Positions 1 through 64,000 of a DNA stretch of 64,000 nucleotides are shown here, one piece after another. The translations under genes were made by a program, and so were the position numbers. Source of the stretch: a virus; the IMG/VR virus record IMGVR_UViG_3300041964_000072, positions 68,739 to 132,738 of that record; one strand, 5' to 3'. The notes below the pieces were generated by a model. The model saw only the letters and a program-made list of their open reading frames with translations, searched no databases and was not told the origin of the DNA. Numbering within the stretch: the first letter of the stretch is position 1; each line of letters starts with the position of its first letter.

Positions 1-2
1 GG

Positions 3-1049
3 CTCAAAAGCTTTGAGGAGTTTTTCTGGGCGACTCACCCGAATAACGATAAATCAAAATTCCTTTGGTACAAGGACTATCAAGCCTACCTTAAGTTTCC
101 TAAGACAGATATTCCTTTTTCCTTGGAAGTGTTAAAAGAATTCCTACTTAACACCACTCCAAATACAGTATCGAGAAGGCGACAACTGCGTACCCTCCGA
201 ATGCTTATCGATCATGCTGGGTTATTGCCGAAGTACAAAGACTTCATAGACAGTAACCTGAAAAAAACCAAGGTCAAGGCAAAAGAAAAATACATCCCCT
301 CTCCGGACGAAATTGAGCAAGATATTTTGAGGATTAAGCCAGGACGTAAAGCCCCTAAATACACCCATGAGAATACGATGCGTTGGAAATACGTTCTTGC
401 TTTACAAGCTACTTATGGCTTGCGGATACACGAGTGCTGGAATATAGAAAATCTGTATGCCCCTGCCATGTTTAAGGGGAAAGAGATTCCAGCCCTTAGC
501 GATCCGGAGAATACCAAAAACCTATTAGTAGTAGGAGAAAACACTAAGACAGGATCAAGGCTTGCTATGCCTATATCTCCAGTCGGAAAGGATTGGGTAG
601 TTTTATTTGACCTGAAGAACATAAAACTACCAGAGCTTTCGATTAACCGAGAACATAAAGCCGTAGCCTATGCATCAGCCGTTTCTCAGTTCATGAATCG
701 CCATAATTTCAAATACACATCACATGCTCTGAGACATGCCTGTAACCATACCGCACGCACCCAAGGCATTGGTGTTCATGCCATTTCGTTAAGCCTAGGG
801 CACACCGAGGAGATGAATAGTACTGTATACAAACAGTTTATCCGACCAGAGATGATTATTGATACCTTAGAAAAAGGAGTGGAAGCACAAGTACTTAATG
901 CTTCTATCCCTAAGATTCCCTTGGAGCAAGCATTCTCACAGATTAGCTCCAGATACGCTTCTGACCCTGAGAAGTTTACGATCGCATCTGAGGTTTTGTC
1001 CTTAATCTACGGACTACCTTCTTCTCCCGAAGAGGTGTCAGTTACCTAA
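3..1049 (+). CDS. int: Tyrosine recombinase/integrase (5'-truncated by window edge)
   Basis: Frame is open from base 3. Catalytic motifs: YGLRIHE (R), KTGSR (K), HALRH (HxxR), LGHT, and a Tyr in STVYKQ. Confidence 0.9.
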   Translation, partial: LKSFEEFFWATHPNNDKSKFLWYKDYQAYLKFPKTDIPFSLEVLKEFLLNTTPNTVSRRRQLRTLRMLIDHAGLLPKYKDFIDSNLKKTKVKAKEKYIPSPDEIEQDILRIKPGRKAPKYTHENTMRWKYVLALQATYGLRIHECWNIENLYAPAMFKGKEIPALSDPENTKNLLVVGENTKTGSRLAMPISPVGKDWVVLFDLKNIKLPELSINREHKAVAYASAVSQFMNRHNFKYTSHALRHACNHTARTQGIGVHAISLSLGHTEEMNSTVYKQFIRPEMIIDTLEKGVEAQVLNASIPKIPLEQAFSQISSRYASDPEKFTIASEVLSLIYGLPSSPEEVSVT

Positions 1050-1133
1050 AATAGAATTAAATAAGCCTAGCCTACAGCGATCATCTTGTTCTGGATGATC
1101 GCTTTTCTTTGTACATCTACTAATTTGAAAGCC

Positions 1134-1802
1134 ATGTCCAGCAAAAGAAAACTCACTGGAAGTATTGCCACACCTGATCATGCTTGCCAAAAAGAAATGG
1201 ATCAAGCATTGCTAGAGGAAGGAAATCGTTACTTGAAACTCCTTCCCAGTAGCGTCTACAAGGCGTTTCCCCATGAGCAGCTAGTCATTTGGTGCAATCG
1301 TCACCAACGCTATGGAATCGTCACCACAGAGCTAGTGGACTGGCTCAGGGAGCAGATAGGTGACAGGTCAGTGATAGAAATAGCAGCCGGAAAAGGTGAC
1401 TTATCACATCACCTGAATATACATCCTACCGATGGCTATTCACAGACCACTGAATACGTTAAGGACTGCTACGAATCCTGTGGTCATATCCCCCTAATAC
1501 CTAACCCAGAGGTAGAGCGGCTAGAAGCTGTTCAGGCGATCAAGAAGTACAAGCCCAAGGTAGTGATTGCGAGTTGGCTCACTCAAAGGTATCTATCCGA
1601 TCCACGAACAAATTACTACTACGGAGTTGATGAAACTCAAGTCCGGATATTGAGCATGAAATACATTCACATTGGAAATACAAATGTTCATGGAGGTAAG
1701 ACAGTACTCAGGAAACCTCACAAAAAATACGTGTTTCCTTGGTTGGTCAGTCGAGCAGCAAATCAATCTCAAAACGCAATCTGGGTCTTTTCTAAGATAT
1801 GA
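1134..1802 (+). CDS. Class I SAM-dependent methyltransferase-like protein
   Basis: Motif I-like VIEIAAGKGDL; ATG at 1134 lies within the called ORF. Confidence 0.5.
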   Translation: MSSKRKLTGSIATPDHACQKEMDQALLEEGNRYLKLLPSSVYKAFPHEQLVIWCNRHQRYGIVTTELVDWLREQIGDRSVIEIAAGKGDLSHHLNIHPTDGYSQTTEYVKDCYESCGHIPLIPNPEVERLEAVQAIKKYKPKVVIASWLTQRYLSDPRTNYYYGVDETQVRILSMKYIHIGNTNVHGGKTVLRKPHKKYVFPWLVSRAANQSQNAIWVFSKI

Positions 1803-1828
1803 TATATACCAATATATAGAGGATTGGA

Positions 1829-2131
1829 ATGGCTACTACCGAAAAACTGTACACAATGAATGTACCTCAAAAACTTCTCAAGAGATTTCAGCTACATTGC
1901 AGAAAGTACCATAGTGATGCTGCGACTGTGATACGAAGTTATATGCAGGAAAGAGTTGACGATTCGGATACTCCTATAGTGGCTCACCTTGATATGGTCA
2001 AAACATTCTTTCAAAAAGTAGAGCAAGGGGAGACAGTCAAAATACAAGAAATAGTGGATATCTCTCGAATCCTTGAAATTCAACCGGAAAGCTTAATGGA
2101 TTTAGTAGATAAAGCAGAGGTAAACACCTGA
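1829..2131 (+). CDS. Ribbon-helix-helix (CopG/ParG-like) DNA-binding protein
   Basis: N-terminal YTMNVPQKLLKRFQLHC...AATVIRSYMQERV fits the beta-alpha-alpha pattern. Confidence 0.5.
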   Translation: MATTEKLYTMNVPQKLLKRFQLHCRKYHSDAATVIRSYMQERVDDSDTPIVAHLDMVKTFFQKVEQGETVKIQEIVDISRILEIQPESLMDLVDKAEVNT

Positions 2132-2140
2132 AAATAATAG

Positions 2141-2172
2141 AGAACCGCTTCAAATCAGGAGCGGTTTTCTTC
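2141..2172. terminator. Bidirectional intrinsic terminator
   Basis: AGAACCGCTT-loop-GAGCGGTTTTCT hairpin between convergent genes. Confidence 0.75.
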
Positions 2173-2174
2173 TA

Positions 2175-2792
2175 TTAGCCTTCCATTTCTCTACGGGCTT
2201 TGCGAATCTCATTGAGCATGGATTGTAACTGATTGACCTTGGTTTCGCTCGATGAGTCTTCTCTTTGCTCCTCCTCAAGCTGCTGAATTTCTGCCGCAAT
2301 ACTCTGCACAGATCCATCATCCCCAAGTAAATTGCGTGTCATCGCATTCAACCGAGCGATTGAATCAGTAAGCATTTTAATGTTTTTGGGATCAATTCGC
2401 TGATTACCTGATTCTTCATCATGTTTCGGACTCTTCAACTCCTCTACATACTCATCCAACTGAGCATTTATCAGTTTAAATAATTTATCTGCTGCATCCA
2501 ATGTTGATGAATCAAAACTAGCGCTAGCGGATAAAACATCTCGTAATTCACTGACATCCCGACGCTCTTTAAGTTTTGATTTGACAAGCGCTTTCAGTCG
2601 GCTCCACTTACCTTTCATCGACTGCATTCTTACCGTAACTGGCGAGACATCGTACTTTTCCGCAAGTTCTTTTAATGTCGGAAATGTAGTCTTCCCAGTG
2701 CTTTCGTCTACAACTCCGTGAACGTAGTCATACCGAACTGTGTCCCAATCTTCAACCTTTTTCGTAAAATAATTATTTTTTTCTTCAGCCAT
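2175..2792 (-). CDS. HTH protein, putative terminase small subunit
   Basis: N-terminal HTH PTLKELAEKYDVSPVTVR...KGKW followed by helical/coiled-coil regions, as in many TerS proteins. Confidence 0.45.
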   Translation of the reverse strand: MAEEKNNYFTKKVEDWDTVRYDYVHGVVDESTGKTTFPTLKELAEKYDVSPVTVRMQSMKGKWSRLKALVKSKLKERRDVSELRDVLSASASFDSSTLDAADKLFKLINAQLDEYVEELKSPKHDEESGNQRIDPKNIKMLTDSIARLNAMTRNLLGDDGSVQSIAAEIQQLEEEQREDSSSETKVNQLQSMLNEIRKARREMEG

Positions 2793-2998
2793 AATTGATT
2801 GAGAATTGAGCTTTTTGTTGCAGCAAGTTCAATCATTTATGCCTGTCATGTCTTCTCTTAAGTCTATCGAAAACGTGTCAAGAATGTCTCGCTAAATGTC
2901 TAATTAAAGGTCTAATTAGCGTTTAAAAAACTGTTGAAAAAACTTTTGTTTCACTGGTGAAAGTACTAGCCTGGTCGATGCCCATACATATGTACTAC

Positions 2999-3027
2999 TT
3001 GACAATCCAGGGTAACCGTGGTATTTC
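2999..3027 (+). promoter_or_regulatory. Sigma70-type promoter P1
   Basis: TTGACA-17 nt-TATTTC with TG at the extended -10 position. Confidence 0.5.
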
Positions 3028-3144
3028 AAATAGTCTTTACTTATGAATAGAACTGCAATCTATCAGGTATTCAGGATATATAAAATACTTATGAATCAGT
3101 AGTAAAATCACTCAAACGCATACACCACAAGGATTGTAGGATGT

Positions 3145-3173
3145 TTGCATATATTCGTATATATGGTTAGAGT
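3145..3173 (+). promoter_or_regulatory. Sigma70-type promoter P2
   Basis: TTGCAT-17 nt-TAGAGT. Confidence 0.55.
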
Positions 3174-3312
3174 ATGGATTCCTTGATTCATTCGGGGGGT
3201 TGCGACAGAGCAAATCAAAACACGTCACATTAACGCACAACACAGATTACGTCATAACGACACGGGTGGTTGTGAGCGTACAGACTCCTATGGGAATTTG
3301 CCGATCTGTGTA

Positions 3313-3332
3313 GAACTTTGAAAACTCAATAG
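3313..3332 (+). promoter_or_regulatory. boxA-like antitermination element
   Basis: GAACTTTGAAAACTCAATAG resembles cyanobacterial rrn boxA (GAACCTTGAAAA) and follows a boxB-like hairpin ACAGA...TCTGT. Confidence 0.65.
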
Positions 3333-3750
3333 CTGTATTTAGATGTGTTGTGTCTCGATTGTGAGCAATAGAAACGTCGTGAGATGTCTCTAACGCTTGA
3401 GAAGCGTATAACGTCTACCTGGAAACTGGTGTCAGGAATGTCTGTAACTGTCGGGCTATGGAGCCACAAGATAGCGAGTGATCTTGGAGATAGATACAGA
3501 TAGCCCGGATAGGAATCCCACCAATAGACAGGTATCTAGGACGTTTAAAGCCAACGGCTGTAGGAAAGCAATCTAGTTAATAGATTGTCTGGATACATAC
3601 GCCACGATGGGATCTGCACTGACTTGTAACAGCAAATTCTCTATTAACAGAGTCGAGCAAGTGCGATCGCTATGTTTAGCGGTCTATCGGGTGCAATACC
3701 CGGATCGGCTATGTGGCAGTCTTGCCGCAATCATCCACCACATAAGAGAG
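3333..3750 (+). ncRNA. Large structured leader/ncRNA (unassigned)
   Basis: Nested stems: AACGTC/GACGTT, ACCTG/CAGGT, TGTCTGT/ATAGACA, CGGGCTAT/ATAGCCCG, CAAGAT/ATCTTG, GCAATCTA/TAGATTGT, GATCGCTA/TAGCGGTC, CGGGT/ACCCG, TATGTGG/CCACATA. Confidence 0.65.
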
Positions 3751-3760
3751 TCAAAACAAA

Positions 3761-4786
3761 ATGACCGTAGCAACAAACGGAAACGGAAACGGAACGATCA
3801 ACGCTAACGATTCACAGACAACAGAGGTTAAACAACTAGAAATGATTACTACAGCAACAGACGATAACGCGATCGCATCAACCGAGACTGAAGCGAATAC
3901 ATCACAGCAAGCAAACAAGCCTAGTCAAGTTAATACCGACTTCGGAGTGTTTGAGATTGTCTATTACAGCCCTAAGCGTTGGCACTGGTATCACACCGAT
4001 CGACCCAATTCGATACAGATTGCAACAAGCAAAAAAGGTTGCCAGCAAGCCATTAAAAAAGCAGTTCAAACAATGAAAGATATGTTAGCCAAGCAAGCAA
4101 TCATTGATACCCCTGAAACGTCCACAGCAAGCGATCGCAGTGATGACGGTCTAACTGCTTTACATGAGAACAAATTCATCCTGGATAGCAAGCTAGGTAC
4201 TGTGGTGATTGAAAAAGTAGGTGATCAAACCTGGATCTGGTATCTGCAAGTTAAAGGCATCAAATCAGCCAAGATCGAACTGTCCAAAGATAGCTGCATT
4301 AAGGCAATTGAAGCGTTCACATCACAAACAACTCAAGCCAGTGTATCGAGTGCAGATAAGAGCGCTTTAGCGTATGCCAAGACAACGATCCGTAAGGTTA
4401 CTAACGATGAACTATTCAACCTACCAGGCGATCGCTTGATTATGGACGCTACCGCAAAAGGAAGCCGTATCTACGCGATCGGTACTACAACACAGTATGA
4501 AAATGTGACAACGATCAAAGGTGATCTCTATTTCATGGTGTCTAGCAATAAGACGGCATACCTAGGAAGCATTACAGATGAAACTGTGAACATCGATCCC
4601 GGCGCTTATGAGTACCTAAACACCATGAAAGTGTTACCTGAGTCTATGAAAGCTCTACAAGCCAAGATACAGAATGCATGGTGTAAGAAAACTGTTATTA
4701 GTCGCTTCCTAGCGTCACAAAAGGCTAAGGAAAGCAAGGATATGGAATTGCAGCAAGCCAGAATGCAAGCGATCCAAGACTGGTAA
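3761..4786 (+). CDS. First early protein, hypothetical, with an internal domain duplication
   Basis: Two copies of G..I...W.WY...I..SK..C..AI; HIP1-rich. Confidence 0.7.
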   Translation: MTVATNGNGNGTINANDSQTTEVKQLEMITTATDDNAIASTETEANTSQQANKPSQVNTDFGVFEIVYYSPKRWHWYHTDRPNSIQIATSKKGCQQAIKKAVQTMKDMLAKQAIIDTPETSTASDRSDDGLTALHENKFILDSKLGTVVIEKVGDQTWIWYLQVKGIKSAKIELSKDSCIKAIEAFTSQTTQASVSSADKSALAYAKTTIRKVTNDELFNLPGDRLIMDATAKGSRIYAIGTTTQYENVTTIKGDLYFMVSSNKTAYLGSITDETVNIDPGAYEYLNTMKVLPESMKALQAKIQNAWCKKTVISRFLASQKAKESKDMELQQARMQAIQDW

Positions 4787-4808
4787 ACATCCGATATACA
4801 GCAGTTCA

Positions 4809-4843
4809 TAGGCTAGGGAGTGCGATCGCTTCCTAGCCTTTTA
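4809..4843 (+). terminator. Intrinsic terminator with HIP1 in its loop
   Basis: AGGCTAGGGA-GTGCGATCGC-TTCCTAGCCT followed by TTT. Confidence 0.75.
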
Positions 4844-4869
4844 TTAGTCCCTACAGTGAGGTTTTTACA

Positions 4870-5478
4870 GTGACCAGAACAAGACAATCTGAATACAAAA
4901 AACTTAAACAGTTCAGTGATTATGGACGTTATTACACTGACACTTCCCTGTCTAAGGATGTAAAGAAAGTCAGGGAAGAGAAAATTGTCGGCAATGAACC
5001 GTTACAAGGCAAGAGTCACCACGTTAAGCGTAAGTCAACGGAGGAAGGCATACACAGCCAATACAGGCTAGAGATATCTGATAACTGGGTGCTAATCACT
5101 ATCACACCTACGATCAAAGCTCTTAAAGGTGTTAAGACAGTAACTAAGACGGCAAAGGTTAGTAAGGTAAAGACTCACAGAATAGGCAGAGTTAACAAAT
5201 ATGGAAAATTTTGGGAGTTGCCTACCTTAGACAAAATTGCCAAGCTAGTACAGCAAAAGCCAAAAGTACTTATTGAGCAATGTCAAGACGTTGTTAAACA
5301 GTTCTACCAGTCTAGAGAGATCCCGCAATACACCACGAAAGAAGTGTTAGAAAAAATAGGCGATCGCTATCAGACGGCTATCGTCACTCACAAGGTAGAG
5401 GTGCCAGAGGTGCCATATAAACCGACATACAAAACACTGAAAACAGCGGATACCACGGTTAAACTCAGAACCGTCTAA
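4870..5478 (+). CDS. Basic hypothetical protein
   Basis: 202 aa ORF rich in Lys/Thr, bounded by terminators. Confidence 0.65.
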   Translation: MTRTRQSEYKKLKQFSDYGRYYTDTSLSKDVKKVREEKIVGNEPLQGKSHHVKRKSTEEGIHSQYRLEISDNWVLITITPTIKALKGVKTVTKTAKVSKVKTHRIGRVNKYGKFWELPTLDKIAKLVQQKPKVLIEQCQDVVKQFYQSREIPQYTTKEVLEKIGDRYQTAIVTHKVEVPEVPYKPTYKTLKTADTTVKLRTV

Positions 5479-5496
5479 CCTACCCTAAAAGCTCTA

Positions 5497-5601
5497 TCCT
5501 CCCTAGTCCCTTGGCTAGGGAGTTTTTTTGTGTCTGTACATCCTGCTATCCTCATCCCCGCAAGTTTTCCCCTAGTCCACCACGGCTAGGGGATTTTTTT
5601 T
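5497..5601 (+). terminator. Two tandem related terminators
   Basis: CTCCCTAGTC...GGCTAGGGAG-T7 and TCCCCTAGTC...GGCTAGGGGA-T8. Confidence 0.8.
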
Positions 5602-5611
5602 GCTATTTGAT

Positions 5612-5645
5612 TCGGTTTACCGATGTATAGTATTCGGTTAACCGT
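5612..5645. promoter_or_regulatory. Pair of palindromic operator-like sites
   Basis: TCGGTTTACCGA (5612) and TCGGTTAACCGT (5634), 22 bp apart, flanking TATAGT. Confidence 0.5.
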
Positions 5646-5674
5646 ACAAGCTAATTTTTTTTTTAGGGTTTCCT

Positions 5675-8600
5675 ATGCAATCCAAGACTAAACGATTTAT
5701 CGCGTATCTTTCCGATGGCTCCAGGATCATCCTATCTGGCAATGACATTCAGGATGCCTGGAACAGTGTTGAGATGATTTTTTTTGAGCGGTGCGATCGC
5801 ATCACCTCTATTTTGTGTATTCGCTAATAGGAGATAAGACCATGACAACTTTTATCGCAGATCAGATCCCTACTCAAGACGAGTTCAAAGCGCTTGCTGA
5901 GGGCTACTACATCCAGACGGTAGAGCGGAAAGACAAAATGATGTGGTTTTCTTCGGCATACCAAATCAATCTCTTCCTTCTACCCTACTTTTTGCAGTAC
6001 ATCACATCCCAAGGTAAGCAGTTCAAAATCACACACAACAACCAACAAATTGCAGTAGAGATTTTATAACCATGAAAACGGTTACATTCAGGGAGCTTGC
6101 AGAATTTTCCTATGCCCTCAAGCCAGATTTTGAGGGCTACCTATCTTCTCTGGGGATTCCCTCAGAGGGCTACATACGAACGTGGATCGAGTGGAAATTG
6201 CTGAGGCGTATCTTTCCAGGGGTACGATATAGCAACGGCTCCATAGGGTTCGTAGATGCCTGTGGTGACAGGTATGCGATCGCTGTGGAGGTGCGTGTAT
6301 TTGAAGCCAAGCGGTATATCTCCAGATCCTCTATGAGGCGTATCCTGGAGATATCCGGACTCATAAAGTAGATTGAATGCACATTATTTTTAGACCATCA
6401 AAAGGGAAGATATATCTGTATCTGTCCAAACGAGAGATCTCAGAAATCTCTTCCCAAGCGTCTGAACACGACACAGTTTTTGTGTCTTCATCCGAGCTGG
6501 GGTATCAGGTATACAAACAGCTCGACTTAATTTTTCATGACCGTGCGGAAATGGAAAGAATGATTGTAGTAGAAACAGACGAGTTCCCAGGATAAATAAA
6601 TGAACATCACAGTAAAAGCAATCAAACGAAACAGTACGAGCATTTCTCTACAGGTATTTTGTGAGGACAAGCTACTAGGTGCGATCGCAGTCATGGACAA
6701 GGGATTTCAGGTAAATGCTACCGAAAATCGGATGCATGATCGACCAGAATTCCCCCATGCAGCAGATGCGATCGCGTGCTTGCTCCAGAGAAAGAAATCA
6801 TTGATCGACGGCATTGTGCGGCGAATGGAGGAGGAAGAACGATACAAGATGCCTGAAGTGCATCCCCTTGTTATTGCTGTATATCAACGCTATTACCCAC
6901 ATAAGCCAGTGGTATTAAGGAGATATGACGACCTGTACTTAACCGACGATGATTTACTTCCTTGGTGGAAGGATAACAATGATCACTGGTTTTCCTCGGA
7001 TTCCTCTGCGCCTAGAATCCCTTGGAGTTTTGTAGGTCTAGCCTGTATGTTGCCTTCTCATGAGGCAGAGCTGCAAGCTAGGCAAGACATCCCCGTAGAG
7101 ATTGTTATCGACTGATAGGATGACCCTACACGCGATCGCTATAGCGGGAAGCTGCTCATCAAATGGGTGCGATCGCATTGAGAGGATTTTGTTATTCACC
7201 TCTCTTTTTGAACAGATGACAAAACATTCAGACTTACTACCAGGCTTGCTCGAAGATAAAAATTTGTTTCAGCAATGGTTAGCACAACAACCAGCAGAAA
7301 CAGTAGTAGGAGAAACCTGTAGCGGATATAACTGCCCCATTGCAAAATATCTAAATCAGCATGGGGTTGAAAAAGTAGATGTTGCAAGTGACTGCATTAT
7401 TTACCCTGACCCGGATCGATTGGAATATGTATTACCCGAATGGGTAAAAGAGTTCATCGCTCAATGTGACGCGATAGATTCCAGGAACATCGTTCCCGTA
7501 ACTGCGAGTGAAGCGATCGCTATCCTGGAGAGCGAGACTCTTATGAACGTCTACAGTGCAACTTAGACCGCTATAAGAAAACAATGAAAAGTGAGGAAGA
7601 TTAAAATGCGTAAAAGTAAAGTGCAACATTTCGCTCTTGTACAGCACACGGCATACACACGTAATAGTGATCTCAGGTTCAGTGAGGCTGTAGAGGTAGG
7701 AGCAGTTTGTCTGGATGAAGATCAACTCAGAACATTACGCGATCGCAAGGTGTTTGTCACCAAGAGTTATAAGGAGTGTGATGAGGAAGCCGTAAAAGAA
7801 AACTACCCAGATCCTAAAAGTATTTCTTGGTATCCAAAGGCTCTTGGGAACTTTACCCGGATCAAGGGGTTTGGTGACACTATGTTTTACATACCTCCAA
7901 ACTCTCACACAGAAGATCGCCCAAATCCTATAGCCATTTTCTACGCAGACGGAAAGCTGCTATTCAGTGACAAGGATTCTGAGGGTAAACCCCTCTCCCT
8001 TGCTACCTATGATGATTACATGAGATGCGATCGCACAAAAATCAACATCTGTGAAGATTTTTCTCCTAATGACATCATCCAGCTAGAGGAAGGGCTGTTT
8101 ATCCTTGATGATGAAGTCTTTCCAATCACCTTTTGTCAAATTTCATAACCTCTTCAATACAGCAATGCCGTCCTAGATTTTCCTAAGACGGCTGCTCGTG
8201 ATTTTGGATGGAAAGATACGGAAAAAGAAGCGTAGGAGGCAACATGAGCGGTAATGAATGGAAGAAATTTTCTAGGACAGCTTCCGATCCTACTGGAAGC
8301 ATCTCTGCTGTGATGACCGCTGATCAACTCATCCAGCAACATCCAGAGCTGAAATCTCTCATAGAATCTCTTCAACAAGAAGAGAGCTTCGAGATGAAGT
8401 ACTCCAAGGCAGATCCCATCGTTATCGAAATCAAGTCCCTTTGGGAAATCTGGTAGATGCGATCGCACGATGCTGCTCCCACGGTGTTAGAGAGGGAATC
8501 AATCAAGTAAGGAGTATTTATGACATCAGAGCAGCGTCAAGAAATGATAGACAGAATGACGGCACAAGATATCAAAATCATACTAGGATGGGTATCCGAA

Positions 8601-9190
8601 AATGATTATGAATTTCTTGTAACCGTACTGCAAGGAGAAGGTTTTAAGCCGTATAATCAACTATCGGATGATCAAGTCAAACAAGAATATGATGGTCGAG
8701 AAGGTTTGCATGACATTGATGTAGAAAGTATATACCAGAAAATCAAGTCATAGAAGTCGAGTCATTGAGAAATAACCCGTATCTTATAGGTGCGGGTTTT
8801 GTTGTAAATAAGGAGATCTCGATGGAAGAATACTCGAAAGAATTGCACGGAAAAAGCTTACTGAACTCTCTAGGCACTCCAGAAGGAACTTATACCGGAG
8901 AATACTACCTAGAAGCGGGTATTTACTGGTATAAGGTAGAGGACAATAACGGTAATATGTTCGAGACAGAGGAGTGTCCTTTAATCCTTCACAAGCCTTT
9001 GTTAGATTCAATACCTCCCTACGAAAGAGATGATAGCAAGGAAGATATTACTTTTTTGATTCCGCCCACAATGTCGGGATGGCATGAGAGAGATGATAAG
9101 AAGATTGTCTATGTATGTGTCGATAAGGCGGGAGGATGGTATACCAAATTTGTGGTAGATAGTTGGAGTAAAACATGGTACATACCCTAG
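5675..9190 (+). other. Cluster of about 10 small hypothetical early ORFs (5841-6069, 6072-6371, 6377-6595, 6600-7115, 7102-7566, 7591-8148, 8208-8456, 8520-8753, 8765-9190)
   Basis: Tightly packed co-oriented ORFs, many with GGAG-type RBS. Confidence 0.75.
7102..7566 (+). CDS. Hypothetical protein, paralogue of 18857-19465
   Basis: Shared pattern W..VG...CPI..Y...PEW...D. Confidence 0.6.
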   Translation: MLSTDRMTLHAIAIAGSCSSNGCDRIERILLFTSLFEQMTKHSDLLPGLLEDKNLFQQWLAQQPAETVVGETCSGYNCPIAKYLNQHGVEKVDVASDCIIYPDPDRLEYVLPEWVKEFIAQCDAIDSRNIVPVTASEAIAILESETLMNVYSAT

Positions 9191-9269
9191 GAAAAACAAT
9201 GATCAGAGTAGTTAACTTATCCACAAAGGAGGAGAAGTATTACGATCTTCCTCCTGAGAAGGAGAAGTC

Positions 9270-12200
9270 ATGAACAATAAAAGCCCTTTACAGCAACTCG
9301 TCCAAAAACTCACATGGAAACAGTGTGAAAATATCCTTGAAAACCACGGGTTCGCTGTGTACGAAAGTGAATCACTGGGGAAACTGCGACAAGCTGTAAA
9401 GATAAACATCAAGGATGGAACCATTTCCCAGCAATATGTTGAGAGTATTTTGGAGGCAAGCAATAACAATGGAAACTAAGCTGATTCATGTCCCACCCTT
9501 GTCTGTGGTGGACGTTCTCTATCCAGGCAATCCGGAGTTTGGTTCAATCCACGCTCAAACCTTTGTCCTTACCTCGGAAGAGTTTTACTCAATTAAGGAC
9601 AGGGATGATGTGATCAAATTCATAGTCTCCAAAGGCTTTGAAAATTACCTGGATTTTAGGGCACACATCGGGCAAGCAAGGTATAAGTGGACGCTCCCAG
9701 GCTCACAAGAAAAGTGGATGGAAGCTAAATTTGGTGATCGGTTTGACTACGAATTCGATGTAGATGAGGCTGAAGAGTAATGGAGGCAAAAACCATATAC
9801 AGCTACGCAATCCTCCAAATATCTATCAGGAAATTCGCTGTGATTCAAACCAGCGGGGGTCTTACGGGAGTAACATCTGTGTGGGAAATAAAATCCCGTC
9901 ACGGATCGCATTTCAAAGCAGTAGAAGCATTACAGCAGATTCAGGAGAGACAAAATGGCTCAAATAATGGGATATAAACACCTAGAAATGCCTATCGTCA
10001 AGATAGATGACAGGGAATACGCCGTAGGGACAGAAGAACAGGCAGACAATGCGGCAAGAGAGGCAATAGAAGGATCTTTATCATCCTTTGAGCCGTACTT
10101 TATATCCCAACACTCCACAATCCAGGACTATGAGATTATAAATGCAATAAAAAAAGAAGGTACAAAAGCTACACGCAAAATCATTACCGACATAGACGCT
10201 TTTGTTGATAACGCTCTGAGCCTAAGTAATCGGGGGGAATTTCTTTCCCCTGTCAACGGTACAGAGGAAACTCTTGCAAGCATAGACGATGATGTTGCCC
10301 AAGAGATTGCGACGGTTTTAGGTATCCCAGAGGATAAGTGGAAGGATACCTTTGTGTATCAAGTTCAGTAATTTTAGGACAGGTATTGTAGAACGGTAAT
10401 AGTCCCGCTTCTTCCTTGAGGCGGGATTTTTGTACAACTAGCAACACACAATCTCCATGAACAAGGAAGATCAGATCCCAAGCATGTTAAAGAAGTCAAG
10501 TCTTTTTGGAGTAAATTTCTACAAGGCATTACATAAAAAATGCTCTGCAATGGAAGATACAGACATAGCGATGATCGGACATCATCAGTTAAATAAAAAG
10601 ACTGGTGAATTAGTCTACGTCAATCATGCTTCCTTCCCAATACACGCTCTTAATCAGGCGATAGCAATCTTTAATCAATGTGCTACCCATACGACCTACT
10701 ATCCAGAAACGGAAGAGTGGAAAGCCATCTGTCAAGTGTTGGTGACAAATACCAAGGAAAAACAACTGATCGTAAAGCAGTACTTCATAGCTCCTGAAAC
10801 CAACCGCTGCATAAAGGTGGATTTAGTGACATTGAATGGAGATACAGAATACCTCGTGATTGACTACGGTATTCCTCATAGGATGAACTGCCATATCCAG
10901 GCAAGCGATCTTTTGGTAGATAAGGAGTTTTGTATTCAGTTGGACAAGGACTTTCCTACACCTATCAGGGAAGCACGTATTGGTAAATTCTTGGCAACAC
11001 ACTAGGAGGCAGCATGACGTTTGAAGAGGCTAGAAGACACGTAATGTATGTGGTAGATGATTCCCTAAATGGACGACGTTTAGGCGAGGATATTCATGCT
11101 GTAGTTAAACCCCAAAGTGTTCTTGTTGGATGGCACTGGGAACCAAATTTTATGTTTGTGGCGATTAATTCCTACCTGGGGGTGACTATCACGAATGAAG
11201 AGGCAGAAGAACTCGCAACGGATTATTTAAGGGAAATCCACTGGTTTACTGACTCAGAAGCCAACAACGCATCAGACTACATTATTAGAGGTTAATTCAA
11301 TGGCAAATTTCAACCTTTTGCTCAACACCATTAGCGTCGAAGTGGAATTTTTAGGGAGCAGTCTTCTCCTAGATCCTGTAGGGGAAGATTCTCTTATGGA
11401 GACGCTTAAGGCTACCACTATCGACAATCATGATGTGGACGGAATAGTAGAGGCAAGACTAGACGACGTGAAGGAAGATGGCACACACGTTACCCTTGTT
11501 GAGACTTTTTTGGATAAGTTTGAGGTATCAGAGGAGGACAGGGAAACGCTGGATGTTGGATTCTCCATCACAATAGAAATGCCTGGAATTGAGTATGTAG
11601 AATGGATGCTCATGCGCTACGGATGCATGATGCACAGACAACAGGAACTCTCCAAAGAGTACATGGACTGGTGTTTTGATCAGGGACTTACCCAATAACC
11701 AAGGACAATATTATGAACATACCTTCAAAGAAAACCATTCAGAAATATCTTGAATGGCTGGATGATGATCAGGTAAACAAGGTTCGGGGACTGATGGAGG
11801 GGGTGTTAGACCCAGAAGAGGTAAGTGAAGCTACTGCAAAGTGGGTACGCAGTTGCTACAACGAACCTAGTGATAGTGAGAAAATTATGTCCGCCATAAA
11901 TGACGTTATCGAGTGTCATGGAGTAGAATCCCTTTCCAGTAATGGAGATGTAGTAGCAACATACTGCAATACGGGAGATACTTACAAACCTACTGTTATG
12001 TATCTTGAGAAGGAGTGTCGATTCAGAATTATGTCTTGGGGAGATTATGCAGAAAAACATCCCGTAGATTAAGTTTTGATCAGGTGCATCTACTGATAAA
12101 CGATTGTAAAACGAATCAAGGAGTACTCAAATGTCAGGCATGGTTAAATTTTCTTTTCTTGTAGGTGATGTGAACTGGTTAGATCACGGAGGTAAGTGGA

Positions 12201-14542
12201 TTAGTCAAAAGTTTAATAATGGAGAATTTGACTACTGGCTAGTAAAAGAGCTTCATAATACAGAGGAAAATAGGGATTTTAATACCAAATACCTCTGCAC
12301 ACTATCTGTAGTTGCTCCTAGTCAGTATGAGGACTTTGAGCAAGCCTTTGAATCTTGTGGCTGGGAGGTAGAGATAGAGGATCTATCCGACACAGATAAG
12401 GTAGAGATAATTCACTCTTACTCAGGTGGCTCACAAGAATGGAGTGGCACTGACAACAACTACAGTAAGTTGTTTCGAGAATGCTTGATAGAAGCCAACC
12501 TGATTACAACGCTGTTACTTCAAGCTTATCTATATAGGCAGAAAAATGCACTCGGAGACAATGGATGGAACAAGCTTAAGGGCACAAGTGCTATAGACTC
12601 ACTTCGATCAAACACTAATAAGTAACCAGGAAGGATTCTGATGAGCAAATATTTCGATGCAATGTACAGCAGATACGAGCGTGTACGGTCAAGACTGGTG
12701 CAAATATATGATTTTGCTGCAAGACACTATCAAACACATGAGGAGCTACTTGAAAGAAAAGGAGAGATATACAAAACTAATGATTACAAAAAACTCAGCT
12801 CGTATTATGTTGGGGCGTTTAACGAACTTAGCCGAACAAAATTGCAAGAACTATGGAGCTACCATTTACAGAGTGGATATCTCGTAAGAGGAAAGTTCTA
12901 TCCAGCTCGTGAATGTAACGAGGTTCTTTATGAGTGTGGAAAACATAACGGTATTGTTGTCTGGAAGAACTGCCCTGAAAAGATATTCAGCAAAAGTGCG
13001 GATTTTGTAGAAGAAGTTCCATCCACCAGTGAACAGTTAGAGGTAAACTCATGAGTTACGCAAGACTGAATCGAAACGAATGGAACCAGCTCAAAGTAAT
13101 CTGGGATCTGGAAAAAATTAAGGCTGATGATATGCTCTGGATTCTCAGGGACATGACCTATCTAGATTTCTGGGTAGAAGTCCTTGAGTATGACCTCTGC
13201 AATGGTTATCAGTCTGTTGCTCCAGAGGATATCGGTGCCCTTACCGATGCCTTTATCATTACTGACGGAGAGCAATACTGGTGGGACAGCAACCACCAGA
13301 TCCGCAACCCTTGGGATGATATGTACATAGATGAACCGTGCATATTATTTCCGGCAGACGCTTTACACCCAATAGGAAACCTTCCGTGAACAAAATCGTA
13401 CAGACCGTAGATAATAACGAAGACTTGCGCTACGAAGTCCTCTGTCTTGTAGAACCTATCGTAATTAATTGGTACACAGACGATCCTACTTTATGGAGAG
13501 CTAACGCAAGAACGGCTGCGATCGCAGAAATAATTCCCTTAATTAGTGAGTGGTTTCTGCGTCCATCCATTCAATTCAAAATCAAAACGATTCTGGGAGG
13601 TAACATATCTTCCAAGAAATATCGGGAACTACGGGGGGAGATGTCCGATGAAGGGTTCGACTGGAATCCTATCGCTTCCCATTACGCGAACAAGAGGTAC
13701 AACGAACTTTGGGCAGATGCTAACGTACCTCCTTCCCTGGTGCCAGAGTTCCTGAAAGAATGTGACGACGAAATATAAAAGACAAGGAGCAGCGACAATG
13801 GTTTTTGATCGTATCCGTGAATGGTTAAGGCGCAATCCTAAGCCGTCTTCATCAGATGAAATCCCTGAATGGATGCTGGAAGAATATCGGAAAGCAATAA
13901 AGGATGCTGAGGCTTACTGTGACTCGCATCCTATTGATTGGGATGCTGTAGAGGAAATATCAGCAAGACTTGATGCAGAAGAATCGCAAGTAAATGGAGA
14001 TCAGTAAAATGCCGTCGATACGTGACTCGCTTGTACCAACTCCCAAGGGCAACCGTTATTACCCCTTCCTTTTCTACAGAGGCAAGGAAGCCTACACCTT
14101 ATCCATCCAGTATGTAGGCTATGGCAGTAATGATATTCCAGCCCCTTCCGCACGTACACAGAACCGATTTGATGTATCGTGCTGGGAAAGTCATGGAGAT
14201 AAGTCAGTTACCTTTTTTCCTGCTTTTGTCATAGAAGCCATCGGCACTCACCTAGAAAACACAGGTTCTCTCCTATGTAGCCCAGGAGAGGCGCAAGAGA
14301 TTTACGATACCTTCCTGGAGTGGGACAGGAGGGAATATGTAGATCCTGGAGTACATTTTAAGTTACGGCATTATCGCCCTAATAACAGTGAAGGGTTTCC
14401 AGAAAGATATACTCTCTGGACTGTAGACTTGTACACCAACGAAGGTGAGTTTATTGGAGAGGGGAAAATCAGCGATGTTAATAAAGGAAATTTATTAGAC
14501 CACATGGAGCGGGTCTGTCCTACGATTCCCATCCAAAAATAG
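9270..14542 (+). other. Cluster of small, mostly acidic hypothetical early ORFs (9270, 9415, 9780, 9955, 10457, 11014, 11300, 11713, 12131, 12641, 13051, 13338, 13762, 13994)
   Basis: Contiguous + strand ORFs with RBSs and frequent stop/start overlaps; terminators at about 10401-10431 and 14555-14590. Confidence 0.75.
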
Positions 14543-14613
14543 CGCTCTTTCCATTCCGGCTAGGAAACCGCCACTAGCCGGATTTTTTATAGGCGGACAC
14601 TTAGAGGTTAGAC

Positions 14614-17600
14614 ATGACAGATCTACGCCGGATACGTCCAGGGGATGAAATTTTCATTACTTTCCCCTACGACTCCATATTTTCAATCCGTGACATCGAA
14701 GAAAAGGTAGAAATTCCAGCAGGAAGCAAAGTTCCTGGAAAGTTCTTTGCTGATATGGGTAAGGACTGGAAAGTACGTGTTGACTGGGAGGGCTTAAATC
14801 TTGAAAACGGATATCGGGTTTGGAGACTTAAGAAGGAAATGGTACGGATACAGAAGCGGTATGTTAAGGACGTACCCTCATGCTATTACCCTGTAAAGTG
14901 CGATCTCGATAAAGTTACCATCGAACTGCTCTGGGTAGAAAACCTAGAGCTTCGCTCTGAGATGATATACATTCCCCAGTACTGCCTGGTAGACCCGTCA
15001 AAAAGAGACAAGTCCCCTAAGTTCACTCCCGAAGCAACCGATGCACTTTATGACGAGGTAGCTTTCCTTCTGATATGGGATGAACCTAACGAATACATTT
15101 GGACGGAAGGGAGGAATACTCCATTCAATCCAGACGCAACTTTTCTTTTTAACGATACCTCAAGAAAGTTGAATGCAGCGCTCTACCACATGCCCGGAGT
15201 CCCGCTCAAGGTGGAAAAAGATCTTTGGGATGAATACTTTGAGATGTACCAACCCCTAATCATGGATTGCTACTGTGAAATAGATGGAGTGCAACTAAAC
15301 AAAACACTCTTCTATGTTTCGGGAGAAGGGACATGTACCGGAGGAATCGAGGACAACGGGAACTACTACCTAGTCAGCATCCCACCAGATGCCCTTATCT
15401 GGACACATTTGAGGAGTGAAGCAAAAACGATGGAAACGATCTTCCATAACCGATAATTAAACATGCGATCGCATAATATTCCATCCAGTTATGCGATCGT
15501 CTCACTATTGCATCAGTAGGATAACACAGCAAAGAGTTGTCATCAAAATAGATAAAAGGGAGTTACATCATGTTTGAGCGATCAAAAGAAGTAAGAGCAG
15601 AAATGGAGGCAAAAGGTTGGGTTTGCTTGTTGGATTGGTATGAATGCCCAAGCACCTCTACCCAGTATTACTGGAACCCAGAAACACAAAGGGTCATTGC
15701 CTACCCCTGGAAAAATCCAGAATATGATATTGAGGAATACAGCCGTGAGGATCTTGCAGGAGAAAAGGGGAAATACCTTCACCCTACATTGCGTAGGAAA
15801 TTGGAAAGTTTTCTCACCAACACCCCTATGGAAATCTCTCAAGAAGATTATTATTTTGACCGGATTCGGAGAGAGGATTACAAGGGGCATTGGTTCAGAT
15901 CTTCCAACGATTTCAAGGAAATCACTTACGAAGAGACGTTGATAAACGTACATAAACGGGAACTTTCTTATTGGATATACAGCGTCAAAGAGTCTTCTAA
16001 ACATCCCAGAGATTATCGTTTTGCTTGCTTCAATTGGAATACAAAACGAATTGGAAAGCTTGGTGATTTCAGTTATTCCTCAAAACGAGAAGCGTTTAAA
16101 GCACTAAAAGTATTTACAGGAAAGGAGTGTTAAATATGCAAGTATATACAGCTAAATGGGTGCTTGCTAAGACGATTCTGGATGACGATAAAATCATTCA
16201 GAAATTTTGCAAGGACTATGATGATGAGCCTGAGCTAACGAAAGATCCAAATGAAGCATGGTTTTGGAATAATCATGCTGCTGCAATGAATCAGCTCAAG
16301 GACATCAGGAAGCATTCTCCAGAGACGCAACTTTATCCCATAAAGGTGTTTCTCAGAGAAGTTCAAGGAAAAAAGGAGAGTAATAGCAATGGAAAGTCTC
16401 GATCAGCTAATACAAAGCGTTCCAGAAGGACATCAGTGGATAGTGTATCGAAATGAGAAGAGTACTCTGTGTATTGCCTTGGATTTTCGACCAGAAGATC
16501 CTCGATGCCAGAGAGCGTACTTCCTTGCTAACGATGCCCTTTACGTTATTGACGTGGAAGCTCACAGAGAACATCTAGCACAGCAAAAGTAACCCAATTC
16601 TTGCAACATTAATGCCCTCCCACAATCCCGTGAGGAGGGTTTTTTCATGGAGGTTTTATGTATCAAATACCGATGGTTCATCACAACATATTGGCATGGG
16701 CAACTACCAATAATTCAAATCATTTGATTGTTTTAAGGAGGTGGGGAGATACTTTTGTTGTCCATCTATACCTCGTAGATAGCGATTGTTTTGAGTATGG
16801 AAACTATGCAGATGATATCAAAGGAGCGGCTAAAAAATTCACAGAAAAAATACAGGCATATCGGAGGATTCTAGATACATGCCCCTTCTAGAATGTAGAG
16901 AGGTGATAAATATTTTCCAGGCATGATTAGAAAGCTTTACTCTAATCATGTCCGATGAGTGACAACGATCCGAAACAAATACGGTTTCCTGTTCAACCTA
17001 CAACCGCTTCCGAACAGGAATCCGTTTCTCAATATAATGCCCAAGTAGTCTTTACAAAGCATGGATATAAAATCCAGTACGGAGAGTATATCTTAGGCGC
17101 AAATACTTGGCTAACTGAGGCAGAGGCTTGGGCATGGCTTCAAGAAAATGGTAGCGAAAATCAATAATTTCAGGAGAATTTCATGAGCATTTCTTCAACT
17201 GTTTTTGACGATGGCAACCGCAGTACAGATACAACTTTGAACACAATCACAGGAGTTGTGCATCTGAAAGAACATGTCGAAATAGATGAGTGCAGGGGAT
17301 TAAGTCGGTCGTCATGGGAAGGGGTGTTAGAAAGTATTGGCACCCCATATTCTACGGTGAATGGGCAGACGGTTCTAACTGGAAATATCCGCAAGATCAT
17401 TAAGGAGGACAAACCGATGTATCCTCTAAAATGTCACTACATTACTACCTGTCATCCTGAGGCAGGGCTTTCTGATAATCATGCCAGGGAAGGGGAGATC
17501 TTAATCTGTGCATCCCTGAGTGAGGGAATGACAGACCGAGATCTAGTAACTGCTCTCGTAGCGGAATGCGATAAAAGCCCAGACTACTGTGATATGTGGG

Positions 17601-17776
17601 ATGCGATAGACCATCGAGCAGGGGTCTTGGAGCAAGCTATTGCGGAAGAGTTTTTGGGGTTTAACACATCTCTTCATAATATAGATACAGGCGTAAATGA
17701 TTCTGAAGATTTAGGTCTTTACATCTACGCTTACCTTTCTTTCACACCAAAGGAACATCAAAATTGGACGAATTAG
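14614..17776 (+). other. Hypothetical early ORFs (14614, 15570, 16127, 16389, 16658, 16955, 17183)
   Basis: Co-oriented ORFs; terminator GCCCTCC...GGAGGGT7 at about 16615-16647. Confidence 0.7.
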
Positions 17777-17780
17777 AGGA

Positions 17781-18239
17781 ATGGAAGGATTGAACACTTG
17801 TGCATATCTCAGAAAACAAATCATCCTCCCCCAGGTGCATCCTGTAGGTATTGATGAATTGGGTAGCGTAGGGGCAGAACTACAGCACGCTATCAAGAAG
17901 AAAACCCGCAAAGACTGGAATGATGTAATGCTACGAAATGCGTGCCATTACAACGCCTTACGGGTTTGTGCCATTGCACATTTTTACAACATCAACATCT
18001 ACTATGTGACGGGGGAAGTGAGTTATTCAACTCCAGAGTCTACAGTGTATTTGATTCACTCGTGGAACTACATCCCAAGCATAGATGCCTATATCGACTT
18101 AACCTTTGAAGCATTTGCTGACTTGCGTAGTGATTACATGCTGGCTTTATCCAAGCCTGTCCCGGAACTACTTAAGGAGGGATATGACTTCAAAGGGGCA
18201 CGAGACATATATACCCAGTGGCTAAACAGGCAGCGCTGA
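17781..18239 (+). CDS. Transglutaminase/papain-fold-like protein
   Basis: Candidate Cys-His-Asp triad: ACHYNA, IHSWN, YIDLT. Confidence 0.5.
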   Translation: MEGLNTCAYLRKQIILPQVHPVGIDELGSVGAELQHAIKKKTRKDWNDVMLRNACHYNALRVCAIAHFYNINIYYVTGEVSYSTPESTVYLIHSWNYIPSIDAYIDLTFEAFADLRSDYMLALSKPVPELLKEGYDFKGARDIYTQWLNRQR

Positions 18240-18300
18240 GTATTGCGATCGCATAAACCAAAGACCTCCGCTCCAGGGGGTCTTTTTTATTGGAGGAAAA

Positions 18301-18864
18301 ATGAAACGCATACAAAAAATCCCTCTACCAGAAGACATTGCCCGGAAAATGGCGGACTATCGGCTCAAGGGATGGGGAGTCCCTACCGATTACATCATTT
18401 TTCACTTGAAACTGGCTCACGCAAGTATGCAGCAGCTTGCGGTAAATCACCAGATCAAGGCATCCTTCATCGAACCTGATGGATGGATGGATCGGATGCT
18501 TGTCCTTAACGTCCTGGTGCGGCGGGAGGGAAAGTACTCGCTACTCCAATGGCATAGCGGCAATCAGTGGTGGATGAAGCTCTCACCCTATGGAGGATGG
18601 AGTATCTACACAACCCCAGAGATGTATTTACCCAAGGTGATAGAAGCTGATCCACACGTTAATTGGAGTGCTATTTACCCCGTACTGGAACATTTATCCA
18701 ACGGGCATCCTATTCGCATCGAGGATTTTTGGATAAAGTTCCACGACCTACAACACACTGACTACCTCGTACTAGGTGAGTTCTTGTGCTTGCAAGGAAA
18801 GTTTATCAACGCACGCTCTACGGAGGTGATTCGGAGTGCCCTAAGCAACATATCACTTGAATAG
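18301..18864 (+). CDS. Hypothetical protein
   Basis: ORF with GGAGG RBS, downstream of the terminator at about 18262-18290. Confidence 0.65.
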   Translation: MKRIQKIPLPEDIARKMADYRLKGWGVPTDYIIFHLKLAHASMQQLAVNHQIKASFIEPDGWMDRMLVLNVLVRREGKYSLLQWHSGNQWWMKLSPYGGWSIYTTPEMYLPKVIEADPHVNWSAIYPVLEHLSNGHPIRIEDFWIKFHDLQHTDYLVLGEFLCLQGKFINARSTEVIRSALSNISLE

Positions 18865-19465
18865 TTCTGAATGGTCTGTATCCCTTTACAGACCAATTAC
18901 ACCACTTTGTTTTGCAATATTTAGGGGATTCATTCTTATGTATGACTATCCAATGCATACTGTCTGGAGCAACGATCAAATTCGCCAATGGCAAAAGGAA
19001 GTATTGGCTGTGACAGATACCGACATGATGAAAGCTTGGTTTACTGAACGACATGATCAGGAGGTTGGTTCTGCCCACAACGTTGAGAAGTGTCCTATCC
19101 GCAACTACTACAATGATCTGCTGCCACATCTCGATATTGAGGTAGGGCGATATCAGGTCAAGACAGACATACCTCCCAAACTGTTTAAACATGGTCAATT
19201 CAAGCCCCTAGTGATTAGTGACATCTATTATCTGGGAAATTCCTCTTTGCAATGTCCGGATATGCCGGAATGGTTAAGCAAGATCGTGACTTTGATCGAC
19301 ATAGAATACTGCCACAATACTGAACTTGGTCAAAAAATCAGCAGTGGAGAGGTGGAAGGTCTTTACCATGAGCTTCACTTCCCGGTATTGGGATGGCAAG
19401 TCGTAGCCCTCATCGAAAAAGTGTTAGCCGAATATGCAGTAGAGCAAGAGGCAATAGCAGCGTAG
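18857..19465 (+). CDS. Hypothetical protein, paralogue of 7102-7566
   Basis: AWF...VGSAHNVEKCPIRNYY...MPEWL. Confidence 0.6.
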   Translation: MNSSEWSVSLYRPITPLCFAIFRGFILMYDYPMHTVWSNDQIRQWQKEVLAVTDTDMMKAWFTERHDQEVGSAHNVEKCPIRNYYNDLLPHLDIEVGRYQVKTDIPPKLFKHGQFKPLVISDIYYLGNSSLQCPDMPEWLSKIVTLIDIEYCHNTELGQKISSGEVEGLYHELHFPVLGWQVVALIEKVLAEYAVEQEAIAA

Positions 19466-19474
19466 TATATCTAA

Positions 19475-19511
19475 ATGCGATCGCTCTTTCCTCAAAGGGC
19501 GATCTGTTTTT
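19475..19511 (+). terminator. HIP1-containing terminator, copy 1
   Basis: ATGCGATCGCTCTTTCCTCAAAGGGCGATCTGTTTTT. Confidence 0.8.
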
Positions 19512-19535
19512 ATCAACCATCAACAAGGAATCAAA

Positions 19536-20048
19536 ATGCCAGAAAATATTCTGTACTACATTGTCCAGACAAATCCGAAAAAGGAGAAAGATTTTCCCAA
19601 GTACCTTGATAACAAAGGGCTTCTAAATCCTGATAGTGGGGAAGCTCAGAAGTTCTTGACACCTGAAGATGCAGAAAAAGCTATCCAGAAGGTACATTAC
19701 AAACGTCGCCCAAATCTCATAGTCCAGCCTATTCAGGAATCAAAGATGCATACGTTCAAAAGAACGGGTGATGATGGCTATGAGCGACTGGCATTGAGAG
19801 TCCCTTCCAAAGAATCCAAAGAAAGTTTTTCAGTAGATGTAGTAGATGCCCAAGGAAAGCTCATGTGTCGATTGAACACATTTGACTTTGGGAATGGGAC
19901 AGGGAACGTAGATGTGATTATCCTAGATGAAAGCAAGCAAGGTAGGCTTATAGCTCTATTAGACGGCAAAATGGTAATCAACCAAGTCATACCAGGCACT
20001 ACTGTATTTGCAGTGCAGATAGAGCCGAAGACTGAACCCGCTTCCTGA
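19536..20048 (+). CDS. Hypothetical protein flanked by 37 bp direct repeats
   Basis: ATG ORF with AAGGA RBS. Confidence 0.7.
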   Translation: MPENILYYIVQTNPKKEKDFPKYLDNKGLLNPDSGEAQKFLTPEDAEKAIQKVHYKRRPNLIVQPIQESKMHTFKRTGDDGYERLALRVPSKESKESFSVDVVDAQGKLMCRLNTFDFGNGTGNVDVIILDESKQGRLIALLDGKMVINQVIPGTTVFAVQIEPKTEPAS

Positions 20049-20051
20049 GTT

Positions 20052-20088
20052 ATGCGATCGCTCTTTCCTTAAAGGGCGATCTGTTTTT
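20052..20088 (+). terminator. HIP1-containing terminator, copy 2
   Basis: 36/37 identical to copy 1. Confidence 0.8.
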
Positions 20089-20806
20089 GAAAGATTAAGA
20101 CGCAAACAAAATCTAAAAGGAAGAACGCAGCAATGTTAGTGTTACCAAGAGATGCTTTTTTTCATGCCTTGTTACTCAAAAATATAGGACAACTAAGCCT
20201 ATGCATCCTCGATAGCCAAGTAAACGGGTTAAAGCTAGAGGAGGAAATTGAAGGCGATCATTTCCTTATTGAGCAAGACCAATCAAGTGGTTTTTTCTAC
20301 ATATCAAATTATTATCTGAGCTTGAATGACGAACCTATCAAACCTTTCATTCCAATGCACTCTCGACATGGTTGGGTGTTAAGGGCAGAGTACAAGGGAG
20401 AAGAATACCAAGTGTTTGACGAGGATGGAAAGTTTATCGCAAATTTTCTTTAGACCGATATTTCGATTCTCTTAGAAGAGAGAATCTTATAGCATTGGAA
20501 AAGTAGGTAATGTTTAGAGGGTTTATAGCTATGAATGACGAAAATTCAGTTCAGTGGGAAGCCGCTCAAGATGAACCTACTCAAGAGTGGCAAAAAGAGG
20601 CTATGGAGAGGCACAATGCTGCAATTATTATTAATAGCCAAGGTTGGAATATTTGGTACAAAAAGAACAATACGTTAGGAGAACATACGTGGGAAAATAA
20701 TATGCAAGCTTGGGAATGGTTACATACAAACGGAAACCAGCGGCGGACGTTAATGAGTTAAGGAATTGCAACACAAAGATTACATCAAAATATCAGGAGA
20801 AATACC

Positions 20807-21304
20807 ATGTCAACAACAATAGTCACAGCCGACAATCCTAAAGAAACAGCAATTAATTGCATGATGGAGAATCGGAATCAACTAATATCGCTGTTCTTCG
20901 AGATACGACAGTTTCATGAAAGCGTGGATGACCTACCGACTGATATCCGAGATGATATTAACACTTGGGTAAACAATACATTGAACTGTGTTAGTTTCAA
21001 TTTTGGTGATGCAGTAGAAATCCTCAACGAGTATAAGGATTACCGTCCTACTGACAATAGTGTGTGGGAAAATCTTATACACATAGAAGACATAGCGACT
21101 TGTCAGGCTGCTTACACGATAAAGGCAGTAACTATAGCCTATATCGAAGCTATGATGAAAGCCCTTTCGGATCTAAGCTATTTGGATTTCCAGGACTACT
21201 GGGGAAGTGTAGGCTTTGATTACGAAAATACAGACAGCAATGAAGCGCAAATGAAGTGTTTGTATGAAGAAAAGATTAAGGAGGTAGACATCTTGAGTAT
21301 GTAG
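20807..21304 (+). CDS. Acidic protein, possible Ocr-like DNA mimic
   Basis: DIRDDINTWVNN...DAVEIL...TDNSVW...CQAA aligns loosely by eye with T7 Ocr DLHDAIHMAADN...DIFSVM...EDSGL...LQAR. Confidence 0.35.
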   Translation: MSTTIVTADNPKETAINCMMENRNQLISLFFEIRQFHESVDDLPTDIRDDINTWVNNTLNCVSFNFGDAVEILNEYKDYRPTDNSVWENLIHIEDIATCQAAYTIKAVTIAYIEAMMKALSDLSYLDFQDYWGSVGFDYENTDSNEAQMKCLYEEKIKEVDILSM

Positions 21305-21641
21305 GAGTGCAAGAGTCAGTCCGCTCCTTCGGGAGCGGTTTTATTTATTGCAGGAGGACAATGAAGAATTACGTTTACCATACCTGTTGTGTGAATTCAA
21401 CAGGGCGTTTGATTATTGACATGGTAGATAAAAGTAGGGAAGTATCCCTTTCTACCATCAAAAAGCACTGCCAAAGGGTCAATGAATGGGCAGAGAGCTT
21501 AGGCTATGAAACAGACAGTAGGAGGGGATTAACACTAGAAAACGACGGCATGGTTACTTATCACAAGTCTTTCTATAACGGAAAGCCTTGTTACTACATT
21601 AAGTGGTCAGCTATTGAATACATTTGGATTAAGCAAAAAAC

Positions 21642-22280
21642 ATGAATACCACAGCAAAAATCACTCGAATTATTCAAGATTTGATTTCTCATCCTCCCTT
21701 TAAAAAAGGTGTGGAGGGATTAAAGTCTGAATACCTGATAGAAGACCTTGAGGGCAATGATCTTCTAGATAGCTACATTCAGTTTGGGGATGCATTAGAA
21801 ACATGGGTGACAGACCAGATTCCAGAAGATGCTTGCTCCTTGTATCTATGTTTTTTGCATTCCTTATTGGAATATGTGAGATGGGACTTGATAGCCCAAC
21901 ATCTTCATGCAGGTATGTGGAGGCATGAGGATTATCCAGAAGATGATGAGCCTTACCAGGGCTATGCCAACACGCTTACTCATGAAGCAAGTATGCAGTT
22001 GGATTCTACGAGTACGGAATTGCACCAAAAAGCTCTTGTCCATGTAAGAAGGCGTTTGAAAGGAGTATTTACACAACAGCAGCTCGGTGGTGCATTAAGG
22101 ATGCTCTACCATGATTATCTGTTCCAAGAGGACAGGAGAAGGGGATTAAGCAAGTTTCCTTATAGGAGCGTGACTAACCTAGGTATAGAGTGCATCGCTT
22201 GGCATGAAATTGCTAAAACCCTAGAAACTGAGTTGATGGCAAGTTTAGAGTTGAGTGTTAAGTCCGATACTGAAAACTAA
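21642..22280 (+). CDS. Hypothetical protein with tandem duplicated domain
   Basis: GDAL...VRWDLIA repeated as GGAL...IAWHEIA. Confidence 0.6.
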   Translation: MNTTAKITRIIQDLISHPPFKKGVEGLKSEYLIEDLEGNDLLDSYIQFGDALETWVTDQIPEDACSLYLCFLHSLLEYVRWDLIAQHLHAGMWRHEDYPEDDEPYQGYANTLTHEASMQLDSTSTELHQKALVHVRRRLKGVFTQQQLGGALRMLYHDYLFQEDRRRGLSKFPYRSVTNLGIECIAWHEIAKTLETELMASLELSVKSDTEN

Positions 22281-22295
22281 TTAGAGAGGTAGATT

Positions 22296-22865
22296 ATGTT
22301 CAACGAAAGTGATTTTTTGCGTTACATGGAATGGGTGCATTCCGACCTTGATTTGCTTAATCAAGCAGAAAATTTCGATCAGTTCTGTGACCTTAAGCTT
22401 GCCAAGGGTGAACGGGAAAAGCTTGTAGCGTTCTACCGCAAACACACTGATGTGCGATCGCAATTTCCTTATGCAAAGCGATTTCCCGGAGTGCCGATCC
22501 ATACTGTACTAGCCTTTCCAGCCGTGGATAAGCTAGAAGACCTATTTACTCAGTACTGCTGGGTAGAAAGAGGAGCCAAGAAACCCCCTCGCACCTTTCG
22601 TATAGGGCTGTCTAGTGTCAAAAGCCTAGATGCTCCATTGAATTACTCGCTGTATGCGAGACAAACCCAAATGCTAAGAGAACACATCATGGGCGCTATG
22701 GTAACTCGTAACACTTTCCATTTTGAGCTGAGTGAATGGAGTAGCGGCAATGTAATGCTCTACTTGCAGTATGACCAACTTATCTCTAGCTTTTGGATAG
22801 CTGTCCTACCTCCTGAGTCCCTAAAATCTATTCCCCTTATCATCAGTAACAAGCATGACAATTAA
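22296..22865 (+). CDS. Paralogue family A, copy 1
   Basis: WVHSDLDLL.Q..NFDQFCD.K...QFPYAKRFP...FPAVDKLEDL. Confidence 0.8.
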   Translation: MFNESDFLRYMEWVHSDLDLLNQAENFDQFCDLKLAKGEREKLVAFYRKHTDVRSQFPYAKRFPGVPIHTVLAFPAVDKLEDLFTQYCWVERGAKKPPRTFRIGLSSVKSLDAPLNYSLYARQTQMLREHIMGAMVTRNTFHFELSEWSSGNVMLYLQYDQLISSFWIAVLPPESLKSIPLIISNKHDN

Positions 22866-23421
22866 TTACATGTCAACCGAAAATGAAGCATGGAAATGGC
22901 TGTACAGCGATCCGTATTTACTTGCAGAGTGCAAAGACTTTGATGAATTCTGCGATCGCAAAAAAGCTCAAGGCGATCGCTTGGCTAACTTCTACCGTGG
23001 CTTGCCCTGGCTGGGGAGTCAGCTTCCTTATGCCAAGCGCTACCCTAACAACCCGCTGAATAAGTGTCTAGTTTTTCCAGCAGTCGATAAATTGGAAGAC
23101 TTGATTGAAGATTATCTTTGGCAGGTGTCTTCTAATAAAGACAAACCAAAAGGCATGTTATTTATCTCTATAATACATGCCAAAACCATTGACAGAGATG
23201 GACACTGGCTTTACGTCAAGGTCAAACCAGAGATTGAAGAGTGGGTTAAGTCTGGAAGTAAGGGGCGAACACAATGGAGCAGTACTACCCTAAAAATTGT
23301 CGAGCGCTCTGATGGGCTTTTGGTTTTGTGGAATTCAGGAGTCATTATCTCTTCGCACTGGATTGCACTCATGGACATCGAGCAAATTAACAACATCCCC
23401 AAACCACCAGTAGAAGGCTAA
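22855..23421 (+). CDS. Paralogue family A, copy 2
   Basis: WLYSDPYLLAECKDFDEFCDRKK...QLPYAKRYP...FPAVDKLEDL. Confidence 0.8.
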   Translation: MTINYMSTENEAWKWLYSDPYLLAECKDFDEFCDRKKAQGDRLANFYRGLPWLGSQLPYAKRYPNNPLNKCLVFPAVDKLEDLIEDYLWQVSSNKDKPKGMLFISIIHAKTIDRDGHWLYVKVKPEIEEWVKSGSKGRTQWSSTTLKIVERSDGLLVLWNSGVIISSHWIALMDIEQINNIPKPPVEG

Positions 23422-24913
23422 TCATGAAAACGTCTATCGAGAGAAATAACATACTTCGAGATTGCTTGCACAATATGAGTGCGAGAAGTGGGGCAACAGA
23501 CCTGTACTGCAAAGGTATGTTAGTTGGGGTTGTAGGAGCCTTGGCAGCATTCGGCTGGGAACCTGATGAAGCGCTGAAATACTACAAGGAAAACTTTCCA
23601 GCGGATTGCCGTCCGTGGGAAAGCTTCTTTCCTCCAACCTGGGATCAATCAAGATAAAGTTCCAAAACCACAAAAGTAGGAGTAAGGCAGATGAATTTCA
23701 TTGAAGCAATCAAGAAATCCATTGAGGAAAAGATATCACTCAAATGGACAAATTTCATAGGAGCGGGGTTTGCCGCTGACGACATCACAAGAGTATGGGA
23801 TTATCAAGAGGCTGCTGGTACATTCAAGATGCAAAGAGAAGGGAATCCAAAAACATACTTCATGAGCTTTGCTTCAAAACTCAAGGATCAAGGTGTAATG
23901 AATTTGCGGGAGCTTGAGGAGTTACTGAAGTGGGCAGAAGCAAACCCAGGTGAATTACCTCACCCTGTATTTACGCTACACGACGCAATTAAAAACAAAA
24001 TCACTCTCGAAGAAAGGCACAAGGCAGGTTTCTTGAGGGTATTCAGCAAGGGAGTGAGACAGGATAACAAGAAAAGGCTGAAAATTTTCATTAAAAATCC
24101 AAGCAATTATGCCAATCATGAGCGTTACAAAATGATTTTCTTTGATGATTATGGAATAGATTGCCAGTATGTTGCGGGGGGAGAATATCGCCTAGAAGTG
24201 GCTGACATACGCAAAAGAATCTGCTCTCAGGTTGAACTGTAGAAAATAATTGGGAAGATTTGATTATGAAAGTCAAAATCAAAGATAACGCTGCAACTGT
24301 TTACTGTTCTTATTTTCAAGAACAAGAAATTCCTAACCGGGAATGGGTAGCTATTTTGGAGAAAATTCAAGGCAAAGTATTAGATGTTGAGAAAGTTTTT
24401 AGCGAGGGACAATGTGATCTAATTGTAGAAGAAGATGTATCGAGGTTGAAATGTGTTCACGTTAGTACAGACATGTTTCAGCAAATCACTATCCATAAAG
24501 ACAAAGGACTTGCTCTAGAATTCAATGTGACGGATAAACGGACTTTACTTGACTTGAAGCGCAAAAGCAACCCAATGATCATATCTGTAGAAAAGCGCTT
24601 AAAAGCCAATGTCCCTGACTGCATAATCTACTACAAAAAGGATTTCACATATCCTCCGGAAAAAGATTTGTTCTGGTATCGCTGGGGAAAATCTTTCCTA
24701 ATTGCACACCAAAATCTAAGGCTCAACCCACAGAAGTAAAAGGAAATAGTCATGAGTGATTCATTGAATGACAAGGGTGATTTTGACCACGTTAGCGTTA
24801 CATTTAACAACAATAACGGTGAAGCGCGTAAATACACTGCCGCTCAGAGCTTGCCTGATGACTTGCGATACATCCGCAAATTGATTTGTAAATAACCACT
24901 AGGAGCAATACCG

Positions 24914-25462
24914 ATGTTCATGAATGCAGACATGGAGCTAGAAGCAACTGAATGGTTGCATAGTGATGCAGCACTGCTTGCCCAGTGCAAGGACTTTGAT
25001 GAGTACTGCGATCGCAAAAGGGATCAAGGTGATCCTCTTGCAGACATCTACCGAGAGATTACTTGGTTAGGGACACAGTTTCCTTATGCTCAGCGATACC
25101 CAGACAGACCGCTACCAAAGTCCCTAAAATTTCCAGCGATTGACAAGATGGCAGACCTGTTTACTGAGTACTACTGGCTGGATTATGACAAGAGACAAAC
25201 CTCAACGATACCAGAAGGAACCCTCCGAGTATCGACCTTCTATGCTCCCACCTTGGGGAACAAGAAGCATTTGTTTGTTAAGCCTACCGAGGCTGTACAA
25301 GCATACATGGATCAAAGATGGGAACCAGAAGCGTCGAACCTAAATATCATTGAACATCGAGACGCAGTACTTGTAACGTGGTCGTCAAACATTATTGCTT
25401 CAACACACTGGCTTGCATATATGGAGATAGACCAGTTGAAAACCATTCCATCATGCAAATAA
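24914..25462 (+). CDS. Paralogue family A, copy 3
   Basis: WLHSDAALLAQCKDFDEYCDRKR...QFPYAQRYP...FPAIDKMADL. Confidence 0.8.
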   Translation: MFMNADMELEATEWLHSDAALLAQCKDFDEYCDRKRDQGDPLADIYREITWLGTQFPYAQRYPDRPLPKSLKFPAIDKMADLFTEYYWLDYDKRQTSTIPEGTLRVSTFYAPTLGNKKHLFVKPTEAVQAYMDQRWEPEASNLNIIEHRDAVLVTWSSNIIASTHWLAYMEIDQLKTIPSCK

Positions 25463-25590
25463 AGGGGATAAGTATGACACAACCCGAATAATTTGTCTTC
25501 AGCGTAATCATTGCCTAGCATGGCTTAACAGTAGTGCTAGGTATTTAACTAAACCAACGCTGGGGAGACATACTAAGAAAGGAGCAAACA

Positions 25591-26625
25591 ATGAAAGTGA
25601 TTAAGACCCGAATCATTCCACCGCAACCAGAACGATCAGAGGAATATGTTGCAGATATTACTTGTGACCTATGTTCCAGGGGGGGGGGAGGAAGACAAAT
25701 GCACAATCAATCAATAAGTTGGTCTGACAAAACAGATCTTTTTGATATTGATCTAACAACTATAAGGAGGGAAGAAGGGAAGAGTTATCCAGAAGGAGGT
25801 TCTACAGAAGTAATGGAGTTTCATATATGCCCAGACTGCTGGGATGTAAAGCTAGTCCCGTGGCTTACAAGTCAATCAGCTAAACCAACCTGTTTTGAAA
25901 GGGATGTGTAAGAAGAATAATATGTCAATTCAAATCTTGTACAGCGACTATTACGAAAGAGAATTCAACTCTGTAGAGATAGGTATCGCACTAAACCATT
26001 ACTTAGACTGGTGCCGTGCAAAAGGTTCTTCCCCTGAAGTTTCTCAACTGAATGAAATAGATGATCGAAACATAGATCATGTGCTTTATCATGCAGAGCT
26101 TCAAGGATATGTTATTGACGAAGACTCAGAACAATTGGATGATGAATCATGAGACTCAGGCTGGTACGACCATACACATCTAAGACCGTTGATGGGGAAG
26201 ATTATGAATACCCCAACACATGTTTTTGTGACAAGTGCGATCGCACAATCATAATCGCATCAGACAAACCGCCAGTAGTGGCGGACTTGGATAATGTTGA
26301 TACTTTCTACTGCAATGATTGCTACTACATGGAGTATCCTCAGCCGCACCCCTTTATTATCGACATTAATGAACAGGAAAAGGATGGTGGATATATTCCC
26401 GCTCATGGGGATGTGGTCTGGGTAGCCTCTGTTTGCCCAGTGAACTACCTTGAAACAACACATCCCCCACGTTGGTACAAGGCTGTGGTTAGCCACGCTC
26501 CTAGCCCTGGAGATGCAGGTAATTTTGGGATATTCCACACAATAACCTTCCCGGAAGGTACTGTAGGCAGGATGTATACCCAGGCTCAGGCGATTATCAA
26601 TCCTGATCTGAGACTCCATCGCTAA
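25591..26625 (+). other. Three hypothetical ORFs, two with CxxC pairs (25591-25911, 25895-26152, 26149-26625)
   Basis: CDLC...CPDC and CDKC...CNDC motifs. Confidence 0.6.
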
Positions 26626-26699
26626 AGGTTTGCTTAATTCGTTACGTCCAGTGCCAGTAGTAATCCTGCTGGCACATATTGTTTTTAAGGAGATTCCAC

Positions 26700-27923
26700 A
26701 TGGTAGATGTTCCGTTTTATGAAAAGACCCTTCCTGTTTTACGGGGACAAATGGGGAAACATGTTTGGTATGTAGCCTCCATAAAGCTGGATGACCTATC
26801 GAGACTATTTAATTTCGACACAGACATTGCAGCAGAAGACAGAGCGCAGCGGGAGCTGAAACCTGCAAAGGTAAAAGGCATATCCGAGTATATCCAAGAC
26901 AACATTGAAGAATATGTCTTCAGTGCGCTTGCCGCTTACACCACTCTTGATATAGAGTTTTCTCCTTTTGAGGAGGATTTTGGCAGGATTCACGTATCAA
27001 CAGAAAGCGGGATGTTCTGGCTTGACGGTCAACACCGCTGGGCTGGGATCTGCAACGCAATACTTAAGGCACAGGCTTTGAAAAAAGATAGTGTGCCTGT
27101 AATAATCTTTCCAAAAACAACGCTGATAAGTGCAAAGCAGATGTTTTCGGACATCAACGGCAACGGATCTCGCCCTAACAAATCAGTTGTTGCAGGGTTC
27201 AATCTGCGAGATGAAAATGCAATAATCACGGAACAGCTCATCAAAGAAGTTCCGATATTCCGGAATTTCACTGATGGGCAGCGGACTAATCTCAAGAAGT
27301 CATCTCCCTGTCTATTCGCACGGTCAGCGTTGTATGACGCTACCAAGATCCTCACCAAGAATCTTGCCTCCAACCAAGCAGCGTATGTTAAAGGCTTCTG
27401 GAAGGTAATAGCACTCAACATCCCGGTATGGGGTCAAGTGCTGAAAGGGACTGACCCCAGAGAAGTGCGGTTAAAGCAAATCTGTACGCACAACATAACC
27501 ATTCTTGCTTTAGCAGAGATTGGGAGTCAAATCAGCCATAAGTTTCGAGACAATAAGGACAAGACAAATTTCAAAGAGATGGAGGTTTTTCTTCTACCCT
27601 TAAAAGGTATTGATTGGTATCGCACCAACCCCGATTGGGAAACCCGGATTTTGTCTCACACTAAGGCAATCCAAGCTAATTCACAGAATCTCAAGCGCCT
27701 AGTTATATACCTCAAGTTCTTTCTGGGAATGCACTTGGATAAAGAGGAAATCCAGTTAGAGAATGCCTTGTCTGATCTACTGCAACGTCCAAAAACTCCG
27801 GCAGAGGATGAGGCTTCCACCATAGAAGTAGCTGCTCAACCTGTGGAGACTTCTCCAGCAGCACCAGCAAAAGCTTCCCAACCCAAGAAGCCCAAGGAAC
27901 CCGCTCAAGAAGCTGCTAAGTAG
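26700..27923 (+). CDS. DGQHR-domain (DndB-like) protein
   Basis: Exact LDGQHR motif, RAQR and QMFSDIN motifs, AAGGAG RBS, Pro/Ala/Lys-rich tail. Confidence 0.85.
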   Translation: MVDVPFYEKTLPVLRGQMGKHVWYVASIKLDDLSRLFNFDTDIAAEDRAQRELKPAKVKGISEYIQDNIEEYVFSALAAYTTLDIEFSPFEEDFGRIHVSTESGMFWLDGQHRWAGICNAILKAQALKKDSVPVIIFPKTTLISAKQMFSDINGNGSRPNKSVVAGFNLRDENAIITEQLIKEVPIFRNFTDGQRTNLKKSSPCLFARSALYDATKILTKNLASNQAAYVKGFWKVIALNIPVWGQVLKGTDPREVRLKQICTHNITILALAEIGSQISHKFRDNKDKTNFKEMEVFLLPLKGIDWYRTNPDWETRILSHTKAIQANSQNLKRLVIYLKFFLGMHLDKEEIQLENALSDLLQRPKTPAEDEASTIEVAAQPVETSPAAPAKASQPKKPKEPAQEAAK

Positions 27924-27998
27924 ATACCCATCACCCTGCATCCTCTCTGGGGATGTGGGGAGTTATTCTGCAATTAGAAAGTCATCAGGAGATAATGC

Positions 27999-29540
27999 AT
28001 GACACAATCTACGCAAGAATTACGACGGTTCCGACTTACCGAAGATTGGATAGCCGTTGTCAATATAAACTGCCCACGGCATGATGACGAATCCCGCTTT
28101 AAATACGCTCAGATTCGTAGTCAAGATATGGAAAATACAGTTTTACACTATGCCAACTTTGACATAGTAGATGAGAACGGAATACCTCATCCAGGATGGC
28201 GCAATGGTTGCCCAATAGCTTTGAAAGAATTAGGTGAAGAGATTGAGATTCCACTTGCTTAGTTGACGGGGCTTTGACGGGGGGAGCGCATCCTACACGC
28301 TCAAACAAACTAACCTAAGTAAAGGAGAATACGATGGACTTATCAAAGATTGATGTTACTAAGATCGATGTAGCTATCGAATGCCTTGAAGAAGATACTT
28401 TGCCACATGGATATTTTGCGACAGGAGATGAAGCAATAGATAAAAAGTTGGCAGACGGTATTTTAGAGGACTTGCAAAGCAATCCTTGGGCATGGTGCAT
28501 AGTAAGAGTTGTCGCCACTTATCAAGAGTTTGAAGGTAGTTCTTCCCTAGGAGCCTGTAACTATTCCGGTGAAGAGAGTTTTAAGTCGAGTGTATACTAC
28601 CCAGAATTGGTAGAACAGGCAATTGAAAACCTTGTAACTCAACTACAAAAAGCAGAAAATGCTCTTGATGAATTGAGTATCTAAACGATGTTTTCAGGGA
28701 TGTCAGTCGGCATCCCTTTTGTCATTTAGTGGAGAACAAACATGACGATTTCAGAGTACCGTTACACACAAACCCCTGTGGGCAAAGTTGCAATTATTGT
28801 TAACAGTGCGACAACTACTTGTTGGCAGTGGAGTCCTACAGACACAATGAACGAAAAAGGAGGGGAAACATCAGGACTGGTATTGATTGATCGTGTTTAT
28901 TACACAGGCATGATTCACATGAGTCTTGATAATGGAAAATGGGATGCATACCATGCCTCTTTAACTCGATCTGATGGTAGCGGCAAAAAAGTATCATCAT
29001 CTGCCCTTAAAAAATTCAAGCAAGCTGCCTTAGACACTGTGGAAAAATGGTGGAAGGAAAACAAGGAATTCATCGACAAAATTGAACACCAAGATCTTAC
29101 GGAACAAATCAAAAACCTGGAAGGGAAAAGGAAAGAATTAGAAGCAAACCTTGCTAACATAAAATTGCAGCTATCAGAGCTAGAAGCTAAGCGCTCAAAT
29201 CTGACCACAGTTACAACAAAAAGGAGTGAACCCAATGCCTAACATCAATACAAACGAATTTCTTAAAGCGCTTGGTAACACCTACATTGCAAAGGGATGG
29301 GTAACAAAAGATCTCAAGGAAGAGGATTATGTTGCAACCATCAGGATTCCCGTTATAAAAATGGGTTTAACTGATGGAACATACATGGATGCCAAGACTA
29401 TCCGGGATAATAAATTCGCTTTGCAAGTTCACATAACTAAGGAGCAAGCCAAGAATCTCCTGAAAGACCTTGAAGAAGTATTTAGGTTGGAGGAAGGCGA
29501 AAGTATACCAACCAACCCTGAAGAGAATACAGACATATAA
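27999..29540 (+). other. Hypothetical ORFs 27999-28262, 28334-28684, 28742-29242, 29226-29540
   Basis: Co-oriented ORFs with RBSs; bidirectional terminator AAAGGGAGG...CCTCCCTTT at about 29543-29571. Confidence 0.7.
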
Positions 29541-29579
29541 TTTAAAGGGAGGTTGCGATAGACCTCCCTTTGACATTCT

Positions 29580-29947
29580 CTAACTTGACTGCTTTATCAC
29601 CCTCCCTTTAACCTTTATTTCCTCTACCCAAACTTTCATCTCAGTCCCGTCATCGGATGATAGGGTCAGAATTAAAGAGCCTGATCCTGTCATTTCAAAG
29701 TTTTTTTCAACATCGACTTGCAAGGGTTCGGGGCATATTGATCCATGCATTTCAACCACAAAATCATTGTCTTTCGACTCATTATTCATACTGCAACTCT
29801 ACGAATACCTGGATGTTTCCCACCTACGACCTCGTTTTGAAGTCGGTAGGCTTCCCGTCGTGTCATGGAGGCGTACCCAATACTACCATCTGTATATTCT
29901 ATTTCCACAGTAACAATTTCATTTAGCCCTGCCTCTGTAGTTTCCAT
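29580..29947 (-). CDS. Two small translationally coupled minus-strand ORFs (29786-29947, 53 aa; 29580-29789, 69 aa)
   Basis: ATGA overlap at 29786-29789; they converge on the bidirectional terminator. Confidence 0.55.
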
Positions 29948-29980
29948 TGCACCCTAGTTAATAAAAACAGAAATAATTGT

Positions 29981-31252
29981 ATGACAGATTTAGTATGGAT
30001 TGATCAGGTGCGTGATGAAAAAAGAGATCCCATAATAGTTACTAAAGTTATAGCTCCTATCCGAGAAAAAGGGATATTTCATCCATTCGACAAAGGGGTG
30101 TTAGTAGAAAATCAAAAAGGGACTCATTGGGGAATAGTTAAGGACATAAAAGAATATTATCAAGAAATGCAAATTGCTTGGTGGAAGGAGGGGGCTGACT
30201 CTGAAATTGAGGAATATGAATGGGTTACAATTCCTTGGACTTTCACCACACCTTTACCACTATTTCGACCAGGATGGACACTCCTGGAAATCCCCCAAAC
30301 AACAGTACTGCTAGAAAATGGAGAGATTACCACGATTAAAAATGAGAGATTTTTCCTCAAATATTCTGAGGATGGTAACTATCACATTTCCAACCCTTCT
30401 TGGTATTGGATATTTCCTCAAGAAGATTTTCCAGGCATTCCCTTGGCGTGCTTGGTAGAAATCCCTGCTCCCACGGCTACGGCTATCGAGGGCACTAAGG
30501 AGGTGCTGACCCCTATGGATATCGGGTGTAAATTATTGGGGTATTTGCAAGACAAGATTCCTTGTCATTTTCTCGATCAAATCTACCGGAACATGGAATG
30601 GGAGCTGGACTTAAAAGAGGTAGGTAGAACCAATTTGAGCAAAGAGTTTGTTGAATTCAGTGACGAAGACTTTGATTTGGGCTGGGAGCGCTTCATCACG
30701 GATACCAGTAAATTTTACTTCCAGCGCTGGGGAATATTCGGCATCAAAGAAGGGAATCTGATCAGGGACAAGATGGGCGCTAAGGGAATAGTGTCCACAA
30801 TAGATGTACGAAAAGAATTGATTTTGGTTGAATGGATGGACAGTGAAAAAACATCAGTACATCCAATTGAAACCTTTTTTGAGGAATTCAAGGAAATCCT
30901 GGCTATCCAGGTATCGGACAATATAGCCTATTACTGCGATCGCGCTAGTGGATACTTGGAAATTTTCATAGGTTTCAAGTATAAGTATCAAGCCTACAAT
31001 GCAGAGTATCTGGTGAGGAGACTGGTAAAATCCAACTCTGCTGGAACAAATAATCTAGGGAGATTGGGAAGAACTAAAGCCTCTTGGGTGAATAAACTCA
31101 GGGAGGCTTCAAATCCCACCAAATACAAGTTGCACTACCACATCACCGAATTCAAGAGTAAAAAAATAGAAACAGTTCTAAAATCATTACCAGATATTGC
31201 ACTAGAAATAGTGCAGTTGAATGAAAAGAATCACTCAAAGAAGGACTACTAA
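29981..31252 (+). CDS. Large hypothetical protein
   Basis: 423 aa ORF; no motif recognised. Confidence 0.7.
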   Translation: MTDLVWIDQVRDEKRDPIIVTKVIAPIREKGIFHPFDKGVLVENQKGTHWGIVKDIKEYYQEMQIAWWKEGADSEIEEYEWVTIPWTFTTPLPLFRPGWTLLEIPQTTVLLENGEITTIKNERFFLKYSEDGNYHISNPSWYWIFPQEDFPGIPLACLVEIPAPTATAIEGTKEVLTPMDIGCKLLGYLQDKIPCHFLDQIYRNMEWELDLKEVGRTNLSKEFVEFSDEDFDLGWERFITDTSKFYFQRWGIFGIKEGNLIRDKMGAKGIVSTIDVRKELILVEWMDSEKTSVHPIETFFEEFKEILAIQVSDNIAYYCDRASGYLEIFIGFKYKYQAYNAEYLVRRLVKSNSAGTNNLGRLGRTKASWVNKLREASNPTKYKLHYHITEFKSKKIETVLKSLPDIALEIVQLNEKNHSKKDY

Positions 31253-31254
31253 AA

Positions 31255-31719
31255 ATGCAGTGCAAATATTGCCGAAGAGTATTGGTTGGTGGAATGAGAA
31301 TGAGTGGTGACTTTCGAGGAAAGAAAGGAACCAAGTGCGACGACGTATGCCCTAACTGTGGGGCAGCGTTTTGTTACTTCCTCGCTGACGGAGGAGGGCA
31401 GTTCTGGCAGGACTGGGATGAACCGGGAACCCATCCCCGATCAGATGGGACTTACCTAAGCGTCAACATATCTGGCATCTATGGCAACTCTCGATATTCC
31501 ATCATCAGCGGTTTAATCCCTGATTCCCTCGAAGTCTTCATCGACGGCATTCAGATGACCAATTTGCTGGGCAGCGGACTCGATGAGGCTGTGATTCTTG
31601 CCCAAACCATGATTGAGCAGGACGTGCCTAGAAAGGTTCGACTACTACAGCAAGGGCTGAACGAATACGATGAATGGCTGCAAGCTGGCTCCAGTGATGC
31701 TGAAGCAAGTACTGAATGA
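31255..31719 (+). CDS. Zinc-finger-containing hypothetical protein
   Basis: CKYC...CPNC. Confidence 0.55.
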   Translation: MQCKYCRRVLVGGMRMSGDFRGKKGTKCDDVCPNCGAAFCYFLADGGGQFWQDWDEPGTHPRSDGTYLSVNISGIYGNSRYSIISGLIPDSLEVFIDGIQMTNLLGSGLDEAVILAQTMIEQDVPRKVRLLQQGLNEYDEWLQAGSSDAEASTE

Positions 31720-31998
31720 AGACGGAACCCTTCCTTGACTCTTGGCACTCTACCGTACCAACTATATATATAGAAAATACCGATGGAACTACCGAGCAAC
31801 GCCTATTGCATGAGTGAGCGCTGGTGTGAGGCACTGGAAACCTACCCAGATGGTTATGAACAACCCATAGTTATTGGCGTAGACCCCGGCTACGGCATAG
31901 TTTGCGAAGGCGACTGCTTTCACCTGTGCTGTCTACTGGAAGATCGAGAAGATGAATTCCCTTTTTAGTCGTCTAGAACACAGACACATTCTTGTTGT

Positions 31999-32047
31999 TG
32001 TAATACAGAGAGCAATACTGTAATACACAGCCGACACAATGTAATAC
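31999..32047 (+). repeat. Phased TGTAATAC direct repeats
   Basis: Copies at 31999, 32019 and 32040, plus GCAATAC at 32012. Confidence 0.6.
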
Positions 32048-32116
32048 GGAAAACCGGGAGTAAGTCTCTACCCAAGTAGGGACTTTTTTATATCTTGCCT
32101 CGCAAAAATCATTCTA

Positions 32117-32144
32117 TTGACAACAAGAAAATCAGTCCTAGGAT
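32117..32144 (+). promoter_or_regulatory. Sigma70-type promoter
   Basis: TTGACA-16 nt-TAGGAT just downstream of a terminator (about 32064-32088). Confidence 0.6.
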
Positions 32145-32350
32145 AGATGTTTCTAAGTGGAATGACATAGGAGTGAACATAAAATAGGCTCCATTTAATC
32201 GTGATCACACGGATGACAAGTATACAACGTCACAATTGAAGTTCCGTATAAACACTCGGTACAACCCCTGCTGAGTCGGCTACTATGGATTTTGTGAGGG
32301 AAAGGCGTTCTGCTTAACACAATTCCAGTTAACAGTCCACCTTCCTTAAA

Positions 32351-32367
32351 GAACCTTGACAATTCAA
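32351..32367 (+). promoter_or_regulatory. boxA-like element 2
   Basis: GAACCTTGACAATTCAA. Confidence 0.6.
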
Positions 32368-32648
32368 CCTCCAGCCGTTTCTTAGGGAGCGGAAACCTGC
32401 GGTGTACACTGAAGGGTGCTTAGAGTCTTTCTAGAGTACCGAACCAGATAACACGGGCGGAGGAGTAGGAGAAGTAGGGACTATTAACTCGCTGCTGTCT
32501 CCTCACCTGGGAGAGCTGTACACTGAGCGGATTATTCCACGAGTGGGTTAAACCACGTTGGTCTGCTTTAGATAACTGACACCACGGCAGAGATGGATTA
32601 TGCCTAATGTCCCCAGACTTTTTCTTTTGTCCTACACCTCATGTAGGT
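32368..32648 (+). ncRNA. Second structured leader/ncRNA (unassigned)
   Basis: Stems CCTCC..CCG/CGG..GGAGG, GTTTC/GAAAC, GGTGCT/AGTACC, GGGAC/GTCCC, TCTCC/GGAGA, GTGG/CCAC, CCTACA/TGTAGG; TGTACACTGA occurs twice. Confidence 0.55.
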
Positions 32649-32653
32649 AAATC

Positions 32654-33292
32654 ATGATTCAAGGGTGTGTCGAGCTGGATGATTCTGTAAAAGATTTTCC
32701 AGCACTCAAACAAGAGGGTATGGGTAGCATTGCTAGTCCATTACCTTTACGAAACACAGAGATTATCCCTGCTCATTTTTTTGAGAAAAGGGCACCAAAT
32801 CTTAGCATACGGGCACGTTCTAGAGCCTATCGACTGAGAAAAACACAAGCTGAATATTCTTTTCAGCTACTTCAAGGGGGATCTATTATATTATCTCCTG
32901 CCAATCAGTCTTGTCCTAGTAAATGTGTATGCATAGCTAAGGTGACATGCATAGAGCATTATACAAACACTAATGCTTTACGAGTAAAGTGGGAGTTCAC
33001 GTCTGCTGGGAACAAATATGTATTCTTAACAAGAGCAATCAATGTTTTTGTGAGTAATATTTTCCGAGAGACACCTTTCCTTGCCTTTGCTCGATATGTA
33101 GGTAACTGCCCAGTTTTCACGGTTGATGCAGAAAGATTTTCTCGCAGACAAAAGCAGCGACTTATTAAATGGGCAAGCTGTGAAGCATTGTATCAGCCCT
33201 TACCCATTCAAAAAAAATTACGAGGATGGGTAAAGCAGAAGAATTACGAGGAAATCCTCCATTATAAATGGGGATTGGAGTCTGAATATTAG
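32654..33292 (+). CDS. Basic hypothetical protein
   Basis: ATG ORF directly after the leader. Confidence 0.6.
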   Translation: MIQGCVELDDSVKDFPALKQEGMGSIASPLPLRNTEIIPAHFFEKRAPNLSIRARSRAYRLRKTQAEYSFQLLQGGSIILSPANQSCPSKCVCIAKVTCIEHYTNTNALRVKWEFTSAGNKYVFLTRAINVFVSNIFRETPFLAFARYVGNCPVFTVDAERFSRRQKQRLIKWASCEALYQPLPIQKKLRGWVKQKNYEEILHYKWGLESEY

Positions 33293-33351
33293 GACTCTAT
33301 TGCATATAACGTATACAACATCTACTTTCATTAGACATCAGGGCAACGATT

Positions 33352-33816
33352 GTGACTGCAACCCTAATTAAGCCTCCAAGTGAGGAATTGCACTCAAGTA
33401 ATTTACACCTATCTGCATTGGTAGATCTTCTAGGGAAAAACTATCCTCATGTCCATGCAGATTTTTCCGGACGAAGTTATATTTCATTGACGGAAACCAT
33501 CGGGTATCTTGGCATAACTGTACCCCAAAAGAATTCCCTCTACAAAATAATTCAACGCCACTCACAGGACTTATCAAGAATCCTTGGGATACTGTACCTT
33601 CCTCCCACTTCACATGTCTATGCAATGAGTCGCAAGGTTCATTGTCGGGGGTACAAATATACTCCAGGAGCAGTATATGGTATAACGCTGCCAGCGCTTG
33701 CGTTCTTGTTGTGTATCTACAACAACCGCTTTGCCCGTAAGATTGGCTGGGTAAATGTAGCCAATCACACCTATGAGCAGAATGCGATTCGACTGCTAGA
33801 AAAGTTGGATCAATAA
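33352..33816 (+). CDS. Bro-N/antirepressor-like DNA-binding protein
   Basis: YISLTETIGYLG...SLYKIIQRH...VYGITLPAL resembles the Bro-N pattern. Confidence 0.4.
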   Translation: MTATLIKPPSEELHSSNLHLSALVDLLGKNYPHVHADFSGRSYISLTETIGYLGITVPQKNSLYKIIQRHSQDLSRILGILYLPPTSHVYAMSRKVHCRGYKYTPGAVYGITLPALAFLLCIYNNRFARKIGWVNVANHTYEQNAIRLLEKLDQ

Positions 33817-33916
33817 AAGTTTCCAATCGTCAACTACAGTGTTAAGAACCTCCTAGTCTGGTGCTAGGAGGTTTTTTTATGGGGAATACAGCATAGATCT
33901 GTCCGGAGTCAATACT

Positions 33917-34585
33917 TTGCTAACAACAACAAAACTGCTGTCCCCACCTATACAGGTTTTGCGGACAAGTACAACCCTTTTCCCAATCGAGATTTACCTA
34001 CCAACCAGCAGGGAATACCATACGATTAACATCGTATCTTCTCGAATGCTTTTCCCAATATTGGGAGGCGAATCCAAAAGAGAGGATGCGATCAAGGGGT
34101 ATCTTTTGTATGCCTTACGCAAGTTCATCAAAACCGAAATTTGTGAAAGACAATACATCTTTGGTATTGACAAACTGAGAACTGTCGAATTTGATTTTGT
34201 GGAAGGGGATAATGACAGGCTGCTTCAATTGACTATCAGCATGGATTACAGTAAGCCCAATAAAGCTTACGAAGGAATCTTCTATTTCCAAGGTTCCAAA
34301 TTAGATCGGGTAAACTGCCTCCCTCCTAGCATTTTTTCTGGACTTACCGAAAGCTTGAAAGCATATCTTCAACTTGAGGGTTACGCCTATGTCCGCCAAA
34401 TATCTGAACTCCAAATCAAGGACGTAAGGCAGTTGACAGGTACTTCATTAAGCGAAAAGCAGGAAGTTCTACTGTTTGAGGTTTTATGCGATCGCATACC
34501 ACGATATTTCATGTATCTGTACGGGGTGCATCTGTGCCAAGAAATACCTTCAAAACTATTCACAGACTATGTTTATGGAGCCTGA
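33917..34585 (+). CDS. Protein with RNA polymerase alpha-subunit-like segments (alphaCTD-like helix-hairpin-helix)
   Basis: LPPSIFSGLTESLKAYLQLEGYAYVRQISELQIKDVRQLTGTSLSEKQEV is in register with the RpoA CTD; GYLLYALRKF..ID..EF..EG resembles the RpoA NTD. Confidence 0.5.
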   Translation: MLTTTKLLSPPIQVLRTSTTLFPIEIYLPTSREYHTINIVSSRMLFPILGGESKREDAIKGYLLYALRKFIKTEICERQYIFGIDKLRTVEFDFVEGDNDRLLQLTISMDYSKPNKAYEGIFYFQGSKLDRVNCLPPSIFSGLTESLKAYLQLEGYAYVRQISELQIKDVRQLTGTSLSEKQEVLLFEVLCDRIPRYFMYLYGVHLCQEIPSKLFTDYVYGA

Positions 34586-35020
34586 ACTCAGTTATGACCA
34601 GCTTCGAGCAGCCTATGAAGATCAAGGAAAGCGCTTAAAGGAGCAAGAAAAACTACTCCAAGACTACAATCCTTCTAAGGTGACATTGACTCAGATCATT
34701 AATAATGAGCTGAATAAATACAACCCTGAAGGTGGGATTATTGAGCCAATCGCTTTTTTAAGTGTGCTTTTAGCAAAAACCACGGTCTACGATTTGAAGT
34801 CTTTTGCTATCACCATTGAGAATAATCTTCTTTGGCAAAATGCTCCCCAAGAGAGGCGAGAGCAAGTCTTACGCAGACTGATCAAAGATTATGCAAAGGA
34901 TTTGTACATTCGGAAAGAATCTATCAAGTCGGAGAACGCTTCTCCTCCTGCAAATCCTCTGTAAAAAGCGAATACAATAGAAATAAGATTTGATTTAGCG
35001 CATCAACGTTTAGAGATGCA

Positions 35021-35779
35021 ATGCTACTCCACAAAAGCAATTGCACCAATATGCCTGAATCATCTGAACTGCTTTCAGATAAGCAACAAGAGTCTTCGTC
35101 ACTTAACCTACCTATAGGTGGCAGAGTAGGAGTTACCCTCTCAAGTCCGGAATATGACAGTGATACTTTAATCGTCCCAGGTGCAAAATTTTTAGAAGCT
35201 TATAACTTAGATGTCAGAGATTTCGTAGAGCGTGACTATAATGGAGTGCGCTATATGTCATGGTCATACGCCTGGTATCTGCTCAAGCAGTATTTTCCCA
35301 ACTATTATGTGAGTTTGGAAAAGCCGCTTAGTGATGAGGGAATAGATTACTTCCCTACCCCTGGAGGGGCTGTATTACGTCCGTTTGTTGTTGATGCAAT
35401 GACGGGGAAACGCACTCAAGCGCTTTACTATCCAGTACAGGACTCCCGCCACAAGAGCGTAGCCACTCCTGACACGATGACTTTGAACAAGAACATCCAG
35501 CGTGCGTACACAAAAGCGATCGCATGTTATTGCGGAATTGGCTTAAGGCTGTACACAGGCGAGGACTTAGAAAACACAGAAAAACACTCCTACCTTGATC
35601 GAATCCGTGAATTAGCGGAAGAATATCGGGAGCTATATGGTGTGTATCCGGAACAGTACGATCAGATTCATTTAGGTCTTACCATCCCTCAGTTGACGAC
35701 AATCGGCAAGGCAATTTCTGAGAAAGTTAAAGAAAAAACTGCTCCAGGAGTTGCTAAGTCAACTACCAATAAAAAGTGA
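35021..35779 (+). CDS. Sak/Rad52-like single-strand annealing protein (DUF1071 type)
   Basis: YMSWSYAWYLLK and IQRAYTKAIA..GIGL.LYTGEDL. Confidence 0.8.
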   Translation: MLLHKSNCTNMPESSELLSDKQQESSSLNLPIGGRVGVTLSSPEYDSDTLIVPGAKFLEAYNLDVRDFVERDYNGVRYMSWSYAWYLLKQYFPNYYVSLEKPLSDEGIDYFPTPGGAVLRPFVVDAMTGKRTQALYYPVQDSRHKSVATPDTMTLNKNIQRAYTKAIACYCGIGLRLYTGEDLENTEKHSYLDRIRELAEEYRELYGVYPEQYDQIHLGLTIPQLTTIGKAISEKVKEKTAPGVAKSTTNKK

Positions 35780-36106
35780 TGGAAGCCAAAGACATAGCAA
35801 TCACAGTCATAAAACAAAAAGATGGCGTATGCCACGAACTTCAAGTTCTTATTCGAGCGACAATAGGGGAAGCGGTCGTAGAAGTCTTACAATCCATCGA
35901 ATTGGATGGCTATCCCCTCCGGGCACGGTTCATCAAAGAAGTTTATTCTCCTGACGCTTTACTCTACAAAGTTGACGTAAATAAGCTCTTTCCTTTATCA
36001 GATGTTTTGAAAAAAATTAAGGATACTTTGCAGCAAAAGTATACTCTTGTAATGGAAATTTGATGAAAAGAAATACAACAAAAAATGATGACTGAATTCT
36101 CAATTT

Positions 36107-36739
36107 ATGTTGAACACGATCCTCCTAAACGCGACGACTCCCGATGACGTTTTTTCTGAAACGGATGATAAAGGAATCATCACGTTTACTGCCGAAATTC
36201 CAGTAAAAATTGGTAACGTCGCAAGCCTCAAAGCAATATATAAAACGAAGCTGGGAGAGCTGAAACCTACCACTACCTACACAATGTTCGGCATTCTTAA
36301 GGTTGATCCTACTCCTACCATTGAAATAAAATGGTTGGACGATCATTCCAATCCCACAAAGGAAGCCATGCTACTGGCAGTGGGTACGGTTAAAAACCTG
36401 AAGGAAGTGACTACTGATAATGACAGTTTCACCTCTGCAAGCCTTGCGTGCCGTGGGGATGAAAAAGATGCAGAGACAGGGTATTACAAGACTACCTGGG
36501 TAGGATCTACCATCCCAAAAGGCTTGGCTCCTTACGTGAATAAGGACACCGTATTAGCGGTTTATGGACGTGCAAAGTTGCATAATTCGGGAGACAAAAC
36601 TTATGTCGATGTCTCTTCCATCCAAACCAAAATTGTTTCCAAAGGAGATGATAGTAACGGAGGAGCAAGAACCGAAGGGCGAACCACGGTTAAAGAAACC
36701 CCAGTCGTACCCAAAGCTCCCCCCAATCCTCTTTTTTAA
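36107..36739 (+). CDS. Single-stranded DNA-binding protein-like (tandem OB folds)
   Basis: Beta-rich sequence with an OB-like pattern, a flexible tail ending in PLF, and a position next to the annealase. Confidence 0.55.
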   Translation: MLNTILLNATTPDDVFSETDDKGIITFTAEIPVKIGNVASLKAIYKTKLGELKPTTTYTMFGILKVDPTPTIEIKWLDDHSNPTKEAMLLAVGTVKNLKEVTTDNDSFTSASLACRGDEKDAETGYYKTTWVGSTIPKGLAPYVNKDTVLAVYGRAKLHNSGDKTYVDVSSIQTKIVSKGDDSNGGARTEGRTTVKETPVVPKAPPNPLF

Positions 36740-36805
36740 GACCATTCTTCTTCGATAGATTAAAGCGGAAAGCTTCGATAGTCCGCTTATAAAAGCAGTC
36801 CTTCC

Positions 36806-37660
36806 GTGGAAAAAGAATGGTACGAAATTAATGGTCGAAAACTTTTTCGTGTTACTTCGATCATTGGTTTTTGTGAAAAGGCTGAGCAAAGTCCATCACT
36901 CCTGAATTGGCGGGAGCGAGAAGGGGAAGAGAATGCTGCAAGGATTACAAATCGAGCAAGCTCTATCGGCAAAAAAAATCACAAACTGTTTGAAAAGTTT
37001 TACGCTGACCCTCCAAAATTTCGTGAGTTATTTTACGAATATCAAACCAAAAGTGTCACTGACGAAATCTACCAAGATACCTTAAAGTACTGGCAGAATT
37101 GTGTAGAATTTGTTCGATTCTACAAATCAATGTTGAGTGAATTTCGAGTCGATTTTTTTGACCATTCTCTACAGCGAGGTTATGCAGGTACGGCTGATAG
37201 CTTCGGATACATGACAGAGAATGTACTCTTTTGGGATAAGCAATGTACCCAACAAATGAACATTGCTAACTCAAAGTTAGTATTCGACTTGAAAAACAAG
37301 GCACGGCATAAATTTGCAAAAGACCAGTATTTAATTAAGTACTGCTTGCAACTTGGTGCCTATAGCCTTGCCAAAAATACGATGCATCCTACGAGAGAGC
37401 CTGTACTAGAAGGCTTAATCTTAATTGCATCACCTCGACAAACGAATATCCACTACCTGAATGAGGCAAAGCTGAAATTCTATCAACAAGAGTTTCTGAA
37501 TTGCTTGGATTATTTCTACCGCAAAGACAAATCTTACGATTGGAAAGATTTGGAATTGCGTTGTGGATACCGTTGGGATGCTGAGCTGAAACGTCCCTTT
37601 TTCGACAAGGAACACACACTACCGACAAGAGTTTATCTGCAAGGAGCAACAAACCAATGA
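36806..37660 (+). CDS. PD-(D/E)xK exonuclease
   Basis: RVTSII, YAGTAD, FDLKN, QLGAY. Confidence 0.75.
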   Translation: MEKEWYEINGRKLFRVTSIIGFCEKAEQSPSLLNWREREGEENAARITNRASSIGKKNHKLFEKFYADPPKFRELFYEYQTKSVTDEIYQDTLKYWQNCVEFVRFYKSMLSEFRVDFFDHSLQRGYAGTADSFGYMTENVLFWDKQCTQQMNIANSKLVFDLKNKARHKFAKDQYLIKYCLQLGAYSLAKNTMHPTREPVLEGLILIASPRQTNIHYLNEAKLKFYQQEFLNCLDYFYRKDKSYDWKDLELRCGYRWDAELKRPFFDKEHTLPTRVYLQGATNQ

Positions 37661-38530
37661 CCTACGATATCCGCAATTACATTGATCAACTTACTGTGAT
37701 TAGTGAAACCAACTCTTCCTACCGATGCGTGTGCCGTATCTGTAAAGGGCATTCGTTTCAAAATCAGTAAAAAATCAGGGGCATACCGTTGCTTTACCAA
37801 CTTCTGCTCTCCGGATAAAATTCGGAAGATCATTAGTCCTAACTTTGTACCGACTCCAAAGGCATTTACCTATCAAAAGCCTCGGTATACAGGAGGAATT
37901 AAAGAACTAATTTCTCCCATTCCCCTCGATCTGAAAAATGCCACATTAGCGCGAACCCTTGATTATCATCGCCCAGTCCAGCGGGGCAATCGCATCTACT
38001 ACTACTACGACCAGTACCGAAGATTAGAACGAATTGAGCAGCCGGATGGAAAGAAGATTTTTCCTCAATACTATGCTGAAGGGAAATGGGCTTATGGAGT
38101 AGATGGGCAATGGCAAGCTTATTGCCCAGTCATCTCAGCATCAGGCAATATCTTCCTTGGGGTGGAAGGAGAGAAAACTGTTCATTCGTGCCTGGAGCAA
38201 GGCTATGCAGCGTTTACGATTCCTATGCACTGCTGGGGAGAGGATGCCCTCTACCCAATCTTGCGAGAACTCAAAGAGCAGTATCAATTGTCTGGGATCT
38301 TGTACTGCCACGACGCTGACACCCCTGGACTGCTCAAGGCAAAGGCTGTTGTAAAACAAGCCTGGAAGCTAGGGATTTCTGCCACATACATCAACACATT
38401 AGATTTATTGAGTGAGGATCAACTATTAGAGTTTCCTATTCAAGAAGGTTTGGATCTTGCGGATATATTCTCCAAATTTCCAAGATTTAATCTTGAGTAT
38501 GAACTTAGCCATAGAATCGAAATTACTTGA
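37657..38530 (+). CDS. Zn-ribbon + TOPRIM primase, split by a +1 frameshift near 37756-37759
   Basis: RBS and ATG at 37657 give MTYDIRNY...CRICKGHSF, which continues in the +1 frame as KISKKSGAYRCFTNFC; TOPRIM motifs VEGEKT and HDAD. Confidence 0.75.
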
Positions 38531-40091
38531 TCAGGTCACGGCTTATGAGAAGAGAATTAAGCAGATTGTTGAGATCAAAGCGCATCAAGATCTGTCTGCT
38601 CTAGCAAAAGAACTTGCTGTTCAACGCCAAAAAGAGGATATCCTTGCAGAGTTTACCGAGGTTTTCGGGATTGATTTAAGGCGGATTATTGATCGACACA
38701 TCATGCTGATGGAATCCGATACTATTCACATATCGGATAAGGCTCATGATGTTTTTGAGTTACAGGAGTTCTTGAAGCAAAACTTTCAAATGTCCTGGCT
38801 TGCCTTGAATTACTTTACTTCTGGCTCTTTGTATTTTTTGGCAGGGCGTGCCAAGGCAGGAAAAAGTGAATTTTCCAACTACCTTGCAAAATGTGTAGTA
38901 ACAGGACAACCTTTTTTAGGAATGCCTGTGAAACAAGGAAACGTTCTTTGGTTTCAGCTTGAAGAAAGTAATGCTTCTTTAGCACGTAAGGCTAAGAGAC
39001 ATGGATTCAAGGACATCAAATCTCCCTACAAAATCCACATAGTCCGCTCTTTGGATTTGCACAATGATTTCGCAAAATTAGAGCGCATGATAAAAGAAGT
39101 CAAGCCAGCGGTTGTATTTCTGGATACGGTTCGAGCGGCTATGAGTGCTAGTGGAATTTCAGAAAAAGCAACTGAATATGCTGATGCTTTCTATAAGGTA
39201 CAGGCATTAGCAATCAGAGAGAATACTACAGTAATTTGCTTGCATCACCGAAATAAAGCCTCAGCAAATCAGGGTGGAGGAGGTGATATTTTAGATTCCG
39301 TTGCTGGCACCAGCAAGCTACTAGGAATTGGTGATGGAACAGTAATTCTGGAAAGAGGAGGAAAAGATACAACTACTTCCCTGCATTTTATTACTCGTGA
39401 CACAGGCAGAAAAACTTTTGTTGTCGCCCGAATTATCGGCAAAAACCGAACTATTGATTACGAGTTGCGCGAAGAAAAAGACGTTGACGAAAATGTATTG
39501 CAGGTTGAAAAACAGATCATTCGGGTTCTTCTGAAACATAATTCGATGACGGAAGGGCAAATCAAGGAACACATATCAAGCTTTGATTTTGATAAAGCTC
39601 TGGATAGGCTAATTGAATCGTTTATTATTGACTATGAAACGATTGATGATCGCCTACATTTTCACATTCCTAAAGAATCTGAAGGGCTATGGAAAGGCTT
39701 TTTAGGTTCTAGTTTGGAGCGTGATATTGCCCTCGCAAATCAGTTGAGTGAACTTGCAACCCCAGAGGAAATACGAGCATTCACAGGAGATTGGTCGGCA
39801 GAGGATAAAGAGCGAATTTGGAAATTATTGTCCAAAGAAAAGGAACAATTCCCTCTCTTTTTAATCCTTAATCCCCCTAAATGGAATGGATTAGAATTGG
39901 AGATGGAAGGCACAGAGCTTATCGCAAAACCTGTACGGTATGACGACGATAAGGCAACCTATGTTTATAAACTTTTTGATTCACAAGGCGAGGAATACAA
40001 CAGCACAGAAATGATTGAGAAAGAACTAGAAAAGTATGGCACCACAAGCCGAATCGAACACGAAGCAGTACTTGAAGGGCAGACTATTTGA
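38499..40091 (+). CDS. RepA/AAA_25-type replicative helicase
   Basis: Walker A AGRAKAGKS, Walker B VVFLDT, LHHRNK, GTS. Confidence 0.85.
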   Translation: MNLAIESKLLDQVTAYEKRIKQIVEIKAHQDLSALAKELAVQRQKEDILAEFTEVFGIDLRRIIDRHIMLMESDTIHISDKAHDVFELQEFLKQNFQMSWLALNYFTSGSLYFLAGRAKAGKSEFSNYLAKCVVTGQPFLGMPVKQGNVLWFQLEESNASLARKAKRHGFKDIKSPYKIHIVRSLDLHNDFAKLERMIKEVKPAVVFLDTVRAAMSASGISEKATEYADAFYKVQALAIRENTTVICLHHRNKASANQGGGGDILDSVAGTSKLLGIGDGTVILERGGKDTTTSLHFITRDTGRKTFVVARIIGKNRTIDYELREEKDVDENVLQVEKQIIRVLLKHNSMTEGQIKEHISSFDFDKALDRLIESFIIDYETIDDRLHFHIPKESEGLWKGFLGSSLERDIALANQLSELATPEEIRAFTGDWSAEDKERIWKLLSKEKEQFPLFLILNPPKWNGLELEMEGTELIAKPVRYDDDKATYVYKLFDSQGEEYNSTEMIEKELEKYGTTSRIEHEAVLEGQTI

Positions 40092-40533
40092 TTTCAGAAA
40101 CAGGTTTTTTGTACTGGGTGAAGATAATTTTGAAATTGAGGTTTCACCCTCCAAAGAAGCAATACAGCAAATCCAAGAGCTACCCAACCGAAATAATCCG
40201 GTAGTGTTTGAAGGGCGATACGAAACATACCGAGGTGCCCCACTCCTCAAGCTTCGATATGCATCTCTTGTAGACATAGACGATTACACTCCGGAGTTTG
40301 ATATATCAGTCAAGGTTTTTGCAGTTTATAAGAATTGCATACGTGACTACAACCAAGAATATAACTACCTGCTTTCCAATGTGAAAACTGACAGCGGATT
40401 CTATAAATTGAAGCTGAATTTCACAGAGCTACCAACAACAGAATTAGTGACCAATCTTGTCACCTTCCGGGTACATCGAAAAGCAGATAAATTAATCGCT
40501 ACCGACATTCTTGAAATCAGAGAATTAGCGTAG
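40036..40533 (+). CDS. Hypothetical protein
   Basis: ORF in the replication module. Confidence 0.6.
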   Translation: MAPQAESNTKQYLKGRLFDFRNRFFVLGEDNFEIEVSPSKEAIQQIQELPNRNNPVVFEGRYETYRGAPLLKLRYASLVDIDDYTPEFDISVKVFAVYKNCIRDYNQEYNYLLSNVKTDSGFYKLKLNFTELPTTELVTNLVTFRVHRKADKLIATDILEIRELA

Positions 40534-40580
40534 CTGTTCAGGGAGTGGTTTGATACTCCCTTTATCATTTTGAGAAAAGA

Positions 40581-41945
40581 ATGAAAGTCGCTTCAAATGG
40601 CTGTAATTATTGGCAGTTTGATCACGGTATGGCATTTCTTGAGAATAAGTCTGATGCTTTAACGATTAAATGCCGAAAACGTGACAAAAAAACAAATCAG
40701 TATAGAACTGTTAGCTGGCTTCAGGTTTCATGGAGACAGTCACCTGTCAGGGTGTATGCCTGGTCAAGAAGGAAGGGATTGCGGAATGTGACTTATCTGC
40801 CACTACAATCTTTGTTGATGCAGACATTGAAATTTATTGGGCATGGGGGAAATGTTACTGATGTTTTACATTCCTACCAACACCGAATGAAAGAAACTAT
40901 CTACCAAGAGTTTGCAAAACATAACCTCAAAATTAAAGACAAAGAGTTTCCTGCCTATTACTATTGGGCTGGTTTTGATTGGTTGGATTACTATATACAC
41001 TCACAAAATCTTCCTTACCTCAATAATTTTCATGGATTCCACAAGGACTTAGCCGGAAGCCTTTCATTACCTCTCCCAAAAATTCTCAGAGAGGGATTAA
41101 AGGTTAAGGACGGAAATTTTAAAGAAGTCGTTCATCGTTGGTTTGGACGGAGCAATAAACAGCTTGTAAAAAGGCTGGCTAATCTATTGGGAAATCCTCT
41201 GTATGACAATCATCGGGTTTTGGGGAGAAACCTGAACCTAGTTGCACTTGCCATTTATCTGAGCAAGGACTGGGCGATTGACTATATCTATGAAATTTTA
41301 GATATTTTCTCTCAATTTCGATCCCAAATCAATATCAATGAATTGCATGAATTCCTGGCAAATTACACACCTCGACACGTCATTGATTCATTGAATCGCA
41401 ACGCTGATAATTTGGCATACCTTTCTACAATCGTCAAGAATTATCCTAAGTTAAAAAAGGCGGGAATTCCTCTACCGAAGCGACTATATAATTTACACCG
41501 ATTAAATACTAGGATAAACAACCAAATTCAAATACATGAGGCAGGTAAACGATTGGATGACAAATTACCAAATTCCTACTTCTACTTAGACGGTCTTCTT
41601 GTCTCGGAAGAACATAGTGATTTGGAATTTACAATCCCCAAAACTGTCGGTGATTTAGTTGACTGGGGAGATGAACTCTATAATTGCTTGGGAGCGTATT
41701 GGTACAGGGTTGAACATCGCCATTGTGATCTAATTGGATTAAAGCGCAATGGAAAATTGGAGTATGCATTAGAATTAACTCCAGATGAACGGGTTGAAAC
41801 TTTTTTGGGATACCGCAACAGAATCCCTTCTTTTGAAGATGATTCAATAGTTAGCAATGAATTAGAAAGGCATATTGCTTATCGCAAGTCATTAATAACT
41901 AGCAAAAATGATCCAATCCCTGCAACAGCTCCAATGCCCTGGTAA
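40581..41945 (+). CDS. PcfJ-like domain protein
   Basis: C-terminal PKTVGDLVDWGDELYNCLGAY...YALEL. Confidence 0.7.
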   Translation: MKVASNGCNYWQFDHGMAFLENKSDALTIKCRKRDKKTNQYRTVSWLQVSWRQSPVRVYAWSRRKGLRNVTYLPLQSLLMQTLKFIGHGGNVTDVLHSYQHRMKETIYQEFAKHNLKIKDKEFPAYYYWAGFDWLDYYIHSQNLPYLNNFHGFHKDLAGSLSLPLPKILREGLKVKDGNFKEVVHRWFGRSNKQLVKRLANLLGNPLYDNHRVLGRNLNLVALAIYLSKDWAIDYIYEILDIFSQFRSQININELHEFLANYTPRHVIDSLNRNADNLAYLSTIVKNYPKLKKAGIPLPKRLYNLHRLNTRINNQIQIHEAGKRLDDKLPNSYFYLDGLLVSEEHSDLEFTIPKTVGDLVDWGDELYNCLGAYWYRVEHRHCDLIGLKRNGKLEYALELTPDERVETFLGYRNRIPSFEDDSIVSNELERHIAYRKSLITSKNDPIPATAPMPW

Positions 41946-43746
41946 GCATCAGTACATTACCGAGTCAATCCCAGATGACGTTATTCAGGCAATCCGAAAG
42001 GAATCTATCGTAGGGTGCGACACAGAAACGACAGGTCTTGATCCACACAAAGACCGCTTGCGATTGCTACAAATTGCTGTTCCTGGTACGGTGTACGTTT
42101 TTGATTTCTTCAAGCTCAGTAAGGATGAGATTAGAAAACTTGAAGGAATATTTAAGGGAAAGCTTTCAGTTATTCTTCACAACGGTATTTTTGACTGCCA
42201 GTTTTTGTGGAAGCATGATATTGACTTATCGGACGCAAACTTCATCTTCGATACGATGCTTGCGTCTCAAATCGTGCATAACGGATTAGCTCTAAAACAC
42301 TCGTTAGCGGCTGTAGTAGAGAGAGAATTGGGGCAAGAGTTATCAAAAGAACAGCAAGCCTCGGATTGGTCTAAAGCAGACCTGTCGCCAGAGCAACTAG
42401 AATACGCTGCACTTGACGTAGAAATCCTCTTCCCTCTAAGAGAAAAATTGTTTCTCGAACTCATTTACTACGAGTTAATCGAGATTGCCAAAATAGAATT
42501 TCAGAATGTCTGGACACTCGCCGCTTTAGAATATAACGGCATCTATATCGATATCGATCTTTGGGAATCAAACCTACCAGAATATGAAGCGAAGATTGAA
42601 GAACTTGAAAAAGAAATCCTGCACAATCTTCCTGGAGTATTTGTACAACCTTCATTTGGAAGGAAGAGCGATAAATACTCTGCTTCAATAAATAGTCCAA
42701 AACAACTGTTATTGAAGCTTCAAGAACTGGGGATTCCAACTGAAAGCACATCAGAAGGAGAATTAAAACTTCTAGATTCTGAGCAATATCCTATTCTGGA
42801 ATTGATTGATAAATACCGAAAAACCTGTAAATTAGTTGGAACATATATTAAACCTTACAGGCAATTTATCAATCCTGTTACAAACCGAATTCACCCTAAT
42901 ATTTACCAGCTAGGAGCCTACACAGGAAGGATTGCTGCCACAAATCCAGCAATACTTACCATTCCTCGTTCAAATAACTTCCGTCGCTGCTTTAAAGGAC
43001 AAGGGGACAACTATTACCTAGATCATGACTATTCCCAAATTGAATCCCGCTTAACTGCTGTAGAAGCTGGAGAGCAAAAAATGCTCCAAATCTTCAACAA
43101 TGATTTGGATATTTATGTAGCTACAGCAGCCGACGAGAATAGTCTTACAATAGAGGAGTTCCATGCCCTAGAGTCCTCCATCAAAAAGGTTATGAGGCAG
43201 GGAGCGAAATCAGAAGTCTTGGGATTAGGGTTTGGAATGGGTGCGTTGCGATACCGGAATTACTGTAAAGAAGTATTTGGCATCCACAAAACCCTCGAAG
43301 AGGCTAAAAAGCAGCGGAATACTTTTTTGTACCGCACCTATCCTGGGCTTTCAGAATGGCATAAAAAATGTACTCACAACTATGAACAAAAAACCCAACT
43401 AACTAATCGCACTGGGCGCTTGTTCAGAGGAAAGATTACTTACAACAATGCGATTAATTATGGTGTCCAAAGTTTAGCGACGGACATCATGAAAGCAGCC
43501 TTGAATAATATATACTCTCACCTCAAAGAGTCGTATGGTGTCCCTCCACTTTTTGATCGTAGCCCTGTATTCCCGGTTGCGTACATTCATGATCAATGTA
43601 CGTTGGAAGGGGAAAAGGCAGCGCTTGAAAAAGAAAAAGAAATCATTGAAAAAATAATGATTGAAACCGCTGAACAAATGATTGATTATCAAGTACGAAT
43701 TAAGGTAGATGGGAGTATTGGTAAGGACTGGGCAGAGAGCCACTAA
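41908..43746 (+). CDS. polA: Family A DNA polymerase with 3'-5' exonuclease
   Basis: DTET, HNGIFD, YAALD; motif A DYSQIE, motif B RQGAKSEVLGLGFG, motif C IHDQ. Confidence 0.95.
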   Translation: MIQSLQQLQCPGKHQYITESIPDDVIQAIRKESIVGCDTETTGLDPHKDRLRLLQIAVPGTVYVFDFFKLSKDEIRKLEGIFKGKLSVILHNGIFDCQFLWKHDIDLSDANFIFDTMLASQIVHNGLALKHSLAAVVERELGQELSKEQQASDWSKADLSPEQLEYAALDVEILFPLREKLFLELIYYELIEIAKIEFQNVWTLAALEYNGIYIDIDLWESNLPEYEAKIEELEKEILHNLPGVFVQPSFGRKSDKYSASINSPKQLLLKLQELGIPTESTSEGELKLLDSEQYPILELIDKYRKTCKLVGTYIKPYRQFINPVTNRIHPNIYQLGAYTGRIAATNPAILTIPRSNNFRRCFKGQGDNYYLDHDYSQIESRLTAVEAGEQKMLQIFNNDLDIYVATAADENSLTIEEFHALESSIKKVMRQGAKSEVLGLGFGMGALRYRNYCKEVFGIHKTLEEAKKQRNTFLYRTYPGLSEWHKKCTHNYEQKTQLTNRTGRLFRGKITYNNAINYGVQSLATDIMKAALNNIYSHLKESYGVPPLFDRSPVFPVAYIHDQCTLEGEKAALEKEKEIIEKIMIETAEQMIDYQVRIKVDGSIGKDWAESH

Positions 43747-43798
43747 CCTACTACCTACCACCTGTCGCTGCATACAACAAAAACGACTTAAACTATGC

Positions 43799-46018
43799 AT
43801 GAAATCCGAGATTTCTGTACAAAAGCGCAATGGTTCCCTAGCACCTCTTGACATCAATAAGATCAAGCAGGTAATTCACTGGGCATCAGATGGGCTGGAC
43901 GTTAACCCGCTAAAACTAGAAGCGGGAGTAGAAGGAATTTTCCATCAAGGCATTGAAACCCGTGCCATCCAAAACAATCTGATCAATAAAGCGGTTGCAA
44001 TGACTTCCTTGGAAGAACCGGACTGGCGCTATGTTGCAGGACGCTTGGTAGTGATGAATTTGCGAAAAGAAACCATTCTTTTGAGAGGGTACGAATATTC
44101 ACCACATAACTACCTTAATCATGTAGCCGCAATGATTGGTAATGGATTGTACTCGTCTCAACTCTGGGAATACTCAGAGGAGGAGCTACGGGAGGCAGGA
44201 CAGTGGATGAATCTGGACTGGGATCTTGACTACGACTATGCAGGGGCTTGCTTACTGCAAAGTCGCTACCTAATGGTAGGTGAGCTTCCCCAGGAGATGT
44301 ACTTGACGATCGCGCTACTGCTGGCATCAAAGGAAAACCTGGATAAGCGAATGTCCTTCGCCTACGATTTCTACTGTGCGATCGCTCAACGCAAGATATC
44401 ACTGGCTACCCCGCTGCTCTTAAATCTTCGTCAACCTAATGGCAATCTATCCAGTTGTTTCATCATGTCGGTAGGGGATTCCATTGAATCGATCTACAAC
44501 AACTTGCATCGAGCGGCAAGGATTTCTCAAAATGCCGGAGGGCTGGGAGTTGATGTGTCCCAGATTCGTGCCAAAGGTAGTTGGGTGCGAGGAACCGCCA
44601 ATGCATCTAGTGGTGTTTTGCCTTGGATTAAGTTGTACAACGACACGGCTGTAGCGGTAAATCAGCAAGGACGGAGAGCGGGAGCATTCACAATCGCTCT
44701 GGGAATCTGGCATCTAGATATTGAGGATTTTCTTGAAATCCAGACTGAGGTAGGTGATATACGCAAAAAGAGCCTTGACATCTTTCCTCAAGTAATTATT
44801 CCTGATGCATTTATGCATCGAGTGGTCAGGGATGAGGATTGGTATCTTACAGACCCCTATGAAGTGAAGCAAGTCTTGGGGCTGTCCATTTCTGAAATGT
44901 GGGGAGCTAAGTTCATCATGGCTTACCGCTTAATTGAAGATGCGATCGCAGATGGCAGGATTACACTTTATAAAAAGGTGTCTGCGAAAAAACTGTTTGT
45001 CAAGATCATGCAAACGCAGATTGAGACTGGGTTGCCCTATATTGCCTTCAAGGATTCCATTAATCGCTACAACCCTAACAGTCACGAGGGTACAATCCCT
45101 TGTGTGAACCTATGTACGGAATCTTTCTCCGTCGTTCACACCGATTTAGCGTATCATGTCTGCAATCTCGTCTCTCTGAATTTGGGTAACATATCGGATG
45201 ACGAGCTGGAAGGATTCTGTCAGCTATCAGTCCGGATGCTCGACAATGCAATTGATTTGTCCAAGGCTCCTGTAGCGGAAGCTGATAACCACAATTATCT
45301 GTACCGAGTGATTGGAGTCGGCACGTTGGGACTGGCGGACTGGCTTGCGTTAAGAAACCTGACTTATCGCAGTACTGGTACTAAAGAGACAGTTTCTCGC
45401 CTCTACGAGGATATTGCCTACTACTGCATTAAAACCAGTGCAGACCTAGCGACTGAGCGAATGCCCTACATGGCATTTGAGCATAGTTCTTGGGATTTAG
45501 GGCGCATGATTGGGAAATCATTATTCTGGTTTCAGGAAAATAGTTATGACTTTCCCCGCTGGAAAGCATTGCAAAAGCAAATCCTAAATACTGGAATTCG
45601 TAATTCTCAGGTACTTGCGATCGCCCCAAATACGTCATCAGCCTTATTGCAGGGGGCTACGGCTAGCATCTTACCTCCATTTTCCAGAATGTTCGTGGAC
45701 AAGAATTCTAAGGGTTCTGTGCCCCTGCTCCCACCTTATATTAAAGAGCATTTCTGGCACTACCTAGAGAACAAATCTCTTGATCAGAAAATCATTGTAG
45801 ATCTTGTAGGGACAGCGATTCAGCCTTGGGTAGATACGGGGGTGTCGATGGAATTGCTGTTTAATTTGAACAGCCCAGAGGTGACGGCTAAGTACATCAT
45901 GGAAACCTTAATTGATGCCTGGAAAAAGGAATGTAAGGCTATCTACTATATCAGAAGTATCCAAAAAAATACTGAGGCGATCGACCGCTCCCAAGAATGC
46001 GAAATGTGTGCTGCATGA
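43799..46018 (+). CDS. nrdA: Class Ia ribonucleotide reductase alpha subunit with ATP cone
   Basis: ATP cone VQKRNG; SSC, NLCTE, CNLVS, IAPN, YYIR and a C-terminal CxxC. Confidence 0.95.
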   Translation: MKSEISVQKRNGSLAPLDINKIKQVIHWASDGLDVNPLKLEAGVEGIFHQGIETRAIQNNLINKAVAMTSLEEPDWRYVAGRLVVMNLRKETILLRGYEYSPHNYLNHVAAMIGNGLYSSQLWEYSEEELREAGQWMNLDWDLDYDYAGACLLQSRYLMVGELPQEMYLTIALLLASKENLDKRMSFAYDFYCAIAQRKISLATPLLLNLRQPNGNLSSCFIMSVGDSIESIYNNLHRAARISQNAGGLGVDVSQIRAKGSWVRGTANASSGVLPWIKLYNDTAVAVNQQGRRAGAFTIALGIWHLDIEDFLEIQTEVGDIRKKSLDIFPQVIIPDAFMHRVVRDEDWYLTDPYEVKQVLGLSISEMWGAKFIMAYRLIEDAIADGRITLYKKVSAKKLFVKIMQTQIETGLPYIAFKDSINRYNPNSHEGTIPCVNLCTESFSVVHTDLAYHVCNLVSLNLGNISDDELEGFCQLSVRMLDNAIDLSKAPVAEADNHNYLYRVIGVGTLGLADWLALRNLTYRSTGTKETVSRLYEDIAYYCIKTSADLATERMPYMAFEHSSWDLGRMIGKSLFWFQENSYDFPRWKALQKQILNTGIRNSQVLAIAPNTSSALLQGATASILPPFSRMFVDKNSKGSVPLLPPYIKEHFWHYLENKSLDQKIIVDLVGTAIQPWVDTGVSMELLFNLNSPEVTAKYIMETLIDAWKKECKAIYYIRSIQKNTEAIDRSQECEMCAA

Positions 46019-46164
46019 ATGATGAAGAGGATTTGAAACGAATAATCGTTACCTACTGTCCTTTCTGTGGAGGCGATTCGATAGCTGCTCTGCAAGGACA
46101 GTTCATTTGCACAGACTGCAATGCCCGTTGGGATATTTCATCTACTACTGACGAAGAAGAATAG
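46015..46164 (+). CDS. Small zinc-ribbon protein
   Basis: CPFC...CTDC, 49 aa, ATGA overlap with nrdA. Confidence 0.55.
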   Translation: MNDEEDLKRIIVTYCPFCGGDSIAALQGQFICTDCNARWDISSTTDEEE

Positions 46165-46167
46165 CTA

Positions 46168-46434
46168 ATGCAAACACTTGACCTAACCAACATCGACAAG
46201 TACCACATAGCAAACTGGTTTTCCCATCACCCTGTAGACTTTGAAGGAGGACAAGATGAAATATACAACAAAGTACGGCATGACTTCCGATTAGTTGCGA
46301 TCGGATTGTGCCAAACAATTCCTGACACCCCGGAACGGCAATTTGCGATCAACAAGCTAAAAGAAGCAATGTGGGCAGTGAATCACGCAATTGCTTGTAA
46401 TTGGGAGTTACGCGATCCCAGTAAACGGATGTAA
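46168..46434 (+). CDS. Acb2/Tad1-hairpin-like small protein
   Basis: FSHHP...Q..IY..VR...IPDTPERQFAINKLKEAMWAVNHAIA matches the P.SRE.SLA.TKLEEA.MWAN pattern. Confidence 0.55.
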   Translation: MQTLDLTNIDKYHIANWFSHHPVDFEGGQDEIYNKVRHDFRLVAIGLCQTIPDTPERQFAINKLKEAMWAVNHAIACNWELRDPSKRM

Positions 46435-46549
46435 GAACCCTAAATAATTCAAGATTCAGAATACAACAACTAAGTTTAGAAATCCCCTTACCCATTGATA
46501 AGTTTAGACATTTGGCTTTGAGGAATTTTCTCAGAACAGATGCTTTATC

Positions 46550-46903
46550 ATGGATGAAGAAACTTTATCAAGCAACGCTCTAAATGAGGAAGAAACAGAC
46601 CTTCCTTTGCCTACAGAGATAGATCGAATTACAGCATTAGAGCGGCGTTTGATACGATGCGAAAAAGGGATGAAAGCAAACCGTGCATTTGCGGTTTTGG
46701 CTTTTGTAGCATCACCAATAATATTACCGTGGCTACTCTTTGAGTTATCCAATGTGAGTTTTAATTTCTACGGTTTCCAGGGGACATTAAATTCCCGAAA
46801 GTTTGAGATTACCAATGAAATGAAAATGTACACAATGATTTTGGGATTAGGTGGGCTTGGAGTATTGAGTAAGGAGAAGGTTGAAAAGCTCTTAGTAAAA
46901 TAG
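46550..46903 (+). CDS. Small membrane protein
   Basis: Two hydrophobic segments. Confidence 0.6.
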   Translation: MDEETLSSNALNEEETDLPLPTEIDRITALERRLIRCEKGMKANRAFAVLAFVASPIILPWLLFELSNVSFNFYGFQGTLNSRKFEITNEMKMYTMILGLGGLGVLSKEKVEKLLVK

Positions 46904-47467
46904 GCTGCTTTTCTGCTTGTCCATTGTAGATTCACTCCTTACTTGGTTCCGCTCTTTATTTGTTCCCGCTAAAAAGCCCCTTCCTCCTCCTGCAATATTC
47001 CAGAATGTACCGCAAGCGTCAGACTGGAGGGAGGGGAAATCCTTGTATGCAGGATATCTACCACTAACCCGCAACAAAATCCACTATTTAGAATGCAAGC
47101 CTATTGGATATGCCGATAGACATGCTGTATGGAAACCAGGAATTCCAACTCCCACGCATACCATAAGCTTCTATTACTACAAAGCCGAAAAAGATAGCGT
47201 AAGAACAACAATTTTTGTTGATTTTTGGAACTGCAATGTTATTCGAGATTACAGCCCAGATTGGATTGCTGTAAAACGCCTCATGCCAGCGGTTTTCAAT
47301 GAAATCATGTGGACAACCAAGCAGGAACGTATTAAAAGCCCTGTAGCAATTGAGCTGGATTTATCTCCAATTTCCCTTTTACTGAAAGGAGAGTTGTCCG
47401 AACTTCATTGGAAAACATATATCGCAAGCACGTTGAAAAACATTCCATTAATAGACAAAAAAAGTAA

Positions 47468-48538
47468 ATGATCGCAGCACTGCCAACAAAGACTTTATTC
47501 AATCCAAACGGGGATGATTCCGTAAGCAAACGTCAGCTCATTCATGGAAATTCAACGAACATCTTAAATCTCAACAATGTTCGCTTTAAATGGGCAACAA
47601 ACTTGTACAGAAAGATGGTTGAAAACTTCTGGATTCCAGAAAAAGTAGACATGACAAATGATGTAGCTGACTACTCAAAGCTTACTGAACATGAGCAGAG
47701 AGCATTTGATGCTACGCTCTCTTTTCTAATATTTCTGGACAGTGTTCAAACCCAAAATATTCCGAGATTAGCGGATTATGTTACTGCTCCTGAAGTAACT
47801 TTGTGTTTGACGGTACAAGCCTTTCAAGAGGCTATCCATGCAAAATCATACCAATACATTATTGAGAGTACAATTCCCCCTGAAAGGAGGAACAGTATCT
47901 ATGACCATTGGCGAGACAATCATATACTCTATATCAGAAATCAGTATATTGCTGCCATATTCCAAGAGTTTGTGGATTTTCCCACTGAGATTTCATTCCT
48001 TAAAGCAGCGATTGCTAACTATCTTCTGGAGTCACTTTATTTCTATAACGGTTTCAATTTCTTCTTCAACCTTGCGTCACGACACTTAATGCAGGGAGCG
48101 GCGGACATCATTAGGTATATTGCAAGAGATGAGCAAACTCACATCGTAATATTTGAACGTTTGATTGCAGAATTGCGGGAAAGCCTGATTGCCAAAAAGG
48201 TAATTGATTCTTTCTATTACAATTCTCTTGTCAAGGAGATGATGAGTCATGCTGTAATCCAAGAAATAGAATGGGCTGATCATTTGCTAGGTAATAATAT
48301 TTTGGGAGTCAGTACCGAATCTACGGATACTTACACCAAGTATCTTGCAAATGTTCGACTGCAAAAAATCCTGGTAGACAGGCTATACCTGGATGACAAG
48401 TATGAACACAACCCCTACGAACACCTAGAGCGCTTATCGGATAACTCAGGGGAAGGGGAGATTAAAGCAAACTTTTTTGAAAGCACTCCCACTTCCTACA
48501 ATCTATCCTCGGCTGTAGCAGGGTGGGATGACTTATAA
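47468..48538 (+). CDS. nrdB: Ribonucleotide reductase beta subunit
   Basis: FWIPE, LDSVQ, EAIH..SY, LESLYFYNGF, RDEQTH. Confidence 0.95.
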   Translation: MIAALPTKTLFNPNGDDSVSKRQLIHGNSTNILNLNNVRFKWATNLYRKMVENFWIPEKVDMTNDVADYSKLTEHEQRAFDATLSFLIFLDSVQTQNIPRLADYVTAPEVTLCLTVQAFQEAIHAKSYQYIIESTIPPERRNSIYDHWRDNHILYIRNQYIAAIFQEFVDFPTEISFLKAAIANYLLESLYFYNGFNFFFNLASRHLMQGAADIIRYIARDEQTHIVIFERLIAELRESLIAKKVIDSFYYNSLVKEMMSHAVIQEIEWADHLLGNNILGVSTESTDTYTKYLANVRLQKILVDRLYLDDKYEHNPYEHLERLSDNSGEGEIKANFFESTPTSYNLSSAVAGWDDL

Positions 48539-48765
48539 AAGTGACGGAACTTATTAAGCAAGGACAAACCTTTAATATTATGTTTGGAAGTAATCATCAA
48601 ACCCAATGTCGATTAGAGGCATTGGAAGATATCCCAGTATTAAGGGAAGGTGAAGTTGCAAATGAATGGTTTTTTGTCAGGTGCTTAGATTGCGGTGATT
48701 TAGCATTCCCTTATAACGTGATGAAGCTAGCTATTTGGAAAAATCAACTTATAGGAGATTAGATC

Positions 48766-49224
48766 ATGATCTATATTGTTCATCCCTCAGAAATGCCTAC
48801 CACTCCAGCGAATAGGCGAGTGATCCGGGTTCCCAGCTACATAAGCCCTCTATCAAATCCTTTCTCGGTTAGATGGAGTAGTACAGTACCTACTCCTGTA
48901 CTAAAAGCATATCGAGAATGGTTCAACAGCAACATCGCTGCTTATGGAATTCCTCACTACCGCAAATCCCCGCTGCATGGGTTAGATGAGATCGCTCATT
49001 ATCATGGCGTAAGGTTGTGTGAGAATTACCAACCTCCCAAGGTTGAAGATGTAAAATTCCGGCTGGATGCGATCGAGCGGCTACTTTTTAATAATCGGAT
49101 CATCGAACTCGCTAGTTTTTGGCACCCCAAGCCTTGCCCTGCTTTAATAATTAAAGAGTATTTAGAATCACAAGTGCTTGGGTATGGAGAAATTGAAGTC
49201 CGAAATCAAAGCATTCTTTGTTGA
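48766..49224 (+). CDS. DUF4326-like protein (degenerate)
   Basis: SPLSNPF, AYREW, HPKPC. Confidence 0.5.
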   Translation: MIYIVHPSEMPTTPANRRVIRVPSYISPLSNPFSVRWSSTVPTPVLKAYREWFNSNIAAYGIPHYRKSPLHGLDEIAHYHGVRLCENYQPPKVEDVKFRLDAIERLLFNNRIIELASFWHPKPCPALIIKEYLESQVLGYGEIEVRNQSILC

Positions 49225-49537
49225 GAAGCGCTACCCTCATCGGCAGCACTTTCGCAACAACTGTATGAAGATATACATAAGGCACACTTTCAGGAGGCGA
49301 GAGGAAGGGAGGTTTGATTACGGTATTTGTATTGCTAATATCGAAGTTTACGAGCGGTATAGGGGCAAGCAAATCGGACGAAATATGATTCAATTCATTC
49401 ACCAGGAACATCCAGGGACATTTACGCTGGTAGAAAGTGTAGGAAATCCCTGGCTGCGAGATTGGTTAATTAAGAACGGTTGGAACATGGAAAGTGTATA
49501 CAACTATATTTTGTGGAAACCTGCCCAACATAAATAA
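49178..49537 (+). CDS. GNAT-family acetyltransferase-like protein
   Basis: IANIEVYERYRGKQIGR. Confidence 0.65.
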   Translation: MGMEKLKSEIKAFFVEKRYPHRQHFRNNCMKIYIRHTFRRREEGRFDYGICIANIEVYERYRGKQIGRNMIQFIHQEHPGTFTLVESVGNPWLRDWLIKNGWNMESVYNYILWKPAQHK

Positions 49538-50254
49538 TTGACCAGTTGCTATAAAGCCTTATTCATCAGCGACGTGCATTTAGGAACTCCTCAGTGTCGG
49601 GCTGATGACCTGATTATGTTGTTAAATTCCCTCAGCTTTGATCGCTTATTCTTGATTGGCGATATCGTGGACATCAAGAAGCTCAAGGAACGATGGTATT
49701 TCCCTGAAACTCACCTGGAAGTCCTACGAAGGATACTGTTTCTCTCAGAGGTAATAGATGTAATCTACTTGCCAGGTAATCATGAGTTAGCGGAAAACAA
49801 CAAATTTCTCAAAGGTGGGGGTCTGCGGATTGGCGACGGTATAACTGTGTGCCGTCGCTTCTCTTATGATGGGTACTTGCTTGTCCACGGGGATCAGATC
49901 CCGTTTGGTTCTACTCCCTTACAGCGGGATTGGTACAAACTGCTCGAATTTTTATACAACAAATCCAAGCGAAAATCGGCATTTATCAAATGGCTGCGTA
50001 AACGAACCGTCAACATTACGGATTACGTGGATAATTTTCATCTTCATGCCCTACGGTATTTGAAAGAATCTCCAGATCACAAAGGAATTATTTGTGGTCA
50101 CAATCACTTACCTCAAGCATTGAAGAAAGGAGATTACACATACCTTAATTGTGGAGACTGGGTAAAAAACTCCTCTGCAATCGCTCAAAAAATAGATGGA
50201 ACATTTGAACTCATATCCTGCAAGGATTCTGAGTTAAAGATTCATGACTTTTAA
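49538..50254 (+). CDS. Calcineurin-like metallophosphoesterase (LpxH-like)
   Basis: SDVHLG, GDIVD, PGNHE, VHGD, CGHNH, NCGDW. Confidence 0.85.
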   Translation: MTSCYKALFISDVHLGTPQCRADDLIMLLNSLSFDRLFLIGDIVDIKKLKERWYFPETHLEVLRRILFLSEVIDVIYLPGNHELAENNKFLKGGGLRIGDGITVCRRFSYDGYLLVHGDQIPFGSTPLQRDWYKLLEFLYNKSKRKSAFIKWLRKRTVNITDYVDNFHLHALRYLKESPDHKGIICGHNHLPQALKKGDYTYLNCGDWVKNSSAIAQKIDGTFELISCKDSELKIHDF

Positions 50255-50450
50255 TGCCACAACTCTACACAATATTGCTCAGTGATGGGCATAAGCAGAT
50301 AAAAGAGACTGCCGAAATAGATGTAATTATCCAACGATTTTTAATTCCTGGTTACGGAATTGAGAATTTACTCTGTGATCCGGAATTCAATTACATCTAC
50401 CTTGAGTTTGGCTTGCATACAATAAGCATCGAGAAAAATAATGGCAATTA

Positions 50451-50960
50451 GTGAAACTAAAAATCAAGAAACTGAATTCTGACGCTATAATCCCAACTCG
50501 TGCGAATCCTACTGATTCTGGAGCAGACCTTTATAGCTGTTTGGACGGAGTAAGTACCGTAATCTACCCATTCAGCAGAAAGCTTATTCCTACAGGGATA
50601 GCAATTGAATTGCCTGAGCCTGTAGTCTTGGATTTTACGTCCTCAGAAGGCTGGGCAAGAGGAGGCTTACGGATTCAATGGGAAGCTCAAGTTCGCTCAA
50701 AAAGCGGACGTGCCTTGAATGAAGGGTTATTTGTTTTGAATAGTCCAGGCACGATCGATTATGGCTATTCAGGAGAATTGAGAATTATCCTTTACAATTC
50801 GACATATAATGCCGTGACGATTCTCCATCACGAGAAAATCGCTCAATTGGTATTATGTCCGATTGTTGTCCCAGTTCTTGAAGAGGTGGCAGTAATGTCA
50901 GTAAATCAAGACCGGGGTGATCACGGATTCGGATCATCAGGGTTGTATTTGGCTGCTTAA
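50451..50960 (+). CDS. dut: dUTPase
   Basis: GADL, RSKSG, GTID.GY.GE, RG..GFGSSG. Confidence 0.95.
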   Translation: MKLKIKKLNSDAIIPTRANPTDSGADLYSCLDGVSTVIYPFSRKLIPTGIAIELPEPVVLDFTSSEGWARGGLRIQWEAQVRSKSGRALNEGLFVLNSPGTIDYGYSGELRIILYNSTYNAVTILHHEKIAQLVLCPIVVPVLEEVAVMSVNQDRGDHGFGSSGLYLAA

Positions 50961-50963
50961 ATC

Positions 50964-51335
50964 ATGTGTCTGGATGAACTTATTAAGATAGCGCCTGTAA
51001 TTATTCATAGGTATGTGCATGGTGGCGCTACCATCACTCAATTAAGTGAGGAATACAAAGCATCTAAGGGGGATATCAAAGCGGTACTTAAGATCCACAA
51101 AGTTCCCTTACGACCTCCCTATAAACGGGCGCTATCTGACATCCAGGCGCAAGACATTCTTGAACACTACATTCCTGGCAGTAAAGATTTTGGGATAGCG
51201 TACTTTGCAAAAAAGTACAATGTATCCATAAACACAATAAATAATCTACTGCAAGGGAGAACCTACAAGCATGTCCACAAGCTTGTAGCAAGGAATACAT
51301 CAGAAGATACCAAAGATATTGATGACCCACAATAA
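50964..51335 (+). CDS. Double-HTH DNA-binding protein
   Basis: TITQLSEEY and IAYFAKKYNVSINTI...GRTYKH. Confidence 0.6.
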   Translation: MCLDELIKIAPVIIHRYVHGGATITQLSEEYKASKGDIKAVLKIHKVPLRPPYKRALSDIQAQDILEHYIPGSKDFGIAYFAKKYNVSINTINNLLQGRTYKHVHKLVARNTSEDTKDIDDPQ

Positions 51336-52011
51336 CGAAGTGCAGTTGTTGGGCTTTTATGGCTCAGATCAAACTCACTGCCTCTCTGCATGGCAATCTA
51401 CGTCTGTAGAGCTTGGTGTTCCACTACCTGATGATATCCAGAAGCGGATTGAATTTTTGTACGATCAAACGGTAATCAAGAAAGCGAAATCCCCTAAAGA
51501 TTTACTCAGCTTTCTTGCAATTCATAAACATGAAACTCCGTTTGAAAAGTCTTGTATCCACTTTCAAGTTTGTGGAGATATCGCTAGCCACATTCACTTG
51601 ATTAAACATCGCATTGGTGTCAGTATCAATGCTGAATCAGCACGTTACAAAGAATACGTCCTCGATAAGTATTACCTCCCAGAGGACTGGGATGAAGAGG
51701 AGCGCATTGCACTAGAAGATCACACGCAAGAATGTTTTCGTCGCTATCACGCTGCAATTAAGCGACTGGTAAAGAAAGGTATGTCTCGTAGCCGTGCGAA
51801 AGAGTCCGCACGTTATTACTTGGGGTATGCCCTTCAGTTGAATTTTGATGTACTGTTCAACTTCCGAAGCTTCATGCATTTTTTGAGTCTCCGGTACAAC
51901 CATGCAGCTCAGCGGGAGATTCGCATGATCGCTGAAAATATGTTGAATCAAGTTAAAGCCATTCCCGACAATCCTTTTCAATATTCTTTACAAGCATTCG
52001 ATCTGGAGTAA
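51319..52011 (+). CDS. thyX: FAD-dependent thymidylate synthase
   Basis: HETPFE, KHR...NAESARY, NFRS..HF..LR...AQ.EI. Confidence 0.93.
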   Translation: MMTHNNEVQLLGFYGSDQTHCLSAWQSTSVELGVPLPDDIQKRIEFLYDQTVIKKAKSPKDLLSFLAIHKHETPFEKSCIHFQVCGDIASHIHLIKHRIGVSINAESARYKEYVLDKYYLPEDWDEEERIALEDHTQECFRRYHAAIKRLVKKGMSRSRAKESARYYLGYALQLNFDVLFNFRSFMHFLSLRYNHAAQREIRMIAENMLNQVKAIPDNPFQYSLQAFDLE

Positions 52012-53036
52012 TGATCATGAACACCGAAACTCTTGTCAGTCAAGCATTAATCAGTAAGTTCGGTATCGCAGAAGCAAGGGAAGCTGTACGAGATTATGCG
52101 ATCGCAGTCGATCCACCAATCTCCCTTAAAGAATTCTTCCTGTCCTGGCAAGTAATTGCCGAACCTTTTATTAAGAAGCCTGAAAAGAATACTTCCCCTG
52201 AAACTGTTGCACGCCCTTCTACTGAAGAATCAAAGCTTGCTTTACTTGTTAATAACGATCAAAAGCATTTGGAGAGCTTGCGTGTAAAAGGGCTGGAAAC
52301 CTGGATTGATACTCGACTCGAACATAGTCCAAATTCAAAGGTATTTGTAGGGATTTTATTTGATCGAAATTCCCAACAGTATATTGTTGACCCCTTGCTG
52401 AAAGTATCGCTTTATTGCGACTACCGTGCTTACTGCGAGGCAGAAAACTTGCCGATGATGAAGCCGGAGCGGTTCTACAGTCAAATATCTCAGGTATGCC
52501 AATGTCGGCTACTTAACTCAGCAATTCGTTTAAATGGTAATAGTACTCCCTACTTAGCAGGAGTTCGCCTCAAGAAAGAAGATTCTGAGGTGCCTACCGT
52601 AGTCCCAGCAGTAGAAGCAGAGGTGCCGTCACTTCCGGCAATGACCAGCTATTCACAGGTCAAATACTTCTACTTAAAGTATGTAGACCAAATACTGTAT
52701 TTGATGTATATCTCCAATATTCCAGAGATTAAGGTAAAGCAGTTGTGTGAAAAGGCAGAGCAAATGTATGCCTTTAGCGAAGAAGAGTGTCAAGTCTATC
52801 CAGAGGCACACCAAAACATCGTCTGGAGGTACGGATATATACGAGCTATGAGGTATCTGCAAGACACGTTAGGTTATGTTGAGAACCTGAAATCAGCTCG
52901 AAATGGGTACACCCATAAATACAAATTGACTCAAAAAGGGATCAATGCAGCAGGAGAATTGAGAGCAAAAATTGCTAATGATCCTGGCTTACTCCCGTTC
53001 AAGCCGACAGCCTACACAGGAAAGAAAGTAGTATGA
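52011..53036 (+). CDS. Protein with D5/primase-type winged-helix segment
   Basis: LYCDYRAYCEAENL...FY...GVRLK. Confidence 0.4.
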   Translation: MIMNTETLVSQALISKFGIAEAREAVRDYAIAVDPPISLKEFFLSWQVIAEPFIKKPEKNTSPETVARPSTEESKLALLVNNDQKHLESLRVKGLETWIDTRLEHSPNSKVFVGILFDRNSQQYIVDPLLKVSLYCDYRAYCEAENLPMMKPERFYSQISQVCQCRLLNSAIRLNGNSTPYLAGVRLKKEDSEVPTVVPAVEAEVPSLPAMTSYSQVKYFYLKYVDQILYLMYISNIPEIKVKQLCEKAEQMYAFSEEECQVYPEAHQNIVWRYGYIRAMRYLQDTLGYVENLKSARNGYTHKYKLTQKGINAAGELRAKIANDPGLLPFKPTAYTGKKVV

Positions 53037-53737
53037 CCAACATAATTGCATTTGCGGGATACCCTAATACAGGAAAGGACACAGCCGCAAAATACTTTGC
53101 GGATCGCTCCTTTCATTTGAAATTTGCATTACCTCTTAAGCGGTTTTGCAGTAGTTTGTTCTGCGTCCCTCTCACCTTCTGGGAGGCAAGCGATCGGGAT
53201 ACTCCTATGCCGGAACTTATGGGAAAATCTCGAAGGCAAGTTTTGCAAGCGATCGGGCAAGGAATGAGGGAAATGGTTCATCCCGATATATGGCTGCATT
53301 GTATTAAGAGGGACTACAGCTATATTCTTCGGAATCATAACGTAGTGTTTTCGGACTTGCGATATCCCAATGAGATGCGATTTATTCAGGAGTTGGGTGG
53401 GATGATTGTCTATCTCACCAATCCCCGCAGCCAGCAAAATCACACCCATGAAAGTGAATCTCATTACGCCATTATCCAAGAAGAGGCAGATGAAATCATT
53501 CATAATGATCGCAGTATTGAGCTGTTTCATCAGGTGTTGGAATCTCGTGTAGGATGGCACTTAGATGCAAAAACGCTTTCTACGATCCCCTTAGATCTCA
53601 CAGGGATAATGACCTATGAAAAATACATGCGCCTCCAGGGAGCTGGTTGGTCAGTTGGTACAGCAGACAGCTTCTTGGATCTATCTCAGGATGAATCCGA
53701 TTTACTCGATGAGAGAGTAAATGAAGGAATGATCTAG
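53033..53737 (+). CDS. Deoxynucleoside monophosphate kinase
   Basis: AGYPNTGKDT, FALPLK, RQVLQ, SDLRYPNE, HESE. Confidence 0.9.
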   Translation: MTNIIAFAGYPNTGKDTAAKYFADRSFHLKFALPLKRFCSSLFCVPLTFWEASDRDTPMPELMGKSRRQVLQAIGQGMREMVHPDIWLHCIKRDYSYILRNHNVVFSDLRYPNEMRFIQELGGMIVYLTNPRSQQNHTHESESHYAIIQEEADEIIHNDRSIELFHQVLESRVGWHLDAKTLSTIPLDLTGIMTYEKYMRLQGAGWSVGTADSFLDLSQDESDLLDERVNEGMI

Positions 53738-53817
53738 TACACTGCATATTACAGTTTTGCCTCCTCCTCATGGCAATATGGGTGTTGCACTAACAACACC
53801 CTTCCTTCCTTTCCTTT

Positions 53818-54900
53818 ATGTCTATTCCGATTGCTGTAGATTTATTTTCGGGAGCTGGGGGACTTAGTTTAGGTTTTTTTCAGGCAGGGTTCGATCTGCT
53901 TGCTTCGGTTGAGATTGATCCAATCAATTGCCAAACCCATGAACGCAATTTTCCTTACTCCCGAATGTTCTGCACAGGAATTGAAAGCATTACGGGTAGA
54001 GAGATTAGAGACTACTCTTCTATTAAGAACTTGCCAATTTCTGTTGTTTTTGGTGGTTCACCCTGTCAGGGTTTTTCCCTTATAGGGAAGCGCTGTCTTG
54101 AAGATAAGCGCAATCAACTTATATATCAGTTCAGTCGCATTGTACACGAACTAAATGCCGACTACTTTTGCTTAGAGAATGTCCCTGGAATAGCACAGGG
54201 AAAATTTGCATTCATTCTTGAAGACTTAATTAAAGACTTTGTTCAGAAGGGCTATGAAGTAGTACAGCCTTTCCAGATCCTCAATGCTGCTAACTATGGG
54301 GTTCCCCAGTCCCGTCGTCGGTTATTTTTGATTGGCGGACGCAAGGGGCTACCACTTCCTAAGTATCCATCCCCAGTGACATTCCTTCCAGCAGAAACAG
54401 GGGATCTACCGAGATGCCCAACTGTCTGGGATGCGATCAGGGACTTACCGGAAGTCTCATCTTATCCAGAACTGTACTCCCAGGACTGGCTAGATATTGA
54501 CCTTCCTCCTGCAAAAAGTGCTTATGTGGAATCCTTACGAGATACACGCTCTCGGAGGCTTACGGGATGTTTGCGTACCCACCACAAACCGGAAGTAGTT
54601 GAGCGCTTCTTTAATACCATGCCAGGGGAAAAGGAACCTATTTCCCGATTCTTTCGCTTGCACCCAAATGGGATTTCCAACACTCTAAGAGCGGGTTCTG
54701 GCAGTCATACGGCTTGTCGTCCTATACATCCCTACCAGCTACGGGTTATTACGGTAAGGGAAGCAGCTCGGCTCCACAGTTTTCCGGATTGGTTCCAGTT
54801 TCACCCCTCGAAACTGCATGGGTTCCGGCAGGTAGGGAATTCTGTTCCCCCATCGTTAGCGTTTCACATAGCAAAGGAGATAGTTAGTTTATGCAAGTAG
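53818..54900 (+). CDS. dcm: C5-cytosine DNA methyltransferase
   Basis: DLFSGAGG, PCQ, ENV, QSRRR, AARL..FPD, VGNSV. Confidence 0.95.
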   Translation: MSIPIAVDLFSGAGGLSLGFFQAGFDLLASVEIDPINCQTHERNFPYSRMFCTGIESITGREIRDYSSIKNLPISVVFGGSPCQGFSLIGKRCLEDKRNQLIYQFSRIVHELNADYFCLENVPGIAQGKFAFILEDLIKDFVQKGYEVVQPFQILNAANYGVPQSRRRLFLIGGRKGLPLPKYPSPVTFLPAETGDLPRCPTVWDAIRDLPEVSSYPELYSQDWLDIDLPPAKSAYVESLRDTRSRRLTGCLRTHHKPEVVERFFNTMPGEKEPISRFFRLHPNGISNTLRAGSGSHTACRPIHPYQLRVITVREAARLHSFPDWFQFHPSKLHGFRQVGNSVPPSLAFHIAKEIVSLCK

Positions 54901-55436
54901 TCGGCGGAAGTGGGCATCGTCCCCTAAAGCTAGCAGAGAGTTATGAGGTATTTGATCTGACAAAAAATATTCTGGTCAATATCCTCAGAGAAAAGCTAGT
55001 AGAGCTGGAGGCAGACTTAGTAAAATCTGGGGGTGCGGTCGGTTTTGATACCTGTCTTTCCGCTGCTGCTCACAGGGAGGGAATCCCATTTGATGTAATC
55101 ATTCCCTCTGAGGAGCAAAAAACCCGATACCCTAAGCCTGTACGGGAGGAATATGAAAGAATGCTTTCTTGTGCAAGGAAAGTGATTATTCCTCCTGCTT
55201 GCATGAAGACTGAAAACTACCGAGAACGGTTATTAATCCGAAACGAAGTTATTGCCGATGAGTCCACTACCTTAATTGCCCTTTGGGATAGATCTAAATA
55301 TGGAGGAACCTATCACTGTGTCAGATATTTTGAGAGAACAAGACCAGGAGAAACCTACATCAACTTGTGGGATAAATGGGTTACCGAAAGTGGAGTATTT
55401 TGCGGACAACCGAAAACTCTTTGTACGACACTATGA
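54891..55436 (+). CDS. YspA/SLOG-family protein
   Basis: SGHRP, SGGAVGFD, RNE..AD, WD....GGT..CV. Confidence 0.8.
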   Translation: MQVVGGSGHRPLKLAESYEVFDLTKNILVNILREKLVELEADLVKSGGAVGFDTCLSAAAHREGIPFDVIIPSEEQKTRYPKPVREEYERMLSCARKVIIPPACMKTENYRERLLIRNEVIADESTTLIALWDRSKYGGTYHCVRYFERTRPGETYINLWDKWVTESGVFCGQPKTLCTTL

Positions 55437-55786
55437 ATCAAATCAGATACTAGAAGTTTTTGAATTCAAGCACAAAACCACGGCAAAAATAACAGCCCAA
55501 AAACTAAATAAGCAATTGCGGGAAGAAATGACTGCAATAGAAGCGGAAGACTCTAACGATGAGTTAACTGAAATTCAGGAAAGAATCCTGCTTCTATCAG
55601 GAAAAATGTACTTTGATAGAGGAGCTAGATTATTCACTACTTACCCAGACCTTTATCCTCTGCAAGAAATTCAATCTCTTGCCCGAAAGGGATATGTGGA
55701 AATGCATAAAGATCCCCGCTGGGCAAGCAGTGTCAATCTTTGGTGTCACACACTGAAGGCAATTGTTTGGATTAAATCGAAGTTGA

Positions 55787-56467
55787 ATGAAAATCACGAA
55801 TAAAGCACCACTACTAAAGCATTTAACGCACCTACCTTTTAGGCGTTATTGGTTGAAGTTTAGGGACTTGCCCCCAACAATTCAAGTACTGTGTGGCGAT
55901 GACCACTCTTTCACGTCAGCTACTTTCATGCAATCTGAGTCCAATTATCAAGGACTGAATGGCTATGTAGAGTTGTCAAAAGAAGAAGACGCTTCCAAAC
56001 TAATAAAAGACTTGATCAAGCGGAAGACCTCTAGCGTCGAATTCTCAGAGGATTTAGGGGTTGCGTGGTGTAATTATCAAACAAGTCCCAAGCACGCCGC
56101 TGGGGAGCGTACACCACTGGGAGAGCTAACGAAGCAGCCGGAGTACCTAGAAGAGGTGATGAACTGCTTGGAGGCTCAAGAGTGGTCTAAGCTTCGTTTA
56201 GTCAGTTACTCAGATCTTAGTCCTGTCTTAGAATCTCCTGATAGTTGCTTTGAATTCGATATGGTTTCTGTTTGGGGAATCCCAGCCTTGAACAAAGATT
56301 ATTTGAGAAAAATTGCTAGTTATTTTAGTGATAAGGAGGATTTGGCTATTGAAGAATCATCCGAAATGATACGGCTATCAACTATAGATTCTGGTCGAGA
56401 TTTTTATCTGTTCAGACTAATAGATAAGAAGCCAAAAGCAGGTGAGGTTGCTAGCGAACTAGAATGA
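55787..56467 (+). CDS. Hypothetical protein
   Basis: 226 aa ORF; no confident motif. Confidence 0.6.
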   Translation: MKITNKAPLLKHLTHLPFRRYWLKFRDLPPTIQVLCGDDHSFTSATFMQSESNYQGLNGYVELSKEEDASKLIKDLIKRKTSSVEFSEDLGVAWCNYQTSPKHAAGERTPLGELTKQPEYLEEVMNCLEAQEWSKLRLVSYSDLSPVLESPDSCFEFDMVSVWGIPALNKDYLRKIASYFSDKEDLAIEESSEMIRLSTIDSGRDFYLFRLIDKKPKAGEVASELE

Positions 56468-56486
56468 AAAGAAAAGCCAAGGTGTT

Positions 56487-57014
56487 ATGTCGGATAATTT
56501 AATCTTGGGATGCGATATCGGATTTGCAACTAATGCGATCGCTATCTTGGATGAGCAGAAAAATATAATCTACACAGAATTCATGAAGACGGATTCTAGT
56601 GACACCTTGGTTAACCGATTCTACTTTTTGTACAACCGATTCTTGGATGTTCTAGAGGAATTTAAGGTATCCAAGATCATTTACGAACACCCTGTAATGC
56701 ACAACAAGCAAGGGCACTTATTATCAGGAGTTGCTGCCCTTCTTTTTGTAGCAGCAAGAGTAAGAGACATTGAATTTATTCAAGACTACTCTGCCACACA
56801 CATCAAAAAAGTACTGACAAATAATGGACACGCATCAAAAGCAGAAGTTAAGCACGCTGTCTTAAAGCAAGTCGTCTTTGACAAAAAATACAACAATCAT
56901 GTTGTGGATGCGATCGCCTGTGTCCTCGTCTATTTAATGGAAAATCCACCATCATCATGCAAAACACCTACGAAAGCCCTCCCCCTCCCCCACCTTCACA
57001 ACTTGTCAGCATAG
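56487..57014 (+). CDS. ruvC: RuvC-like Holliday junction resolvase
   Basis: LGCDIG, IYE, YSATHIKK.LT.NG.ASK.EV, HVVDAIA. Confidence 0.9.
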   Translation: MSDNLILGCDIGFATNAIAILDEQKNIIYTEFMKTDSSDTLVNRFYFLYNRFLDVLEEFKVSKIIYEHPVMHNKQGHLLSGVAALLFVAARVRDIEFIQDYSATHIKKVLTNNGHASKAEVKHAVLKQVVFDKKYNNHVVDAIACVLVYLMENPPSSCKTPTKALPLPHLHNLSA

Positions 57015-58167
57015 ATATGCTTGATTTGACGACTCAGTTTAATCTGGTGTCTTCAGAGAAAATGTTTGACAAGCTAGCGCCTAAAATCTCTCCGGAACAA
57101 TTGCAGTTTACGATAAAAAATCTCATCCGGGAAAAGGCAATCCAAAGAGCATACATGCTGAGTACGATGAGAGAGGTTCAGGAGATGGGAATCTATATGG
57201 CTGATCTCGAATACAGAGAGCGATGTCTCAAAGAAACCATTCGAGAAATGGCAGAGTACAACGGCAAGTTAATCGAAATATTGAGGAAGATAGATGAGAA
57301 CCTTGCAAGACCTAACGGACTCTGAGAAGAAAGATAAGCTGCTTCTAGAGTATCGCCGCTCTAGGGAAGATCAGTCCTTAAAGCTATGGGTGTCTCCTCC
57401 CAATTCAATGCAGTGGCAGCGCTTTGATCAGTCGAGCTACCACCCTATAGCAAAGCAATGGGAAAAGTTCCGCTTTCATAAAAACATGCCGGATGAATCC
57501 GGTTATTTGCTTGTAAGTTATTTCAGAGGCAGTAACATTCCCTATGAAATGCTTAGACTGGTAGAAACTCAGACAATACCATTTGCTGTAGCATCACATG
57601 GAAGTTCCAACATTTGATAGATTAATTGAGGAAATTAGGGACAAGTCTTATACCTCTCCCACTGAGGCATCTCTTGCCCTGGTGCCCTTCCTCGGTACAG
57701 TCGTCATTCCAACCTATGCGATCGTGGATTTGGGGGGTGAACCTCCCGACTGTGATATCAAACCAATCGCTAATTTGGTTTCCTTTCAGGAAGGAGCTGA
57801 AACCCGCTGGAAGTGGCAGATAGTTTGAGCGTTAAGCCCTGGTGTTTGAGTCCGGGGCTAGCCAATTAATTATCATGTCTGACGGATACGATGCAGCAGT
57901 ACAAGCCTTGCAATCAGCCCTTGAAAATCAAGCTCATTATGCAGAACTGGACGAAGCATATAATCGACTGTCCCAGTTTGCAAGGGAACCTGATTCTAGC
58001 GTTGACCAACTACTTTATCGCGCTAGTTGTCGGCTAAAACTGAACCGACCAGCAACGGATAATGAGATAGCAGTTTGCAAGGAAGTGCTGGGGCGATACG
58101 ATTCAGCGTTCAGGCGCTTAGCGGAATAAATCAATACATCGCATACATCCCCGCTAACACATGAGTT

Positions 58168-58665
58168 ATGAACGCAACAACAGTACTGAAAGAAGTTCAA
58201 GGTAACTTACTGAATGTAAGTAAGGGTGTAATTTGTCAGCAGGTCAACTTGCAAGGGGTCATGGGCAAAGGGTTAGCCCTAGACATCCGGACTGCATATC
58301 CTGTCGTTTACCGACGCTACAAGGCAGCGCTTAAAAAAGGCTTGAGCCTGGGCGATGTCGTGATGGTTCCTATCACTAATGAGTTGTGGGTAGCCAATAT
58401 CGTAGGACAAGAAAAAATCAAAGGATTCGGAAAACCACAGTGTCAGACAGATTACGGGGCAGTGCGATTGGGGCTTGAATACATTCGCTTGTGGCAGGAG
58501 TTTACAGAGTCAGAAATTTATATCCCTTATGGCATGGGCTGTCGCCTTGGAGGAGGTCAATGGGAAATTGTATCCAAAATAATTGAAGAGGAATTGCCCA
58601 ATGCAATCATCGTGAAGTATGAACCCTCAAATAAAGAACCTAATGGAGAAGCGGCTGAGATTTGA
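58168..58665 (+). CDS. Macro domain protein
   Basis: CQQVN..GVMGKGLALDI...YP and IPYGMGCRLGGG.W. Confidence 0.88.
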   Translation: MNATTVLKEVQGNLLNVSKGVICQQVNLQGVMGKGLALDIRTAYPVVYRRYKAALKKGLSLGDVVMVPITNELWVANIVGQEKIKGFGKPQCQTDYGAVRLGLEYIRLWQEFTESEIYIPYGMGCRLGGGQWEIVSKIIEEELPNAIIVKYEPSNKEPNGEAAEI

Positions 58666-59133
58666 TGTAGTAGACAAGTCTCCTAGACCGGGATGCATTG
58701 AATCAGGAAAGTACCCTTCTTGGCAGTGCTGTGAATTCCATCGAGAGCTGTCAAAATCCTACGACCAAATGAGGGACAGAGCGCTTAAATTGACGTTTGA
58801 AAAATTTCCAGACGCAAAACAAGACATGCAAGCTCCCTTCCTGGTTTGGATAAAAAGAGAGTTGATGTCCGTTATGTCAACCCGCTGGTGGTTGTTGATG
58901 GCATACACCTTTTGTAGTGATGAAGAAAGTTGTAACGATCCATAGCTATGGTCGTTTTGTGGGATACGGCACTATTATTCGGGATCAAGTTCCATCTGGC
59001 ATTGATAGTTTGTCATGCTATGAAGTTGCTGTGGATTCGTTGCTGTGTCCTGCTCTTTTTTATAAGAAGCCTGAACTCCGAACAGGCAAGCATTTCAATG
59101 TAGGCAACAAGGCATTTTGGATGTTAATGAATC

Positions 59134-59916
59134 ATGGAAAAGCCTTATTTCCACGAATTGAATGATGAAGAAAGAAATGCTGTCTACGGTACTGTTGCAT
59201 CTAAAGTTGTGCAGGATTATCGTCAACCTGACTGGTGTACCTATCCAGAAGCGCTGGGGGGACACCTGGGCTGCTGGTCACTGGTGAGCGGCTTAGTTAC
59301 GTCAGAGGAATTTTGTCGAGGATGCGAATTGCATAAAGATCATCCAGAAAATCCAAAAAATAAACCACAAACAAGGAATGAATCAATGACAACTAATACA
59401 AACGAATCAGTGTTGATTGAAACCCCTCATGTAAAGCTAAAGCGCACTCCCAGAGGATTTGATTATTTGGAGAGACGTGGAAAGGATTCGGTAGCAGTAT
59501 TTCTTGCCAGGTTTGCGGAAAACGGAGAGGAAGAAGTACTAATCCGATATCAACCTTTGTGTGTAGATAATACAGAAGTAGATGGTCAACAAACACTTTT
59601 TCCCTGCCCTATCACTGGTGGGATGGAAGCTGATGAAACTCCTCTTGAATGTGCCTTAAGGGAAGTGGAGGAGGAAGCGGGATACAAATTAGATAATTTA
59701 ATCTCGCTCACTTCTTATATTGTAGGAACCCAAACCAATGAGGTCTGCCATCTTTTCTGGGGCGATGTGACCGACATTGAGCCTATTGAAGCCGCTCAAG
59801 ACGGAAGTTATTTTGAAAGCGTTAGCCGCAATGAGTGGAAGCCTTTTGAATTTCTTCTGGAGTGTGAGTATGTGGCTTGCAAACTAGCACTGTTTCTAAT
59901 CAATGATTTGGAGTAA
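59134..59916 (+). CDS. Nudix hydrolase with N-terminal Cys-containing extension
   Basis: Nudix box GGMEADETPLECALREVEEEAG. Confidence 0.85.
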   Translation: MEKPYFHELNDEERNAVYGTVASKVVQDYRQPDWCTYPEALGGHLGCWSLVSGLVTSEEFCRGCELHKDHPENPKNKPQTRNESMTTNTNESVLIETPHVKLKRTPRGFDYLERRGKDSVAVFLARFAENGEEEVLIRYQPLCVDNTEVDGQQTLFPCPITGGMEADETPLECALREVEEEAGYKLDNLISLTSYIVGTQTNEVCHLFWGDVTDIEPIEAAQDGSYFESVSRNEWKPFEFLLECEYVACKLALFLINDLE

Positions 59917-60169
59917 GATACTGCTTCTATAGTCTTGAAACTCAGTATTCACATTGGCGATGTACTTGATAGTGAGGAATACGATGACGATATCGAAGAC
60001 GATGACTACGAGAAAGAGGGGTCTGAATGTGGTGCCGTTTGGGATTATCCAGGCTCTCCTTACTCAAGTGAGGATGAGGGCATTTAATAGCATCTAAATA
60101 CTCTTGATCTGCAAGTAATCCATGTGGATTAACAGGCACCTAGATCCTTTCTAGGTGCCTACTTAATTT

Positions 60170-60925
60170 TCAAACCAACGCTTTCTTGACATTATTTCCA
60201 GATTCAAAGCAAGCAATCCGACAGTCTTTAAACCCATGTAAATTATTGGCTCTTATTTTTGCTCGTGCCAATACTTCCGCTAAGTTCGTAGCAGCAGCTT
60301 CTATGTCATCAAAGGAATCTCTGAGATTCGCTTTATCAGGTAGACCCCGATTTACCTTAATTTGTTTTGCATCTCCTCCTAACAGTGGCTTGTAAATTTC
60401 GTTGGTACACGCTCCGTACTGCCAGGGTATATTGATTCCCCTGATCTTGAGTTCCTTCGTTAGGTGGTTGCGTCCATCAATGCCTTTCAGTCGAACACTA
60501 ATCCACTCATCAGATTTTCCCTGCCTCCTCCATTTGGCAATAGCCCTGTCCTCGGAGCGGGTAATACCTAACTCTGGATCATTGTCTTCCTCAATACGCT
60601 CCAGCAAAGCACCTAAAGCCCATGAGTGAAATTCAGGACTAAGGTACTCAGCGTATGCGATCGCTAGTTTTGGAATGCCGTATGTTCCGCCGCCTTTGCC
60701 TTTGCGAGTTTCGTAAATACAACTGGGGGCTGTATTAAGTTCCGCCGCTAAAACTCTCAGTAACGGTTGAACATTGTCATTATTTAGCCAATCATTCACC
60801 CGCTTAGTTTTAGGACTACCTTGCGCTCTCCACATATCTGTTAATCTTACAAACCCATCTCCTAATCGAATGTTTATAGGGGTTTCATTATATTCAATTT
60901 TCTTGTATTTAGTTACTTGTCCCAT
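60170..60925 (-). CDS. KilA-N domain protein
   Basis: VRLTDMWRA...NDWL...GGGTY....AIAYAEYLSPEFH. Confidence 0.85.
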   Translation of the reverse strand: MGQVTKYKKIEYNETPINIRLGDGFVRLTDMWRAQGSPKTKRVNDWLNNDNVQPLLRVLAAELNTAPSCIYETRKGKGGGTYGIPKLAIAYAEYLSPEFHSWALGALLERIEEDNDPELGITRSEDRAIAKWRRQGKSDEWISVRLKGIDGRNHLTKELKIRGINIPWQYGACTNEIYKPLLGGDAKQIKVNRGLPDKANLRDSFDDIEAAATNLAEVLARAKIRANNLHGFKDCRIACFESGNNVKKALV

Positions 60926-61035
60926 TGTGCCGATGAAGATAATAAATGGTGAAGTATTATCTGAATATATAAGCCATTTTCTTCTATGATATCAAAACCA
61001 AATTCCGTAAACTATAAAAAGAGAATCTGTAAAAA

Positions 61036-61266
61036 ATGAATCCTATCCATTTTTGCTATTGGCTACAAGGATACTTTGAAGTGTCTACCGAAACGGCACT
61101 GACCCATGATCAGATGGAGGTGATTAAAAAGCACCTGCGGATGGTATTCTATCAGCACATTGACCCTACCTCTCCTGAAGAAAAACAGGAAGGATTGAGC
61201 CAAATTCATAACCCAAGCAATTCCTTGCAAAATATCTCCAATCCTTATGACGGCACTCGCTGCTAG
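61036..61266 (+). CDS. Small hypothetical phage protein
   Basis: FCYWLQGYFE...Q..VIK.HL. Confidence 0.6.
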   Translation: MNPIHFCYWLQGYFEVSTETALTHDQMEVIKKHLRMVFYQHIDPTSPEEKQEGLSQIHNPSNSLQNISNPYDGTRC

Positions 61267-61298
61267 TTAGAATGGTAGAAAGTTAGCATCAATGCGAC

Positions 61299-61712
61299 AT
61301 GGAACATAACATCACGGTTATATTTAATGTTTGCAGAAATGTATCTTTCTACAATGTCGCCTCTACGGAAGGGCATATCGTTGGTGGATTGTTTGTAATT
61401 CCATTTGACGTAGATAATAGTTCTGGTGCTTTTCCTGGACAATCTTTTGTTGAGATTTGCGCTATGAATATCAACAAGCCCTTCCGTCGCAGAGGCTACG
61501 CAACGAGGTTAATGCAGTCCGTAATTAAGGACTTTGCATGGCAGTGGATTTGTCTTCAGGTAGAACAAAATCCTTCACCGGGAAACATGACCACGGAAGA
61601 ATTATTCCGCTGGTATGAAAAGTTGGGATTCGTTGAAAATTCTCCTTATCATGAGGGAGTGGGGTGGATGCATAAAGCTCCCTCATGTAGTCGCAAATTC
61701 ATAACTGAGTGA
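61299..61712 (+). CDS. GNAT acetyltransferase
   Basis: INKPFRRRGYATRLM...WYEKLGF. Confidence 0.85.
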   Translation: MEHNITVIFNVCRNVSFYNVASTEGHIVGGLFVIPFDVDNSSGAFPGQSFVEICAMNINKPFRRRGYATRLMQSVIKDFAWQWICLQVEQNPSPGNMTTEELFRWYEKLGFVENSPYHEGVGWMHKAPSCSRKFITE

Positions 61713-62180
61713 GCGAGTAGTGGCATCATTGACTATGCCTTTATCTATTACTTGATAGATATAAATTTTGGTGTTGATTACCGAGTGTCAACGAGGGCAT
61801 GTTCATGCCATTACTGTGTCTATGTATGTGCAATATTAGCTTAGGCTAGTAAAGCAAGTAGAGGTATCTTGATAATACCTTTGTCTATTACAGGCATAAA
61901 TCCTTTGTCAATCGGTTCCGTCCTTATCCACCACGTATACGCGAAATCAGTATTTCTGATCAAGCGAGTAGAGGTGTTATTGAATGCACCTTTGTCTTTA
62001 TAAAGAAGGCATAAACAAGAGTATTCAAAAAGCTCATGTCTTGTAATTCAATTGGGAACCCTTCTATGTATGCGCGAATTGGCTTCCAATAAGCGAGTAG
62101 CGGCATTCTTGATTATGCCTTTGTCAATTAAAAAATTGGCATAAAGTACTTAGAAATCAAATAAGCAATTCCTTTTTTGT
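61683..62180 (+). repeat. Tandem array of four TnpB omega-RNA-like scaffold+guide units
   Basis: Conserved GTA..YGC-hairpin-GCRAGTAG-hairpin(TTGA loop)-hairpin-...TCAA. Scaffolds span 61683-61791, 61820-61911, 61931-62028 and 62064-62160, and share the architecture of the tnpB 3' end. Confidence 0.85.
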
Positions 62181-62249
62181 ACCTAAGACAATCAATTTGT
62201 CAGTATAGACAATACATCTATATAACGAGGACAACATTCATGATTACAC

Positions 62250-63503
62250 ATGCCCAGTTACGGCTGTCAACAAATCCTTATTCATCCCGATAAAGACCTC
62301 AAAGCAATCCTCGAATTTATCTGTGAGCAATCCAAGAAAATTGCAAACCAAGGCATTTATTACGCTCGACAAATTTATTTTAAAACAGGTAGGGTTATCC
62401 AGAAATATGAACTAGAAAAAGTACTAAAACACACCTTAACCTATCAATCACTTTACTCTGCGGTGGCACAACAAACGCTTCAGGCAGTAGGAGAAGCCTT
62501 CAAGAGCTTCATTGGACTTTTAAGAGGAATCAAGAAAGGCACTGTAACTCAAAAACCAGAAATTCCAAAATACATCAAGAAAGAGTTTCATCTGGTAGCC
62601 TACCCCAAACAGACCTTGAAATTACAGGATAATCACATAATATTTGGCTTAGGAAAAAAGGTTAAGGCTTGGTTTGGGATCGACCACTTCAAGATCCCAA
62701 TGCCCAGTAACCTAAATTTTGACCAAATCCGTGAAATCCAATTCATTCCACGTAACGGCTGTTTCTACGCCAGTTTTAGCTACAAGACCCCTACAACCGA
62801 GAAAGCGGACGTAGACCCTCAGCGAGTACTAGGTATTGACCACGGACTCGACAACTGGTTGACGTGTGTAAGTAATGTCGATACCAGTTTTATTGTCGAT
62901 GGTCGTCACCTGAAGTCATTAAATCAGTGGTACAACAAACGAACCTCTGAGCTGAAAACTGGTCAGCCTAAAGGCTTCCGGTCTAAGCAGTTAGATCGAA
63001 TTACCGAAAAGCGCAATCGGCAAGCCAGGGATGCAGTAAATAAAGCCGCACGGATGGTACTCAATCACTGCATAGAACACCGTATCGGAACTGTGGTCTT
63101 TGGCTGGAATAAAGAGCAGAAACAAGGCATTAATATAGGGAAACGAAACAACCAAAATTTTGTGCAAATTCCCACAGGTAAACTAAAGGATCGTATTTCC
63201 CATCTATGTGAGCAGTATGGGATTCGATTCATAGAAACCGAAGAATCCTACACGTCTAGGGCATCATTTCTCGATGACGATTTTATTCCACAATGGGAAA
63301 AGAAACCGGAAGGTTGGAAACCGTCAGGAAATCGCAAGAAGCGAGGACTTTATATTACAAAGGAAGGAATAAAAATCAACGCTGACTGCAATGGTGCGGG
63401 GAACATCCTTCGCAAGGTAGCAACAACGGAAGGGCTAGACCTTTCCGGAGTTAGTAGGGGTGCCTTGACAACACCTTCAAGAGTCCGTATCTGGGCTGCT
63501 TGA
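62250..63503 (+). CDS. tnpB: TnpB (IS200/IS605 RNA-guided endonuclease) with intact RuvC
   Basis: RuvC I LGIDHG, RuvC II TEESYTS, RuvC III NADCNGA; cyanobacterial-type sequence without the Zn-finger cysteines. Confidence 0.95.
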   Translation: MPSYGCQQILIHPDKDLKAILEFICEQSKKIANQGIYYARQIYFKTGRVIQKYELEKVLKHTLTYQSLYSAVAQQTLQAVGEAFKSFIGLLRGIKKGTVTQKPEIPKYIKKEFHLVAYPKQTLKLQDNHIIFGLGKKVKAWFGIDHFKIPMPSNLNFDQIREIQFIPRNGCFYASFSYKTPTTEKADVDPQRVLGIDHGLDNWLTCVSNVDTSFIVDGRHLKSLNQWYNKRTSELKTGQPKGFRSKQLDRITEKRNRQARDAVNKAARMVLNHCIEHRIGTVVFGWNKEQKQGINIGKRNNQNFVQIPTGKLKDRISHLCEQYGIRFIETEESYTSRASFLDDDFIPQWEKKPEGWKPSGNRKKRGLYITKEGIKINADCNGAGNILRKVATTEGLDLSGVSRGALTTPSRVRIWAA

Positions 63504-63544
63504 TAATCTCGCTGAGTATGTCAACAGGGGTAACATTCAATACA
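63414..63544 (+). ncRNA. Native omega-RNA overlapping the tnpB 3' end plus flanking guide
   Basis: Ends GAGTATGTCAA at 63524; loop TTGACA (63465-63470) pairs with TGTCAA (63519-63524). Confidence 0.8.
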
Positions 63545-63565
63545 CGCAAACAACAGGAGTTTACA

Positions 63566-63754
63566 ATGCGCCAAATCATCGAAATTTTCAGCAATGAAGT
63601 ACTATTCCGGTACATCCCATTCCTACGAGACAATGACACAGCCATAAGAATAATCGTTGTGTTAACTTTCTTTGGCTTGATATCCCTACCACTAATTGTA
63701 TTTACAGTCAAAGACTACCTAGAATATCGTCCGGAAAAATCAGACAAAAGATGA
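63566..63754 (+). CDS. Small membrane protein
   Basis: CAGGAG RBS and one long hydrophobic segment. Confidence 0.5.
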   Translation: MRQIIEIFSNEVLFRYIPFLRDNDTAIRIIVVLTFFGLISLPLIVFTVKDYLEYRPEKSDKR

Positions 63755-63996
63755 ATTCTCCGGAAATTTACACCAACAGGTAATGGTGGTAGAGTTTGTA
63801 ACTGTCGGTTTACACTTGCCACCATTTTCTTTTCTCTATCAAATCCTTTTTTGATACCCTTTTTGTAATTATTCCGCTTAACAAGATTTCTGTTTGTTGC
63901 GAGTATTCCTTTCCGGACACCTGTACCCATTGCTTCAAGTCGAGGCATACGTTTGTCTTTTGATACCCGCTTGGCAACCCTATACCCTTTTTTCAC
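63715..63996 (-). CDS. Highly basic protein (possibly 5'-truncated by window edge)
   Basis: Lys/Arg-rich ORF running to the window edge. Confidence 0.45.
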   Translation of the reverse strand: MKKGYRVAKRVSKDKRMPRLEAMGTGVRKGILATNRNLVKRNNYKKGIKKGFDREKKMVASVNRQLQTLPPLPVGVNFRRIHLLSDFSGRYSR

Positions 63997-64000
63997 GGGT

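Follow-up and report, generated by a model that had tools for sequence, protein, structure and literature searches.

Gene arrangement around the ORF-free gap

The window analysed is the last 64 kb (64,000 nucleotides) of the IMG/VR virus record IMGVR_UViG_3300041964_000072, which has 132,738 bp and an estimated completeness of 65%; coordinates are those of the window unless the record is named. By several signs the virus is a cyanophage: its sequence contains HIP1 sites (GCGATCGC), and its TnpB is around 60% identical to copies found across many cyanobacterial genomes. The isolates nearest to its family-A DNA polymerase are the Pseudanabaena phages PA-SR01 and Pam2, at only 30% identity. The left half of the record contains, on the minus strand, structural and lysis genes, including those encoding TerL, a portal-like protein, the major head protein and an endolysin. 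This half is followed by a gene encoding an XisA/XisC-type integrase, and then by two genes on the plus strand, one of 238 aa and a repressor-like one of 100 aa. Further on are a leftward 205-aa gene (2175-2792) and a gap without open reading frames (2836-3760), after which rightward genes follow one another in a long series from 3761; all the genes downstream of the gap are on the plus strand. The phage is temperate-looking. Relatives of its integrase, with 32-38% identity, lie within unrelated small integrative elements that do not carry the leader described below. A replication origin proposed from skew was rejected, the turn in skew being broad and tracking gene orientation.

The gap, 925 nt long (2836-3760), lies between the leftward 205-aa gene and the first of the rightward early genes; at a 60-aa threshold, nowhere else in the entire 132.7-kb record are both strands free of ORFs over such a length. 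In 2836-3762, all three types of stop codon interrupt every one of the six frames, and the gap is non-coding. A hidden gene and an alternative genetic code were both considered and rejected, as no code opens any frame. The window also shows a second large gap without ORFs on either strand, of 685 nt (31969-32653), which folds with a z of -2.2 and whose centroid structure shows, close to the 5' end, a hairpin with a U run behind it.

Both genes that flank the gap encode orphan proteins. The first early gene (3761-4786, plus strand) encodes a protein of 341 aa whose N-terminus is rich in Asn, Gly and Thr and whose interior seems to contain two modules resembling each other. A word-indexed search among 5.8 billion proteins returned only the self-match for the 341-aa and the 205-aa proteins, and a full HMMER pass over 1.84 billion representative proteins did the same for the former. 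The divergent 205-aa gene (2175-2792, minus strand) encodes an N-terminal HTH followed by predicted helices, which we read as a coiled coil, and is an orphan by sequence. Its PHROG matches to DNA-binding proteins and small terminases are weak (E 1.6e-3 to 5e-3). In the ESM Atlas the protein resembles phage proteins of ~190 aa and small terminases (feature score 0.94-0.96, TM 0.62-0.65), and its AF2 model, with a pLDDT of 49, is too poor to serve as a search query. These likenesses weakly suggest a gene encoding a terminase-small-subunit-like or a DNA-binding protein. The gene is isolated in its leftward orientation, 12 kb from the TerL gene (record 57710-59293, minus strand) and separated from it by the lysis and integration modules; no other TerS candidate was seen beside TerL.

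No terminator was found between the gap and gene 1. Downstream, the plus strand shows a 13-bp terminator-like hairpin with a weak T tail (4810-4839), located 30 nt before gene 2, and two tandem strong terminator-like hairpins after gene 2 (5499-5522 and 5568-5593), which likely end the first transcription unit. The preliminary description of this DNA had placed tandem promoters and a boxA ahead of the structured stretch, and neither was recovered. The sigma-70 scan gives no promoter in the gap at threshold. The two rightward candidates of its AT-rich part (3103-3173), a -10 TAAAAT at 3103-3108 and TTTGCA-18-TAGAGT at 3144-3173, are both 8-of-12 matches, which is chance level. On the plus strand of 2836-3760 there is no match within 3 mismatches to a GCTCTTTAACAA-like boxA consensus, which over the window gives 67 matches versus 78.6 expected. 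Over positions 1-20000, promoter-like sites of sigma-70 type are strongly depleted (19, versus 41.6 +/- 6.0 in shuffles) and terminator-like hairpins are enriched (26, versus 15.7 +/- 4.0).

Predicted fold of positions 3333-3750

The 418 nt of 3333-3750 fold with an MFE of -140.3 kcal/mol, versus -115.5 +/- 5.4 in dinucleotide shuffles (z -4.57), and none of 100 shuffles reaches the native folding energy. The chief part of this signal is in a core of 141 nt (3408-3548), with a z of -3.8 to -3.9 (-3.94) and an MFE frequency of 0.19, and the segment 3369-3596 as a whole shows a z of -4.20. The remaining segments are ordinary: z is +0.30 in 2837-3179, -1.86 in 3180-3368 and -1.41 in 3597-3760. 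A highly structured RNA of about 420 nt had been claimed for this stretch; structure above that of shuffles is indeed predicted, but the signal is limited to 3369-3596, and on these models the supported structured object has ~140-230 nt, not 420. The outer long-range pairings that join the ends of the 418 nt shift with the boundaries chosen for folding.

The count of at least nine helices given earlier is exceeded, with 15-16 local helices predicted at mean pair probabilities of 0.84-1.0. Helices H1, H2, P1-P4 and H4-H7 are stable for transcript starts at 3115, 3180 and 3333 (0.84-1.0), and H3 (3549-3559) is weaker than the other local helices (0.61-0.86). At the 5' side, hairpin H1 (3369-3392) shows two stacked helices and a GUGA tetraloop, with pair probabilities of 0.90-0.99, and hairpin H2 (3393-3407) has an ACGCUU/AAGCGU stem and a GAG loop, with a pair probability of 0.91. 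They are followed by the core multibranch domain (3410-3545), of 136 nt and with two branch points, whose pair probabilities are 0.89-1.0. Its closure by AACGTC and GACGTT, already noticed in the preliminary description, is present in the MFE structure and in the centroid and ensemble; the AACGUCU/GGACGUU helix pairs 3410-3416 with 3539-3545 at a mean pair probability of 0.89. Within the domain, P1 is a 12-bp closing stem (3410-3421 with 3529-3545), P2 pairs 3427-3431 with 3519-3523, the P3 arm (3435-3506) bears two terminal hairpins (3454-3465 and 3467-3486), and P4 is a hairpin at 3507-3518.

Downstream of the core are the hairpins H3 (3549-3559) and H4 (3560-3596), the latter with a 7-bp core at 3569-3587. 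Further 3' are H5 (3665-3684), whose 5' arm begins within a HIP1 site at 3663-3670, H6 (3688-3702) and H7 (3712-3729). As a block, the 3' hairpins H5-H7 (3665-3729) are not above chance. The start region of gene 1 (3754-3761) is predicted to be unpaired. Some helices derive from simple TGTC/GATA repetition and from the HIP1 palindrome. An alternative helix between CGGGCUAU and AUAGCCCG was rejected, with a pair probability of 0.0.

The minus strand of 3333-3750 folds nearly as stably as the plus strand (z -3.97 and -4.57, respectively), and the MFE structures of the 418 nt contain 5 and 11 G-U pairs, respectively. The definition of the core fold differs between the strands: on the plus strand, neither its MFE frequency of 0.19 nor its ensemble diversity of 5.1 (shuffle median 29.5) is equalled in any of 300 shuffles, and on the minus strand 51 of 300 shuffles are equally well defined. 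Since the core fold is well defined on the plus strand only, the predictions favour an RNA read rightward, toward the early genes. The core is both stabler and better defined than its shuffles, on one strand, which is the thermodynamic standard for a non-coding RNA. Such a strand-specific and well-defined fold is compatible with a new non-coding RNA or a leader and does not prove either.

Comparison with the rest of the phage and with known sequences

Against the rest of the phage, the GC-corrected MFE ranks 8 among 630 windows of 420 nt, about 20 among 1327 windows of 200 nt and 13 among 2822 windows of 141 nt, which places the region no higher than the top 1-2%. Set against the RNALfold local optima of both strands (1437, non-overlapping, 100-160 nt long), the energy of the core is unremarkable (z -1.6); the core ranks 4 by MFE frequency and its ensemble diversity is among the lowest. 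Several coding regions fold as stably or better, several structures of equal stability are found in coding regions or in the omega-RNA array before TnpB, and in folding energy the core is no outlier among the local structures of this phage.

Three of the other structured regions may be described here. Positions 13129-13233 (plus strand), 105 nt within coding sequence, form a structure stabler than the core (z -2.9 among the local optima) and as well defined, with an MFE frequency of 0.32. The stablest local structure of the entire record is on the minus strand of record 6538-6672 (window -62201 to -62067), in an ORF-free gap of 321 nt; it has 135 nt, -58.2 kcal/mol and a z of -4.2 among the local optima, and shows no Rfam or tRNA match. 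The gap before the TnpB gene (62250-63503), at 61713-62249, folds with a z of -4.56 and contains four repeated units of ~50-130 nt, each starting with GCGAGTAG; Rfam is silent there.

The preliminary description could not match the stretch to tRNA, tmRNA, RNase P, group I introns or common ribozyme cores. ARAGORN detects neither tRNA nor tmRNA, whether in the window or in the remaining record, and at the gathering threshold the 4227 models of Rfam 15 give 0 matches across the window and none in the remaining record. These models presumably include the C4/CI antisense RNA, GOLLD, ROOL, HEARO, 6S, riboswitches, and cyanobacterial and cyanophage motifs. With E up to 10, the segment 2700-3900 gives two chance matches only (E 2.6 and 4.9), far under threshold. 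A tRNA-like 3' part was rejected, the Tymo_tRNA-like match (E 4.9) being due to chance and the would-be anticodon loop having 6 nt.

The searches for relatives were likewise negative. The stretch has no match by blastn in 50,697 phage GenBank records. No homologue was found in IMG/VR, scanned by the flanking proteins and by three patterns on viral contigs, nor in JGI metagenome contigs, scanned with two patterns, where the sole match, of 21 nt, falls by chance within a rho gene. A scan of GTDB genome contigs with the integrase protein gave no homologue of the leader, and a DNA search of 401 cyanobacterial genomes with 3180-3760 gave only chance-level matches of 20-36 nt. A covariance model of the core, built from a single sequence and with itself as the only positive control, found nothing in 151 cyanobacterial genomes or in the Pseudanabaena phages PA-SR01 and Pam2, and no further match in its own record or in four loci of integrase relatives. 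No paralogous copy of the core was found elsewhere in the phage record. The flanking proteins are carried by just one other contig (Logan SRR13608739), which matches at 100% identity across 10.4 kb. Judged by their titles, none of the papers found on cyanophage antitermination or put RNA bears on the element. It is a singleton, in a phage without relatives in the databases searched, and a predicted candidate.

Possible roles of the gap and of its predicted fold

The region is a real non-coding one, with a credible, strand-specific predicted RNA domain. With every downstream gene on the plus strand and no terminator found ahead of gene 1, a rightward transcript that crosses the gap would carry the fold as its leader. 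The reading placed first, held tentatively and with somewhat less than an even chance of being right, is that the stretch serves the rightward early operon as a structured 5' leader acting in cis. Transcription would start in the AT-rich part of the gap (3030-3180), and the stretch would be the middle of a long (~580-650 nt) untranslated region heading the rightward early transcript. During synthesis of the RNA, 3369-3596 is predicted to fold into an autonomous row of hairpins around the 136-nt multibranch domain, whose dominant feature would be a long, nearly coaxial P1-P2-P3 stack. Such a stack would suit an enzyme that processes double strands specifically, or a specialised binding protein. 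Acting in cis, the core domain may offer a platform for recognition or processing, being either cleaved by a double-strand-specific (RNase III-type) enzyme or bound by a protein of the phage or the host. It would in this way set the stability and the output of the first unit, gene 1 and gene 2, up to the terminators at 5499-5593. Occlusion of the ribosome binding site is unlikely because the start region is predicted to be open. We infer that 3369-3596 is transcribed in vivo, that it folds in this manner and that it has such a role.

A close parallel in layout is the pL-N leader of phage lambda, where nutL and an RNase III-sensitive structure are ahead of N, followed by tL1. Like the leader proposed here, it is long, structured and untranslated, precedes the first early gene in a temperate phage, and belongs to a unit ending at intrinsic terminators. 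Unlike the lambda leader, the one proposed here shows no boxA and no boxB-type loop and is about three times longer, its first gene is an orphan without likeness to N, and there is no sequence similarity.

A different possibility, rather unlikely but still the one to be weighed most closely against the structured leader, is that the gap acts as DNA, as a switch or packaging region beside a TerS-like or regulatory DNA-binding gene, and that the RNA fold is incidental. It draws on repeats: the 15-mer GTGTCARGAATGTCT is confined to the gap, where it stands twice in the same orientation, 554 bp apart, and is absent from the rest of the 132.7-kb record. One copy (2875-2889, plus strand) is beside AATGTCT and GTCTAATTA repeats (2883-2920), in a cluster located 83-128 nt upstream of the leftward gene, and the other (3429-3443, plus strand) is in the core, where it covers P2, the junction and the 5' strand of P3. 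AATGTCT occurs 3 times in the gap versus 0.08 expected. The copies of the 15-mer and the AATGTCT/GTCTAATTA cluster are candidate operator or TerS-recognition sites. In one variant they would be operator- or stoperator-like repressor sites, and the 15-mer pair could loop out the promoters between its copies; in another, they would be the TerS recognition repeats of a pac or cos site. The distal operator of TP901-1 CI and the stoperators of mycobacteriophage L5 offer a precedent, with an asymmetric site repeated one way and one copy downstream of the early promoter region. Unlike those sites, the ones described here are putative, have two copies only and are of modest significance, since a 14-of-15 direct repeat appears in 6 of 300 gap shuffles (p ~0.02). 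The HTH of the adjoining 205-aa protein and its likeness to small terminases or DNA-binding proteins fit a role as DNA, as do the neighbouring integrase and repressor-like genes, the ordinary fold energy and the folding of the minus strand. A single well-defined fold specific to the plus strand, however, is not predicted by a DNA site. The TerS identity is weak as well, given the PHROG E values, the pLDDT of the AF2 model and the distance from TerL, and no attB-like or tRNA-derived host match was found in the genomes searched with the integrase-to-gap region. That region gives two matches only in cyanobacterial genomes, 74-81% identical, and these are unlike attB because an attB core is expected to be near-identical.

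Two other explanations retain the RNA and change its function. The core could be a stand-alone or processed small RNA released from the leader and acting in trans, as an immunity or antisense RNA of the kind of the P4 CI RNA and the P1/P7 C4 RNA, or as a decoy of a host factor. We hold this improbable. The core is autonomous and closed, with its 12-bp closing stem and well-defined fold, and is found in the early-operon leader of a temperate-looking phage, as are the P4 and P1 RNAs; yet no terminator or processing signal bounds it, it has neither an Rfam match at E up to 10 nor a second copy in the record, and no convincing complementary target was seen, the best inverted matches having 13-22 nt and 73-85% identity. 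The P4 CI RNA and the P1/P7 C4 RNA have ~70-80 nt, are processed from the early leader and act via repeated complementary targets. The present candidate shares with them the position of a structured RNA in the early-operon leader of a temperate element and differs in showing no such targets and no Rfam match.

The core could also act in cis in processive antitermination, put-like or nut-like for a phage factor, with RNA polymerase modified to pass the terminators at 4810-4839 and 5499-5593; we regard this as very unlikely. Its position between the presumed promoter region and the downstream terminators would suit such a function, and so would the three terminator-like hairpins found within 2 kb downstream, the first of them only 30 nt from gene 2. 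The tail of that first hairpin is weak, though, and the tandem terminators may simply close the unit, since 5594-5790 leaves space for a promoter. The gap lacks a plus-strand boxA, as described above. The boxB element is a short stem with a G-first GNRA-like pentaloop, and H2 instead shows a GAG loop, or UGAGA with its closing U-A open. The put RNA of HK022 is a compact, cis-acting antitermination RNA with two stem-loops in ~70 nt, versus a 136-nt multibranch domain with two branch points and flanking hairpins in this phage. What the two have in common is the proposed place between an early promoter and terminators and that no known protein partner would be required. In a control, Rfam finds no family in the HK022 genome itself, and its silence is uninformative on put-likeness because no put family was reported there. 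A put-like reading of the element has no specific support.

To our knowledge, early transcription control in temperate cyanophages has hardly been studied, and we know of cyanobacteria as lacking Rho and so relying on intrinsic terminators. If the structured leader is real, an RNA heading the early operon would be a handle on the timing of phage gene expression; for now the candidate serves to direct the mapping of transcripts in biocrust cyanophage samples and is not an established element. A further-reaching version, in which the core is a cis RNA that reprograms the host RNA polymerase, or an immunity RNA, and the first cyanophage example, is a long shot. Under this version it would represent an RNA class of its own, without sequence relationship to put, nut and C4/CI, and would control whether transcription proceeds from the immediate-early unit past the tandem terminators. 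GOLLD and ROOL are RNAs of 500-800 nt, widely conserved with covariation and often beside tRNAs. Unlike them, the candidate shows a supported core of 140-230 nt and has no tRNAs, Rfam match or relatives; like them, it is a multibranch non-coding RNA candidate carried by a phage or prophage.

Follow-up and report, generated by a model that had tools for sequence, protein, structure and literature searches.

The window analyzed here, a stretch of 64,000 nucleotides, comes from a cyanobacterial virus of a desert soil crust and contains a tnpB gene preceded by four shortened, diverged copies of an omega-RNA scaffold with variable tails. Upstream lies an ORF for a GNAT acetyltransferase (61299..61712, + strand; Pfam Acetyltransf_7/1), whose stop codon falls 26 nt inside the first of these copies, making transcription of the array by read-through from the GNAT gene possible. 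The copies, here called units 1 to 4, are followed by tnpB (62250..63503, + strand), and the final 87 nt of this gene are overlapped by the native omega-RNA scaffold (63417..63524, + strand), which is also supported by comparison with relatives. All five copies are on the + strand, and together they span 1.9 kb.

The tnpB product, P0001 (417 aa; Pfam PF01385 and PF07282), belongs to the IS605 OrfB family and has a rearranged RuvC-II site. A phmmer search of P0001 against the PDB retrieved nothing, and Cas12f-like chains were reached only with a profile. All residues shared without exception by 20 family members are retained, including the RuvC-I motif GIDHG (D197), the RuvC-III motif NADCN (D379), and FGWN (G285), the last of which aligns with MEDL of the Cas12f-like chain 8j3r. 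By residues alone, i.e., the RuvC-I Asp, a Gly at the position of the canonical RuvC-II Glu, and NADxN, P0001 resembles the RIIr-5-like proteins of PMC10691335. In the literature, nuclease activity is predicted for the RuvC-II-rearranged clade, and judging from its residues the phage tnpB appears to be catalytically competent. An identity as a TldR was considered and rejected, as the protein is neither truncated nor lacking any family-invariant residue. The gene is immobilized: its transposition signals have been lost, and the contig holds no Y1 tnpA.

The original prediction, made by eye, held that the four upstream units copy the architecture of the RNA at the 3' end of tnpB. Native TnpB omega-RNA scaffolds of cyanobacteria, 15 in number and without that of the phage, were used to train a covariance model, R1, which was run on the 64 kb with filters off. 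The native phage scaffold scored 95.2 bits, and exactly four additional matches were obtained, all upstream of tnpB, with 39, 36, 29, and 24 bits, the next best match scoring 11. The model therefore finds precisely the five places that had been proposed, and its unit boundaries agree with those drawn by eye. When a sequence-only model from the same alignment was used, the four units scored just 8-11 bits as compared to 24-39 with R1, which indicates that it is the shared fold that carries the match. No further scaffold copies were found in the rest of the 132.7-kb contig, nor in 10 kb past the contig end. Tandem Repeats Finder returned nothing for the array because the copies are too diverged, and Rfam has no family for the region and none for the ORF-less solo elements discussed below.

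Unit 1 (61687..61791, + strand; R1 39.1 bits, E 3.7e-7; sequence-only 8.4 bits) consists of a two-tier stem 1, the motif AGTAG, a hairpin 2 with a TTGAC loop, a hairpin 3, a short hairpin 4 of 3 bp, and a GTCAA end, and its MFE fold is the expected architecture (z -2.2). The other three units have paired stems and are missing hairpin 4. Unit 2 (61824..61911, + strand; R1 36.3 bits; fold z -2.05) has TGC/GCA as its outer stem. In unit 3 (61935..62028, + strand; R1 29.1 bits; fold z -3.25), the loop TTGAAT pairs with an ATTCAA end; R1 aligns this unit to 62051, an alternative end provided by a second ATTCAA at 62046-62051. Unit 4 (62068..62160, + strand; R1 24.1 bits, E 8.5e-4) pairs its loop TTGATT with an AATCAA end. 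The scaffold start and end positions are identical in all four, the start-to-start spacing is 137, 111, and 133 nt, and the 18-35 nt between units contain no left-end remnants.

Although the units are only 72-78% identical, 79 of 79 base pairs in stems 1-3 are intact across the four. The stems listed in the original prediction are real (CGC/GCG in units 1, 3, and 4, TGC/GCA in unit 2, AAC/GTT in the native copy), and the inner part of stem 1 has a wholly different sequence in each unit. Hairpin 2 covaries among the units as GGCAT/ATGCC, GGTAT/ATACC, and GGTGT/GCACC, as does the base of hairpin 3 (TATC/GATA, TGTC/GGCA). In all five phage copies, the hairpin 2 loop TTGAnn can be joined to the scaffold end nnTCAA in a pseudoknot of 5-6 bp, which again covaries, both in the phage (TTGAC/GTCAA, TTGAAT/ATTCAA, TTGATT/AATCAA, TTGACA/TGTCAA) and in relatives (TTGATA/TATCAA, TTAAG/CTTAA). 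In TnpB and Cas12 guide RNAs, the conserved core is a pseudoknot adjoining the guide (PMC10097598). On this comparative evidence, the units are supported as genuinely homologous in structure to the TnpB omega-RNA scaffold, and divergence with compensated stems points to selection. It had been suggested that the diverged scaffolds reflect selection rather than acquisition of the Cas1/Cas2 type, and both the compensated stems and the lack of a match to cas1 (PF01867) in the 132.7-kb contig (65% complete) agree with this.

The native scaffold keeps 3 bp of hairpin 4, and its terminal transposase hairpin has collapsed in comparison with relatives. Hairpin 4 is the TnpA site, and the parts lost by the units are those that TnpB does not need; the ISDra2 omega-RNA can be cut to about 100 nt with activity equal to or above that of the full RNA (PMC10097598). 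Single solo scaffolds in cyanobacterial genomes show irregular decay with hairpin 4 kept, the opposite of the pattern in the phage units, and we count this in favor of a guide array. With 62-74% identity to the resident scaffold, the units are not recent copies of it.

Alignments and a comparison of the spacers show that the scaffold-guide boundary is sharp at TCAA, after which, as the original prediction also had it, each copy continues into a different, unrelated segment. These segments, which we regard as candidate guides, are spacer 1 (61792..61820), spacer 2 (61912..61931), spacer 3 (62029..62064), spacer 4 (62161..62183), and the native guide, i.e., the right flank of the element (63525..63544), all on the + strand; spacers 1, 2, and 3 had no match elsewhere. 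A likeness among spacer 1, the tnpB 5' UTR, and the native guide was dismissed as marginal (p about 0.01 among 28 comparisons). Judging from sequence, use of the four tails as guides is likely, with two features counting against it: the reference allele of spacer 1 folds into a small hairpin of its own (GGCATG-TTC-ATGCC), and spacer 4 has only 12 nt ahead of six consecutive T residues.

A search for guide matches in cyanobacterial genomes, plasmids, and phages had been proposed as a check. Hits to the spacers in 406 Cyanobacteriales genomes (5 + 401) were at chance level or absent, 18-mers of guides 1-3 retrieved no target in IMG/VR, and the guides found none among PLSDB plasmids and GenBank phages with E up to 10. 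Neither these searches nor one of the phage itself at up to 3 mismatches gave a target for the four spacers or for a variant of spacer 1. As for the TAM, the left borders of relatives (TCATAG, GCTATAG, TGACC) are mutually inconsistent, and for this reason we name none; the TTGAY proposed in the original prediction is the loop half of the intramolecular pseudoknot. A promoter and terminator scan yielded sites no commoner than in shuffled sequence.

Relatives of the scaffold are widespread, the family being present in 94 of 151 Cyanobacteriales genomes and often multicopy. The 5' motif of the units, GTATGCGCGAA, resembles that of ORF-less solo elements in Microcoleus-type genomes. Given this likeness and the low identity to the resident scaffold, compatibility of the units with the phage TnpB is an assumption on our part. 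Derivation of the units from such solos was considered and dropped: its sole support is the shared 5' motif, solos and natives are not told apart by their pairwise identities, and the matches were biased by the search pattern. A guide that seemed conserved among solo elements of eight genomes proved to be plain synteny, these genomes being about 95% identical. Among viruses, a single native scaffold and no array occurs in Nodularia phages, as it does at each of the four closest TnpB loci, the array unit motif was not found in IMG/VR, and no viral relatives of the GNAT neighbor were found. A search for related phages with the array likewise found none, so there is no sign of its conservation across lineages. 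A scan of IMG/VR for tandem full scaffolds gave one contig plus nine chance hits, and in a viral contig other than that of the phage the scaffold has recently been duplicated in tandem (142 bp).

Type V CRISPR arrays are thought to stem from serial duplication of omega-RNA segments. To our knowledge, natural arrays of whole scaffolds are few and uncharacterized. The idea is less new than the original prediction assumed, as omega-RNA arrays beside non-mobile TnpB- or Cas12f-related genes (the sigma-TnpB clade, V-U40-43) and standalone omega-RNAs have already been described (Altae-Tran et al., PNAS 2023, PMC10691335). By the definition used there, the four units and the native copy beside the single tnpB of the contig form an omega-RNA array, and they share with the published arrays tandem whole scaffolds (over 60 nt), a sharp guide boundary, tails of their own, a single-copy TnpB-family gene, and the lack of an adaptation module. 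In contrast to those arrays, the phage locus resides in a cyanophage, lies upstream of the gene with the native scaffold still downstream, and has strongly diverged (72-78%), shortened units, one spacer being polymorphic within a population; its effector comes from an IS605 clade that has a rearranged RuvC-II and is predicted to be active, instead of a dead sigma-linked protein or Cas12f. The locus is a guide-RNA array of a kind rare in nature, lacking CRISPR machinery, and what is new relative to known arrays is that it is phage-borne, upstream of tnpB, miniaturized, and polymorphic. It differs from a CRISPR array in its repeats, which are 88-105 nt long and diverged instead of about 23-50 nt and near-identical.

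Other known systems resemble parts of the locus. Only the native copy sits at the tnpB 3' end and inside a transposon; the units precede the gene, beyond any transposon end, and are standalone in that respect. Like the standalone omega-RNAs and PATE-like IS200/IS605 mini-elements cited in PMC10691335, they are scaffolds with no adjoining protein gene that could guide in trans, and ORF-less relatives of them are present in Microcoleus-type genomes. PATEs occur singly and have both ends with their hairpins; the units have neither a left end nor a right-end hairpin and are clustered head to tail, so that they do not resemble PATE/MITE elements or solo IS605 ends, which carry subterminal TnpA hairpins at both ends. 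In the ISDra2 TnpB-omega-RNA (PMC10097598), similarly, a core scaffold of about 100-116 nt combines several stems with a pseudoknot involving the nucleotides just 5' of the guide, and it stops at the right end (TCAA), where the guide immediately follows; trimmed ISDra2 scaffolds are active. ISDra2 differs in having one guide per element and in forming its pseudoknot with a 5'-proximal segment instead of the hairpin 2 loop, and the P0001 clade lacks a zinc finger and has its canonical RuvC-II glutamate replaced by glycine. TranC and type V CRISPR arrays (Jin et al. 2025, cited in PMC13565253) also combine a TnpB-derived effector with several guides in a repeat-spacer layout, unlike the phage locus in that the latter has no tracrRNA/short crRNA split and each of its repeats is a complete scaffold, not near-identical to the next. 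The phage-encoded TldRs (bioRxiv 10.1101/2023.11.30.569447) are likewise domesticated, immobile TnpB derivatives whose guide RNA serves the phage's benefit; they have lost the catalytic residues and use one guide, whereas P0001 keeps the catalytic set of its family and has five candidate guides.

We consider it slightly better than an even chance that the units supply extra guides for the adjacent TnpB, as a natural omega-RNA array. Under this explanation, four standalone, miniaturized omega-RNA genes (88-105 nt of scaffold plus 18-35 nt of unique tail) upstream of the immobilized tnpB would be transcribed on the + strand, starting at the end of the GNAT gene or reached by read-through. TnpB would bind each scaffold via the conserved core of AGTAG, hairpin 2, and the guide-adjoining pseudoknot, and may cut the transcript on the 5' side of every scaffold, in the way that ISDra2 TnpB processes its own mRNA. 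The result would be four ribonucleoproteins in addition to the native one, each directed to its own DNA sequence, probably one of the host or of a competing mobile element. Of the multi-guide phage nuclease first proposed, the scaffold-spacer-scaffold homologues beside an intact tnpB stand, and no targets were found in the collections searched.

The units might also be functional omega-RNA-like RNAs with a purpose other than guiding the adjacent TnpB, such as loading into the many host-encoded TnpBs of the family so as to hijack or redirect them, acting as decoys that soak them up, or regulating tnpB expression, which we consider unlikely. The R1 and sequence-only scores and the stem pairing would reflect the same structural selection in that case. 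Their sequence departs from that of the resident scaffold, and GTATGCGCGAA is common to the units and the tnpB-less Microcoleus-type solos, which, if used at all, need TnpB in trans; the many copies of the family in host genomes speak for it too, and standalone omega-RNAs acting in trans are reported in PMC10691335. Nevertheless, the array is tightly linked to the sole phage tnpB, and the loss of the transposase hairpin in both the native copy and the units suggests that they have an effector and a history in common. A pure decoy, moreover, would need neither distinct 3' tails nor a precisely conserved, covarying scaffold-guide junction.

That the units are non-functional relics, namely right ends of IS605/PATE elements inserted serially or duplicated, truncated, and decaying, strikes us as quite improbable. 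About 25% divergence with 0 of 79 stem pairs broken and a covarying pseudoknot would be unexpected under neutral decay, even though cyanobacterial genomes often contain solo and truncated scaffolds, tandem duplication has recently occurred in the other viral contig, and the spacers lack targets. The common 5' and 3' limits of the units, the same internal deletion of hairpin 4, and inter-unit stretches of 18-35 nt free of left-end remnants argue against relics and for the guide array as well, as do the sequence changes of the minor allele described below, which avoid stems; genuine bacterial relics look different. Lastly, repeats that act as DNA, whether as single-strand replication or recombination signals or as protein-binding iterons, would be in keeping with neighbors that are replication and nucleotide-metabolism genes, and the hairpins could form in single-stranded DNA too. 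This possibility we regard as very remote, given the G-U wobbles that pair only in + strand RNA (TGTC/GGCA, TTGAT/GTCAA), the pseudoknot, the position-for-position match to the omega-RNA family, and the precise absence of the TnpA hairpin, the family's one DNA-level signal.

More tentatively, and with somewhat less than even confidence, the guide array may mean that TnpB serves the virus as a weapon with several guides and no CRISPR machinery, in which one transcript addresses several sites in the host or in rival elements and guides turn over in populations, a living intermediate toward a repeat-spacer immune or counter-defense system. If the guides are used, this would be a virus multiplexing an RNA-guided nuclease without Cas1/Cas2, and the locus would offer ready-made short scaffolds for a little-studied TnpB clade. 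It is in any case a compact, testable one, with a phage-borne and (by prediction) probably active TnpB, and its four naturally minimized scaffolds of 88-105 nt show which RNA parts evolution keeps after transposition has been abandoned. Part of its value is the polymorphism of one spacer within a single population. In run X2, a single metagenome, a patch at 61751..61813 (+ strand) occurs as two alleles, the minor one at a depth of 3.8 vs 8.7, and the contigs flanking the patch have a depth equal to the sum of both. The minor allele has 11 differences, 9 of them in the first 22 nt of spacer 1 and 2 at loop positions of unit 1, and the existence of two spacer 1 alleles may hint at guide turnover in natural populations.

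The native guide-RNA scaffold was defined from relatives of the phage element with the phage itself excluded, namely 27 cyanobacterial loci and one viral locus whose TnpBs are 44-63% identical to P0001, the 417-aa TnpB of the phage. The last ~120 nt before the transposon end aligned well in 15 of these relatives, and the alignment folds as four stems with compensatory changes in 18 of 30 pairs. A covariance model built from the 15 sequences (R1) was run, without filters, against the entire window. It detected the native scaffold (63417-63524, + strand) at 95.2 bits and the four extra copies that the original prediction had placed just upstream of tnpB (61687-62160, + strand) at 39.1, 36.3, 29.1, and 24.1 bits (E 3.7e-7 to 8.5e-4), the next best score in the window being 10.9 bits. 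The presence of an omega-RNA-like array beside tnpB is thereby confirmed. The unit limits that had been read by eye (GTA ... TCAA) were reproduced by R1 for units 1, 2, and 4 (61687-61791, 61824-61911, and 62068-62160). For unit 3 (61935-62028), a second ATTCAA at 62046-62051, inside the candidate guide (spacer 3) and 23 nt downstream, provides an alternative scaffold end; its pairing potential with the loop of this unit equals that of the first ATTCAA. No further scaffold copies were found in the half of the contig outside the window or in the 10 kb past the contig end.

The conserved property of the units is their fold. A sequence-only model from the same alignment gives the four units only 8.4-11.2 bits, so structure contributes 13-31 bits per unit. 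When each unit was cut at fixed positions to check stem pairing, stem 1 (3 outer plus 4-7 inner pairs), hairpin 2 (5 pairs), and hairpin 3 (5-8 pairs) were 100% paired in all four units. The covarying stems predicted for the units were thus borne out, with 79 pairs intact at an identity of only 72-78% among units (62-74% between units and native copy). Inner stem 1 is unrelated in sequence from unit to unit and forms a hairpin in each, hairpin 2 occurs as GGCAT/ATGCC, GGTAT/ATACC, and GGTGT/GCACC, and hairpin 3 has TATC/GATA at its base in unit 1 and TGTC/GGCA in units 2-4. Single-sequence MFE folds give the same three-hairpin layout (z -1.6 to -3.3). A pseudoknot between the hairpin 2 loop and the scaffold 3' end was also confirmed, as TTGAC/GTCAA in unit 1, TTGATA/TGTCAA in unit 2, TTGAAT/ATTCAA in unit 3, TTGATT/AATCAA in unit 4, and TTGACA/TGTCAA in the native scaffold; relatives have TTGATA/TATCAA and TTAAG/CTTAA. 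The phage scaffolds are in this respect like that of ISDra2, in which the nucleotides immediately preceding the guide on its 5' side form a pseudoknot recognised by TnpB and all Cas12 proteins, and in which scaffolds cut to ~100 nt keep full activity (PMC10097598).

The scaffolds of the relatives terminate in a GC-rich subterminal hairpin (stem 4). This hairpin is required by TnpA for transposition, and it is missing in units 2-4, 3 bp long in unit 1, and collapsed to 3 bp in the native copy of the phage. No Y1 transposase gene (tnpA) was found on the contig, and its absence together with the loss of stem 4 indicates an immobilised and domesticated element. The contig has no tnpB besides that of P0001 (62250-63503, + strand), whose product carries Pfam OrfB_IS605 and Cas12f1-like TNB domains. 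Its family has a glycine at the position of the canonical RuvC-II glutamate, an FGWN aligned with the MEDL of the Cas12f-like chain 8j3r, NADCN as RuvC-III, and no zinc finger. These features fit, by description and not by tree placement, the large 'RIIr-5' rearranged clade, the activity of which was predicted, not demonstrated, by Altae-Tran et al. (PMC10691335). All columns invariant among 20 family members are retained in P0001, and the phage gene is a probably active tnpB of IS605 type. P0001 shares only 66% identity with even its nearest relatives from any source, so it has long been evolving apart from sampled transposon copies. In the same biocrust metagenomes, short conserved stretches of tnpB (window 62888-63420) are matched at 80-90% identity by several contigs of high depth, which stem from other, abundant TnpB-family members, probably those of the cyanobacteria in the community, the host among them.

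The contigs of four biocrust runs were compared with the locus over 3.1 kb. One run (X2) contains an assembly bubble at 61721-61843, with a depth of 8.7 for the reference allele and 3.8 for the second allele, and its flanking contigs (2.9 kb and 27 kb) are at about the summed depth of both. Eleven positions distinguish the minor allele: 61751 in the hairpin 3 loop, 61773 in hairpin 4 (at its loop or closing wobble), and nine within the first 22 nt of spacer 1 (61792-61820). With no other differences reported for the phage across the 3.1 kb, the variation centres on the spacer and leaves the stems untouched, which is the pattern that a scaffold followed by a guide should give; it does not indicate what drove the change. 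Since the two alleles agree at 13 of 22 positions, the change in spacer 1 looks like an exchange with a diverged copy and not de novo acquisition. In the reference allele, 61795-61808 forms a small hairpin (GGCATG-TTC-ATGCC), the arms of which equal the hairpin 2 arms of units 1 and 4; this hairpin is missing from the minor allele.

Cyanobacteria, plasmids, and phages, where the original prediction had proposed to look for guide matches, yielded a target for none of the spacers (searched: the phage itself, 406 Cyanobacteriales genomes, IMG/VR for guides 1-3, GenBank phages, and plasmids). No TAM was derived because the left borders of the relatives mutually disagree, and the TTGAY put forward as a TAM corresponds to the pseudoknot strand in the hairpin 2 loop and is not necessarily a TAM. 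The tnpB 5' UTR at 62222-62249 (ATAA then CGAGGACAACATTCATG) is similar to the end of unit 1 with spacer 1 (61788-61810; TCAA then CGAGGGCATGTTCATG) and also the native end with its guide (63521-63545; TCAA then CAGGGGTAACATTCAAT), with a shuffle p of ~0.01 each among 28 comparisons; this resemblance could derive from a fifth unit that has decayed or from a duplication of the flanks.

We consider it highly probable that selection maintains the units as omega-RNA-type RNAs. The best single explanation, towards which we lean, is a role as additional guides for the neighbouring TnpB; use of the units with, or against, TnpBs of the host is rather unlikely. Decaying relics are an improbable reading. 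A nested insertion does not fit what is seen upstream of tnpB, namely four complete scaffolds in register with left-end remnants absent. The solo or degenerate scaffolds of cyanobacterial genomes present the opposite pattern to the units, being single and irregularly truncated on the 5' side with stem 4 kept. That units conserved in fold act as DNA-level signals seems very improbable.

Standalone omega-RNAs acting in trans have already been described, as have 'omega-RNA arrays' whose repeats exceed 60 bp and whose scaffold-guide boundaries are sharp, in sigma-factor-linked dead TnpBs and Cas12f-related groups, and such arrays have been proposed as the source of CRISPR arrays (PMC10691335). The phage locus is therefore a distinct variant of omega-RNA array and not a new kind of system. 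Unlike the known arrays, it has strongly diverged, naturally minimised scaffolds and a polymorphic spacer, and it is carried by a virus and lies upstream of an IS605-type tnpB, probably active, which retains its own 3' scaffold.

The viral contig is linear, 132,738 bp long, and ~65% complete, the window being its final 64 kb, and two Logan assemblies of biocrust metagenomes contain base-for-base identical sequence. Nucleotide similarity to GenBank phages is limited to the tnpB gene of Nodularia siphoviruses (Ravarandavirus). Phage-like genes surround the locus (NUDIX, KilA-N, GNAT, RuvC, and DNA methylase); the stop codon of the GNAT gene falls within unit 1, and read-through from this gene could be a route of array transcription. 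Promoter-like sites were not enriched in a scan of the locus against shuffled sequence.

A single scaffold is present in each of the Nodularia phages and at each of the four closest TnpB loci. Of 151 Cyanobacteriales genomes sampled, 94 carry the scaffold family, with a tandem arrangement in 0 of the 150 best matches among them. An IMG/VR pattern scan for two adjacent full scaffolds retrieved one true case, a recent tandem duplication of 142 bp at the end of a tnpB in viral contig IMGVR_UViG_3300035698_022600 (L011:4156-4417 = L087:6933-7194), where two full scaffolds (112 and 111 bits) lie 23 nt apart and the gap is a copy of tnpB coding sequence. It is plausible as a first step towards an array, possibly an incipient one.

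A metagenome scan with the unit motif turned up ORF-less elements of ~360 nt (L098:1-353; L096:3760-4180, - strand; L116-L135). These combine a hairpin resembling a left end with a conserved internal segment and a stem 4-bearing scaffold that ends in GGTTCAA. They are present in 1-2 copies in ~20 of 401 Cyanobacteriales genomes, a Microcoleus included, with no tnpB within 1.5 kb at any of 20 loci examined and no match in Rfam, and they look like PATE-type standalone omega-RNAs. The 5' motif GTATGCGCGAA is common to these elements and units 2-4, whereas coding natives have GTAGCG; overall identities neither favour nor disfavour descent of the units from them. A close TnpB relative (65% identical) lies on a 3.6-kb metagenome contig with a Y1 tnpA and a single scaffold. 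Adjoining it is a gene with an Acb2/Tad1 hairpin domain (L138:138-551, - strand), and given this neighbour, IS elements of the P0001 family may be common in cyanophages.

Follow-up and report, generated by a model that had tools for sequence, protein, structure and literature searches.

Omega-RNAs are usually encoded at the 3' end of tnpB. A pseudoknot adjacent to the guide is generally regarded as the conserved core that all guide RNAs of TnpB and Cas12 have in common. PATEs, reportedly described by Meers et al. in 2023, are said to be protein-less IS605 derivatives that carry omega-RNAs. The cryo-EM structure of the ISDra2 omega-RNA shows a pairing of nucleotides -6 to -2 with -102 to -106, the latter being situated between the two arms of stem 1 (PMC10097598). 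This helix consists of -5U to -3C paired to -103A to -105G, plus two flanking non-canonical pairs. It stacks on stem 1, whose arms are -116 to -111 and -91 to -86 (PMC10097598). In TranC and type V CRISPR systems, according to the summary of Jin et al. (2025) given in PMC13639567, the omega-RNA is split into a tracrRNA and a crRNA.

The window analysed here is the final 64 kb (64,000 nucleotides) of a 132,738-bp IMG/VR virus record that is cyanophage-like. Over the tnpB region, GenBank phage DNA matches come from Nodularia phages only and are weak. The ORF at 62250-63503 is the sole tnpB copy, with no other TnpB found in the record, and it is accompanied by five omega-RNA units, named u1 to u5. 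Four of these follow each other head to tail on the same strand in the 540 nt that separate a GNAT acetyltransferase ORF from tnpB, placing them 90-570 nt upstream of the tnpB start and not at its 3' end. The fifth overlaps the 3' end of the gene (63403-63524, with the ORF ending at 63503).

Anatomy of the locus

The units were identified with R1, a covariance model built from 13 canonical tnpB 3'-end RNAs with u1-u4 left out. All five match over model positions 1-138, with scores of 112 bits for u5, 33.3 for u1, 27.9 for u2, 24.0 for u3 and 15.2 for u4. As R1 finds u1-u4 end to end, the stand-alone units are complete omega-RNA homologues. Homology to tnpB 3'-end RNAs and a guide-adjacent pseudoknot, two of the marks of an omega-RNA, are found in all five. 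A cmscan of positions 58000-64000 against Rfam 15 (E up to 1) returned 0 matches. The features are as follows.

61683-61791, + strand: u1, stand-alone compact omega-RNA scaffold, 109 nt (R1 match E 1.4e-7 in a 1-kb search, end to end); 5' box, stem 0 at 61698-61709, stem 1 at 61722-61739, stem 2 at 61742-61761
61729-61733 and 61787-61791, + strand: u1 pseudoknot strands TTGAC and GTCAA, 5 bp; sixth position U-U
61792-61818, + strand: spacer and candidate guide after u1, 27 nt
61819-61911, + strand: u2, stand-alone omega-RNA scaffold, 93 nt (R1 match E 2.6e-6 in a 1-kb search); stem 0 at 61834-61851, stem 1 at 61863-61879, stem 2 at 61882-61896
61869-61874 and 61906-61911, + strand: u2 pseudoknot strands TTGATA and TGTCAA, 6 bp, one of them U-G
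61912-61931, + strand: spacer and candidate guide after u2, 20 nt
61932-62028, + strand: u3, stand-alone omega-RNA scaffold, 97 nt (R1 match E 2e-5 in a 1-kb search); stem 0 at 61946-61960, stem 1 at 61973-61990, stem 2 at 61993-62011
61980-61985 and 62023-62028, + strand: u3 pseudoknot strands TTGAAT and ATTCAA, 6 bp
62029-62063, + strand: spacer and candidate guide after u3, 35 nt
62064-62160, + strand: u4, stand-alone omega-RNA scaffold, 97 nt (R1 match E 0.002 in a 1-kb search, 3' part misaligned); stem 0 at 62079-62089, stem 1 at 62102-62119, stem 2 at 62122-62141
62109-62114 and 62155-62160, + strand: u4 pseudoknot strands TTGATT and AATCAA, 6 bp
62161-62249, + strand: candidate guide of u4, continuing into the sequence upstream of tnpB, with a small hairpin GACAA-TCAAT-TTGTC
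62250-63503, + strand: tnpB, 417 aa (Pfam OrfB_IS605 1.7e-17; Cas12f1-like TNB 2.5e-6)
about 63403-63524, + strand: u5, canonical omega-RNA at the tnpB 3' end (R1 111.9 bits, E 7.6e-23); stem 0 at 63427-63447, stem 1 at 63459-63475, stem 2 at 63478-63502, and a vestigial 3-bp stem 3
63465-63470 and 63519-63524, + strand: u5 pseudoknot strands TTGACA and TGTCAA, 6 bp
63525-63544, + strand: flank of u5, the guide position of a canonical omega-RNA; conservation among homologues ends right after TCAA

Every unit is built in the same order: a 5' box, stem 0, single-stranded AGYRAGUAG, stem 1 with its UUGAnn loop, CCUUU, stem 2, AUAAA with a variable linker, and a terminal nnUCAA. The 5' box reads (C)TATGTATGCGCGAA in the phage units as against AAAAGTAGCGNCAA in canonical copies, and in an alignment with the tnpB 3' ends of relatives the similarity of the units begins well 5' of the AGCGAGTAG motif. 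The units are about 70-76% identical to each other, and every helix is intact in every unit. Stem 0 differs in sequence from unit to unit. The arms of stem 1, a hairpin of 4-5 bp, covary (GGCAT/ATGCC, GGTAT/ATACC, GGTGT/GCACC, GGTG/CACC), while stem 2 has a constant base and a variable distal part. In u1-u4 the single-stranded motifs are kept as well, namely the GUA of the 5' box, AGYRAGUAG, CCUUU, AUAAA and UCAA. The first 30 or so nucleotides of u1 overlap the end of the GNAT ORF. The u1 spacer contains a small hairpin, GGCAT-GTTC-ATGCC, with arms identical to those of u1 stem 1.

The RuvC residues D197, E331 and D379 of the phage TnpB are invariant in an alignment with eleven relatives. Its AlphaFold model (pLDDT 73.9) resembles Cas12f structures and ISDra2 TnpB 8h1j (Foldseek E 3e-13, TM 0.60/0.68); a PDB sequence search with the protein or with a profile gave no match. 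As modelled, the phage protein is of the TnpB/Cas12f fold with its catalytic residues intact.

Signals for transposition are missing from the locus. The 132-kb record holds no convincing tnpA candidate (best tblastn E 0.016), none of the left-end hairpin motifs of relatives was found near or upstream of the phage tnpB, and 3 bp or nothing is left of the right-end hairpin, stem 3, in all five units. The combination that characterizes a mobile IS200/IS605 element, subterminal hairpins at both ends and a TnpA acting in cis or in trans, is absent here. A promoter and terminator scan gave results at chance level. No GenBank phage is similar to either flank in an empty-site comparison, and no relative of the GNAT gene was found in IMG/VR. 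Two phages have a KilA-N gene in common with the record and nothing else; the omega-RNA is absent in both.

Comparison with described systems

The arrangement of the knot is known in kind. As in ISDra2 (PDB 8h1j and 8exa), the first core stem has a loop that is paired to the nucleotides directly preceding the guide, so that the equivalence to the known guide-adjacent omega-RNA pseudoknot proposed in the preliminary description is borne out by an identical topology in a solved structure (PMC10097598). The knot is in both cases a short helix with non-canonical edges, and the proteins share a fold. The two systems differ in the span of the knot, which covers -6 to -2 in ISDra2 and -6 or -5 to -1 in the phage, where it reaches position -1. 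They also have no detectable sequence similarity, in protein or RNA, and the phage scaffold places stem 0 before the knot stem within 93-109 nt, compared with a 116-nt core in ISDra2. ISDra2 truncations of comparable size have been engineered before (PMC13639567). What is unusual about the phage locus is its four extra stand-alone scaffolds.

The phage units share with the canonical cyanobacterial IS605-type TnpB omega-RNAs (about 100 loci) the 5' box, stem 0, AGUAG, a stem 1 that has UUGA in its loop, stem 2 and the UCAA end. The GC-rich stem 3 of those RNAs is missing from the phage units, and so is the GAAT that precedes it. The resemblance to PATEs consists in omega-RNA genes without an adjacent tnpB, which could use a TnpB in trans. 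PATEs reportedly retain the two transposon ends, whereas u1-u4 form a head-to-tail cluster that lacks the left end as well as the right-end hairpin.

TranC and type V CRISPR systems, to the extent that they are portrayed in PMC13639567, resemble the phage locus in combining a TnpB-type effector with several guides side by side and in having the 3' strand of the knot beside each guide. By the same account they differ from it in that the phage repeats the whole scaffold for each guide and nothing is split. A split guide of the TranC type was considered and rejected because each unit aligns to the full R1 model, from 5' box to UCAA. A CRISPR array was rejected as well, the units being 93-109 nt long and diverged and not short, near-identical repeats. 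Tandem Repeats Finder reported no array at the locus, and no Cas1 was found in the record. Among the papers listed by full-text searches on TnpB and related topics, there was no apparent description of an omega-RNA array made of whole scaffolds.

Covariation of the pseudoknot

In all five units the 5' strand of the knot lies in the loop of stem 1 and its 3' strand is formed by the final six bases of the scaffold. The ten pairing coordinates given in the preliminary description are all exact, with TTGAnn/nnTCAA forming 5-6 bp per unit, and the unit size of 92-109 nt suggested there agrees with the derived boundaries of 93-109 nt. Its statement that the changes are compensatory across all five copies goes slightly too far: true double changes occur in u3 and u4, while in u2 one side alone has changed, giving a wobble, and u1 and u5 have C-G, the commonest pair. 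Since TTGA/TCAA is constant, variation is restricted to positions 5 and 6. From u1 to u5, the pair at position 5 is C-G, U-G, A-U, U-A and C-G; position 6 is unpaired in u1 and reads A-U, U-A, U-A and A-U in the others. Together these positions are paired in nine of ten possible cases, which is equalled by 6 of the 120 permutations of the 3' ends (p = 0.05), the minimum attainable because TGTCAA is common to three units. With the p value at its floor, the five units alone are therefore suggestive and not decisive. In u1, an alternative local hairpin between the 3' GUCAAC and GUUGAU (61771-61776) is present in the minimum-free-energy fold.

Loci that encode TnpBs about 44-65% identical to that of the phage make up the homologue set; cyanobacterial genomes supplied 27 of them, metagenomes 80 and a virus 1. 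A pattern scan of metagenomes gave at least 599 matches, of which at least 532 encode relatives. R1 aligned 108 RNAs (alignment A5), and pairs in the knot were counted on 105 distinct RNAs, as listed below.

Positions 1 and 2: U-A 100; unpaired 2
Position 3: G-C 88, A-U 5; unpaired 8
Position 4: A-U 76, G-U 6; unpaired 19
Position 5: C-G 51, U-A 28, G-U 6, G-C 4, A-U 2, U-G 2; unpaired 9
Position 6: A-U 39, U-A 13, U-G 5; unpaired 45

Across 102 distinct omega-RNAs, the phage stand-alone units being excluded, the 5-bp core is paired in 92.3% of cells, compared with 28.6-48.3% for partners shifted by 1-4 columns. Among 136 well-filled columns, the one sharing most mutual information with loop position 5 is its predicted partner at -5 (0.99 bits; the next column has 0.62). 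When placed on a tree of tnpB coding DNA, a C or U in the loop and a G or A in the partner are concordant in 78 of 81 rows. The state of position 5 changes about six times on this tree, and the independent contrasts are concordant in five of five, for which the sign test gives p = 0.0625, its floor with five contrasts. The switch from C-G to U-A at this position is found in at least five independent lineages. In addition, the loop UUAAG goes with the end CUUAA throughout a separate clade, where the third pair, fixed elsewhere, has changed on both strands.

The sixth pair is optional, being unpaired in 45 of 102 cells, and gives no signal on the tree. About 19 RNAs have an uncompensated U-U at position 4, and strict Watson-Crick pairing is therefore not needed throughout the helix. 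The clade with this U-U still covaries at positions 5-6 (TTGTCA/TGTCAA, TTGTTA/TATCAA, TTGTCT/AGTCAA). Conservation among copies ends directly after TCAA, so that the 3' strand of the knot abuts the guide. Selection on the pseudoknot, as proposed in the preliminary description, is thus supported by covariation in homologous loci through mutual information, the slide control and the tree. It is the homologues that make the covariation firm, unlike the window alone.

RNA structure or transposition signal

Complementarity of this kind, picked by eye in AT-rich intergenic DNA, might have arisen by chance. The fixed part comprises only four bases, the register was open to choice when the pairing was first described, and single-sequence folds of the units are no better than those of shuffled sequences (z -1.9 to +0.7). 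Such an origin is nonetheless scarcely credible, given that the register is fixed by the end of the scaffold, that none of the 120 permutations scores better than the arrangement observed and that family-wide tests which exclude the phage units pick the same columns. A use of the same bases in DNA is a more specific proposal. Canonical relatives end with GAAT, a GC-rich hairpin (stem 3) and AGTGTCAA, and many of them have a Y1 tnpA directly upstream. We take this succession of GAAT, hairpin and TCAA to be the layout of the IS608 right end, where GAAT reportedly guides TnpA to the TCAA cleavage site, as Barabas et al. are said to have shown in 2008. In mobile copies, TCAA is therefore doubly constrained.

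From such relatives it could be argued that the complementarity reflects recognition of the right end by the TnpA transposase at the DNA level and involves no RNA structure, a view that is very improbable for the loop-to-end pairing considered here. The guide for TnpA sits at the foot of stem 3 and not in the loop of stem 1, and it is invariant, whereas loop position 5 covaries with position -5. Moreover, the phage units have lost stem 3 and GAAT, and the locus has neither left-end hairpins nor tnpA, yet the TTGA/TCAA pairing is kept and compensated; the constraint is therefore on RNA and not on transposition. The IS608 interaction, which takes place at the DNA level and with a different partner, is lost in the phage locus, and the likeness to IS608 (GAAT, hairpin and TCAA in order, together with Y1 tnpA) belongs to the relatives and not to the phage. 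This pattern argues for selection for RNA function with relaxed selection on mobility.

The TTGAnn/nnTCAA complementarity thus very probably represents the pseudoknot that TnpB omega-RNA scaffolds form, and each unit a compact omega-RNA. In this reading, the loop of stem 1 pairs with the final 5-6 nucleotides of the scaffold, and the resulting H-type knot directly adjoins the guide on its 5' side. Judging by ISDra2, this knot may stack on stem 1 and be held by TnpB, and it may set the point where the guide exits the scaffold. The guide would then pair with DNA beside the TAM, and RuvC would cleave. The TAM is probably T(G/C)AC, as read from the left-end junctions of relatives. The RNAs of u1-u5 would be produced and bound by the phage TnpB, whose activity would require the knot.

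Origin and possible use of the upstream units

While stem 2 of u5 is of the canonical type, u1-u4 have a different type (UGUC...GGCA). Elsewhere this type is seen in one RNA alone, an orphan omega-RNA from a cyanobacterial genome (L230), which is the closest relative of u4 in stems 1-2 and still has stem 3. Because an RNA with the stem 2 type of u1-u4 keeps stem 3, this hairpin has, on comparison of these sequences, probably been lost at least twice. The type is absent from tnpB-linked RNAs among the roughly 100 loci of the family, and genome G053 contains no cognate TnpB for it. Its absence from tnpB-linked RNAs counts against an assured fit of u1-u4 to the phage TnpB.

The four upstream units may provide extra guides to an immobilised phage TnpB. 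According to this tentative but possible reading, four complete and diverged omega-RNA genes would serve the catalytically intact nuclease besides its own, for five guides in all. Alternatively, u1-u4 may be functional but work with another TnpB. The main rival view is that u1-u4 are slowly decaying relics of right ends, produced by recurrent insertion, deletion or duplication, in which the pairing is inherited and not under selection and no guides are made. This last explanation seems rather unlikely, although several observations agree with it. Tandem right ends occur in relatives: a viral locus (L002) has a 142-nt tandem copy, and a metagenome locus (L151) has a partial and a full extra copy, so that right-end duplication is a recurrent raw material. 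The spacers of u1 and u3 both contain CATGT at an equal offset, a hint that each spacer was copied along with its unit. The array is known from one record only, and no target was found for any spacer. The state of the units themselves argues against decay. All four helices are intact in u1-u4 despite an identity of about 71-76%, with wholly different sequences in stem 0 and with double changes in stem 1, in stem 2 and in the knot. What has been lost are the parts that serve only transposition, while the single-stranded motifs are kept. The preserved knot, together with the three other helices, is the main argument that u1-u4 function as guide RNAs.

The search for spacer targets gave none in the 132 kb of the phage itself, allowing for up to 3 mismatches, and none at guide positions in GenBank phages. 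In 401 cyanobacterial genomes, matches were at chance level only. The best match at a guide position, between genome G358 and the u3 spacer, is gapped and also at chance level. Exact 20-mers of the u1-u3 spacers do not occur in IMG/VR. A loose DNA pattern of the units gave more than 110 chance matches in the same database and a stricter one gave five, none genuine. Filtering the matches by stems left one true RNA, which is tnpB-linked (L096). As pattern and stem filter yield this locus alone, a second array of such type was not found in IMG/VR.

Implications for TnpB guide RNAs

Natural covariation in a family that has neither a solved structure nor an Rfam model strengthens the general rule of a guide-adjacent knot. 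A large family of cyanobacterial and phage TnpBs now has a tested alignment and model. At the phage locus, the signals for transposition have decayed and the knot has been kept, showing that the needs of the RNA are separable from those of the transposase. The natural scaffolds of 93-109 nt, which lack the right-end hairpin, parallel the engineered ISDra2 truncations and could inform the trimming of related editors once activity is shown.

If the upstream units do serve the phage TnpB, the locus would be a multi-guide system that arose through duplicated or captured whole scaffolds, with no split into tracrRNA and crRNA. It would then represent a second natural route from a transposon nuclease to CRISPR-like multiplexing, probably directed against competing phages or host elements.

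Pseudoknot variation among homologues

In the alignment of 108 omega-RNAs (A5), a clade of about 19 members (rows L194, L184, L162, L195, L193, L178 and others) carries U rather than A at position 4 of the pseudoknot, counted along the loop strand of the pairing between the stem 1 loop (TTGAnn) and the scaffold end (nnTCAA). The substitution is uncompensated and places an internal U-U in the pseudoknot; covariation at positions 5-6 is retained in this clade. A long omega-RNA subtype, in which stem 2 is followed by an insert of some 50 nt (L010, L011, L012, L019, L020, L022, L024, L026 and L027), forms a pseudoknot of 6-8 bp, UUUUGACU / AGUCAAAA, where the flank permits. About 18 copies of this subtype are found in the cyanobacterial genome G053.

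Among the phage units, a pairing alternative to the pseudoknot is confined to u1, one of the stand-alone scaffolds upstream of tnpB. Here GUUGAU (61771-61776) can pair locally with a 3' GUCAAC (region 61771-61792), an arrangement that rivals the pseudoknot and is present in the minimum-free-energy fold.

Surroundings of the phage array

The spacer after u1 (61792-61818) contains a hairpin, GGCAT-GTTC-ATGCC, with arms identical to those of u1 stem 1 and a loop of 4 nt; it may be the remnant of a partial unit rather than a guide. On the upstream side, u1 shares its 5' box and stem 0 with the final ~10 codons of a GNAT acetyltransferase ORF (61299-61712). Roughly 30 nt before the start of u1 is a promoter-like site (61623-61652), from a scan whose matches are at chance level. 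At the other edge, the tnpB locus ends less than 500 nt from the end of the phage record (63525-64000 remaining), which is linear and estimated to be 65% complete.

Tandem and orphan omega-RNAs in relatives

In the viral contig L002 (4134-4417), the whole 142-nt omega-RNA is duplicated in tandem at the tnpB 3' end, the copies differing at a few sites and meeting 3 nt past the first TCAA. Metagenome contig L151 (1856-2201) holds three right ends within 350 nt: a canonical omega-RNA is followed by ATG, a second stem 3 with AGTGTCAA, and finally a full, diverged omega-RNA that lacks tnpB. An orphan was found in a cyanobacterial genome:

L230:1463-1589, minus strand (G053:C59): orphan omega-RNA

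No tnpB lies within 1.4 kb of this orphan. Its stems 1-2 are the nearest relatives of those of phage unit u4, and the GC-rich stem 3 is still present.

Left-end junctions and the probable TAM

At the left-end junctions of eight loci (L006, L008, L174, L144, L179, L002, L208 and L213), similarity between copies starts right after T(G/C)AC, seen as TTGAC, CTGAC, ATGAC or TTCAC. TTGAC is, in addition, the sequence most often found in the stem 1 loop, and it is complementary to the GTCAA scaffold end. Judged from these junction sequences, T(G/C)AC is likely the target-adjacent motif (TAM).
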